DNA of 64,000 nt. Source: Eledone cirrhosa (taxonomy: Eukaryota). The translations under genes were made by a program, and so were the position numbers. A model generated the notes under the pieces. That model did not search any database and had not been told where the DNA came from. It saw only the letters and a program-made list of their open reading frames with translations. Location of the stretch: positions 113,460,001 through 113,524,000 of the forward strand of contig OZ024742.1 of NCBI GenBank assembly GCA_964016885.1, read 5' to 3'. Positions 1 through 64,000 of the stretch are shown here, one piece after another; the first letter of the stretch is position 1; each line of letters starts with the position of its first letter.

Positions 1-579
1 GGGTTTGAGTATTCTGGCTAGGACCCATGGAATTTTGTAGAGCGGTCCTTCCACGCTCGATACAATAGGTCTGATATTCAGGTCGCGTTCCTGTTTGTGT
101 GTTTTCACAAGGTGGTAGAAGGCGTGTAGTCTGCTCTTCCTCGTGAGGAGGTTGTATCTGAGCTTCTTCGGGAGCTTCGGCCGGTCACAGATGTTGGTCT
201 AGGCGGCGTTGATCTGCGCGGGAGTGATTCCTGTGACTTTGGAGTAGAGGTTGACGTTGTCATGGTGTTGGAGGGGCAGGGTATTATAGACCTCTCTGCT
301 GATGACGCAGAATTAATTTCCCTTGTCGGAGGGGTGGTAGATGAGGTTCTTCGATTTCAAGTTGGAGAGAGTGGTGAGTTGAGATTTAGTGAGGTTGTGT
401 GTTGTGCGTATGTGCGTGTTTTTGTGTAGGATATCAGAGATGGAGTGTTTTAACCTGAAGAATTTAGTGTCGAGTTCGTGGTTGGTAGGTGGGGGTGAAG
501 TGGGTTGTAGAGGTGGTAAGAGGGAACCTTGGGGCGCGTTATAATTATTTAAACGATGGTTTTCACGAAGGAAATTCAT
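1..579 (-). pseudogene. Penelope-like element, N-terminal/RT fragment running off the window edge
   Basis: ORF 313..579 ends NLTKSQLTTLSNLKSKNLIYHPSDKG (PLE DKG motif). Reading through two stops gives ...FYHLVKTHK...IRPIVSSVEGPLYKIPWVLARILKP, typical of PLE RT motifs 1-2. Confidence 0.85.
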
Positions 580-999
580 ATTTTATTCTGAAACAAGACT
601 ATATATAAATAATGTTCACTATTTAAATCGAGCAAAACGCATTTCTAATCTCGTTAGCTACTAGGGAAGTAGATACTTACAACTCTCGTGAGTTATATAG
701 ATATAATTTCCACCGTGTATTAACAGTATAATCAACTGAGATGATTAGCAACAATATATTTTCTGGAAAATGGGTTTCCTGAGAATTATATTGATCTCGA
801 TGACAAAGAAACAGTCTGGGAACAAAAGGAAATCGTAGCATTTTCATTATAAATTGGAGATAATAAATGGGAATCTAGCAATTGAACGATAGTAGTTGTG
901 TCATATTTTTTGCTTATTTCGCTTTAATGCGTTAGATTTTCACAAATTCTTTTGCACAGAAAAAATATGATTTGAGCTATAAAAATCGAGATTTATATA

Positions 1000-2420
1000 T
1001 AACCATCAGTGGTACCCTACGGTGCACGGGATAAGGTATTTTAGAACGCGGCCCGCCAACAGACCTTATCGTTTAAAAATTGCATGCCTGGACAATATGT
1101 AAATAAAATAAACCAAATACTCTGATGGCTGGATAATCTTTCAGATTTTCCTCGATGAAGCAGGAAAAATGCAGGTCTTCACCTAATGTGGGCCCTAGGC
1201 CATAAAAAAGTTGGATTTTATTTGCTCACGATATGAAGAAGAGACTGATTAATACATAGTTACAATTTCTAGGAAATCGGTCGGACGTAACACCTCAAAA
1301 AACCCCTAAAAACCTGAAACAAAACGCAGTTTTTCACATAATGCGGGCCCCAAAGAACCAAACAGTTGAATTGTTTTATTTGAATAACACTCCATGAAAC
1401 ATAAGTAATACACATGTAAAGATTGAACAAAGTCGGTTAAGTACTTCTCCATTTATTTTATAATTCAAACTCACACACACACACACACGCACACACGCAC
1501 ATACACACGCATACACACACATCCTCAGGGAAGGTACGTAATGCAGACAGGCAGACATACAGACAGATATTATAAGGGCCCGTTCTGGGCGCAGAGGGAA
1601 TTCTGGGAAGAGACGTAATGCAGATAGCCAGACATACAGACATTATAAGGGCTCCACGTTATATACATGTATCTATCTAATAAGAACAAGACTAAGAATT
1701 ATAGAGAGAGATTGCTAAATCACCTTATGACGTCTCTAGGTCATTGAAGATTTGAAATTTTGTTTGGCTCAGAACACTCACTGAAACATAAGTATTACAT
1801 GTGTAAATATTCAAAATAGTCGGTTGGGTGATTCTCGAGTTGTAGGGATTCAAACTCACACATACAAACATCCTTAGTTTTATATATATAGAGACTAGCA
1901 GAAAACCACCCACCGGGTGGTTTTCTGCTAGTCTATATATCTAAAACAGAGAATGTCTGTCTGTCTGTCAGCTCACTAAAACTTGAGAACGATCCAACCG
2001 ATTGTTTTCAAACTTTAGACATGTAATACTTATGGTCCTGTGGGTGTTTTGAGCAAAAGTTATTTCAAATTGTCAATGCCCTAGGGACCGCATTAGGCGA
2101 TTTAGCGTTCTCTCTATAACATTCTTAGTCTTTCTTTTTAGATAGATACATAGATATAACGTTCCGCCCTTATAATATCTGTATGTATGTCTGTTTGACT
2201 GCATTACGTCATTATGACGCGCTCAGCGCGATTCCCTCGGCCTCAGTGACCAAAGTCAATGGAGAGGGGAAGGTAATGTTTATGTAGCATGTGTTTTAGG
2301 GTCTATTCACTCTCTCCCCCGCTCTCCCTCCCGCTATCCCCCTCTCGTAGTCTGTCTCTACGCACGTGTTTCCACTGTCGGACAGACATACAGATAAATT
2401 GCTGGTTATATATATAAGTA
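1000..2420. mobile_element. Non-autonomous Helitron-like elements, two diverged copies back-to-back
   Basis: TCTATATAT...(TGTC)n 5'-type starts on both strands beside a hairpin ending CTAGT at 1892-1934. Arms ~1610-1890 and ~1933-2210 are homologous in inverted orientation. Confidence 0.55.
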
Positions 2421-2884
2421 GATTACAATATGAACACATTTTACATGCTCTCATATATGAATACATTTCGATTTCACTATGTTACATACTTGGCTTAATA
2501 TTAATAGCCCGTCAAGCGCCCAGCTTAAACAGGTGATCATACGCAAAATGTCTCTCGCACTTTCCCTCTTTCTATCTCTCTCTGTCTGTCTCCTACCATT
2601 CTCTCTCTCTCTCTATATATATATATATAAAGTTATACTTGGGGAGGGTCATATTTGTGTAATATTGCCAGAATTAATAACATATATATATATATATTAA
2701 TAACATATATATATGCGGATTAACAAATAATAGTTAAATGCAGTCCACTTAGGTGAAGTCCAGTTCTGGTATTCCAGGTAGTGGATGATGTTAACGCTTG
2801 GCTTGGTTTGACTCAACAAGGCGTTTTCATAGTGATGCTGCGGGTATGCCGTAATTCCTATGTTGTAAACACTTGGAGTAATAA

Positions 2885-3000
2885 TAAATCAGGAAAGAAG
2901 GTTTACATGGTTTGCTATACAAAAAAGTTTTTAATCACATAGCTATGTGATTAAAAACTTTTTTTTATAGCAAACCATGTAAACATTCTTTCCTGATTTA
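2885..3000. repeat. 116-bp near-perfect palindrome with no spacer
   Basis: Self-complementary with two mismatches, centred on CATAGCTATG (2938-2947). Confidence 0.9.
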
Positions 3001-3149
3001 ACATATATATATATATTAAGTTTGCTAAGGATAACTCCGACCTTACAAACGATGAAATTAAGATTATATTAGAAGCTAGGAAAACTATAGTCAAATTTGA
3101 GAACAGTTATTGGGTACGTAAAGATAGACCCTCTAACTTTGACATAACA

Positions 3150-4514
3150 ATGGGCTCTAACGATTCGGCGGAAATAACTGATATTGTGGGGTTATTTATC
3201 GCCTTTAGACTCCAGGAAAAATTCAGCAATCTCCACGGCGGAATATACCGCGACGATGTTCTCCTCCTAGCTAAAAACCTTAATAACCAAAAACTAGAAA
3301 AACTACGCAAAGATATAAGAAAACTACTACTCGAAATAGGACTAACTATAACATATGAATACAACCTTAAAGTAGTTAACTTCCTGGATGTCACACTCAA
3401 TTTAAACTCTGGTTTGATTAAACCGTTTCATAAATTGAATGAAAATCTCAAATACGTAAATGTTGGGTCTAACCACCCCATCTCTATAATTAAATCTATC
3501 CCTAAAAATATTTCCCTTAGAATCTCGGGTCTATCTTCTAACATACAAGTATTTAAGGAACACGCCGAGTACTACGATAACGCCCTTAGTAAAGCAGGCT
3601 ACCTCAACAAAATAGAGTACATAGATGGGAACAATCAAAACACCCAAAATAAATCCCACATAGGTAGATATAATAACACAACACCAAACCACACTTACTA
3701 CCATAGTATGCACACCAGTAAACCAACAAACAAAACTAATAGAAAGCGATGCAAAGAGTACTTATGGTATAACCCCGAATACAATAGCTCCATTAGTACA
3801 AATTTACCAGTACTCTTCTTTAAAATAATTAAAAGACATTTTCCCACATCACACAAATACCACAAAATCCTAAACCCTACCACTATAAGACTGTCATACT
3901 CTACAGCGTTAAACCTTGAACAACACATAAAAAAGATCAATACTAGAAGGTTAAACGAAAACACTAAGAACTTAAGTACAAAGAACCCCCCAAAAACAGT
4001 AGACAATACACTACAGAACATAAATAAACCACACCTAAGTTCGTCCGCAATACTACTCCAGAGAAAACCCAACGTACACAACTGTAACTGCACCTATCCT
4101 GACAACTGCCCCCTCGGCAATAACTGCCTGGAAAAAAATATTATTTATAAGTGTACCATTAAATCCGGAGGCAACGAGTGGTATTACGTGGGATCAACGG
4201 CAACATCGTTTAAATCTCGATTGTATAGGCATTCTTACTCAATAAAACACCAGAGCCAAAGAAATGTAACAACTTTAGCAGAGAAAGCTTGGACGCTCAG
4301 GGATAGCAATCAAAAGTTTACCCTAAAATGGGAAAAATTAGCTAAAACCCAAAGCTTTTCCAGGAGCCAAAATTTCTGCAAATTGTGTAATCTTGAGATT
4401 TATTACATAATCACACACAAGAAGAAACTGCTGAATAACAGAATTGAACGAACATTATTCTGCCGTCACAGAACTAAAACCCTTTTTTCCCACTACAAGC
4501 CGAATATTACATAA
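3150..4514 (+). CDS. PLE polyprotein C-terminal half: RT motifs B-E, thumb, GIY-YIG endonuclease
   Basis: MGSNDSAEITD, YRDD, VNFLDVTL, CNC-x4-CPL..NCL, IIYKC...YYVGST..FKSRLYRH and CKLC motifs. Homology extends upstream to ~3020. Confidence 0.9.
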   Translation: MGSNDSAEITDIVGLFIAFRLQEKFSNLHGGIYRDDVLLLAKNLNNQKLEKLRKDIRKLLLEIGLTITYEYNLKVVNFLDVTLNLNSGLIKPFHKLNENLKYVNVGSNHPISIIKSIPKNISLRISGLSSNIQVFKEHAEYYDNALSKAGYLNKIEYIDGNNQNTQNKSHIGRYNNTTPNHTYYHSMHTSKPTNKTNRKRCKEYLWYNPEYNSSISTNLPVLFFKIIKRHFPTSHKYHKILNPTTIRLSYSTALNLEQHIKKINTRRLNENTKNLSTKNPPKTVDNTLQNINKPHLSSSAILLQRKPNVHNCNCTYPDNCPLGNNCLEKNIIYKCTIKSGGNEWYYVGSTATSFKSRLYRHSYSIKHQSQRNVTTLAEKAWTLRDSNQKFTLKWEKLAKTQSFSRSQNFCKLCNLEIYYIITHKKKLLNNRIERTLFCRHRTKTLFSHYKPNIT

Positions 4515-4783
4515 AAGAGGGACATGCCCCAACTATATAAACCTTAATCTAGTTAGAAAAATATAAAAACAATCTCTTTTCAACATATATTAATAACCTT
4601 AAATTACCATACTAATAATGAAAAGATATGCTGATGAGAATAGGTACAAATATGCGATAATGAATGTGTCTAAAAACGTCCATAAGTATGTATATATATG
4701 TGAAAATGTATATAAATAAGTAAATATATATATATGTTTGATGTGTATAGTTAGATGTAAGTGTATTCATGTATTAAAGTGCT

Positions 4784-4816
<33 letters not shown>

Positions 4817-4833
4817 ATATGTGTGTATATATG

Positions 4834-4874
<41 letters not shown>

Positions 4875-5464
4875 GTATATGTATATATGTATATATATAT
4901 GTGTATGTATGTATGTGTATATGGATGTGTATGTATGTGTATGTGTGTACACATGGACTAGAGTATGTATGTATATATGTGTGTGTCTATACGTGTGTAT
5001 ATATAAAGATAAGTTGAGTATGAAAATGTATACACATGAGCGCGTATGTATGTACATGAATACATGTGTGTATATATATGTGTATGCATGTGTATATATA
5101 TGTAAGTATGAATATGTGAATTGTGAGTATATGTATTTTGTAGAGGTGTGCAAATATATTTGTGTGTGAATGCGTGGGTGAAAGAATACGTACACTTGAA
5201 AGAAAAATTGAAGTCTGAATGTTAAGTGCAAACACAAAACCAACCACGCATATCTTTACTATCTCTAATCCTTCTATAGATTTAGAAAAATAACCAATAA
5301 TATATTCTATAAAAAATGTCAAAACAACAGATGGGAATCTAATTAATCACTGCCACCAAGAATTCTCACTGCTATCGAAAAACCACTCCTTCAACTATTC
5401 TTCTAACAACTTCACCCCTTCCTCCTAATATTCTCTATAAAAACTAAATAGGTCCTCAGTAATA

Positions 5465-5581
5465 TTATTCTGATGAAATGACAGTAAATAATAACATTGA
5501 AATATTGAATGTCTGCATAACTAAAAGTTTGTAGATAGCTGTTTTAGGTTATGTAACTGTTATAGAAACACGTGTCAATAA
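5465..5581 (+). ncRNA. Type I hammerhead ribozyme with greatly extended stem II
   Basis: ttatt-CTGATGA(5470-76)-a atgacagt...actgttat a-GAAA(5565-68)-CACGTG-TC-aataa. Stem I ttatt/aataa, palindromic stem III, GUC cleavage triplet. Confidence 0.7.
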
Positions 5582-5615
5582 ATTCCTTTCAACTAAACTG
5601 TATCCATTCAAATCT

Positions 5616-5689
<74 letters not shown>

Positions 5690-5716
5690 ATGACGTATAT
5701 ATATATATATATATAT

Positions 5717-5765
<49 letters not shown>

Positions 5766-5875
5766 GTGTGTGTGTGGTAGCAAGTTTTTCAACAGTCACG
5801 TGCGTGTAAACGTAATTAATGATATTTAAAGATCTCACCCCGCTACTGTATTACCATAGTAATACATATTTAGTT

Positions 5876-6270
5876 GATTGGCAGTATCGGTAGAGGTTCT
5901 GACGCCATGCTTTGCAGCAAAGAGCTACGGCCCCTTATGGTCTGAGTTCAAATCCCGCCGAGGTTAACTTACGGGGTCGATATATTAAAGTACCAGTAAT
6001 AAACTGTATATTGCTGGCATTGTGCCAACAGTAGAAACAATTATACATATCGTGGATTGGCAGTATCGCTAGAGCTTCGGATACCATGTTTTTCAACATA
6101 GAGTTTCACCCCTTTACGTTCCGTTTTCAAATCCCGCTGAGGTTAGCGTTGCATTTCATCCTGAAGGGCTCGATAAAATAAAGCACCAGTAACATACTGG
6201 GGACGATTTAATAGACTTTCCACCCCGCAAAACGTGCTGGCCTTGTGCCTCTAGTAGAAATCATTATATG
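5876..6270 (+). mobile_element. Two tandem tRNA-derived SINE copies (MetaSINE-like)
   Basis: A-box-like TGGCAGTATCGG, B-box GAGTTCAAATCC, central GCCTTTCATCC...GGGGTCGATAAAATAAAGTACCAG domain, tail TGCTGGCCTTGTGCC. Confidence 0.85.
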
Positions 6271-7741
6271 CATCGTATTTGATTTGATATTCGTCTCCCC
6301 TATATGCTCAGCAATCAATAATTATAATTAAAAAAATAGCATGTCGTCGTGGTAATTCATACCCTATCGTGGGACTTACTTTATTCTATCTTTGATATCA
6401 ACGGAAATGAAAGACATTTGATGAAATGTGCCACATCAGCAGATATCTCAAATATAAACATGGACAGGGAACGAATACAAGAAAGGCAGTTTTCTGAAGA
6501 AAAACAAACTCTTGCTTCTGTTTCTGATGGTGTGAATGCATTGCTGGATCACGAGAAAGATAGTGATAGAAACAAACGAATAACACATTATCTCTAACAT
6601 GTGTTAAAGATTCATTTGTTTCAAGAAGGATACAATAAACTCCATTACCTAATTATCAAATCAAAACATAGGTAAATTGAAAGACAATTTTGATATTGGC
6701 GAGATTTAACTGCAAGATAAAAAATAAATAGGGCAATACATTTAGCCTAACATTCTTATACAATCTCTCAATTATTATTGTTATGAGTTTATGTCTGCAA
6801 GCCGACGTTTAATCACAAATTATCCGGCATGTACGTAATATTTTAATTCATTTTTCTAGGGCCGTAATATAATTGATGCAGTTTCTACCTTTAGCTTGTC
6901 GACTAACTGCATAAATGTTTCAATTATAGCAGCACATTTAATGTTAATTATAGAAAACGTTTTCTCTCTTAAATCTGACAGGATTCTGGGTAAATCTTGA
7001 AACTAATTAATATTGCATGCGGGTAGTGATGAGTGCATTAGTTTAATGTAAACAGGAAACATGAAACTATTAGAGGCATACCTACTATATGACCTAACAG
7101 CAATATAGCTGTTTTTTCTAGCAATTACAACGTAATACTGGGTTTCATCAATTTGCTACCACTAGTACATGTTTGAAAATAATATTACGGAAGCAATGGC
7201 AAATGCTTCACGAGCATTTTAATGTAATGGCCTGTGAACCGATTTAAGATATTTGATCGCTAATACTCTATTTCTGTTGCTTTTATTTACTTCTGTGTGA
7301 AGGAAGCACAATGGCAATGGGCATCGTCTAAAAGAATATGATGGTATTTCGATTAAACTATAGCAAATTAAGTTATGTGAAAAAGACGAACTGATAGGAA
7401 GTTCCAATATGCAGTCATTGAGAGTAGGATTAACAGTGCTGCCTGATAAATGTACAAGCTATAGTTTCTGTTCACAACCTAGATGATGACATGTACATTG
7501 AGGAAAATAGGTGGAGATTAAGTGAAGGTTGTAGGACTACAGACAGCCCCATGTAATAGATGTTTTAAAATGTTTGGAGGATATAGCAGTATCATAGGGG
7601 GGAGCACACGTGTGGTCCATTTCATTTCTGAAATATTTCATTATTTCACGAATAAATATTTTTTATCTTTTGACAGAAAAGAATGAGAAAATGTGTATTT
7701 TATTTTAATTCACGGTTTGAAATATAATTATTAATTTAACT

Positions 7742-8165
7742 ATTAGAATTGGCGCTCTGAAATAGCTATATATATATTTCGCAATACACTGTATGCTTAA
7801 TTAAAAGCATTTCGAAAACCTTATGCTATTGTTTTAGAGTAGTGACAGTCTCACTTACTTTAAATTTTCAGCAAGCAGGGGGAGATAAAGCTGACATAGC
7901 TATGTTTCGTAGTGATTGGTACTTATCAAAGCCAAGTACCCCACCTGTTTGCTGAAAATCATGAATGTTTCATTCTTATAGAATTTCTAGTAATAATCAG
8001 GGTACTTGGCTTTGATAAGTACCAATCAGATCGAACCATAGCTCTGTCAGCTTTATCTCCGACTGTTTGCTGAAAATTTAAAGTAAGTGAGACGGTCACT
8101 ACTCTAAAACAATAGCATAAGGTCTTCGAAATGATTTTAATTAAGCGTACAGTAAAATACACTAT
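7742..8165. mobile_element. Non-coding hammerhead element as an inverted pair (family A, related to 20425-21225)
   Basis: Arms 7788-7941 and 8000-8153 are reverse complements; each carries an HHR motif. Confidence 0.85.
7889..7933 (-). ncRNA. Type I hammerhead with U3-A8 core variant
   Basis: Minus strand: ggct-TTGATAA-gta ccaatcac tac-GAAA-CATAGCTATG-TC-agct. Confidence 0.75.
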
Positions 8166-8514
8166 ACATACATTTAATATAAATATATTAGTGTTAACAT
8201 TTTTGAAATTTCAAGACGTATAAATGGAGATCTCATAAACATATCAATTCAATATAAATGATGATGTTAGGAAAATAAATCAGACATAATCAAAATGTAA
8301 AATCATTTGATAGATATCATGAAATGCCAAAAGTTAGTATTGTAAGACCAAATACATTACAATCATTCACGTGGAACTAATAGACTTCATAATAGACTTC
8401 AGTAGACAACCCAAGTGACAAGCGTGTATTCACGATTACTAATTTCAAAGTGATTGGAATTGATTAATTTTCCTTGTACATACGCACACACACGCACTCA
8501 CACACACACACCCA

Positions 8515-8571
<57 letters not shown>

Positions 8572-8575
8572 TTTT

Positions 8576-8801
8576 TATTTAATTACATAATAAACAACAC
8601 GATATAATTATTCCATTTTCCATTATCAAAGGTTTAACGATACTAGACGATTCTTACAGAAATGTCCAGTTCGGTCATCACTTGAATAGAAAACTACTTC
8701 ATCTGATGAACGAACCGGACGTATCTGTAAGGATAGTCTAGTCTCCTGAAATCTTTGGTAATGGAATAATTATATTGTGTTATTTATTATGTAATTAAAT
8801 A
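8576..8801. mobile_element. Short inverted-pair hammerhead element (family B)
   Basis: Arms ~8576-8680 and ~8703-8801 are diverged reverse complements, adjacent to a (CA)n(TA)n tract. Confidence 0.75.
8698..8765 (+). ncRNA. Type I hammerhead with long stem II
   Basis: ttcat-CTGATGA(8703-09)-acga accggac...gtctagt ctcct-GAAA(8748-51)-tctttgg-TA-atgga. The two-arm consensus restores stem II (acga/tcgt, actggac/gtctagt). Confidence 0.6.
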
Positions 8802-8966
8802 GCTATGTACTCTACATAGAGCAATGTCCTTTCTTTTCCCTTTTCTACTGAAAATCTTAACACGCACACACACACATACACACACGTACCCACACATACA
8901 CACACACACACTTGCACACACTCATACACACACATACCCACACATACACACATACACCCCCCATCC

Positions 8967-9004
<38 letters not shown>

Positions 9005-9839
9005 GGATGGGGGTATATGTGTGTGCATATATATATACATATATATATATGCATACGATTAAATTTGTTGGTTTACCACTGGGTAGAAGCGGTCATTCTG
9101 CAATGTTAATCATGACGTAATATGAGAAAAGCACACGACGTTATGCTACGGATCTATCTTCGATGTTGGATCACATTGGCGGCAACAGAGTAAATGTGTT
9201 ATACTTGTGTGAGTGATTGATTGTCCCACCTGCCCCTTGGGCTACATTCGCTATGTAATAATATACGATAGTGTCTTTATATTATAGTGACAGACTTGTT
9301 GGAATGTATGTGGATTACAGCCTGTATGACGTTGGGACTGACCTGCACCTGGAACCTAGGGAGTGCTTCGGATAGGGTATAGTTTTTCCTGTCTCACTAT
9401 AGCCACCTTAGCATCAATTTTGATACGTATTGACATTAGCACTAACTTCACTGGTATGGATGGCTACGGATGCATAGCATATTGCGACACCGGCTGGCTA
9501 TAGATGCCGATCTAGCTACAATCGGGGGCGATTGCGTCTGTCCACCTCCTTGATTGCTTAGAAATAAACTAAATTTCCCTTTTCTATGGTAAACCGTAAT
9601 TAATCATAATTGTTGGGGGCTATGTCGGCCCGTGTTTGTTGGGGTGTCACCTTCTGAAGCTGTTGTTAACCGCCATACATTGTGTTATTTGTTTTATTAG
9701 ATCGCTGATTTACACAACTCTATAATTAGAAACTTTAACGTAACTGGTCTACTTATTTAATTAAACCTTAACCTTTTTTAAACACATATATTTAATTTTC
9801 AATTCCTAGAATTAAACCTAACCCTAACTTCTCTACATA

Positions 9840-12725
9840 AGAACTATGTACCAACCATCCAAACTTGCGCAAGTTATCGGAGAAATGGAAGCCTACAAAA
9901 TTAACATCCCGGGCCTCAGCGAGGTCCACTGAACTGACTCTGGGGAGTTTGTCTATGAAAACAAGACCATCCTGTTCTCAGGCCGTCAGAACGGGACCGA
10001 CCGAGATGGAGTTGCAATCATCATGGACAGGGCTGCCAACGGTGCCCTTGTGGAGTGGACTCCTATCAACGAACGCCTAATGACAGCAAGATTCACCACA
10101 TCACATGCAAAAGTCACCATAGTTCAGTGCTATGCTCCAACCAACGAACATAACGACGATGACAAGGACGCTTTCTACCAGCAACTACAAGATGTTGTCA
10201 ACAAAACCCCACGTCATGACATCCTGATCATCATGGGAGTAATGAACGCACAGATGGGGGGAAGCAGAGTTGGGTTTGCACATGTCATTGGCCCCCATGC
10301 TTATGGAAACCGCACGGACAACGGGGACAGGTTTGTCCAGTTATGTGCCATGAACAATATGAAAATCGGCTCGTCACTATTTGACCACAAGAACATCCAC
10401 AAGGTCACATGGGCTTCGAACGACCACAGGACCAAGACGCAAATAGACCATGTTGCAATTGGCCCAAGATGGAGAACTCCTTGCCTGCAGGACGTCCGAG
10501 TCTACCGAGGCGCAGATGTTTGCAGTGACCACTATATGTCTGTTAGCAAACTTAAAATCAGACTGAGGAAGCGTTTTGACACTACCAAGGGGTTTTGACA
10601 CTACCAAGCTGAAGAACGGTGATACAGAAGCACAGTTCGAGGCTGCTTTGACTAACATATTTGCTGTCCTTGAGGAGTCTGCACCAGGCTCGGTCAATTG
10701 ATGGGAGGAAATGAAGAAGACCATAGTAGCGGCAGGGGAAGAAATCCTGGGCTACAGGAAGTCCCTCAGGGAAGCTTGGGTCTGCGACAACACCTGGCAG
10801 CTGATTAATGAAAGGAAAGCCCTACACCAGCTGAGGATTGCCACTGCCCCAGAGGCCATCAAAGTATAACATGAGTATGTTGAGAAGGACAAGGAGGTGA
10901 AACGCAGCGACCAAAAGGACAAACGAATGTGGTTTGAGATTAAGGCAGAGGACGCAGAAGCAGCTGCCGCACGCAATGACATCCGCTCTGTGCACCAAAT
11001 TGCCAAGAAAATCACCGGCAGCTCTAGAGCTTTCTCAGGCCCGGTGAAAGCGAAAGACCGTACGCTGCTTTCCAAGGGTGAATAAAAGTTAGTCAGATGG
11101 GCCGAACATTTCATGGAAGTCCTCAACCGACCGGAGCCACGTATGCCAGCATGCACTAAGGAAACTACTAGTTTGCTACCTATCAATACTGATGACTTCA
11201 CCGAGAAGGAAGTCCGCATGGCCATCAAAACCCTTAAGAATAACAAGTCACCAAGTCTGGATGGCATTTCTGCTGAAATGCTGAAGTCAAGAGGCGAAAG
11301 CATAGTCAAGTGGATGGGCCACTTATGTAATCTTGTGTGGAACACGGGTGAAGTCCTAGAAGACTGGAGAAACGGAGCGGTTGTCTGTATCCCCAAGAAG
11401 GGCAACCTTGCCAATTGTGACAACTGGAGGGCAGTGACACATCTCTCCATACCAGGAAAGGTCTATACTCTAGTGATCCTGAACCGCATGCATGGCATGG
11501 TAGACCGGGAACTGCAAGAACAACAGACAGGGTTCCGACCATAACGTTCCTGTACAGAGCAGATCTTTCCGCTACGCCGCACCATTGAGAGGTACAACGA
11601 ATTCCAGAGGCCCCTCGCCATCTGCTTCATCGCTTTCTCCAAAGCCTTCGATAACATTCATCGACCGTCGCTCTGGAGCATTATGCATGAGTATATTCTG
11701 CTCCAGAAAGTCATTTCGGCAATCAAACAGATTTACGCAAACTCCAAGTGCTGCATACGGACAGAGGATGGTTACAGTGACTGGTTTGAGGTAGTTACTG
11801 CGTGCGTCAAGGTTGCTCGCTCCCTCCAATTATCTTTGCCATATCCATTGACTGGTTACTAAGAAGAGCGTCTAAAGACCAGGGTATATCTTGATTGGGA
11901 GAGCAAAAGTTGTCTGACCTGGACTTTGCGAACGATATTGCTGCACTTGCAGAGAGCACAGCAGACCTGCAAATCATTGTGAACAATGTCAATGTCAAAG
12001 CAGGAAGCTTAGGTCTCAATATCAGTGCCAAGCAGACCAAAAGCATGTTATCTGGGACACACACATCACCAACCAATGTCTTCATTTAACAGACTGATGT
12101 GGAGATAGTGGACAACTTCACCTACCTAGAAAGCTCCATTAACAATGAGCATACCATGGACATTGAACTGCAATGTAGAATGGGAAAGGCTTCAGCAGCA
12201 TTTAACCAGCTTGACAAGATCTGGAAGAGCAGGAAGTTCACCCTAAAAACAAAGATGAGATTCTACAACAGCAACGTGCTGTTTAAACTCTTGTACGGAA
12301 GTGAAACATGGCACCTTAAGACCAGCCAAGAGAAGAATTTGGACGTATTCGATTCCAGATGTCTGCGAAAGATCCTGGGGATTAAATGGAGTGAACATGT
12401 AACAAACCAGGAAGTCAGGAACTGCACCAACTAGCAGCTAGTCTATTCTATCATCTGCATGCGACGGCTGGGCTGTTTTGGAAACGCTTTTAGACTCCCC
12501 CCCCCCCGGACGGACTGGCGAACGAAGTACTTAAAATGGAGCCCGCAGGGAAGCAGACGGACAGGGCGACCCAAAATGAACTGGCGCCAGAGAGTTGAGA
12601 GGGACCTGCGAGCGACAAACAGACAATGGCGAGATGCTGTACAACTGGCTGCTGACCGAACGCGATGGAACACTATCACTGCCTCATGCGTCGCAAGACG
12701 AGGGAGCTTTTGAATCTGAATCTGA
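9840..12725 (+). mobile_element. Near-full-length decayed RTE-clade LINE (APE + RT) with stops and frameshifts
   Basis: RTMYQPSKLAQVIGEMEAYKINIPGLSEV, IVQCYAPTN, QIDHVAI, SDH, IPKKGNL..CDNWR, QQTGFRP, LDFANDI, LLYGSETW; (TGAATC)n tail at 12711-12725. Confidence 0.95.
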
Positions 12726-12925
12726 GTGTATATACTTACCAAGATTATTGCAGAAACGTCTGTGTAGCATTGATCTATCTCAAGGGTTTTTCAAAGGTTT
12801 CGCATACAATATGTCTTGGAACATGTAATCAAGTCTGTAAGGGATTGACATAATAAGTACACTTATCGTTAACACAGCTCTACAATATGTAAGTCTACAG
12901 CTGTATAAGTGGTTTATTTTAATTC

Positions 12926-12928
<3 letters not shown>

Positions 12929-13015
<87 letters not shown>

Positions 13016-13034
13016 CATATATATATATATATAT
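12929..13034. repeat. (TA)n microsatellite, one of many in the window
   Basis: Directly visible. Confidence 0.95.
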
Positions 13035-13521
13035 AGCAAAAATGCCACCAGTCGTAAGCAACTACCACACCCCTTCCAAATTAACCGCGACTACGTCACG
13101 ATTTTTAGCCATTTTGAAATGAATTCTTGGCGCGTCTTTGGAAAATGTAATGTCTAGATATGAGCGAGCTTCCTGAAGAATCCGGCGCTCGAGTTTATAT
13201 AAGTATTACATAATTATTGGAAAACTCAAAACACGGACGAAACTATGGTAGAGGTATTTAAATGTATTTTATTTTCTCCTAGTTTATTTTAAACCTAATT
13301 CTGTTTATTTGACTATATCTAGGCGATTACGCTGTCGAAATATTCGATAAATATTCCGCTACGGCCGACGCGAAGCGCTAGTTTCGGTTATTTGTCGGAG
13401 ATTCCTTCATAGAAGCCTCATTAGTATAGCCTGGTCTATTCGATTTTTTATATAGTTAATTATGCTAATTGGGAGAGGAAATAGTATATATTTTATCTTG
13501 TGATTCTATAGACATGTTTTA

Positions 13522-13523
<2 letters not shown>
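13035..13523 (+). mobile_element. ~490-bp non-coding hammerhead element between two (TA)n tracts (solo pLTR/retrozyme-like)
   Basis: No ORF, (TA)n on both sides, HHR at 13169-13254. Confidence 0.6.
13169..13254 (+). ncRNA. Type I hammerhead with extended stem II
   Basis: cttc-CTGAAGA(13173-79)-a tccg..gagttt...aaactc..cgga c-GAAA(13239-42)-ctatgg-TA-gagg. Confidence 0.7.
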
Positions 13524-13576
<53 letters not shown>

Positions 13577-13579
<3 letters not shown>

Positions 13580-16241
13580 GACATGCTGTAAGGAACCAGA
13601 TGGACCATAGCGCACTAGAGTACTCAATACTTAGGGTAGTAGAGTGGGAACTAGAAAAAGTATGACTCCGATGGCAGAGCTAAAGCCGTTTCGACGCCTA
13701 TTTCAGGACTAAATTAGAATTTTTACCCTGGTTAATAAATAGCCGAACTTGTGAAGGGGGTACTTCCTTATATGGGAAGATTGTCGTTGTCAAGAGACAA
13801 CTAGAGACAACTATAGACAACCAGAGACAACAAGAGACAACAGGATTGGTTAAAATTTGTTGTAAACACAAATAAGTCTATCATGGCATTTGGTGGCAGG
13901 TAGGGTGGCTGAATTGCCTATAGAACAATAGGTGGTGAGTGGAGCGGTCAAGTGTTGAAAGTGATATGTATACAGCGGATTCTAAGGAGAGTGTATGAAG
14001 TGGAGGAGGGAGGTTATAGAATAGGTAAATCAAGTGAGAGTAGGACACAATAAAATATAATAGAAATAAATATCAAAATATATAAACTTAGATAGTGAGA
14101 AAAGAATGTTTAAAAATCACAATGCTATCTTACAATTACAGGTTAATAAGTTGAGAATAGAAAAAAACTTGTAGAAATTGAGTAGTACCAAAACTGATAC
14201 AAAAATAAAAGAGTTAGCTCCGGACAGTAAGCTCTAAGTGAGATTGTAGGTTATATTATCATGGAGGTCCCAGATGTGGCCCGAAAGTGGAGTGTCATGT
14301 CGCCGGACCGGGTTTTGCAAAGTATGTTGGTGTTGGTAGAGCCGGGTCTTGAAGTCACACGCGGTTAATCCTATGTAAGCTTTGTTGGAGGTGTCCGTCC
14401 TCACATTGCACTGGTAGATCACGTTACGTTCTCGACATTTGTTGTTGAGGGGGCACGTAGATCTGTCAGGGCAGTTACACCTCCTGGTCATCTCTCCACT
14501 GATGACTAGGTTATTTCTTCCATAGGGGTTGAGTTTTTTGTTGTTTGAGAAGACGATGATTTGTGCGAAGTTATGTGTGGTGTTGTAGGAGAGTTCGATG
14601 GTGTTTTTGTTGATTATGTTGTGGTAGTGTTTTTCTAGGAGTCTAAAGAAGATCTTCCCGATAGGTGTTGCCACCTCGCCATTATGGGGAATGTTGAACC
14701 ACGTTACGTTGCGTGAGCGGCGCTGTCGCCCGCTGGTTCCGCTAAGGGAGGCTGGATAAAAGGATATTTCCTCCATGAGGCCACTCCGCTTGAGGGCCTG
14801 GTGCAATGAGGCGCGTGATCGTCGAATATCTGCTCATTAGCGGACAAACGAGATATGCGGAAGGAGATGTTTTAACTAGGTTATTGGTGATGTTTCTAGG
14901 ATGGTTAGAGCGGCGGTGGATGTAGTGCGGGTTGTGGTTTGGTTTTCTGTATGGGTAGTACAGATCATTTTCGAGATTAAGGGTAACGTCCAGGAAATTG
15001 ACTCCGCTTAGGGACGTTTGTAGGGTGATTTTAAATCCCCAGTCCCGGAAGAAGTTGATTAGTTGTTTACGGACCCGGTCTGTACAACTGGGGTTGTACC
15101 CTTTGAGGGTGAGGAGCCCATCATCCCGGTACAATCCACCTCCGAAAGCAGGAAACATTTCGGTGAGTTTAAATAGTAGGAATAATCCTATAAGATCTGT
15201 GACCTCGGCCGAATCTGTTGCGCCCATACTGACGTTGAATGGGGAGTCAGGAGCTCTCTTTATCCACTTGGAGTTGGTGGAAAGTAGGACTGTCTTCCTG
15301 GCGTGGAGAATGATATGTATTTCATGGTCAGTGATGGGTGTGAGTGTTTCCGTAAGGATCGGTAAGCTAATAGATGCATAGTAATTCTTTATGTCAAACT
15401 GGATGAATTGTGTGTCTCGTTTTTCTTCCATATTCCAGAACCAATAGAGATTACTTCCTGGCTGCTGACCCATAGGCTGTCTCACGTTTTACTTAAATGT
15501 TGGTATAACTCGGTCTAGGATCTTTTTACTGATTCTCCCTATGTCCGACTTCGTTGGGTTTATAAGCCTAATGGATGGTTTATTAGCCTAATGGTTTATA
15601 AGCCTAATGGATGCAGCCATTGATGCAGCCCATCGGGCCTCTGTAGCATCATTTGCCCCACCTCTGTAATTTTAAGATAGAATTGGCCGAATACGTTTTA
15701 CTAACTACTTATAGCAGACCTGTTAAACCCCTTTTATTTTTGTATCGGTTTTGGTACTTCTCAATGTCTACAAGTTTTTTTCTCTGCTCAACTTGTTAAC
15801 CTGTAATTGTAAAATAGCATTGTGATTTTTTTTTTATTCATTTCTCAATATCTAATTTTATATATTTTTTTTATTTATTTCTATTATCTTTTATTGTGTG
15901 CTACTCTCATTCGATTTACCTATTCTATAACTCCCTCCTCCACTTCATACACTATCCTTAGAATCTGCGGTATACATTTCATGTTCAATGCTTTACGCTC
16001 CACTCACACTCCTATTGTTCTAGGGGTAAGTTCAGCCACCCGTACCTGCCACCAAATGCCATGATAGACTTATTTGTGTTTACAACACATTTTAAAACAT
16101 CCTCTTGACAACTACAATCTTCCCATATAAGGAAGTACCCCCTTGACAAAATCGGCTATTTATTCACCAGGTAAACATTCTAATTTAGTCCAGAAGTAGC
16201 CATCGAAACGGCTTGAGCTCTGCCGTCGGGGTCATACTTTT

Positions 16242-16242
<1 letters not shown>
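13577..16242 (-). mobile_element. Decayed Penelope-like element with inverted terminal (pLTR-like) repeats
   Basis: ORFs 14742..15485 (FDIKNYY, MGATDSAEV, YRDDGL, NFLDVTL) and 14234..14806 (CNC..CPL, AYIGLT..FKTRLYQH). 13656-14212 and 15728-16242 are inverted homologues; (TA)n on both sides. Confidence 0.9.
16187..16231 (+). ncRNA. Degenerate hammerhead in PLE terminal repeat (mirror copy 13666-13710, minus strand)
   Basis: CAGAAGTA/CTGAAATA-g nnnn c-GAAA-CGGC...GCCG-TC. Stem III is clear, but the core is mutated in both copies. Confidence 0.4.
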
Positions 16243-16281
<39 letters not shown>

Positions 16282-16314
16282 TTAAAAGAATAGTGGTGTA
16301 ACCAACGAGTTGTG

Positions 16315-16629
16315 ATATATTAGTAAATGGAAAAGAAAATGCTGACAAATTTTTCCCAGTGAAAAATAGTTTAATTAGGAATAATTAAAACATAGTAATG
16401 AGTATTGGTTAGTATTCAGTTTTAGTTTTAAGTTTTCACAGGTTGCGCATTTCTAATGCTTTTCTCGAAATTATTTTTAAAAAGCATTAGAAATGCGCAA
16501 CCGGTAAAAACTTAAAAATAAAACTGAATACTAACCAATACATATTACTAATTTTTACTTATTCCTAATTAAAGTATTTTTCATTTGGAAAAGTTTGTCA
16601 GCATTTACTTTTCCTTTTTCCTAATATAT
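16315..16629. repeat. ~315-bp imperfect palindrome
   Basis: GGTTGCGCATTTCTAATGCTTTT / AAAAGCATTAGAAATGCGCAACC at the centre; arms remain complementary outward. Confidence 0.85.
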
Positions 16630-16699
16630 ATATAGAGAAACTCAGAAGATCCCGTTAAGGGTGAAAGCAGCGATTCTTTGCTTAAACTTGAATCTGTTA

Positions 16700-16765
<66 letters not shown>

Positions 16766-16861
16766 TAGATAGATAGATAGATAGACAGATAGATAGATAG
16801 ATAGATAGATAGATATAGATAGGTAAATATACACGGGTGTGTATGATTGTGTATAGAAGAT

Positions 16862-17776
16862 TATATTAATAAGAGGAATTTCAACTTTGTCTGATTTACT
16901 CATTTTATTTAAAATCCTTTAAAATATATAATGGTATTATAATGAAATAGTATGATAGAATATTAAATTCTAAGTGTTAATTGAACAAGTACTTTCATGC
17001 TTTCGCAATCTTTAGGTTCATAATATGTGGTAACAGTCGAATTTGCAATTTTCAACTGTAATGAGATGGGTAAATTTCCTACCTTTTATACATTTTATAC
17101 AGAGAAAAGTGGCTCTAGAATGCTAAGCCCTGTAAACTGTATTTCGACCAATCAGTGTGTAGTTTCACTGAATTACTAAAGCTGATTGGTTTAAGCGTCA
17201 CGGCTGGTTGAGCATGCTAACAACCAATAATCATATCCAAAGCATCAATTGTTTTGCTATTTTTAGAAATGATGAAAATAGCATTTTCTATTAATCATCA
17301 CCATCAACATCACTTTTATTATTATTATTATTGTTGTTGTTGTTGTTGTTAGTGGTCGTGATCATAGTGGTAATCATTTCTAAAAATAGCAAAACAATTG
17401 ATGCTTTGGATATGATTATTGGTCGTTAGCATGCTCAACCAGCCGTGACGCTTAAACCAATCAGCTTTAGTAATTCAGTGAAACTACACACTGATTGGTC
17501 GAAATACAGTTTACAGGGCTTAGCATTCTCGAGCCACTTTTCTCTGTATAAAATGTATATAAGGTAGGAAATTGACCCATCTCATTACAGTTGAAAGTTG
17601 CAAACTCGACTGTCACCACATATTATGAACCTGAAGATTGCGAAAGCATGAAAGTACTTGTTCAATTAACACTTAGAATTTAATATTCTATCTTACTATT
17701 TCATTATGATACCATTATATATTTTAAAGGATTGTAAATAAAACGAGTAAATCAGACAAAGTTGGAATTCCTCTTA

Positions 17777-17783
<7 letters not shown>
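16862..17783. mobile_element. Inverted-pair hammerhead element (family C) with ~410-bp arms
   Basis: Arms 16862-17273 and 17373-17783 are highly similar reverse complements with a ~100-bp triplet-repeat spacer; microsatellite flanks. Confidence 0.9.
17626..17664 (+). ncRNA. Minimal Type I hammerhead ribozyme
   Basis: tgaac-CTGAAGA-t tgc GAAA gca t-GAAA-GTAC-TT-gttca. The mirror copy 16982-17020 has CTAAAGA (G5A). Confidence 0.85.
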
Positions 17784-17865
<82 letters not shown>

Positions 17866-19359
17866 CGGGGTTCTGAATTACAATGCATTTAAGTTAGTGA
17901 CTATAGTTACATATAGATATGTAACTTTTGGCAAAAACAAAAGAAAACAACAGACGATCGTTTCTCATGTTTAGTAGTTATCGAGTCTATATATTCCTTT
18001 GTTTTTGATGTGAGCTGTAGCAGCTGGATTCTTATAGGATACCAATTATTTGTTTATGAGCTGTTTAAACTCAATAACATACAGAGCGGCTGCCGATTTA
18101 CGTTTATGAAAATGTATCTTAATACTTGGGAGGTTTCACCTATTCAAGACAATGATAAATAACGAAATCTATTCGAATTCTTACCTCTATCGCAATTTCT
18201 ATCAACAATGACCTATATTACACGATTCTCTTTCTAATCCGTCCCACATTTGAAAATATTAAATATAATATTATATGAGAAGTACTCCACTTCTCTTTCA
18301 GGGAATCGAACAAATCGACAGTTTTCATGTTCAAAGTCTAATAGTCATTAAATAGTTTGTGCATATTGGACCAATAAGACGCTCGACACACTATTGTTTA
18401 GCCAATGAGTTATTTAGGTGTTTTGAAAATGAACAAATACTATTATAATTTAAACAAATCTCGCTGATACTTAAGATGATCCGTTGACAGCCTAATATGA
18501 TTAATTAGCCATTTTGTTGTTTCACATTAAAACTATAATTTAGAGGTTACTGCTGTGGTTTATGCCTCTTAACTGAATTTTCTAGAAATGTCACCTAAAT
18601 CTCCATCATAACTCACTTTCTTAAACAGAAAAAGTGGATAAAAGACTGACGCAAAGTGTATGGGAACATACATTAGAGTGAAGTGGTTGAAGTATTTAGA
18701 AACGTTTGCCCGAGAATTTCTGGTCTGGTTGCAAGATAGTAAAATCATTTTATTTAAATACAAATTCATACCAGTTTATTTATTTAATTTTTTACTAATT
18801 TACTGGTTTCATTATTTTGACTATAATTATGCTGTGATAATGACGTAAATTATATATTCCATAATATTAAACATGAATACTTGATTCTTGCGCATGAAAC
18901 AAATATCATTTTCAGTTTCATTTCGAATTTATAGGAACAAAACCTAATATAATATTTGTGTTCTCTTTAATTCACTGGCGAGACAAGTTTGTTGTAGATT
19001 CAGGTTCAATCGCACATATATATTTGTATAACGGATTCTCAAAGTATTTTAATGAACATCTATTTAGAAAAAACATGCTAACGCCACCATTGTTATTGAT
19101 ATTTTCGTAGTGAATCCCCGTGGTTAAACATATTGTCATAGTCAAAATATTTGCCACTATTATAGCACGGGTTTATATATATTTCATTTAGCATATATAC
19201 TTGAGATCACTCTCTATTATCAGTTGAAAGTCAATTCAATATATTAAATAAAATCATTTCAATCATTATAACAGTAACAATGAATTTATTGAAATAGAAT
19301 TTCTCAAATTCAGTAATTCATATGGTGATATTAGATGTGTGCTGACGAGCTTCGTTCTC

Positions 19360-20340
19360 TACCCATATGGTGCCCAAGGTCAGATACGAAGCAGCTGTCT
19401 CCGAATGGCCTGATTGAATCCCCAATTGTGAGCAGCTATATCTTGGATACTAACCAGCCATCCACTTCGTGGTCTAGATCCAGGTTGCTTGCCGGCTGTC
19501 ATTACCGTTAAAATATATCTAATATTACTGTCATTAGGTTTTCCAAAAATACATTTCCGTATTGCCGGCACAATTATCACTCATTGCGCAGAATACGATA
19601 AACACGGAGATGCGCAGCCTTTGTAGTAATGTTACTCCAAAGACCTTTCAGAGGAACCACTTGAAAGCAGCTTGTATTCCAGATCATATTATTTCGGTTA
19701 TTACCCAAGATTATCGGCTTAGGTAAAGTTAGGTACGAACACTGTATTGAAGATATCGAATTTGGTTTCTACGCCTACCTTCCGTCGATTGACGTTCAAG
19801 TTTTGAAGTTGGCACTCTACCCCATTACCTCCTGCAATTCGAACATGTAATTCATCTTCCACCATACCGTCAATCCTGATTATGATTCTGCAATATTTAG
19901 AAATTCTCCACTTGTTTCAGTGAATCTCCAATTACGACAAAGTGAATAGAGTACGCTTACAGTGTGTTAAGGAATACTAGGGTGATTGAAAATTAATGTC
20001 AACTGGTCATACACATGCGGAATTTTATGACACTGCCAACACGGATGTACATAGCAGTTACAATTAGGAATGTTATAAAGGCGAGGTATTAGTGTACACA
20101 CATTTAGTGGAGTCCAAAATTCCACAGATAACACCAATTGTCTGGAAACAATACTAGCGCTTCTATCTAGGGATTTCAATGCAAGTGGTCATCGATCAAG
20201 TAATCCTTCATAACCCTCAACAACAGGTCCCATGAAACGCGATCGTATGTGTTTGTGATTTACTAGAAACAAGCTTCAAATTCTTCACAATGTTCCAACG
20301 CAATTTTAGAAGAATGCCGCCGAGTGATTATTTGGTCATT
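19360..20340 (-). mobile_element. Highly decayed RTE-like LINE 3' fragment
   Basis: Residual RT-like peptides (YDRV; GLH..C.L.P.LYNI) and a C-terminal G.RPR..W motif on the minus strand. Confidence 0.45.
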
Positions 20341-20402
20341 TGTGCAATGGCCCGAGTAAAACAAACAGAGAAAATAACCTTATAAATATATATACACACA
20401 CC

Positions 20403-20424
<22 letters not shown>

Positions 20425-20434
<10 letters not shown>

Positions 20435-21222
20435 GTGTATTTTGCAATACACTGTATGCTTAATTAAAAACATTTTGAAGACCTTACGCTATTGTTCTAA
20501 AGTAGTGACCATGTCACTGACTTCTTTTTTCAACAAACAAAGGGAGATACGCTGACATATCTCTGTTTTGATACTGTTGTTAATCATCAGAGCTCAGCAC
20601 TCGCCTTTGTGTGTTGAATATTTTAAATGTTGGACTCTTATAGAATTCCAGTAATAATCAGGAACTGATTATACAGAGTGCTTGCCTGTCCAGCAAAAAA
20701 TTGAAAATTAGAATTGGTGCTCAGAAATAGCGATGTATGCATGAATGTATATATAGTATATTTGGCAATATACTGTATGCTTAATTAAAACCAATTTGAA
20801 GATCTTACGCTATTGTTGTTTGCTGAAAAAAGAAGTGACATAATCACTACTTTAGAACAATAGAATAAGGTCTTCAAAATATTTTTAATTAAGCATACAG
20901 TATATTGCCAAACATATTATATATACACCGCAATGTATAATCAGTTCCTGATTATAACTGGAATTCTATAAGAATCCAACATTTATAATATTCAACAGAC
21001 AAAGGCGAGTGCTAAGCTCTGATGATTACCAACAGTATGAAACAGAGATATGTCAGCTTATCTCCCATTGTTTGTTGAAAACAAAAGTAATTGACATAGT
21101 CACTACTTTAGAAAAATGGCGTAAGGTTTCAAAATATGTTTTAATTAAGCATACAGTATATTGCCAAATATACTATATATACACTTATGTATACATCGCT
21201 ATTTCAGAGAACCAATTGTAAT

Positions 21223-21225
<3 letters not shown>
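20425..21225. mobile_element. Family A hammerhead element: partial tandem dimers in inverted orientation
   Basis: The motif ACTGTATGCTTAATTAAAA occurs twice forward (~20450, ~20772) and twice reversed (~20900, ~21157); (TA)n flanks. Confidence 0.85.
21013..21060 (+). ncRNA. Type I hammerhead ribozyme
   Basis: taagct-CTGATGA-t tac caaca gta t-GAAA-ca gagata tg-TC-agctta. The mirror copy 20551-20595 has CAAAA in place of GAAA. Confidence 0.85.
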
Positions 21226-21280
<55 letters not shown>

Positions 21281-21493
21281 CGTTTCTGAATTTGTTTAGC
21301 AAGATTCTTTATCTGAAATCGTGTGTTGAAACCGATATTGTTATACTTTGGGAGGGTCATGTTGCCAATAAGAAACACACGCACCAGTTGCTTTCACTTC
21401 AATTTAATTTAATATATATTTATAAATTTACAAATTTATAAATTTCTGGTTGGTTGGTTGGTTCCACAACCAGATAGTTGTTTATATATATAT

Positions 21494-21538
21494 AGTCATA
21501 GTTCTTTCGTCACACACTCTGTGACCTCTTCAGTGACT
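21494..21538 (-). ncRNA. Minimal Type I hammerhead in PLE 3' UTR (left arm)
   Basis: agtca-CTGAAGA-g gtcaca gagtg tgtgac-GAAA-gaac-TA-tgact. Confidence 0.8.
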
Positions 21539-21835
21539 GGGGATTTCTTTCTTCGTTTCTGTGCCTTTCCTTTCTTCTATCCTACGCCATTTTGTTTGTG
21601 TGTGGGTTGCGTGCTCAGTTTGCGCATGCGCCACATCCGGGTGTCTGTGTGTGTTTGTGTTCATTTTTCTATTTTTCTATTTATATTTGTTTGTTTATTT
21701 ATTTATTTATTGTTGGTTGGTTGTTTGTTCTATGTGTGTGTGTGTTTTCATTTTGTCTTGTGTGTGTTTTCATTTTGTGTGTGTTTTCAATTGTAAGTTG
21801 TTTGTTCTATGTGTGTGTGTGTTTTCATTTTGTCC

Positions 21836-23840
21836 TTAATTGTAAGTTGTGATGTTGCTGTTCCACTCATATTTTCTATTTAATTTTGGTTTTAATTCTT
21901 TTATGCTTACTGCCTCTGTAATGTGCCTAAACATTGCGTCTTTCTTGTGTGTGGATTCTATTTTTATTTCTATGCTCTCTAATTTACCCCTGTGTTCTAT
22001 CTTAGCATGTTGGTAGAGCACAGATGATTCTTTACTATCTTGGAGGTCTCGCCAGTGTTCATTTATTCGTTCCCCTATACTACGAGCTGTCTCACCTATG
22101 TACACTATATTTTTGTTTCTACATTGTCCTTCAGTACATCTTATGCTATATACTACATTTCTAGTTTTACAGTTAATATGGGGGCTTATTTTACAGGTTA
22201 TACATTTCTTATCTATACATGAGGGTCTTTGGAACGGGTATGTCTTGCTAATAAGTGTTTTTACGGAGGTACCAGGTCTTTCTACTATCTTAATATTGAG
22301 ATTATGTTTCTTTAGGGCCCTTCTAAATTTGTAGGCTAGTTCGCCTCTAGGGGTTGTATTGATGAACATTACACTCTGGTATTTATTGCTATCATACCAT
22401 GAGTTTATTCTATTGGCCTTGTTCTTAGTTCTTTCTATTCTATTCCAAAATTTGCTCCTATACAAGGGGCAGGTCCCATTTATGTCATTATTTACCATTT
22501 TTTCCCATTTGGTTCTGGCTCCTTTATACACTCTGATTCTATCTCTCTGATTGTAGCCAGAGAACTGCATACGGTGGATGAAGTGTTGTATGTGTCTCTC
22601 TAGTTCTTCGGGGTTGCACATGCGGGACACATTTCTCATCACCCGTATCAAATCCGCAATCAGTATGTTGATTTTGGTATGGTCCGAAATGGCCGAGTTT
22701 CGGTGGATCAGATGTTTGGAAGTCATGGGTTTGGCATAATGGGAATGGAGGATTTGTTTTTGGTTGTTAATAGTATCTAACCAGAGCTCTGTGTCTAGTA
22801 CAGGTAATCGATGGTTGGGGTGTCTACTTGGGTAGTCTATAGTAACTCTAATGCTCTGGTGGATGGAGTTTGATATTTGCTGGATGCTTTCCATTGTGTT
22901 TTTCTCTGGTTCCTGACTGTTCTTTAGTGGGGGTGTCTTAACTACGATGTTTATATCATCTACGTAGCGGGAGTACATTATCAGGGTTAAGCTGTCTTCT
23001 AATTGTTCTTTAAGTTTTTGTTTAAGTCTACTGTCCCACCATACCATGAACAAGTTAGCTATGTCGCCTGCAATGCTAACACCAATGGCTGCTCCTTCCT
23101 CTTGGGCATATGTTTTACCATTAAATTTGAACATATGTTCCTTAAGGGTTAATTTTATGCTGGCCCCTACCGCATGTGCAATCATTTTCTTCAGTTCATC
23201 GTGGTTTTCGGGTGTCCGTATGGCTCTGGTCCACCCGTTCCATCTATCTGTGTGGGTTTTCTTGGCCATTGAGGTAATGGTAGGTGGTCTGCCTCTTGCT
23301 GGTCTTGTAGGGCACAGGTTGCTAAGGTCATAAGTGTCTAGGCAACTATTACTATGGGTAAGCTTAAGTAGAAGTCCCAGCTCACTGGTATCAATCCCAC
23401 GGAACTCAACCTTGCTCTCGCTGATCATTTCGACGCATTTCTCCACAGCAAAATCCACGTCAATAGATGGATACAGGGACACAACATCCATACTGCCTAT
23501 TATGCAGTTTGTTAGGTCCCCAGATCGGTTACCCGCGCCGATTCTGCTGAGGAGGTCCTCCGTGCTGTCACACACATCTGGGGACATCTCAATGATGGGG
23601 CGTATGATCAGGGAGAGGAAGTAGGACAGTCTGTAGTTACTAGCAATGTTAGCCCCACAGACTGGCCGTGTTGGTGGTCCCGCGACAGGGTCCCAGCCCG
23701 TTTTATGGTCTTTTCGAAGCCCATACAACGCCGGCACGTCATTGTTCCAGGCCTGGAAGTTGTTGGCAGTCCTTTTGTTGGGCTGCATTATATTTGTCCA
23801 CATCACCATATGGGCATTGAGGGTTTTTTCTCTATCCTCA
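21836..23840 (-). CDS. PLE RT + GIY-YIG, 5'-truncated inverted copy
   Basis: 657-aa ORF differing from the plus-strand copy at about five residues. Confidence 0.9.
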
Positions 23841-23913
23841 GAAATCAGAAATCAGAGAAATAAGAGAAATAAGAGAAATAAGAGAAATAAGAGAAATCAG
23901 AGAAATAAGAGAA
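23840..23913 (+). repeat. 9-bp tandem repeat (AGAGAAATA/C)n at the inversion junction
   Basis: Directly visible; in frame with the PLE ORF it reads (IRE)n. Confidence 0.85.
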
Positions 23914-24012
23914 AGTAATAGGATTAAAAGGAGTAGGGAGACTAAGGACAAAGAGAATAACCAAGACGAACACACAGACACACAAAATAGGGTAGATAAC
24001 AACATTGAGCCA

Positions 24013-26520
24013 GTGGAAAGAGACAGGAGTAATTATGAGAGACATAGAAACAACCATGAAGCTGAGGCTGCTGCTGTTGGTGGAAATAGAAACAACACAA
24101 CTAACAATAGCACTAGTACACATAAAGCAGCAGCCTGGAACTCTCCGTTTTATAACCCCTCCGATAAATCATTCGACCTACGACGAGTCCACGCCACGAC
24201 TTTGCCATTTAACAAACGCACGCAGTTGCCGTCGCAGGTCGATGAACAAACAGAAGCACAATTTAGTATAGCTAAATCCGAACTTAGAAATATTATAGAA
24301 CAGTATAGCAAGAAGCATAATAGAATAGAGGCCCAGCAACTGGGAGAAGAATCTGCAAATGGCTTGCGTAAGCTCATGCAGCGCTCGCGTAATGGAGAGA
24401 TAGCATGCTTTCCAACAGACAAGTCTGGCAGAATGTCGGTTGACAGCCTGCCAAACTACATCCAGGCAATGCAACCCCACATCACTAACACAAGAGAGGT
24501 AACACCACAGGAGCATGAGGATAGAGAAAAAACCCTCAATGCCCATATGGTGATGTGGACAAATATAATGCAGCCCAACAAAAGGACTGCCAACAACTTC
24601 CAGGCCTGGAACAATGACGTGCCGGCGTTGTATGGGCTTCGAAAAGACCATAAAACGGGCTGGGACCCTGTCGCGGGACCACCAACACGGCCAGTCTGTG
24701 GGGCTAACATTGCTAGTAACTACAGACTGTCCTACTTCCTCTCCCTGATCATACGCCCCATCATTGAGATGTCCCCAGATGTGTGTGACAGCACGGAGGA
24801 CCTCCTCAGCAGAATCGGCGCGGGTAACCGATCTGGGGACCTAACAAACTGCATAATAGGCAGTATGGATGTTGTGTCCCTGTATCCATCTATTGACGTG
24901 GATTTTGCTGTGGAGAAATGCGTCGAAATGATCAGCGAGAGCAAGGTTGAGTTCCGTGGGATTGATACCAGTGAGCTGGGACTTCTACTTAAGCTTACCC
25001 ATAGTAATAGTTACCTAGACACTTATGACCTTAGCAACCTGTGCCCTACAAGACCAGCAAGAGGCAGACCACCTACCATTACCTCAATGGCCAAGAAAAC
25101 CCACACAGATAGATGGAACGGGTGGACCAGAGCCATACGGACACCCGAAAACCACGATGAACTGAAGAAAATGATTGCACATGCGGTAGGGGCCAGCATA
25201 AAATTAACCCTTAAGGAACATATGTTCAAATTTAATGGTAAAACATATGCCCAAGAGGAAGGAGCAGCCATTGGTGTTAGCATTGCAGGCGACATAGCTA
25301 ACTTGTTCATGGTATGGTGGGACAGTAGACTTAAACAAAAACTTAAAGAACAATTAGAAGACAGCTTAACCCTGATAATGTACTCCCGCTACGTAGATGA
25401 TATAAACATCGTAGTTAAGACACCCCCACTAAAGAACAGTCAGGAACCAGAGAAAAACACAATGGAAAGCATCCAGCAAATAGCAAACTACATCCACCAG
25501 AGCATTAGAGTTACTATGGACTACCCAAGTAGACACCCCAACCATCGATTACCTGTACTAGACACAGAGCTCTGGTTAGATACTATTAACAACCAAAAAC
25601 AAATCCTCCATTCCCATTATGCCAAACCCATGACTTCCAAACATCTGATCCACCGAAACTCGGCCATTTCGGACCATACCAAAATCAACATACTGATTGC
25701 GGATTTGATACGGGTGATGAGAAATGTGTCCCGCATGTGCAACCCCGAAGAACTAGAGAGACACATACAACACTTCATCCACCGTATGCAGTTCTCTGGC
25801 TACAATCAGAGAGATAGAATCAGAGTGTATAAAGGAGCCAGAACCAAATGGGAAAAAATGGTAAATAATGACATAAATGGGACCTGCCCCTTGTATAGGA
25901 GCAAATTTTGGAATAGAATAGAAAGAACTAAGAACAAGGCCAATAGAATAAACTCATGGTATGATAGCAATAAATACCAGAGTGTAATGTTCATCAATAC
26001 AACCCCTAGAGGCGAACTAGCCTACAAATTTAGAAGGGCCCTAAAGAAACATAATCTCAATATTAAGATAGTAGAAAGACCTGGTACCTCCGTAAAAACA
26101 CTTATTAGCAAGACATACCCGTTCCAAAGACCCTCATGTATAGATAAGAAATGTATAACCTGTAAAATAAGCCCCCATATTAACTGTAAAACTAGAAATG
26201 TAGTATATAGCATAAGATGTACTGAAGGACAATGTAGAAACAAAAATATAGTGTACATAGGTGAGACAGCTCGTAGTATAGGGGAACGAATAAATGAACA
26301 CTGGCGAGACCTCCAAGATAGTAAAGAATCATCTGTGCTCTACCAACATGCTAAGATAGAACACAGGGGTAAATTAGAGAGCATAGAAATAAAAATAGAA
26401 TCCACACACAAGAAAGACGCAATGTTTAGGCAAATTACAGAGGCAGTAAGCATAAAAGAATTAAAACCAAAATTAAATAGAAAATATGAGTGGAACAGCA
26501 ACATCACAACTTACAATTAA
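24013..26520 (+). CDS. Uninterrupted PLE polyprotein: DKG-like motif, RT, thumb, Zn-associated GIY-YIG endonuclease
   Basis: PTDKSG, LYGLRKDHK, TRPVCG, SMDVVSLYPSI, GAAIG, RYVDD, LPVLD, C-x4-CITC, VVYSIRC...YIGETARSIGERINEH, YQH, ITEA. Confidence 0.95.
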   Translation: MERDRSNYERHRNNHEAEAAAVGGNRNNTTNNSTSTHKAAAWNSPFYNPSDKSFDLRRVHATTLPFNKRTQLPSQVDEQTEAQFSIAKSELRNIIEQYSKKHNRIEAQQLGEESANGLRKLMQRSRNGEIACFPTDKSGRMSVDSLPNYIQAMQPHITNTREVTPQEHEDREKTLNAHMVMWTNIMQPNKRTANNFQAWNNDVPALYGLRKDHKTGWDPVAGPPTRPVCGANIASNYRLSYFLSLIIRPIIEMSPDVCDSTEDLLSRIGAGNRSGDLTNCIIGSMDVVSLYPSIDVDFAVEKCVEMISESKVEFRGIDTSELGLLLKLTHSNSYLDTYDLSNLCPTRPARGRPPTITSMAKKTHTDRWNGWTRAIRTPENHDELKKMIAHAVGASIKLTLKEHMFKFNGKTYAQEEGAAIGVSIAGDIANLFMVWWDSRLKQKLKEQLEDSLTLIMYSRYVDDINIVVKTPPLKNSQEPEKNTMESIQQIANYIHQSIRVTMDYPSRHPNHRLPVLDTELWLDTINNQKQILHSHYAKPMTSKHLIHRNSAISDHTKINILIADLIRVMRNVSRMCNPEELERHIQHFIHRMQFSGYNQRDRIRVYKGARTKWEKMVNNDINGTCPLYRSKFWNRIERTKNKANRINSWYDSNKYQSVMFINTTPRGELAYKFRRALKKHNLNIKIVERPGTSVKTLISKTYPFQRPSCIDKKCITCKISPHINCKTRNVVYSIRCTEGQCRNKNIVYIGETARSIGERINEHWRDLQDSKESSVLYQHAKIEHRGKLESIEIKIESTHKKDAMFRQITEAVSIKELKPKLNRKYEWNSNITTYN

Positions 26521-26817
26521 GGACAAAATGAAAACACACACACACATAGAACAAACAACTTACAATTGAAAACACACACAAAATGAAAACACACACAAGA
26601 CAAAATGAAAACACACACACACATAGAACAAACAACCAACCAACAATAAATAAATAAATAAACAAACAAATATAAATAGAAAAATAGAAAAATGAACACA
26701 AACACACACAGACACCCGGATGTGGCGCATGCGCAAACTGAGCACGCAACCCACACACAAACAAAATGGCGTAGGATAGAAGAAAGGAAAGGCACAGAAA
26801 CGAAGAAAGAAATCCCC

Positions 26818-26862
26818 AGTCACTGAAGAGGTCACATAGTGTGTGACGAAAGAACTATGACT
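26818..26862 (+). ncRNA. Minimal Type I hammerhead in PLE 3' UTR (right arm)
   Basis: agtca-CTGAAGA(26823-29)-g gtcaca tagtg tgtgac-GAAA(26848-51)-gaac-TA-tgact. Confidence 0.8.
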
Positions 26863-27013
26863 ATATATATATAAACAACTATCTGGTTGTGGAACCAACC
26901 AACCAACCAGAAATTTATAAATTTGTAAATTTATAAATATATATTAAATTAAATTGAAGTGAAAGCAACTGGTGCGTGTGTTTCTTATTGGCAACATGAC
27001 CCTCCCAAAGTAT

Positions 27014-27081
<68 letters not shown>

Positions 27082-27479
27082 CGAATAACGTATATATATA
27101 TATGTAATAATATATCAAATTTACCAGGAGATAAAATGTATAAATGTTCTGTAAGATAACATATTAATTTTAATAGAAAATTCAAATATTGAAACTTGGT
27201 AAAAAGATGTATATTCATTCGTCAATATTCCTCGATTGCTCCTGAAATATATTTCACCATATGGAGTGCATAGTTGAATATTCAACAAATGATCGTCAGT
27301 GAAGGATATTGAACTACCTGGATTTACAAGTGTGAGAGAGGATTATGTATGAAGTAATATAAAGGAAGAGAAATAAAAACTGAAGGACAGAACAAACGCG
27401 CATAATACGCAGATGTTATATTTCATTTTATATTGATTCTGGGCGTTTGATTAGCATATTCAATAGGGCATCGGATATA

Positions 27480-28470
27480 ATGAGTTAAAGCATTATTTCC
27501 ATTGAGCTGCACTCTAATTTGAACAAAAAAAAACATGATCAAGGTGGCATTTCATCTCTCCGTTCTAGATAAAACAGGGTAGCCCTCAATTATTGGAGTC
27601 CATATAATGGACTTTACCTTGTAATTAATTTCAAAATTTTTTTTTTTTTTCCAAATTTCTGTCAGGTGCGCAAATTGTTTTCCTAAAAAGCAGCAAGGAA
27701 ACATAGCTTGCGTTCTATAGTGTCAGTAATATATATGAATGGTGATGACCTAGAATAATTTCAAATTCGGGTTTGTGGACAATTGTAAAACTTCATTCAT
27801 TTGATGGGTTTACTACACAGGGGCACTATCTCATCCAGGTCTCCGCATCTGAAGTATTCGGCTTTGAACTTCCCAGAAAGCAATAGCTACCCCTTAATCG
27901 CATCCGCAAAACTCATGCTAGGACAGCGCCATCGATAGAACATAAATGTAATTGTGGGGTATCTGACCAGAGAATGCTTCCCCCTCAGACTTATCTCAGT
28001 GACCTGTACCTAATTCATAATGCTACAAAAATGGCTTGTTGAGGCCCATCGGTCCTGAACTGCCTCCCTAACTATTATGCATGTGTCAATCGACAAGACT
28101 CGGCCAGTCAGAAACAAGTCCTACGAGCGCAGAAAACAGATGTGCGAACTGTTTGAACTAATGGAGATGCATCCTCTGTGCATTGGACTCTCGTCGGTTT
28201 ATGTCGACCAAATTCTATAACGTGCGGCATAGATCCATCTATCGGAGGATCTATGGTGATAACTGGATCACCAACATCATTCAGACAGGAACCTCAGAAA
28301 GTCATCCTCGGCCGAAACGCCTAAATATGTTGAAGACATGATGTTTATTGCAGGACAAGCCTTCTCCACAATCTAATACTTTGATACCAGCCAAGGCATC
28401 TCTGCATATATTGGATATGGCCTTAAAGTCTCTATGAATATAACCTGGAATCTTTTCCTCAAAATTAATT
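27480..28470 (-). mobile_element. Possible highly decayed mariner-like transposon
   Basis: GC-richer island with weak peptide remnants (VFNIFRRFGRG; WEV). Confidence 0.3.
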
Positions 28471-30699
28471 AATTTTATTACATTAGTTTTCTTTACATTT
28501 CAGATGACACTACATTATACTGCAATGATCTTCATACTGCCATAACACTAATTGTGTGTGTTATTAAATAATTCATATAGGACTAACTTTAATATACCCC
28601 ACTTCTTTCTAAAACATTTACACTAATGATCTTATAACATCTACTAAATATAGAATCTCTGGTATAGTATTTCTCTTATTATGTAACTATATTATCTCTC
28701 CTTTTACTACAATGTATGTAAAATATCGAAACAATAACATACAATCCATATTTCAATGAGACATAACAACAAAATATATTTATAACTTTTACCGAAAATC
28801 CCTTAAATCTCACTGGAAGACGGTCGATGTTATTTCATGGCGAAGGATAAGCAAATGTTATTTATAGTTCTGCTATTTGCCTACGAACTACGTTTTCTAT
28901 TATGATATGGTAATATCATTCATATTATATGCCTTGACAATTTCATGTATCAAGAAGGATGCGACCATCATTGGGGATGAAAATGACTTAACTTTCTGCT
29001 ATAATTGATAAGTTTATTAATTCTGACAAACATTTTAAAGTAGAGTTGTTGCTGCTCTTATTGTTCAAATCATATATAATCTCTACACTGACAATCTACA
29101 ATGGCAATCTCTTATTTATACAGTGATTCGGATACATTAACATTCTTTTTCACAGGCTTTATCTTTGTATCACGGCTGAAGCAATATTTCTAATATACCT
29201 AGCAGATATTACAAACACCCGCTGAAATGTTTTTAGTCTCGATGAACGAATTATGGTTCAAGTACCCCTAAAATACATGCATTTCTATATCAACATAACT
29301 GTTTACGTATAGAAATGTGCAATATTTATAGGTTGATTGATAAATCCTGTCACAGCGTTGATATTGGTAATATTTGAGTACCAACTACTTCGACGTTACA
29401 GTCATTTTATGGACGTTAATCATACAACAGAAAGAAGTAGTTAATAGAACAGATACGAAACAGGCTTCAAATGTCTTTGCATGCCATACGTTTAACTTTC
29501 GAAAATTATTCGCATTTATATATCTTTTTCAAATCCACCTCAAAAAGCATTTGTCAAACCGTAGACTAATACAGTGTTACACAGTGATATAGATATGATG
29601 TAATGTGAGTAAGCAGAGGCAAGATGTTGTTAAGTATATTACAATGTATGAATTCATACATAGATTATATAATATTTCTATCATGTTAGATGTCTTTGAA
29701 AATATCAGAAGGAAAGATGCTTGCAATTGACCGATTTTTCATTCAATTGTGTTGTATATTACGTCGTACCAGAACAACCAGTTAGATATTTCGATATACA
29801 TATATTACATGCCACACCACTACTTCATTCTATACAATTTACTATGTAAATGATATAAATAAAAACGAAATATATGTCGAAATACATCCTACACACGAAG
29901 AATGTTTAAGATATATTCCTCTCAGAGATATAACAATTAATATGATGGCCACAGATATTATGGCTTTTATTGCAAACGTGTGGTTGTTAATATTGCTGGC
30001 CTGTGAGTTTCAATTAAATATTAACCACAAACATATTTCCACTGATTCAACCCGACATGTATTTGCAGTATTTCCACCAGCAAATTGTCTGTCCCACCGA
30101 TTTAACTAACACCAGAGTGTGAAGAGAAATATATGTCCAAAGTGGCGTGGAGTGGGATCGAACAAGAACAACGCTTTTGTGGGCCGAACGTTTTAAAAGC
30201 GCAGTCGAGGTATCATGCATTAAAAATAAACATAAATATATGGTTTACATTCAGATTGCAATAAAATGAATCATTTGATTCATATTATTGGTTGTGATGT
30301 CACCAAATGAAAATACAACTATCACTACATCGCTACAATAAGCAGTCCTTTTTACAAATAATTATATTAACCTTAGGCATATGTTTAAGTAGTCTCATAT
30401 TCATGTAAATAGTGCAGCTAATTAGGGCAAAAATATCTTCACAAAGCATATTGCCTTTGTTTTCTGGAATTAAATTATAGATTAAAAGCAATTATAGTGA
30501 TACAAAGTTACATAACAAAAATACCTCAACATTACAATACAATCATAGTCATCGTCATAAACGTATACATTATCTTCATCATTATAATCATGTTAAATAT
30601 GATCTTCATTGCGTACACCATTACGAAGATGGTTGTCCTGATAATATTCAACATCCATCTAATATATACAAAAAAAAAATACTAATAATTGTTTCTACT

Positions 30700-31436
30700 T
30701 TTACTAATAATGGTTACCGGTTTGGGCTACATGCCAAGAATTTGGGGGGAGAGATGAAAGTCGATTAAATAGCCCAAGCGCATTACTGGTGCTTTTATTT
30801 GATCAAACACATAGCATTAAAGGACAAAGCAAACCTTGGTGAGATTTGAAGTCAGAAAGTTAAGGGACGGAAATGTATGCCAATATTGCCAAGCAATCGC
30901 ACATAAATCACTATTACTAATGATGGTTTCTGATTTAGATAAAAGGCCAGGAATCGTGGCTGAGGTGAATATCGATAAGATCTAGCCTGCACGTTACTGC
31001 TTCTTTATTTCATCAACTCCAGAAGGATGACATTCTGAGATTTGAACTCAGAAGGTAAAATGAACTAAATATATGCCGATACTGCCAAACGACTGCCAAG
31101 AAAATAATAATATTAGCAATAATGATTTCTGATTTAGGCACCAGGTTAAAATTGTTCGGCGTGAAGGGGCAAATGGATTAAATCGACCCCCCACCCCCAC
31201 ACACACTTCGTTAGTGGTACTTTAATTCATCGACCCGGTAAATATTAAAGGGAAAGATAACCACGGCGGGATTTGAACTCAGAACGATGTTGCCAAACCA
31301 CCTAAGAAAATAGTATTATTAATAATAACTGTTTCTACGTTTGGCACAAGGCCAGCAATTATCCAGTACATTACTGGTACTTTATTTTATCGACCCCGTA
31401 AGGATGAAAGGCAAAGTTAACCTCGGCGGGATTGAA
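30700..31436 (-). mobile_element. Tandem run of four SINE copies
   Basis: Repeated GGCACAAGGCCAGCAATT...TACTGGTACTTTATTTTATCGACCCC...GGATTTGAACTCAGAA-like units separated by (TAA)-rich spacers. Confidence 0.85.
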
Positions 31437-31499
31437 TCAGTATTATTAATAATAATAAGAATATAAATGGTAGTATATTATGTATTATTATTGACAATT

Positions 31500-31880
31500 G
31501 GAGGGCGGTGAATTGGCAGTATCGGTAGAGGGTTGGACGCCATGCTTTCTAGCATAGTTACGTCCCTTTACAGTCTGAGTTCAAAACCCGCCGAGGTTAA
31601 CTTTGCCTTTCATCCTTACGGGGTCGATAAAATAAAGTACCAGTAATGTACTGAGTAATTGCTGGCCTTGTGCCTAAAGTAGAAACAATTATTGATAATT
31701 GGATTGGCCGTATCGGTAGAGGGCGGTGCCAAGCTTTCCAGCATAGTTACGTCCCTTTACGAACTGAGTTCAAATCCCGTCGAGGTTAACTTTGCCTTTC
31801 ATCCTTACGGGATCGATAAAATAAAGTACCAGTAATGCACTGGTTAATTGCTGGTCTTGTGCCAAATTTAGAAGCAATTC
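31500..31880 (+). mobile_element. Two well-conserved tandem SINE copies
   Basis: Full unit GGCGGTGAATTGGCAGTATCGGTAGAG...GAGTTCAAATCCCG...GCCTTTCATCCTTACGGGGTCGATAAAATAAAGTACCAG...GTAGAAACAATTATT. Confidence 0.9.
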
Positions 31881-32809
31881 TTGATATAAATGTTGCTAAA
31901 AGGTCGGTGAATGATGCAAGAATGGCCCGTGTTAATGGGCCTAAACCGTGCGCCTGTAGGGTGCCTGAATTGAGGAGTAGAGAGGTGCCCTCTGTGGGTG
32001 CTCTTGAAGTCTCGTGTGGTTAAGGATTAGTGAGGTTACTGTGTTGCCCCAGGGCGGTTCTGCCCCTATTGAGGAATATATATTGTTATAATTCTCTTTT
32101 TAATGTTAAATTGTTTATGGTGTTACGTGATATTAGTGTAGAACCTCATTGACACTTATTTTAAATTGTTCCCTATATGTCGGCACTTGTGGAAAATAAA
32201 TAAGTTAATATTAATATTACCGTATGTGTCGGCGTACGAGACGACATATGCAGCCTAGAAATATTTCTCCAAAAGCATAGGTCGACTTGTCCACCGAATA
32301 TAAAATGTGAATCTTTACCACTGAGGGGTATACAGCGAAACTGCCTGCCTAACCATAGTTGTGCACCGCTTACCATAACTCTAGCAGCCCACCACAATTG
32401 TTTCCTGTTGAATCTAATATTTGTTAACTCTATGTAACGTAGAGATTATAATATTTTAGTTTACATCTATTTAGTGTTTATTTCCATGTGTTATATTTTG
32501 TACAAATAGTGAATTGGAAGCGCATCCAGAGCTGGGGGAATGGTACTGCATACGTTTTTGGGAATCCTCTCATCCAGAAAATATATACTGAAGCCTGAAA
32601 CACACCTCAGAATTTCAGGGGTCGACCTATGAAGCGGATCGACTTGTACACCGTCATATACGTTAATTTTTATATTTTTATTATTGATACCTTCACAAAA
32701 TAATCACTATTTATATCACATCTCTATCATCGACATATTCGACATCATCATCATCATCATCGTCGTCATCATCATCATCATTATCATCATGGGAGTAATT
32801 CCATTGCAC

Positions 32810-33420
32810 AGATGGTTCTATAGAAATAGTGGACACCTTCCGTTATCTGGGTGACAAAATCAGCAGTGGTGGAGGGTTCTCTTAAAGTACAGTAGCTAGA
32901 ATCAGAGCGGGATGGAAAGAGTTCAGAGAGGTTATACCACTATTGGCCGCTAAAGGGTTCTCTCTGAAAATGAAAGGCAGGCTGTATGATGCCTGCATAC
33001 GAACAGCAATGTTACATGGCAGTGAGAGTTGGGCATTGTGTGCAGAGGATATACGCAGACTGGAGAGGAACGAAGTTTGCATGCTCCGTTGTATGTGTAA
33101 TAGTAATATACGTGAACGGCAAAGCATAAATGAACTAAGGGAGAAATTAGGAATAAGAGGAATCAGATGTTGTTTACTCGAGGGAAGACTACGTTGGTAT
33201 GGTGACGTGATGCGCATGAAATACGACAGCTGTATAAAAAAAGTGCAGGGCGATAAATATAGACGGTAGCCACGGAATAGACAGACTCAGAAAAATCTTG
33301 GATGACTTGATAAATTCCGACCTCACATAGTTACACCTCTTCAATACAATGTCACTGGACCGATATCTTTGGCGCTACACAGTAATACAGAAGACCCGCC
33401 TTGCCTAAGTACAAACGGAA
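32810..33420 (+). mobile_element. RTE LINE 3' fragment
   Basis: EIVDTFRYLGD..., KGRLYDACIRTAMLHGSESWAL, RLRWYGDVMR. Confidence 0.85.
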
Positions 33421-33554
33421 ACCTACAGTCAGTAGGCACCTCTAACAAAAATACCCCCCCCCCACACTACCACCCCATCCACACCACTCCTTTCGATGTA
33501 AAGTTATGTTGGTACCACAACATCCAGTCCGAAATAAATGAGGTCCACTCTGTA

Positions 33555-33732
33555 ATGTGGCCGTGTAGGTAACACGGTAACAAACCTCCCAGTCCACACT
33601 GTAAACGTGGTTGGTGTTAGGAAGGGCATCCATCCGTAGAAAATCCGCCAGACAGTCCTATACGACCAATCTTGCCTAGAGTGGGAAAATTCCCGTCCAA
33701 ACCCATGCAAGCGTTGAAGATGGACGTTAAAC

Positions 33733-33763
<31 letters not shown>

Positions 33764-33764
33764 T

Positions 33765-33797
<33 letters not shown>
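33555..33797 (+). mobile_element. RTE-associated SINE or 3' tail ending in (GAT)n
   Basis: GGTTGGTGTTAGGAAGGGCATCCATCCGTAGAAA motif, then AACCCATGCAAGCGTTGAAGATGGACGTTAAA and (GAT)n. Confidence 0.65.
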
Positions 33798-33798
<1 letters not shown>

Positions 33799-34255
33799 GT
33801 ATAAACATATAGATATAGAGAAATGTGTGTCAAAAAGTATTACTGAAATAAAACTATGCTACAGAAGAAGCGTTAAATGTATATGAGACAATAAAAAGAC
33901 AGAAGGAGAAATGTGGAACATAAATCATTCATATTTTCTACATATATTTAAAAGACTTGCTGAAGGGATCAGAATTTTTGAAACACTGACATAAAGAATT
34001 CCATATAATCAAAAAGCATTATAAAATCTCTGAGAAAATGTGTGCCATATATCAAATTATTTGATTCTTGTTTCGTTTATTTGTTCATATACATCTTTAA
34101 TCGTAATGAGTATTCGTACTAATAATTTTATTGTATTTTGTCTATCGATTTTGACATCAGAGTGTACGAATCCCATTTAATTAGCGACCACACTAACTAT
34201 CTCTCATTCCCTATCACTTTATATCTATCTGGCAATTTTTCTCTCTTTATTCTCG

Positions 34256-34350
<95 letters not shown>

Positions 34351-35869
34351 CATGCGAATGGATGTGTATCAAGGCTTGCATTATTACACACTTGCTTGGG
34401 TTGTGTATTGGCGGTATGGTAGAGGGGCGGGCAAGAGGCTTTGTGACAAATGTTATAGCCTTTCCGTTCTAATTCCATTCTAGTTAGATGTATTTTTTCG
34501 CCCTCTGGAGTCGAAGATATAACATACCAGTTAGGCACTGCCGTCTATTTAATCGACTTTCACGTTCCCTTGAAATTCCGATCTTTGCTCTCACCTTTTG
34601 AAAAAATGTTTTTTGTTCATTATACATAACGAATCGTATATGCCTTCACATTTATAATACTAGGGATGAATACCGATGCCTTAAATTATCTTACAATACA
34701 TACCACTTTATATATAGAATCTCAGAAACACCATCCTAGCCACGCCAAATCATCATATCTATGCTTTACTATTCTAAATTAAAACATAATATATATATAT
34801 ATAAATACACACAACCACTTACACACACACACACACACACAGGCACGCACACATACACACAAACACACATACACACACACACATATATATATAGAGAGAC
34901 AGATAAATACATACAGCTGAAATATATATATATATATATATATGCGTATGTGCGTACGTTGGTATGTAGATATTATATGCGAGAGGGTGTGTGAGTGTTT
35001 GTGGCTTTGCGTATGTGTAAGTGACTTTTCTGTATTGGCATGTGAGTGTTTATGTAGACATGATCAATAATACAAACAGTATCGATGAAAATAATTTATA
35101 ATTTCAGTCGCATATTTCTTATGCATGTATTTCTGTACTTTTTTTATATTCAGCGTCTGATTTTATCAATGACCCCCATAACTGACTATCTTTTCATGTG
35201 ATATCAATAAAGCTGATTATAGAGAATTATGCAGTTTTGATATTTTGCAACCTTTGTAGAATTTTGCCTTGGATAATATGATAACCTATTACTAACATGA
35301 TATTGAATTTACATGTGGAATTCATCATTATGACACTCATTATCCTTCATGAATATATTAATTTATTGACATATTTTTGCGTTGTTATATTTGTTATGTA
35401 TAATCATATAATCTGATCTAGAAAACATGGTCTGACAGTTTCTCTGACATTCTATTAAACCGTATAGTGAAAACTTGACAAATTTAAAACAGCGAACAAA
35501 AAAATGTGAAAAGTTCTTGTCATCAGCAGGCCAATATTACGAATTCTTCAAAGAAGATTACGTTATAAGAATTCGAGCTTTTTTTTTTACAGTATGGTGA
35601 CATATGAAGTTGGTTTGGGAGCTAGTTATGCGATGTCTATTGTTAACAGCCATACCTCCTTTTCGCATATATTATCAATTTCTAAAAGTTCATATGAAAT
35701 AATATGCTACTTTATTCATTTCAATGTGTTCAGTGTAAACGTTTTTTTCCAGCCAACTCAGGACATGACTGCTTTTATTTTTAAACCGGAGGCGTACTTC
35801 CGCGCTTGGTGTCTTAATATCGTCCGCTTAGTGACCAGTATATGACATTCTTGGGAGATGGACTTTTAA

Positions 35870-36770
35870 TATGTGAGGGAAATAATGATGATTATGATGG
35901 CAATGATTTGTGATGTTTGTAACGGAGATGGATATTACTTATATGTTCAACCAAATGCCTGTTCAGTGCACACACCATGTGATCGGAGTTCTGCTGAAGC
36001 ATCTGGAGCAGTTCAAACATCTTAGGGACCTGTTCATGAGTGCTTAAATGGAGGAGGCTTTATTAAGTGTAAGAATTGCAGGAGTTGGTGCAGTAAAGCA
36101 CCAGCTTCAGCATTCGGTAATTAGAAGAAGGGAAGTAGCCAATAGCTCTATCTTCTATTTGGTATTCGTGGAAACCCTTTACGATAATCATGAATCTTGG
36201 ATAATGACGGAAAGTATACGATGGCGAACATCTGGCACCCCCGGAGGGACTTGGAATAACGTTACTCGAAGGAGTGCATAGTTCGAAGATCAGAGAAACA
36301 CTCCAGGTATACTCGCTACTTCAACGAATTAAGAGATCACAGCACCGATACTATGGGCATGGGATTAGAATGTCTAAGGAAATAATATTTTCTACTTTTG
36401 GCACAAAGCCAGCAATCATCCAGTACATCATTACTGGTACATTATTTTATCGAGCCCGTAAAGATGAAAGGCAAAGTTAACCTCGACGGGATTTGGACTC
36501 ATACCGTAAAGGGACGTAACTATGCTAGAAAGCATGGCGTCCAACCCTCTACCGATACTGCTGGGCTTATATACGGGGGAAGCCAACCGAAAGGAGACCA
36601 AGGGTCAGACCCGAACAAGAACGTTGCATAACATCCATGGGTTTGCCTGGTCCGCGGGTGCTCCAGCCGGATGAGTTAGAGGCAGATGCTTCTGAGAACA
36701 CCCGTTGGAAGAAATGTTTGACAACTCTGCATCTACGACAATCTTGAAAGAAGAAGAAGAAGAATAATAA

Positions 36771-36801
<31 letters not shown>

Positions 36802-36837
36802 AAGAAGAAGAAGAAGAAGAAGAAGAAGAAGAAGAAG

Positions 36838-36866
<29 letters not shown>
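35870..36866 (+). mobile_element. Decayed RTE-like 3' fragment with (GAA)n tail, interrupted by a SINE
   Basis: EQFKHL, LYDNHESWIMTE, RYYGHGIRM, continuing after the SINE with G.RPR-like sequence; (GAA)n at 36747-36866. Confidence 0.6.
36385..36563 (-). mobile_element. SINE copy
   Basis: Reverse complement of the 31500 unit. Confidence 0.9.
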
Positions 36867-36868
<2 letters not shown>

Positions 36869-37424
36869 GCAATTGCAAACGATAAAACATTGACATAAGG
36901 CTCGGTGAGGAATCAAACCTTGTATAATTGGAATAACATGCTAGTGCTTTACCATTACGCAGAAGAAGACTAACACATTTCTCAATTGATTTACAACATG
37001 CTTGAGCGATTGGAGGTAGATGTACATAAACCGAATATACTATTAAAGCTCTGACAGCGTTATAATTTGTTTGAAAATCCGAAAGTTTCAGCGTCCGATC
37101 AGAGAAAATATCTCTAAAAATATTAATTCAATATAAACTGTATTTCTGAAAGAATTAGTAAATAACCTCAACAGAGCAAATACCTCAAACAAAATTACTA
37201 GCAGGGTTCGGCTCCTTATGTTGGTAGACATCGTATTCCCAATTTTCGGAAATGCTGTATTGATTTGAGTAAGAATGTGACTATATAATGTACATTCCCT
37301 GGAAGTCGCTTCCGTCCACGTTTTCCGACTCGAAACTCATTTTACGCAATTCAGTTTTATCTATAAAGATAGAGTGTAATTACATTAATTTTCGGTGTTT
37401 CAGCAATTCATATTTAGAAAATTT

Positions 37425-37549
<125 letters not shown>

Positions 37550-40077
37550 GTAGAGAGATGGATAAATAGATAGTAGATAAATAAATACAGAAAGGGAGAG
37601 AGAAAGAGAGAGAGAAAGAGGGGAGAAATATGGGAGAAAGAGGGAGTGAGAGATAAATACGCGTGTGTGTAGGGGTGTGCGTGGGGGTGTATGTGTGTGT
37701 GTATGCTTGTGTGTGTGTGTGACATTTATAAGAAACCTAATGACCGTCTACTGTAAGTCTATATTCAACTAGTATTTTAATTATCTGAATTGATCGTGAT
37801 CGATAAATTGATAGATGGGGTGGGGCGAAATGTCTGTTGAATGTTCGTGTATAATTCGAAATAGATTAAACTGATACAAATAAATAGTTCTAATTACTTT
37901 AAATTAATATTTTGATAGATCGCTCTAATTTCGCAGAAATATATTAAGATAAATATGAAAACATCGGTGGGTATTTGACAGAATAGCTGTTTCTTAAATA
38001 AATAAAAAGCAACTAAAAATAGGTTTATGGCATCTAATACGTACAAGGTTGGTGTTTTTTTTTCTGAAGGAAATGTATGTGAGATTGGCCTTCTGTGAGA
38101 TCGATGCTATTGATATATTCATCTTGAACTGCAACAAGCTGAATACTATAGGGAACAAGTGGATAACTGTTAATAGATGGCTTCTGAAATGATGAGTAGA
38201 TTGGAACGAATGTGTTCCTTTTAAACTCAGTTGAGCTAGCTTCAATGTAATAAGAGTACTACATGCTCCAGATTTGAAATACCACCGCATAATTAGAAAT
38301 GACAGATTGGAGAGAGAGAAAGGCTGTTAATGAGAGACTTATTCTGAGTCAAATATTTGAAATTACGAGGACACCTCACCTGTTTTATGTATATAATATA
38401 TGCAAGATGAAATGAAAGAGAGTTTATATGGGTATTAAAAAGTTAACATAACATATATTTGTGTTAAGTAATTAAATAACACTACATAACTGATATACAT
38501 TAATATGTGCTTGCTACCTGGAATTACATAAACCGACCGTATATAGATGGAAAGATTTTACAATGTAGTCATAATTGTAATATTACAAGGAAATGGTTAT
38601 ATGGCCATACATAGAAAGACTTTCTGCTCGAGTGTGTTCGATGTGTGCTACCCTGGAACAAAAAAAGCAAGATCTTACATTTCTTCTGCCCCATTCATCA
38701 CTTTTGGTGCAGATAGTATGCATCTCTGCATTAGTAGTTCCATCATTTCTAATACCATATTTTTTTCTGTAACTTGTTATAAATAATGCCTCTAGTTTCT
38801 CTTTTTTATTCTTATCAGAATTTATCTTAAAATTCTCACTGTCGACACAGCATTAAAATTAATTGCACCTAAAAATGAAATGATTGCATTAGCTTCCAAA
38901 TATTATGAATAACGAAGAGGAAAATGAAACATAACACCACAGTAACTAATTAAATAAGTACCAATTATGTGGGATCATCACATCAGAATTAAATCATGTC
39001 GGTGAATGTGAATGTAAATATAGATGAAATAAACTTCGAAGAGAACTATGACAGAAGTGAAAATATTAAGGAATGAATTGCATACAAATTCAGCAAAACA
39101 TGATAGGTATATGTGTTCAAATATTTCGCATATTGGTAGCGCAGTAAAAGTGTGCTAAATTTAAAATCTCCTTTGCAAACTTTTTCCTGAGAGGGTCGTG
39201 GGCTTGGGTGGGTGGAGATTTCTAAAAAATTCTATTCAGTGAGTCCTGTCTGAAGCAACCGTATCCAACTAAATCAGCTGGATCTCCGAGTGAGACCAGT
39301 CTAGCTGATGGTTGTTATTATTGGGGTCTAACCGTCGCGGAGTAAAACCTTTTAACAATTCTATTATGATGAAATATGACTGTTATGAGAGCAAATATTA
39401 ATGCATGATTAGCTAATATAACCGACAGCCTCGTTCAATGCACTATATACATTTATATACAAGAAAATGCGAAGTAGTTTCCGATGTTAAAGTCCTTTAT
39501 TGGTAATGCTGTGATACATATTTCAATGACGACAGTGGGCACACAATTCCGTGTACCCAGTGCCATGATATCATCATACAGCTTCTTACATAATAAGGTT
39601 ACATTCCCGAGGCAATCCAAATTGAAACAACAAGGGAACGGCAGAGCGCGTGTTCTTGGATCCTTCACTCATTCCCTTGTGAGCCCCAATTCACCTCCAC
39701 CGGTGTGCGCAGGCACAAATGTGAAGGAAGTTGACCATGCACTACTCCAAAACTCCAGGAAACTAGGCTAGGCTGGTGCCCACCCCCTCAACCAAACAAT
39801 CGCCCCCATGCGCCCGGTAATATGACACGGTTATAGCTTACTGCTAGTCGCCGTGACAGTAGCCGTTGAGCAAAACCAGGTGGTGGCAGTGTATGAATGT
39901 CAATAGGTTTCGATACTACCCCTAATTGACGCTTGGACAATAGAATTGACCATCACCCACGAAGAGAATCTAAACTTAATTATAGATATTATAGTTTCAC
40001 AGTGGAAATTAAGAACAACAATTAGAAATTGAAATTTTCATTGAAGTAAATAAAACAAATAGAGAAATATATATATA

Positions 40078-40264
40078 TAATTGTTTGTACTTTTGGCACA
40101 AGGCCAGCAATTACCCAGTGCATTACTGGTACTTTATTTTATCGACCCCGCAAGGATGAAAGGCAAAGTTAACGTCGGCGGGATTTGAACGCAGCATAGC
40201 AAGGGACGCAACTCAATGCGTCAAAGAATGTCGTCCGACCCTCTACCGATACTGCCAATTCACC
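40078..40264 (-). mobile_element. SINE copy
   Basis: Full-length reverse complement of the 31500 unit. Confidence 0.9.
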
Positions 40265-41696
40265 TAAATGAATAATAAATAGGGAAATGTTTAAATTATA
40301 GTAAGAAGCTTTGACAAATGGATGAACATTACAGATATATTATCCATATATAGAACGATAGTACCGTACATTAGAACGGAAGTTAAATTAAAGTATGAAA
40401 CGCTGTAATTAGGTAAACAATTAGTTAATATCTTCTTCTATCACATGAATCAAAACAAAAAGTACATAGATTTAACATGCGAGAGGAATACATATGAGAA
40501 AACATTATATTTAATATTTAAGGGTTGAGTAAAATATATCAAAATGTAATACAATAGATGTGTAACAAAATCACAAGATTAATGCAGAGATGTCTAACGG
40601 ATATTTGTGTTGTACGATAAGTGGATAGATGGAATTGTTGGTATGATGGTTTTGTTGGTATGAATGTTTCAATGTAAAGAATAATACCAGGGTTGTGTTG
40701 TTAAAAAGTTTATTTTATTATAACAATATTCAAGTTGAATGTTGAATGATAAAATCTATAACACGACATATTCGTACAATAATTCGGTGGCTCTTCGAGC
40801 CACGTAATTACAAGTATCACAGAATACGTTTATAATATAATTTGAACTGCATCCGAAAGATACAATGGGAATAAACAGAAATGGTGCTTGTAAAAATGCG
40901 AACAGTGTGAACTTACTATGAATGCGTGTGTGCGTATCTGTATATTTGCTTGTTTTAACAGTAGTAGTAAGCGATAAGGCCGGCGGGTGAGAAATTAGTG
41001 ACAGACTGGTTTTTCGTGACGAGAGCTTGAAAATGCGACTTGTCTTGTCTGTATATCACTTCTTTTCTGTCGGGGCGTAAACATGACTTGTATTGATAAA
41101 GGTTGAAGTTAGAAGGATAGATACATCCTCTGACCTTTGGTTAGTTGCTCCCAAGGGGTTGGTTTTCTAGGGGAAAACAACTCAGAAAGATGGATATATC
41201 CTCTGAGCTATTTTCTGTCAGGCGTAAACACCTCTGACCAGTGTTTATCATCTCCCAAGGGGTTGGTCTTTCGAGCGTAAACAACTTACCACGGCTTGTC
41301 CCAAAGGCAGGGAAGCTCAGATTCAGTTTCGAATCTCCGCCGCCGTTATAGATGTAAACGAAGCAAAACAGCAAGGTTCTAACGACTTGAAGCTACAGGT
41401 GCTTGTTTTTAGAACATTCTTCTATGCGCTTATAACCAGAGATGTAAGGAGCAAACTGTCTGCCATTGGACATAGTGAAACCTTTAATCCGTGGGTTGTG
41501 AACTAGAGAAGGAGATAGAAATAATTCATATTTATATAGATGACACATGTGATTACACGCAACCCGAGTCGCAGATGATCTAATAATAACGATGAAAAGA
41601 CATTCAATGACTTCAAACAGCATGTAGTGACGCAACATGTATGGACGCAAGCACACGAATTTACACATTCACACAAAGACAAACTATAACGCATAA

Positions 41697-41797
41697 CGAG
41701 GTTAACTTTTCCTTTCATCCTTCCGAGGTCGATAGAATAAAGTACCAGTAATGCATTGGGTAAGTGCTGGCCTTGTGCCAAAAGTAGAAACAATTAT
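41697..41797 (+). mobile_element. 5'-truncated SINE copy
   Basis: CGAGGTTAACTTTTCCTTTCATCC...GCTGGCCTTGTGCCAAAAGTAGAAAC. Confidence 0.85.
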
Positions 41798-42152
41798 GTT
41801 AATCTACAACCTATAACATATCACTGATCAACACACCTTTGAAAATCGTTGGAAAACATCAATAAACAAACACAACGACACACAAACACTCATAAACATT
41901 TCCACTTTGATTGTTTCGGCTCACTTGAGCTGTTCAGGGCGAACTTCTCTTTTCTCGGCTTCATTTCCCTGCGATGACTGGAAAATTACCACAAGTGTAA
42001 TTACTTTGCCACACTCCAATTTCCAATCTCCACGTTCCTTTGTTTCACATTTTTCTGCTTTCTAAATATCATCTCTTCCATGTGTTTTACAAAATAAAAA
42101 AGCCACCTCTCTCGAAAGTTATTTCATTTCGGACCAGAATGAATTAATGGAA

Positions 42153-42154
<2 letters not shown>

Positions 42155-42235
<81 letters not shown>

Positions 42236-42256
42236 ATGGTAGTAGTAGTAGTAATT

Positions 42257-42292
<36 letters not shown>
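42155..42292. repeat. (GTA)n microsatellite
   Basis: Directly visible. Confidence 0.95.
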
Positions 42293-43479
42293 ACGATAGC
42301 AGGGGGAGGAGGAGGAAGAGGAGGGAGGAGGAGTGGGACAGAGGCATTAGTAAGTGGTAAGCCAAACAGACATGTGAACGAATTATTGTTGCTAATCTGC
42401 AAAAAAATGAATATAAGTTGTGGTAGCCGTTTGGTAATACCTTTTATAATTGCTCTTATTGTTATTGTTTATATGTTCATGCCACACCGTCGATACTTCA
42501 GGTTCTCTTCGGACCCTGTACTCACGAGCTCTTCAATAAAATCGTAAAGTCAGCAGCCCGTCTGAGGAAGCAGCCCCACGAGGTGGAGTGGCTGTTGCAG
42601 TGAGTGTCGCTGGAGATTGTCCAGGTAAATGCATTTGCAGTTTTGTCTACAAGGAGAAGTCGAACAACTAGGCATAGAACTCATAAACTTATCTCCTGTC
42701 CCGTTCCTTTCATCTGTGGGCCATCAGTCCTTGCTTTTCCCCTCTTTTCCTCTCATTTATGTCATTTATATTCCTTTCATCTACTTTCCCATCCATACAT
42801 ATATACCCATTTTTACCACTCCAATCCCTTTCTTCATTACTCCATTTTGTTTTCATCTTTCTTTTTACATATTTCCATCATTGCATAATTTATTTCTGTA
42901 AAATATAATTGACATAATAAAAGTTCAGTGTATAAAATATTTCCTGATTTATATATCGTATATAACATCTAAAGTTTATGAAGGATTGAAATATACTCAT
43001 CCAATATCATCTATGTTTCCTTATGAGATAAGATATATATGACTGTGGTCGCTTAACCAGATTTTATCTGTCAGCTACGATTCGGAAAGAAATAGAAAAC
43101 AAGTCACTAGTTGACTCTAATGAGCGAATCAATTTATTTATTTATAATTTGTTTATACTCTAAATAAATAATGATAAATAAAAAAGTGTATATTGATTGG
43201 CCACTAGGGCCAACATTTAAAGAAACATAAAAGACACAGGTACAGAATGGATTTACATAAACATATAAAACTATATAGCATGTAGCAATTAACAATAAAT
43301 TGCAAACAATAAATAGTCCCAAGGTTTAACATACAACTACAGTTTATAAACCATCCTCATCTCCAACAGAACTATTGAAATGAGGCCTTCTTGTCTCTAA
43401 ATTTTCAAGACTGGTCAATGTAAGACCATTCATAAGGCCCACATGATTGAAGCTGACCTAGTCAAAAGGGATATATATC

Positions 43480-44330
43480 TTCGTTATATTTACCAATTTT
43501 TAACCATGTGTACATCTCTTTCAAATTGAATTTGAAAACATTGAAGAGCGCTTGGCCGAAGGCAAAAGGAACTGCCTTCAATGTTTCAGTCGCGTCAACC
43601 ACACTAATTCATTCTCTCCATCCACTAGGAAGGGAAACTGCAAGCCGTTCCCGGGAAAAGAACGTGGCAGCGCGTAAATCCCAATAGAGTTAGCGAATAA
43701 CCAGATCCGTCCTGCAGGAGATAATTGCTGCTTCACGAGCCATCATTACTCGCAAATTTAGCTAGTGCATGCGAAACAGCTTCATCGCTCTGAGAACATG
43801 ATAGACAGGTCTTTCAGATAGCACGCTCGTGCCTGAAGAGTTTGCCCCGATCTGGCAGTGCCCATAGTAGTAATGCCAAACCTGATATTTCCCGAAATAA
43901 TCCATAGTCCTTGGCTCTCCGGAATAGAATGATCACTTTGATTTCATCGATGCTGAAACTTTCTTGGAAACATCATTCAGGTTCACTACTAGTCCTCAAT
44001 ATAACGCTATAAAAAAATGTCCACTTACCACATTGCTCGACAATCATAGAGACGAGCTATAATACAAAATGGCAAGTATTCATGTCTACCATTTAAGAAT
44101 ACGTAGAAGTATCGTAACCTAAGAGCATGTTTATGATTCGTCATCCATAACAAACAGAGTCCTCCGCGTAGGCACTGTTCGCAGCAGGTGAAGAAGAAAT
44201 TTGTTAAGGCGGCATGCCGCAAAGCACGATGGTAAGATGGTAATAGATAATGGATGTTATGTAGGCACTCGCAATCTCTGACGGGCGTCTGAAAGATATA
44301 CATATATACACATCTCAGCTAATTGTTGGA
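43480..44330 (-). mobile_element. Decayed Tc1/mariner-superfamily transposase remnant
   Basis: FSIDE-like, YLLQDG and W..R remnants occur in the order expected for a DDD/E domain. Confidence 0.4.
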
Positions 44331-45779
44331 CAAAAAATGGCTACCCTCCTAATTATCTCCTCTACGTTCTCAGCCAACTGGAGTCTTGACCTAATCAGAT
44401 CAAGTACCGCCGTTTCTCACGCGTCCGACAATGATGTTGAACAGCATCGATTCTCTCTCAGTGGCGAGCTGCTGATACACTGACCTTACCGCGTTCATCT
44501 TTGCTCCTGTCAGTGTTTCCTATACCTCTAAGAAATTACCAACCAACTAGGTATCCACAGATTTTCACACAACCGTGGTGACCTAGTCAACCTAAGCAGT
44601 GGCAGCCTTTCTACGTTCCTGCTAAAGCTGGATACTTTGCAAAAGCTCCAGTTTTCATACAAGTGGCTTGATAATCATTAAGTACAAAGGGAGGAGAGAA
44701 GGCATCCTTGACGAATCAAATGTTTATCTGGAACTTCACTTACATTGACCTCCGAGATGAGGACACTGTGCATTGCAGTTATCTAGTCTCTGAATATGCA
44801 GTGAAACCGGCTGCCTTTTCGATATACTTTAGATATCAGACGTTAAACCTAATGAAAACCTTCGATTCATCAGAAACCCATCGCAACACATACCAGTATT
44901 CACCATGGTTCTTTACCATGAAATAAATGGAACGGATGATGGATTTAATCGACTTCAAATTGCTAGATCTATCTACAATGGATAGTTCCACCATATTCCC
45001 TTTAAGGACCTTTCAATTTGGGCCTGATGTGCTGTTTCTAAGCGCTTCGCTTTCACCGGATAACTGAGAATTATTCTCTCTACTTTGAGCACATTTGTGA
45101 CATGGGTCCAGCAGGCATCCTTGCTGAACAAGGATATTTGAAAGACCTCCGCTGTTGTAGAAGCCGCTGATGATATGTTGGTATTAGTTTTATTACTTTC
45201 AAGGTCTCTAGTCTCTCTTCTGCTATTACTTTCTGTCTTTGAACAAGTAATGTTAACTTACTGTTTCTGTTATGTTCATGGTGTTGATATTGGAGTCAAA
45301 TTTAGTTTCATGTTGTGTTATTTGAAACGTTCTTTGGTCCTTATTCGAAATGATCACTAAGTGTGCGTTTGCTGAAGTTGTTAGACATGTTAATACTATT
45401 GTTGCTATTATGACTGGCATCGGTCTGAAGTTCTTATTCTTGCTCTAAGTAAAACTTGCTACTTTTTTTTTATAATTTTCTTTCTAACCTTATTGTTGTA
45501 TTTGTCGTTTTCAACGTCGTGCCCTTTGATTTGTTTGTGTACGAGCCACCTTTGAATATTCTCTTTCATGATTTTGAAACGAGGCTTGCAATTTATTCTC
45601 CTGCACACTCTAGGATCGAATTTAGTAATTGAATAACAAATGCTGAGTGCACCTTTTAACACTGAATTACATATGAGGTAAAATATGAGAAACCTATGAT
45701 ATAGAAAACACGGAAAATGTTAGCGGAGACATCTAAGCAAGTTCTTTGAGAGATCAGTGTAGCCGGAATAATCTGGAGA

Positions 45780-47240
45780 AATAATAATAATAATCACAGG
45801 GAAATGTCCATGCCGAATCTAATCCAATGTCTACAAATAAATCATGTTGTTTATGAAAGAAGAATGAAATGGAGTTAAAAACTTACCGATGTAGATAAGA
45901 AGTGATATGACGTAGGCAAACCTGTTGTAACAGGTTTTAGAAAAAATGATATTAGATTTGGAAAATACTTGCAATTGAAACGGTTAATATAAACAAATTA
46001 GCTTGGTGGGATATTTTCATTGACAGTAATGAGCAGTAATGAACCAAGATAAAAGCTGCAAAAGTTGAGAAATTGAAAATAAATAAGCAACAGCAAAGGG
46101 AGGGAATTTTGTAAATAGAGGCAATCTATCTAGAATCACCTGGATACATGAACACATACAAATGCGGTTGAAATAGCATTGGCTTAAACAAATATAAACA
46201 GAGAACAGAAAACTGAATATCTTGATGAGAATCAAAAACATTGAATACATCTTTCAGATAAGAGTGAACATATTACAGTCGTACCAAAAATGTGTACTTT
46301 TCAATGTTGAATTCAACGCAACATCACAAAGGATAATGCTAAAAAAAAAAGAAATAGTGGAGCAAAGAATGACAGCAATGCAAACTAAGGTGACGCCATA
46401 TGAAACTTGAGGGAGTAAAATGACACAAGAATGAAGTATCAAATACAGTGATGAATAAACAGATTTGGAGTGATATTTGAAATTATATTGAAACATGAAC
46501 TCAGTTGCATAACGGTTACGAACACAGGAACAATATCCATAATCATTTCCATCACAGCAATGAAACAATGGAAAAAATAGAAAATCGTGTTGTGTTTGAT
46601 AGAAAAACGAGAAATGTGTTTACAGATTACTCAGCCTCCCATCCACAGGCAGATGTTGATAGACTATATTTCAAAAGAAGAGGACGACGTATCGGTTGAA
46701 AAGGGTATACGTCTGTTTGTTGATTGAAGCAGAGTGGTTGATGAAATATGAATCTTAGAATATATGCTTTTAACAGCAATATCAGGGGGAAAGGTGCTAA
46801 ATGAAGGTGAATCCTGAGAAATAGAAGACAACCGTTTCAGAAAAAAATGTTACACCAGAATTTTTTTTTATTCCAAAATACTAATGGACATCCAGATGAG
46901 AAAACAATGTCTAAAGCGAGCGGTGGGAGTTATAGAAAAAGGAAAAGATCGAGTGAGCGAGTGTTGGCATGTTTCCTCAGGAGATTGGGTTAGATATAGT
47001 ATCAGAGAGAGGGCGTGATTATGTGGGGCTGCTATTAGACTCACAGGATCAGGCATTCAGAGCGAGATATACGAAGTGGAACATCGATAAAGAATATGTT
47101 TGAATTCCAACTAGGGAAGAATTGGTATGAGCAGAAATCAGAAAGTATCGTTGAAAACAGAAATGTAAACGTATCTGAGAAATAGAATGTTCGGGCGTTT
47201 AATGAAATAGGACATTCATCACTTGGTGCTATTATAATTA
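45780..47240 (+). mobile_element. Highly decayed R4/Dong-like non-LTR fragment
   Basis: HPQADVDRLYFKR matches HRPNADIDRIYLPRKEGGRG of the 58-62 kb element; (TAA)-like flanks. Confidence 0.6.
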
Positions 47241-47249
47241 TTAAAGAGG

Positions 47250-47440
47250 AAAGGGCGGTGGTTTGGCCGCGGAGGGATACGGCCCTTTACGGCCTGGATA
47301 CAAATCCGACCAAGGTTAGTTTTTCCTTTCATCCTTACGGGGTCAATAAAATAAAGCACCACTTTTGCACTGGTGGCGATTTAATCGAATTTGCCCACCC
47401 CTCAAATTTTATGGCATTTTGCCGAAACCAGAAATCCTTA
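47250..47440 (+). mobile_element. Diverged SINE copy
   Basis: CCTTTCATCCTTACGGGGTCAATAAAATAAAGCACC core. Confidence 0.75.
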
Positions 47441-48316
47441 CTAAAGAGAAAATAGGAATTTTCTCCTCAATGATGCAAGGACATTTGTTAATAGTGGGTC
47501 ACTAATTGAATGTGCAAGTATAGCAAGGTACTGAGAACTGAAATATGGAAGTGCAGACAAATTAAAATTGCAGAGAATTTCAAGTTATCATTGCAATATA
47601 TGAGGAGTTAGTATATATATATGAGGTTAGTGGCTAGTTTAAATGGTACTGTTAAAAGAAAATTCAGAAGGTTTGTTTGCTTGATGCAGAATGACCCACG
47701 CCAAAATGGATCGATACCTAAACGAGCTGGAGAATATTTGTTTCATAACATTATAAACTCCGGCCGAGGAAGAAAACACTGAGTAAACATAAGAAAATAA
47801 TGATCTATTATGAAAATAACATTAATTATTTCTATATAATAAATAATATATATATATATTATTTTTATTCGTGTATTATGAATATTATATATATATAATT
47901 TTTTTTTATTTACATGTAATATACAATGCATATATATACTGATATTAAAAAAATAGCTGCATCTGTATGTCAAGCGAACTAAGCAAATATTTACGTCTAT
48001 TATGTTTCCAGCCTACACAATCACTCACATGCATATACAAATAAACAGATTTCAACATTACTCACATCCACAGTAGTTATTATTCAGGTACATTCAAGCA
48101 AATAATTACATAATATATCCAACGTACATAAACACACACATACACACAAACGGCCACATACACACCAACATAATGACATGCAGAGTCAGATTTAAATAAA
48201 GTATATGATTAAGAAATAATAAGTGAAGAAAATCGGACAACATTTTCGAATAAAATGACCGACTAAGGGAAAGTGATACGTAGATATGTAGATAGATAGA
48301 AAGAGAAAGAGAGAGT

Positions 48317-48352
<36 letters not shown>

Positions 48353-48499
48353 AATGCAGATAGCAAAACCATACACACCATATATATATATAGGTGTGTG
48401 TGTGTGCGTGTGAGTGCGTGTGGGTGCGTGCATATATATATGCACAACATATACATATGCACAAACATACCCACACATACAACTATATATATGTATATA

Positions 48500-48557
<58 letters not shown>

Positions 48558-48735
48558 TATATTTACATGATCATGTGTGTGCGTGTGTCTGTCAGTATAT
48601 AAAATATGTATTCCAAGAATACAGGAGGGAGGGGAAAGTGTGGAGGGTACGTTAATACATTAGATATATGATTAATTTAAATTCAAATATATGAAATAAA
48701 ATGTAATCAAGTAATGAACTTGTTTATACCTGCAG

Positions 48736-48758
48736 CTATGTAAACAAGCCTGACAAAG
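48736..48758 (+). other. Candidate 23-nt microexon
   Basis: Acceptor cttgtttatacctgcAG and perfect donor AAG|GTGAGT; open frame xYVNKPDKx. Confidence 0.3.
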
Positions 48759-49554
48759 GTGAGTAATGTGAAGTCTTGAGAAATTCAGTTATATCTTTTA
48801 TTGAAATACATTATGATAATATTAAAAGATGGAATATTCTATTCAGTGCATTGAATCACAAGGCCTCTGTATATATGAGCACTTCTGTTCATATTCAGTG
48901 CTCCTGGCTTTGTGTGTATCTATACGTGTTATTATGCATATGTGATAAGGAGATTTCTTTATGTCGTATCTCTGCTTATGATTGTTTTTCAGAGTAGCAT
49001 GTGTATGCTCGAAGAAGAGAATTCATACACAGTGACTGTACACAAACAAGCACAAACGTACACATTCATATATATAGAAACATACATACAATATATATAT
49101 ATTATGTGTTTGTGTGTATGTGCGTATCTATAATTATATATATGTACATAATATGGATGGGTGGGTGTTTATGTATAAAGTAAAATTAAATAGATTTCAT
49201 TAATGGCATGAAGAAATTGTAATGTCTTAATGGTTAATTATATTTTATAGATAAAATGTAAAAAATATAAAGAAAAATCATAATTTCATACATTTAACAA
49301 ATAACATAGTAAATATAAAATTATTGAAGATAATTATTGAAGAATTTTGAGCAAACTTAAAAATTATTTTTTATCTGCTCAGTGATTGTTCCCATATTTA
49401 ATTATCACTACGTCACATACAGACATACATGCTCACGTATGAATTTGTAACCGAATGAATAATCGTCTATAGACGCGCAGGTACACACACATAAATACAC
49501 ACACACACACACACCCACATATGTATATATATGCATTTATATACACACACACAC

Positions 49555-49620
<66 letters not shown>

Positions 49621-50345
49621 TTATGTATGCATGTATGTATGTATATATATATGTGTGCTTGTATGTATGTATAAAAAATAAATAAATTCGTAAATTTCTC
49701 CTCGAATAATATGGCTTCTGGTCATGAGGTTTTGTAACCTTTAGATATATAAATGAAATACACAAATATTTTTTCATATATAGTAACAAACAAATTAGAA
49801 AATATTTATAGATATTAAAGAAGGGGAGGAGGATGTTTATTTAAATGTTCTATAAACTAAATAATTGATGAATCATACGACAGATGAACTTGTCTTCTAT
49901 TTTCAATAAAGTAACCACATATAGTGTTTGTTTGTGTTATTTTTCTTTTTAACATTGTACTAAACTTATAGAAAGGGCTATAAGCCTGTTGAATTCCAGA
50001 ATTATTCCTTTGGGGTGATTTATAAATATTTTTTTAAAGAAGCTGGAACTATGTTTTATCTCGCTACAAAAATCGATTCAATATATACATTTTCTGTACA
50101 CACTCGTATTGGAGCAGAATTTACGTACATATAAAAAAAGGAGAGGCACACTTAATTTTATAATGTATGTTTCTATGTTTGTTTATATTCCAGATTAAAT
50201 ATATAATTTATTTCATGATTTTTTAATACGTATATAATACTGAAAATACTTGTTCTCACGCATGCTTAGATCGAGCTGGCGAAAAATCATAAAGTAGCGA
50301 AAATGACTAAGATCTCATGTCTATGTAGGTACACACGCACACATG

Positions 50346-50449
<104 letters not shown>

Positions 50450-51129
50450 TTGTGTGTATGAGTATGTATGCATATATATGTATGTGTATGTGTGTGTGTG
50501 TGTGTTTGTGTATAGAACAATTAAAACAAGACACGAGTCAGAGGATAGTGTAGTTAATTATTTCATTGTTTCAGAGTCGTGTCAGATGATCGATTGATCG
50601 TAGAACATTATGTATGGACAATCATACTATTGGCTATGTTTCTACTTATTTCTAGTCTGGAAATTCCTGTTCGATCGACCGTCATCTTCAGAAAAAATAT
50701 CTGTATATTGACAACACCAGCAACACTACCGGCAGCAGCACAGCCACTGCGTTTGTACAAATACGTATAGTAATATCGATAATGTTAATAATAAACATAA
50801 TGATGTTTACTATAGGCAAAAACCCAGTAAATCTTTGATGAGGGGAACGTCGATTAAAGGAACCTAGTGCATGACATGTAATTTATTTTATCGACCTATT
50901 CCCCTTAAGGATGAAATATTTGTGGACTCCAAATAATTTTGTCCCCGTTTGTATTGTGCTCATATATATTTATGATGCACCTCTTATCATCCATCGTAAC
51001 GCCAATTTTCCTGGAAATAAAAGATGTTAAAATGTTTAAATATTACATAACAATTTATTTAGCCTATCAAAATACAAAAATTAATAAAGAAAATAATAGA
51101 AAAAAATATTCTACGAAAATGAGAAAGCA

Positions 51130-51920
51130 TTTACAGAACTTCGGTGCGTACTATAATTTTAACTTTATCTTTGGAGAATATGTAAACAGTTTATGGTGTC
51201 TTCCTAGTCAGGAATAGCCTACATACATTTGACCATGTGAAAAACAGCTCTCGTCTAGATGAAGACCGAAAACCTGAAGGGTTTGAACATGGGACTTGTT
51301 AATGGCCATTGCAGAACCGACTCTAACTGTGAATTGCAAATGTTTTAATTAAAAAGGGCCATATGTTGATATTTGAGGTATTCTAGATATAATTACGAGG
51401 TCTCCCATTCCACAAATGGCGTACATTTCAGCTTCAGTAGAGTGTGGCTGTACCTCAGCCACAACTATAGGCGTACCATTGGACAATGATGACAGTTCCA
51501 GGTTTCTGTGAAACATTATGATTGTGCCCTGCTTTAAATCGGGTTAGTGTCGCAGGGTACCATACGGTTATAGACTGTTGCGAAATATTGATGTTTCGGG
51601 CGTCATAAATTGCTTTTTCACACATCCTCTCCTCGGTAGCATAGTGGATTTCGAAAATGGGGAAACTTGAATAATTAAGTTTATACCACTTTGCACAACA
51701 GTATAAAATGGGTTAAAACATCCGCGAGTAACATTGTGTTGCTTTTCTATAAATCTGAATGTTTGACAGGTGGTTGACTATAATTCCAGGGTGCCAATCA
51801 CTCCCTGCCACCGTTTTGGGTTCCTCCTTCCTCGGTATTTCCTTTTCGTAAAAGCGTGAGTGTGAGCATGTTTGAGGTCACATTATTTGAAGTTGCACGA
51901 ACAATCATATGATAACATTT
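51130..51920 (-). mobile_element. Decayed mariner-like transposon
   Basis: AEVQPHST..MG and KYQHMAL..N remnants resemble DNARPH / YSPDLAPSD spacing. Confidence 0.4.
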
Positions 51921-52539
51921 CAAAAGGGTAAAAGGTGCTTATCTGTAACATATAGGTTCACCCATCCAACACGGCTTCGTTTTCTGAAAAAAGCAATCGT
52001 TGCCGAGTAAGTCTTAACAAAAAAGTTGACTCCGTAATTATAGTGACATTCTTTCTTTAGGTCTGTTTTGCGTTGTTGGACATACAGAAACACACACTCA
52101 TATAGAAATAGACACATTAACTTTTCCTTAGTTTTAGAGGGGGTGGGGTGGATTGAAGGAGAGCTGGGATGATGTTTTACTCTGTCAATATAGAATGATG
52201 GATTAACATATATTATCAGCATGCTGGAACTAAATTATTCCCATCTCACCTCCACCTATACAGTTTTCAGAAAATACAAGGAGCTTGTTGGATGTCAAAT
52301 TAGTCGAAAAATACGAAAACCATTATTTATTGTTAATGTTATTTAGTGTTATTAGCGGTCAATTTACAAACAAACTTCTGTTTTGTAAATATATATATAT
52401 ATAAATTAATAAAAACATTGAAATAAAAACAAAGAACAAGATCCTTATATTAAAGAATTCATCATTTTACCATTGTTTCTAGGATGTAAATGTTTGTTGG
52501 TATGTGTATCATATAGATCTATATATATATACAAACGTG

Positions 52540-53076
52540 TTGTGTGTGAATGTGAGTGTGTGTATGTGTGTGTGTATGTGTGTGTGTTTGTGTATGTCTG
52601 TGTGTGTCTGCGAGTGTGTGGATGTGTCTGTGTATGTGTCTATGTGTGTGTGTTTGTACATACAATAATTAAATTTATATACATATGGTACTCAGCAAAC
52701 AAAAAAACTCAATGAACATTAATCTCAGTGCATAATATATAGAAATTTACACGATATATATGTTTTCTTGTATCTCTAGTTGATATACAGAAATAATAGA
52801 TTTAATTTCTTAAAGAAAGTGTCATGTCAAAATTGCCTAATGTTCACTTATACGGTCGTTTCGTTAATTCCATAACATGATGAGTAAAACCATTTTTGGT
52901 GATTAGGTTCAATCCCCAATTATCGAGCTTAGTATGAAGCAGCATGAAGAATATGGAAACGTGATTAATGTCATATCTATATACATCTCACTCTACACAT
53001 TAACTAATTACCTACATGCAATGCGTTCAAATTAAGCCGCATTGAGCCCAACCATTTAAATCGGTTGTTGGCATGA

Positions 53077-53137
<61 letters not shown>

Positions 53138-53147
53138 GGGGGGGGGC

Positions 53148-53190
<43 letters not shown>

Positions 53191-53625
53191 CACCCACACT
53201 TTTCCATATTCTTCATGCTGCTACATACAAAGATCGATAATTGGGGATTGACCCCAATCACTAAAAATGGTTTTAGGCATCATGTTCTGTAATTAAGGAA
53301 ACGACCGTATAAGTGAACATTGGGCAATTTTGACATGACACTTTCTTTAAGAAACTAAATCTATTATTTTTGTATATCAACTAGAGATACAAGAAAAAAT
53401 ATATATCGTGTAAATTTCTATATATTATGCACTGAGATTAATGTTCACTGAGTTTTTCTTTGCTGAGTAACATATGTATATACATTTTATTATTGTATAC
53501 ACACACACCCACACACACACATAGACACATACATAGACACAGACAGAAACACATCCACACACACACATATACACACAGGCATACTCAGACACACACAAAC
53601 ACACACACATACACTCACACACATA
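52540..53625. repeat. Long inverted repeat with (TG)/(CA) outer arms
   Basis: Unique arms ~52655-52962 and ~53197-53500 are reverse complements (e.g. GTGTCATGTCAAAATTGCC / GGCAATTTTGACATGACAC); ~230-bp spacer. Confidence 0.9.
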
Positions 53626-53660
53626 TGTATATATATATATATATGTATATATATATTATA

Positions 53661-53761
<101 letters not shown>

Positions 53762-53772
53762 CTATATATATG

Positions 53773-53914
<142 letters not shown>

Positions 53915-54104
53915 ATATAATTTAATATAATTTTGAGTTTTCACTCAGGAGTCAAATACTGAATTAAGGTATTTTTATCTGGCTAAATTATTGTCAATTT
54001 GCAATAAAAACACATTAGTGTTGATCATAATTTTATATTAATTTGTACTATATATATATATGCGTGTGTGTGTGTATATATATATTTAATATATATATTT
54101 AAAT

Positions 54105-55105
54105 GGGAAAGAATGAAACGAAATTTCATTCCTCACTCTTAGTACAGCTGATACTTAAATACAAGTATCTATCCGTACATACATATATGTATACAGACGT
54201 ACACTACTATGTATATATATATACATACATGCACACATATATACATATATATGTACGTATGTGTTAACCGAACATTTATTATAATGTTTGGTTTGTTTCT
54301 AAACAAACAGCCGGAATTAAGCCGTATCTGTTCGGCAACCATCGTTGCCCTTTTGTTCGACACTGACAAATGAACGATGACGTAGTTTCAAGTTTATTAG
54401 CTATCGTCACCATCGTATACCTTCCTGTCAGATAATTGAACTTTTGAAAGTATAGACTTTCCTTTTGCATATTAACGGCTGAGCAGCCAAATTTGTATAT
54501 CGAGTGAGTTAGACGGCCGGGCGTACGGTAAACGATAAATGGATAAGAATGAACGAAATTTCATTTCTCAATCTTAGTGCGGCTGATACTTAAATATAAG
54601 TATGTATACGTACATACATATATTTATACAGACGTACAATAGTATGTATATATATACATACATGCACACACACATATATATATATATATATACGTATGGG
54701 TTTACCGAACATCTATTATAATTGTCGGTTGGTTTGTAAACAAACAGCCCGAATTAAGCCGTACAGTGTTCGTAAACAATCGTTGCTCTTTTGTTCAACA
54801 CTGACAAAGGACCGATAAACTAGTTTCAAGCTTAGTAGCTATCCTCAGCATCGCATACCTTCCTGTCAGATGATTGAGCGTTTGAAAGTATATACTTTCC
54901 TTGTGCATATAAACGGCTGAGCAGCCTATTTTGCATATCTATTGAATTAGTCGGCCGGGCGCAGCGAAAACGATAAAAGGAAAACAATGAAACGAAATTT
55001 CATTTCTCAATATTAGTACGGCTGATACTTAAATATAAGTATGCATACGTACATACATATATGTATACAGACGTACATTAATATGTAAGTGTATATACAT
55101 ACATT

Positions 55106-55204
<99 letters not shown>

Positions 55205-55880
55205 GTAAGGTTTTACCGAACGATTATTATAATGTTCGGTTTGTTTGTAAACAAACAGGCCGAAATAAGTCGTACGGTGTTCGGCAACCATCGTTGTTCT
55301 TTTGTTCAACACTGACAAAGCGACGATGAACTAGCTTCAAGCTTATTAGCTATCGTCAGCATTGTATACCTTCCTGTTAAATGATTGAACGTTTGAATGT
55401 ATATACTTTCCTTATGCATATTAACGGCTGAGCAGCCTAATATTCGTACATATATATATGTGTGCATGTATGTATATATACACATACTACTGTACGTCTG
55501 TATACATATATGTATGTACGTATATATACATATATTTAAGTATCAGCCGTACTAAGAGTGAAAAATGAAATTTCGTTTCATTCCTCTCCATTTATCATTT
55601 TTGGATCGCCCGGCCGACTAACTCACTCGATATGCAAATTAGGCAGCTCAGGCATTATCATGCACAAGGAAAGTATGTACTTTCAATCGTTCAATCATCC
55701 GACAGGAAAGTATACGATGCTGACGATAGCTAATAAGCTTGAATCTAATTCATCGTTCCTTTGTCTGTGTTAAACTAAAGGGAAACGATGGTTGCCAAAC
55801 ACTGTCCGGCTTAGTTCGGGCTGTTTGTTTACAAAAATAACGAACATTATAATAAATGTTTGGTAAACCCACACGTATAT
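54105..55880. mobile_element. Retrozyme-like array (family D): three tandem ~437-bp units plus one inverted unit, one hammerhead per unit
   Basis: Units start at ~54105, 54541 and 54979; inverted unit 55445-55875. HHR motifs at 54375-54415, 54813-54853, 55324-55364 (minus) and 55715-55755 (plus). Confidence 0.9.
54813..54853 (-). ncRNA. Minimal Type I hammerhead, the intact copy of the array
   Basis: cgatg-CTGAGGA-t agct acta agct t-GAAA-CTAG-TT-tatcg. Confidence 0.85.
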
Positions 55881-55938
55881 ATATATATATATATGCATGT
55901 ATGTATATATATACATACATGCGTACATATATATATAC

Positions 55939-55999
<61 letters not shown>

Positions 56000-56002
<3 letters not shown>

Positions 56003-56743
56003 TGCTAGGGAAAGGATCAGGGGTGTATAACACTCCACTTATCCAGCAGGCAGTATGAGGTTAGCTCAATGTCTGAGGACAGAGCCGTAATATAATAAAT
56101 AAATAACAAAGAACGCTTATAGCATATGCATATCTTTACTTGCTAACATTGTTTCATCCGCACTATAAGTGGGACTCATCAGAGCATAAAGGTTAATTAC
56201 ATACCATACAAGCAATAACAAATCCAAGACATTGAAGAATGAAAGGTAATAATAGACGATAGAGGATAAAAATAAAAATAAAAGTAAAAATAAAAATAAA
56301 AATAAAAATAAGGGGTGCTATCAGTCACAGTTGGGCGGGGTGCTGTCAACATATAGTTACATACAAGCATACACATGGATAAGAGAACAGACAAGAGTAG
56401 ACACATGGATAAGAGAACAGACAAGAGTAGATAAGATAATGGGATTAGGTAAGAGTAGGTAAAAAATAGGTAAAAAATAGGTGAAAAACAGACTTATAAT
56501 ATATATAAAAAGAAATACAAAGAAATACATAACAAACTTACATATAAAATATAAAATATAGGGTAAGGAATGAGATAAAATAATATAAAATTAAAAATTA
56601 AAAATTATATACATAGAACATAATATAGTATAATCGTAAAATAAGATAAAATAAGGTAAACTAAAATCAAATAACATAGACTAAATTAAAATAATATAAT
56701 ATAAGATATAATTAAATGTATAATTAAATGTAATTAAATGTAA

Positions 56744-56775
<32 letters not shown>

Positions 56776-57120
56776 AAATTAAATAAATAAATAAAATTTA
56801 AATTTAAATTTTAAAATTTTAAAATTAAAATTAAAATTTAAATTTAAATAAATAAATAAATAAATAAATGGAGTCAAGTAAGTAAATAAATAAAATTAGA
56901 TAACATGAAATGAAATAAAATAAAATGAAATAAAGTAAATTGAGATAAGATATATATTTTTTTAGAATATATCTCTTGAATATATCAGGGGCCCACGAAG
57001 GCACTAAATGTCACAGTTATGTGTATCACTTGACCAATTTTTTAAAATATATTTCTTGAAAACATCAGGGGCCCACGAAGGCACTAAGTGTCACAGTCAC
57101 CAGTATCACTTGACCATTGC
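56000..57120 (-). mobile_element. Non-coding PLE-tail-like element with hammerhead, AT-rich repeats and a 70-bp direct repeat
   Basis: Abuts (TA)n at 55999; HHR at 56141-56186; duplicated GGGGCCCACGAAGGCACTAA unit at ~56968-57037 and ~57047-57116. Confidence 0.5.
56141..56186 (-). ncRNA. Type I hammerhead ribozyme
   Basis: tgct-CTGATGA-gtcc cact tat agtg c ggat-GAAA-caatg-TT-agca. Confidence 0.85.
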
Positions 57121-57990
57121 AAGGCAATGGAGGCGTCCCAGGTTGGGCAGTCTCGAAAGTTCACTCGAAAGTAATATTTTGGTTTTATATATTTTGGAGT
57201 TGAGAAAAAAATTATAAATCTTATGTTGAGATTTCATTCTATTTGCATATCAACATTTTCTTCGGTTTCGCAACATTCGCATGTGCACTCGTTGATCTAC
57301 ACCTTAAAACAACACGCATCCTCTTGGCGAATGTGACACGCAGCAGCAACACCACAACCAGAAAATCATTTTAAAGAGTAACAATTTAAAAAGAAAACAC
57401 TACGGCCACCGGCAACGCCACCAACAAGTACAGTCACAGACACGGTTATGGCTGGAAGAGGAACAAGTAACAGAGAAAGCAACAAAAACGATAAGAACAT
57501 CACCCTGGGTCAGCAGGACGTCTTTAACCGTGGTATTTTTCCATCCAGATAAGATCGCTTATCTTGACTTAGTTTTCTGCATATTATATATTCGCGGACT
57601 ATCTCTATTGAGACGAATTACTTGATGCATATTCATAAGCGAATATTACGTCTTTATACATTCGATCCTTCTCCATTTTGTTATAGTGGTTTCTGAACTT
57701 GGAGGGCACAAGTGTGGTAATTCCCTGTCCAAGGTCCGTATTAGGAGAATACTTTCTTTTGTGTCAGAATGCTGCCCCCATCATGTGAGAGGCGGCTAAT
57801 TAACAATCAGACAAGCGATTTAGTGTACCGTTTTCAAATGTGCTTTCCTTATCAAGCATATTTTCATTCTGAGTGGTTTCAGAAGTGATCCAAAGTGTTT
57901 CAGGTTTGTGGATATAATTGGTCTTTGATAGGGCCTGAGCACTCCTAGTGACCAATGAAGAAACAATTATTATTATTATTATTATTATTA

Positions 57991-60900
57991 CAGTTACATC
58001 TATCTTGCTTTATGTTCATACGAGTTATCACCAAGTCACAACCAGTGACCTCAAGAGACAACAAGGTCCGCCATATTCAAGAAAGGACATACATACTCAC
58101 ACATGCGTCTTTAGTGTTTAGACTTGTGATGTACTTATATTGACAGAATCTTACTTAATATATGGACAGTTCCCATTAGTACTATCTTTTGTATTTCTCC
58201 TATACGCGGGTTTCCTGGGATTTACGATAAGTAATCATTAGACCCCTTCGGTATCATTCCTAGAGCACCTACAACCACTGGTATTGTTTTAGTTCTCAAT
58301 TTCCACATTTTTCCAATTTCTATCTCCAGGTCCTTATACTTGCTCAATTTTGCAAATGTTTTTATAGAAACATTCTTGTCTATTGGAACGGACATATCAA
58401 TTAGCAGGCATACCCTCTTTTTAAAGTCCTTCTATATTATATCAGGTCTATTTGCATCTATTTTTCGGTCTGTTTGGATGCTAAAGTTCCACAAGATTGA
58501 GATGTGGTCTTTTTCAAGTATGGGAGGTGGTTGATGCTCCCACCAATTATTTTGATGGGCCAGGTCAAAATGCTTACACATTATCCAATGTATGTATTGT
58601 GCAGCTCTGTCATGTATGTTTAGGTATTCGGTTGGATCTATAGGACTGCACATTGAAATTATATGGTCAATGGTCTCTGGTTGTTTTTTGCATACACCGC
58701 ATAATGGGCTGCATCCATTTTTTATTATGTTGGCTTGGTAATATTTGGTTGGCAGACATTGATCTTGTGCTGATATAATCAGTCCTTCAGTCTCCGATTT
58801 CAGTCCAGAGGATGCCAACCACTGATGGGTTAAAGTTTTGTCAACATCAGGATTGTTATCTCGCTCTAGGTATTTTCCATACAGAGGCTTTTCTTGCCAT
58901 TTCTTAGCCAGTTTCTGTAGCAGTTCTTTCTTTGCAGTTACTTTTACCTGCTTTGCTTTTTCTGTGTTTTCCATTTCAGCAGTAAATGGGAATTCTGAAA
59001 TGTGTAGTCCATTACTGTATCTTTGTGCATCTTTTGTAATGGAATATGATCTTTTGATGCTTTCGTGTTTCAAAACGAGTTTGATCATCCAATCATGTGA
59101 TTCCCTTAGATATGTAGATAATCCAATTGTTGCAGTTTTCAACGCAATGTCTAACTGGATTAACCCACGTCCTCCTTCTTTCCTAGGGAGATATATTCTG
59201 TCTATATCTGCATTAGGGCGATGCATTCTGTGCATTTTCAAATTTTTGTATCGAGCCTACGGATCTCTGTGCTTGACCAGTTGATGACATTGTAACTGTA
59301 GGTTACTACTGGTATGGCAAGCGTGTTTATGGCATCGATCCTATTCCTTGCATTCAATTCCGTTCTTAAGATTGCTCTTACTCTGCGGTAACATTCCTTC
59401 CTTATCCTTTCCCTCATTGTCGAGTGCTTGATTCCCTCTCCTTCACAAACACCTAGATATTTGTAAGTTTTTTCTTGATCAAGTTCTCTTATCACGTTCC
59501 CCCGATCAAGATTAATGTCTGAACCCTTCTGCAGCTTTCCTCTGGTGAACGTTGCTTTGGCGCATTTATCTAGTCCAAACTCCATTTTAATGTCATCACT
59601 GAACTGCTCCACAGTGGATAATAGCCCTTGCAATTGTTCATCATTTTTTGCAAATAGTTTCAGGTCATCCATGTAGAACAGGTGATTAATGGTTTTGTCA
59701 TAGACTTTATATGTTTTGTTTCATTGAGCATTTTACTTAAGTGTATAAGTGCGATGCAGAATAAAAGCGGTGATAAAGAGTCACCCTGAAAGATTCCACA
59801 ATTAATATTAACTTCTCCAGCTTCCAGTGATTTTGTTTCACTACTCAAAAGGAGTGTCGTTTTCCATGTCTTCATACTGAATGACAAAAACCTCCTGACA
59901 AAGGGGGAAACTTTGAAAATCTCTAAACATTTTTCAATCCAACTGTGTGGCAAACTATCGAATGCTTTTTTATAATCTATCCAAGCAATCGATAGATGTT
60001 GTGTCTATTATGACAATCTTCCAGTATCATTTTGTTAACCAGAAGCTGATCCTTACAGCCATATGAGCCTCGCTTACACCCTTTCTGCTCAATGGGAAAT
60101 AGGTCATTTGATATCAGGTGGTCATATGTGTATTCAGTTAGGACTGATGTTAAAATTTTATACATTGTGGTCAAGCAAGTTATCGGTCTGTAATTTTTGG
60201 GATTGTTTGTCTCATCATTCTTCGCAAGCAGGAATGTAATGCCGTTAACTAGCCATGATGGTATCTTTTCTGGCTCCTTAACTATTTCATTGTAAATTTG
60301 GGCTAACAGCTCATGAGACTCTGTGAAGGCATTTATCCAAACATTTTGTATTTTGTCTTTTCCTAGGGTTTTCCATTTGCTGGTTTTTCTTAGAGCCAAA
60401 CGCAACTGTTAAACTGTTATATTTTTCCATATTTGTTCCTCAAGGTGAGCTGTATCTTTCATTTGTCTGTCTGTCCATGGGGCATGTATGTTATGAACTT
60501 TTTCTTCGGCCCAGTTCTTTTTCCAGAATTTTTGCACTTCCTCCTCCGGTGTTATTGATTTAACAGTTATTGTTGACTTACCAATTTTTCTGTAGAAGTT
60601 TCTTTGGTTGTTTTTGAACATATTATTGTCCTTATAGAATCTAGATCGTTTATCAAAGCGCCTTATACGAGCAGCTTTGGCCGACACTTTTTGCTTGATT
60701 ATTTCTATCAGCATGTCTATGTCACATGTTGATTGTATACTGTACTTTTTTTCAATTTTCTAAGTTTAGTTTGTTTAACATGTTCACCTACTTTATAGTT
60801 TGTTAAAATTTCTATGTCAGATCGGAGAAGGTTTATTTGGCGATTGATGTTCTCTTGCCAAGTAGATTTCTTGTGGGAATTCCTCTGTTTTTTCATCTTC

Positions 60901-61965
60901 ACTCCACATAAGTGAGTGGTGACTTTAGCCGATGCATAATAGAGATGATTTAAATCAGTAATGTTTAGTTTGTTTGTGATGATAATGTTTTTGAGAATTA
61001 TGTCAGTCTTGTGTATTATCTTTTGGTTCTGTCTGGAGTTCTGGATCTTAGGGAGGGTGTCTTGTTGCCCCATGTCAGATTCTTTCATTTTCATCCACTC
61101 GATCATAATTTGATCCTTAAAGTTGGCAAGTTCATTCTCATTCATTTCTTTATCATTTACGATCTGATTATTTTCATTTGGAGTTTCATCCTGAGCATGC
61201 ACTCCCTGCACTTTTTCGATCCTTTCTTTAATTTGTTCTGTTGCCAGTGATTCCGCCCCAACCCTGGGGTTCGAAGTGTTACAGTTTACCTCGTTTTCAC
61301 TGACACATATTTCATTTTCCCTTCTCTGACTTTGTGCTAATAGCTTGATCTGATCAATTTCTATATCAGTTAGTAACTTTTTTCTTACAATATTTCTTCG
61401 TATATTGGCTAGTTTGTTACTGTCAATATAGCCTCTGTTTTCGGGATGTTTCTTTTTCCAGTTGATATATGTCTGTTCTGTATTCGATGTATTTGATGGG
61501 TAGTATATGGCAGTGTAGAAAGCCTCATGGACTTCTTTATTATCTTCCCTTGACCATTTTTTCTCTCTTTTTCTTTGGATTTCTTGGTGGTGAGCATGGA
61601 GGGCCAACAGTAGGAGTATTACGATTATGGGAGGTCTCCAGCTCCGAAGTGATGGGAAGGTTTGAACCATTAGCTGATTTTTCGACCCCAGTCTGGTTCC
61701 TCTCTGAGGGACGCGGCCCTTTTTTACCCGGGTGACGGCCGATCCGGTATGAGATTTTATCATTAGACATTTACTTTATTTTGTCGCGTTTTATCCTTAT
61801 GCGCCAAGGGGTAATCATTTCGTGTTACCACTTCTAGAACGAGTGTCAACCAAGACTAGAGGGGCCGTTCTCCCCTAGAGACACGGCTATTCCCCGCCGG
61901 CCGCCATCCCGGTATTTCTTGGTCACGGGGTTTTCTTTTTGTTGTTTTTTTTTTAAATTGTTATT
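57991..61965 (-). mobile_element. Near-full-length R4/Dong-like non-LTR retrotransposon (RT + CCHC + restriction-like endonuclease), frameshifted
   Basis: NYRPITCL, EQKGC, GIFQGDSLSPLLF, YMDDLKLF, YKYLG, CGVC..ETIDHIISMC, HDR, NRPDII, C-terminal IQKIVLMGTVHIL; 3' end abuts (TAA)n at 57967-57990. Confidence 0.92.
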
Positions 61966-62759
61966 ATCATGTGAGCATTGCGTGGCTTAAGAATGAAATT
62001 ATTAATAATTATCTCCACTCCAGGCACAAGTCCAGCAATAACCCAGTGCATTACAATAATACAATATACTTTTTTGCTGTAGTTGCCTGTTATTTTTGTT
62101 GGCTATGTCGGTGGTGGTGCCGGGGCTTTTTATATTGTTGGTGAGGAAGGGGTGAGCCAGCATTTCCATAGTTGTTGATGTTGACGTTTGGCCGGTGGCC
62201 AGGTCACTAAGTCAATCTATTTATATCTTTTGCTAGCCTCTCCCTTGTCTAGTGATACCGCCACCTTCCCCTTTCTCTCTCAAGTTAACAGGGGAATAGT
62301 GTTGGTAGCAATGAAGGAGTGGTGGCGGCGGCGATGGGATAGTGGTATCAAGATGATGGATGGGGTGGTTGCGGCGGTGGCGTTGTGCTTACTGGGTTTT
62401 GTGATATGTAGTATCTATGAGTTTGTGTTCGTATGTTTAATATATATTGTGTTGACATATTCCCGTAAAATTGGGATTAAACATTTTGTTAAAATTTGAG
62501 ACAATAATAATAGTAATTATTATTATCATTCCGGGATTGATGGTGGTGGTGGTGAAATTGCCGTTATCTGGCTGTTATATTTAGTGTGATGGGATAGGTG
62601 ATGTATCAACTTTCTGGCGTTGGTGAAATTGCTGTTATGTGGCTGTTCTATATAGTGTAGAAAGAGGGTGTTTTCTTCCATTCATAACCATTTTCTTTTT
62701 TTGAATACAAAATATATAATATAAAATTGAATATTTGAGCGATATAACAATATAATATG

Positions 62760-64000
62760 GATCCGAAATTGTATGGGACTTCATTCGGTGGATTATGCAC
62801 TCAGTTAATGTATGAACAATCTGTACAAGTCAATCAATATCTTCATAGGATTTCCCATACATTTTTAGGTCATCCAGGTGGTTTTATTTTTAAACAGCGG
62901 GAGGTTTTATTGTTAAAACTCACGTCCTCCCCACTCATAACCAGTTTTTGACCTTCTCAACATCAATGAAAATAGAACCATACACAGTACAAGTAGCCAA
63001 GGTGAACTATTGTCTCCCTGAAATATTCCTCTCTGATATTCACATCTCCCAATGTTTGTCTACGTGATGTCAGTTTAGTCTTCCAACCACACATACTGCT
63101 CACCAGAAACTGTCTAGCGTTAGCTGCAATATCAAACATTTTCAAACATTCTACTATCCAGTCATGTGGCTTCATGTTGTAAGCCTTGCGGTAATCGATC
63201 CAGGCCATGGCAAGATTTGTGTTTCACTTTACAATCATTAATGATCGCTTTATCAATCAACAAATGATCCATTGTCTCCCTATTTCTTTTGCCAACATAT
63301 CTTCTCCATTCAAAATCTTATGCAGTTGCTCATAAATTCACCCATGAAGGTCCCTAGGCTCCTCACCAAGTTGGCACACCGCCTACGCTGGGAGGTTTGC
63401 AGTTTGGCAAATTTCTACACTGGATAGTTAATATATCAGCCGTTAACTCCAATGTTTCCTTATCATTATCCCGAAAGTCATTTGTTATGCTAGTCAACCG
63501 CTCTTCACTTCTATTAAGCTCATTTCCTACACTCCAGATATCATTCCAAAACTTCTTACTTTCATTCACATCAGGAATTACATCATCATTCCTAAAAATG
63601 CCATTTACCTCCTGATAGAATCGCATGTGATTTTGTTGGAAACGTAAAAACTGTTTATGCTGCGTGATCCATTCATACCTCTTAATCTTTGCAGCTTTGG
63701 CAACTATCTTTTTGTTTCAGCCCCTCTATTACCGTGGTATTCTTCTTTCTCCCAGAATTCCCTGTACCTTTTTCAACTTTCACTTTTTGCCTTAAATTTA
63801 CCTATTTTGTTCCCTTTTCAGAATATTAATAACTTCCTGAGCATTTTGATGTGCTCTTCAATTCTCATTCTCCAACATGGTTCATTGATCTGCTTTAGTG
63901 TTATATCTAACTATTTAGCAATGTAGATATTTCCAGTGCTGAGTAAATTGCTGGCACTATGTCAACTATATTGTTTACTTTGTTAGGTATTTCTTTACCT
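62760..64000 (-). mobile_element. Second, more decayed R4/Dong-like element fragment
   Basis: MAWIDYRKAYNMKPHDWIVECLKMF, RFYQEVNG...ESKKFWNDIWS. Confidence 0.85.

What the first reader, a model, noticed from the sequence alone, without database searches (positions are those of the whole stretch)
21335..27021. Very young 5.7-kb PLE palindrome with two intact RT-endonuclease frames and two intact hammerheads
Seen: 2506-bp arms; visible differences are about five amino-acid changes and one HHR loop base; no stops in either frame. The inverted part spans most of the ORF, not just a terminal repeat. Inference: a recently active family (thumb/linker motifs suggest the Naiad-like clade, unverified) and the best candidate driver for the non-coding HHR elements. 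It is also a potential source of 2.5 kb of dsRNA. The few arm differences argue against a pure assembly artefact.
Basis: partly seen in the sequence, partly recalled or inferred. Interest (0 to 1): 0.75.

Follow-up and report, generated by a model that had tools for sequence, protein, structure and literature searches.

The report
Penelope palindrome from an unplaced clade
This mirror-image repeat is two cut-short copies of a young Penelope-type jumping gene joined head to head, a known insertion shape likely made by copying RNA onto both ends of one DNA cut; neither copy is complete, but the gene belongs to a large, likely undescribed branch whose copying enzyme carries a telomerase-sized extra piece.

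Summary
The palindrome is in the assembly as described: 2506-nt arms, six differences, two hammerheads. The shape is the published insertion form of Penelope-like elements (PLEs); 27 of 33 other loci of this young family share it. Both frames are stop-free but 5'-truncated (the family ORF is 1266 aa), so this locus is likely a dead product, not a driver. It is not Naiad, and the neighbouring hammerhead palindrome at 16780-17866 matches a Neptune family. A 57-nt tail lies on one end only, on the shorter arm as often as on the longer (9:9), so neither arm is a copy of the other: two-ended priming is likely. The family has a C-terminal GIY-YIG plus 124-135 aa between RT motifs A and B (47-62 in other C-terminal-nuclease PLEs, 79-84 in Naiads). 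It forms its own 100/100 branch outside five reference clades, and I found no description of it in seven paper searches. This scan noted the insert and two-ended priming before, on other DNA of this genome. No reads confirm the junction.

The parts
21227..21278 (.). (TA)n target, left flank
21279..21334 (-). One-sided tail: the first codons of the next unit's ORF, present on this end only
   Evidence: reads through into the ORF in L048
21335..23840 (-). Left arm: 5'-truncated copy (unit position about 1773 to the 3' end)
21494..21538 (-). Type I hammerhead in the 3' UTR/pseudo-LTR (family allele in loop II)
21836..23851 (-). Stop-free 671-aa frame: RT core, thumb, linker, GIY-YIG; lacks residues 1 to about 600, including the DKS motif; 3 private changes
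23841..23891 (+). Junction stutter: reiterated 7-9-nt units of the family sequence at the truncation point; not expanded in 38 of 38 other copies read at that site
23892..27021 (+). Right copy, 5'-truncated at unit position about 1149; 23892-24515 has no partner in the left arm; no tail
23821..26520 (+). Stop-free 899-aa frame (element-coded from about residue 392 of 1266; first ATG at 24376)
24865..25275 (+). RT motif A to motif B, 128 aa apart: conserved insertion of about 70 aa in the fingers; atypical motif B (G..IG instead of G..MG)
26137..26520 (+). CX4CxxC linker and C-terminal GIY-YIG endonuclease with CCHH residues
26818..26862 (+). Type I hammerhead (private G>T in loop II)
26996..26998 (+). 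ATG that starts the family ORF when a unit follows in tandem (mirror at 21358-21360)
27018..27079 (.). (TA)n target, right flank

Best explanation
The feature is one insertion of two 5'-truncated copies of a young Penelope-like retrotransposon, joined head to head inside a (TA)n tract, likely made when the element's nuclease cut both strands and each end primed its own copy of element RNA. Shown: both 3' ends face outward into (TA)n; the left end carries a tail that the right lacks while the right carries 675 nt that the left lacks; both frames lack the N-terminus and start codon. Inferred: the two ends start at two fixed RNA sites about 57 nt apart (both read AATATCG, so the RNA could pair with a TA primer); both cDNAs stop early and are joined with slippage (the 7-9-nt stutter); the six differences arose during or after insertion. 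The copy is likely dead on arrival; source copies are partial tandems such as L048. The family belongs to a likely undescribed PLE clade with a C-terminal GIY-YIG and a 70-aa fingers insertion.
For: Architecture: 27 of 33 other loci are head-to-head, each with different breakpoints. Tail on exactly one outer end in 21 of 22 head-to-head loci with both ends readable (window included; both ends in L032; 6 nested or cut loci left out); on the shorter arm in 9, the longer in 9, equal arms in 3 (tallied by hand). A fold-back copy cannot hold sequence that its template arm lacks. In vitro a Poseidon protein cuts and extends both strands and starts at two sites that bound the tail (PMC11167929, parts 1-2 read). 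Arms of one locus share private and subfamily variants (46 shared, 27 private, over 22 inverted pairs from 17 loci) and never differ at the two commonest subfamily sites: one source per insertion. Window differences are 3 per arm, all private among 24 loci, 5 of 5 coding ones non-synonymous. Clade: motif A-B spacing 124-135 aa in 119 of 120 homologs and 117-148 in the 42 of 147 distant representatives where both motifs were matched, against 79-84 Naiad, 47-62 Poseidon, 58-60 Nematis-like, 59 Neptune, 51 Hydra; own branch 100/100, stem 1.55; model closest to telomerases (Z 14.8, rmsd 3.5, 278 aligned).
Against: L032 has a tail on both ends, and 6 of 33 loci show no inverted partner. The data cannot tell one RNA molecule from two RNAs of one source locus. 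Fold-back plus nuclease trimming of the tail is not formally excluded. Reference clades were labelled by me from motifs in the paper's alignments, with only 2 Hydra and 3 Neptune rows, and no Athena, Coprina, Chlamys, nematode Nematis or telomerase rows; deep branches are unresolved and a sister position to Naiad is not rejected (p-AU 0.19). The linker and nuclease look like the Nematis rows of the paper's Figs S2 and S7 (by eye). Repbase and Dfam could not be searched. The paper notes sporadic IFD-like regions in Coprina, so the insertion alone does not define a clade.
Confidence: 0.75

Rival explanations
1. Fold-back: one cDNA snaps back at its 3' end and is copied as a hairpin; the nuclease later trims the tail from one end.
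For: Arms of a locus share private variants; the tail was proposed to come from nuclease resolution of the intermediate (PMC8557442) and self-priming was proposed for the palindromes (PMC3846280); 1-4 nt microhomology at some junctions.
Against: The tail is on the shorter arm in 9 of 18 unequal loci, this one included, where the longer (template) arm lacks it and is the target-primed end.
Confidence: 0.15
2. Assembly artefact: a fold-back chimeric read or mis-joined haplotypes.
For: Arms are 99.76% identical; the junction sequence is unique to this locus.
Against: The symmetry stops at the element ends, flanks differ, the tail is one-sided, each arm has 3 private changes, and the layout recurs at 27 of 33 loci with the same end rule.
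Confidence: 0.05
3. One reading: an intact Naiad-like autonomous palindrome that drives the window's non-coding hammerhead elements.
For: Frames are stop-free; the family is young; it has a fingers insertion as Naiads do, and a sister position to Naiad is not rejected.
Against: Both frames 5'-truncated; nuclease C-terminal; hammerhead present; no profile match between the two insertions (probability 0.4%); 0 of 5 hammerhead contexts match this family, one matches Neptune.
Confidence: 0.03
4. The family is a long-branch member of a described clade (most likely Nematis) that gained an insertion, or is already catalogued as a generic Penelope family in Repbase.
For: Short CX4CxxC linker and CCHH nuclease like the Nematis rows in PMC8557442 Figs S2, S7; backbone of my tree is unresolved (53/16 for the node that separates it from Nematis-like rows).
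Against: Nematis-like rows are one side of a branch without it (95/97); motif B, KDHK and DKS differ; five of its motifs occur 0 times in that paper's supplement as held.
Confidence: 0.3

Closest known systems
Complex insertions of endonuclease-positive PLEs (Craig et al. 2021, PMC8557442 Fig. 2; Arkhipova et al. 2013, PMC3846280)
   Same: 5' truncation, partial tandems, inverted 5'-truncated copy, one-sided tail, ORF start inside the pseudo-LTR, hammerhead near the 3' end, (TA)n target, N-rich low-complexity stretch in the ORF.
   Different: Tail about 57 nt rather than 30-40; N-rich stretch lies N-terminal to the RT; unit is 4272 nt.
Nematis clade (as shown in PMC8557442 Figs S1, S2, S7)
   Same: C-terminal GIY-YIG with CCHH and a short CX2-5CxxC linker.
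   Different: No fingers insertion in Nematis; motif B GLAMG versus G..IG; KTHK versus KDHK; DKG versus DKS; separate branch in my tree.
Hydra clade (PMC8557442 section 11)
   Same: C-terminal nuclease, hammerhead, (TA)n, KDHK, an RW motif.
   Different: Hydra lacks CCHH and the fingers insertion, has CxCX5C and DKT, is under 3 kb.
Naiad clade (PMC8557442)
   Same: Fingers insertion, CX2-5CxxC and CCHH, (TA)n.
   Different: Naiad nuclease is N-terminal, DKA, no canonical hammerhead, insertion about 20 aa versus about 70 aa.
Telomerase RT with its IFD
   Same: Best structural matches of the RT model; A-B spacing of similar size (about 115 in human TERT, counted from Fig. S1).
   Different: No shown homology of the insertion itself; mobile element with a nuclease.
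Poseidon of Anolis (PAc; PMC11167929)
   Same: Cuts and extends both strands; two start sites bound the tail.
   Different: PAc starts at RNA not homologous to the cut DNA; here both start sites read ATAT and could pair with (TA)n (inferred).

Membership tests
EN+ Penelope-like elements | Single ORF with telomerase-like RT and GIY-YIG nuclease | tested here: met
   1266-aa ORF in L048; weak RVT_1 and GIY-YIG hits below cut-off; telomerases top in fold searches
EN+ Penelope-like elements | Pseudo-LTR partial tandems, inverted 5'-truncated copy, optional tail | tested here: met
EN+ Penelope-like elements | Hammerhead in the pseudo-LTR | tested here: met
   motif and helices present; cleavage not tested
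Naiad | N-terminal GIY-YIG | tested here: not met
   nuclease is C-terminal in the full ORF
Naiad | DKA motif | tested here: not met
   DKS here and in 98 of 120 homologs
Naiad | No canonical hammerhead | tested here: not met
Naiad | RT branches inside Naiad | tested here: not met
   Naiad rows 99/99 without it; sister position not rejected
Hydra | CCHH absent, CxCX5C linker | tested here: not met
   CCHH residues and CX4CxxC present
Hydra | No IFD, DKT, under 3 kb | tested here: not met
   128-aa spacing, DKS, 4272-nt unit
Hydra | (TA)n target and hammerhead | tested here: met
Nematis | C-terminal nuclease with CCHH and short CX2-5CxxC linker | tested here: met
   against Figs S2, S7
Nematis | No fingers insertion | tested here: not met
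   128 versus 58-60 aa
Nematis | RT branches inside Nematis | tested here: inconclusive
   outside the 9 Nematis-like rows (95/97), but these were labelled by motif and hold no curated nematode sequence
Neptune | RT groups with Neptune; no fingers insertion | tested here: not met
   3 own-genome rows, 100/100 without it; spacing 59
Penelope/Poseidon | No linker zinc finger; RT groups with Poseidon | tested here: not met
   linker present
Athena / Coprina / Chlamys | RT phylogeny | not tested
   no reference sequence fetched; by PMC8557442 they lack a nuclease in the RT ORF or carry it N-terminally
Telomerase IFD | Structural homology of the insertion | tested here: inconclusive
   confident model of the A-B segment (pLDDT 92.5); best Z 4.1 to unrelated chains

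The most novel reading that the evidence does not exclude
The family is a currently active member of an unnamed, large clade of Penelope-like elements, the only one known to combine a C-terminal GIY-YIG with a conserved telomerase-sized fingers domain of its own fold; it primes on (TA)n through ATAT in its RNA at two sites, from both ends of one cut, and can re-copy 7-9-nt units at the join, which makes it a ready test of what a fingers insertion does outside telomerase.
Probability: 0.5. Interest if true: 0.68.

Novelty: new variant of a known kind. Interest (0 to 1): 0.5.

Why it matters
The palindrome as such is ordinary for PLEs. Two things matter. First, PLEs are the sister group of telomerases, and the 2021 classification says that the fingers insertion marks the N-terminal-nuclease clades and that its role is unknown; a widespread C-terminal-nuclease lineage with a much larger, conserved insertion and a young family with an open 1266-aa frame adds a clade and a test system. 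Second, how PLEs make inverted insertions is named as an open question in that paper; the tail-versus-arm-length count discriminates between fold-back and two-ended priming and favours the latter.

Tried and rejected
Reads: no listed contig or read bridges 23840/23841 in X1, X2, X3, X4, X5, X19; these are short contigs or reduced-representation reads, not known to be this individual, so the hole proves nothing. The 'opposite strand' joints are the normal element running on, not the junction. No RNA holder listed. Rfam: no match. PDB by sequence: nothing. Fold search of the A-B segment: no match with E<=0.001 or Z>=5, and no telomerase among the listed rows; this does not show that the folds differ. 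Naiad patterns found nothing in the own genome, so Naiad references came from metagenome contigs. Hydra search in prokaryote genomes: nothing. Host range: only Octopus vulgaris and one jellyfish protein, Sanderia malayensis (its spacing was not checked), carry eukaryote names; one hit is labelled bacterial on a 3.8-kb contig, which I take as contamination. Atlas gave PLE-type clusters and an unnamed top cluster, no clade name. A-to-G editing as cause of arm differences: 2 of 6 are A>G, no cluster. 9-mer array as an inherited allele: rejected.

Full report
Observation. The arms are at 21335-23840 and 24516-27021, 2506 nt, 675 nt apart. They differ at 6 sites: 5 amino-acid changes and one hammerhead loop base. 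Both frames are stop-free, 899 and 671 aa. Each arm has a type I hammerhead with an extra base after the core and a 2-bp helix III, the PLE type that is thought to need a dimer (PMC4209133, passages); the two lie on opposite strands, so one transcript holds only one in sense (inference). Both outer ends abut (TA)n, and only the left end carries a tail.

Family. A DNA search of the own genome scored 40 of 3552 candidates; all gave 3.1-kb matches at 98-100%. These fall into the window and 33 other loci, all of which I fetched. The repeat unit is 4272 nt. In L048 a partial tandem supplies the start codon inside the pseudo-LTR and the frame runs 1266 aa; of the 33 loci it was the only one in which my scripts found such a frame. 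The tail is the start of this ORF, as described for other PLEs (PMC3846280, passages). The window's frames begin at about residues 392 and 600. They lack the N-terminal region, whose motifs are conserved in homologs, so 'intact' is wrong and the locus is likely dead on arrival.

The shape is ordinary. 17 of 20 and 10 of 13 loci show a head-to-head junction, each with its own breakpoints. Neptune- and Hydra-type families of this genome also occur in close opposite-strand pairs. Craig et al. describe exactly this: partial tandems, an inverted 5'-truncated copy and a one-sided tail (PMC8557442; seen: abstract, passages, section 4 part 1 of 4, sections 11, 12, 15, supplement parts 1, 2, 53, 54, 57, 58, 59 of 59). 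An artefact is unlikely: symmetry stops at the element ends and each arm has 3 private changes. Reads did not confirm the junction (see Tried and rejected).

Mechanism. In 21 of 22 head-to-head loci with both ends readable the tail is on exactly one end; L032 has two; L036, L248, L249, L252, L254 and L256 were left out as cut or nested. The tail is on the shorter arm in 9, the longer in 9, and arms are equal in 3 (hand tally). Here the left arm has the tail that the right lacks and the right has 675 nt that the left lacks, so neither is a plain copy of the other. This fits the in vitro result that a Poseidon protein cuts and extends both strands and starts at two sites that bound the tail (PMC11167929, parts 1-2 of 4). 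Both end sites read AATATCG, so pairing with a TA primer is possible (inferred). Arms of one locus share variants (46 shared, 27 private, 22 inverted pairs, some from the same locus) and never differ at the two commonest subfamily sites: one source per event. L029 is an exception with 5.4% between its pieces, likely a separate older piece. The junction holds about 51 nt of reiterated 7-9-nt units, not seen in 38 of 38 other copies at that site; shorter re-copied pieces occur at other junctions such as L033, L041, L044. The lead for two-ended priming came from earlier scan notes; the count is mine.

Clade. Not Naiad: the nuclease is C-terminal, a hammerhead is present, the motif is DKS. Not Hydra: CCHH and CX4CxxC are present (for the definitions). 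Motif A to motif B spans 128 aa; 124-135 in 119 of 120 homologs and 117-148 in the 42 of 147 more distant representatives in which both motifs were matched (the rest are mostly fragments or missed the pattern). Tool-fetched references give 79-84 (Naiad), 47-62 (Poseidon), 58-60 (Nematis-like), 59 (Neptune), 51 (Hydra). A profile search found 3109 clusters at E<=1e-30, a count that may include other PLE clades; the best 150 score E<1e-109. In a 43-row, 364-column RT tree the 15 chosen members form one branch (100/100, stem 1.55) outside five reference groups, each itself supported at 95-100; the backbone is open and a sister position to Naiad is not rejected (p-AU 0.19). Reference labels are mine, from motifs in Figs S1, S2, S7. 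The model of the 714-aa part (pLDDT 88.8) matches telomerases best. The insertion folds confidently alone and shows no profile match to the Naiad insertion. The abstract of PMC8557442 ties the IFD to N-terminal-nuclease PLEs, with sporadic cases in Coprina. Seven paper searches and two supplement searches gave no description of this group; passages of PMC13282606, PMC10294476 and PMC5718144 and the abstract and section 14 of bioRxiv 10.64898/2026.07.22.740005 name none. I noted the insertion, before seeing that an earlier scan note (e1-9508900) reports it on another copy.

Driver claim. Of 5 non-coding hammerhead contexts in the window none matches this family's unit; the one at 17631 matches the 3' ends of Neptune-type ORFs at 95-97% in 4 loci. 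Only a 24-nt end match at about 2632-2655 points to a related family. Two Hydra-type families in the window gave 150 scored matches each. Action in trans is not excluded, but nothing singles out this family.

Verdict. The palindrome is a known product and this copy is not autonomous. The family is the interesting part: likely an unnamed PLE clade (about 0.6-0.65) with a young, open-frame member, and its insertions favour two-ended priming. New variant of a known kind; interest 0.5.

Noticed in passing
window 2997-5056: 5'-truncated copy of a very young Hydra-type PLE (MGS.D..E motif, CxCX5C); 150 scored matches are 100% identical over 172 aa, many in 785-aa frames and opposite-strand pairs.
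   Followed up: partly
window 14234-15488: Older, frameshifted copy of a second Hydra-type family with many 784-aa frames elsewhere.
   Followed up: partly
window 16780-17866: 494-nt-arm palindrome with one good and one mutated hammerhead; it is the 3' end of a Neptune-type family.
   Followed up: yes
window 20420-21188: Short inverted repeat with a hammerhead at 21019 next to the left flank; matched none of the PLE loci fetched.
   Followed up: partly
window 54100-56200: Tandem and inverted 435-511-nt repeats with hammerheads at 54848 and 56182 (retrozyme-like).
   Followed up: no
window 2614-2655: 42-nt match (86%) to this family's 3' end beside (TA)n; similar short ends occur in other loci: a related family.
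   Followed up: no
L048:4835-8635: Residues about 245-470 of the family ORF are an Asn/Thr/His-rich low-complexity stretch; several other full-length copies change frame in or just before it.
   Followed up: partly
L043:7679-7701: A run of about 25 A at a head-to-head junction.
   Followed up: no
window 9933-11544 and 58432-61775: Decayed LINE-type endonuclease/RT frames (recognised from recalled motifs, not tested).
   Followed up: no
window 7768-8173, 16325-16618, 52703-53457: Further short non-coding palindromes.
   Followed up: no
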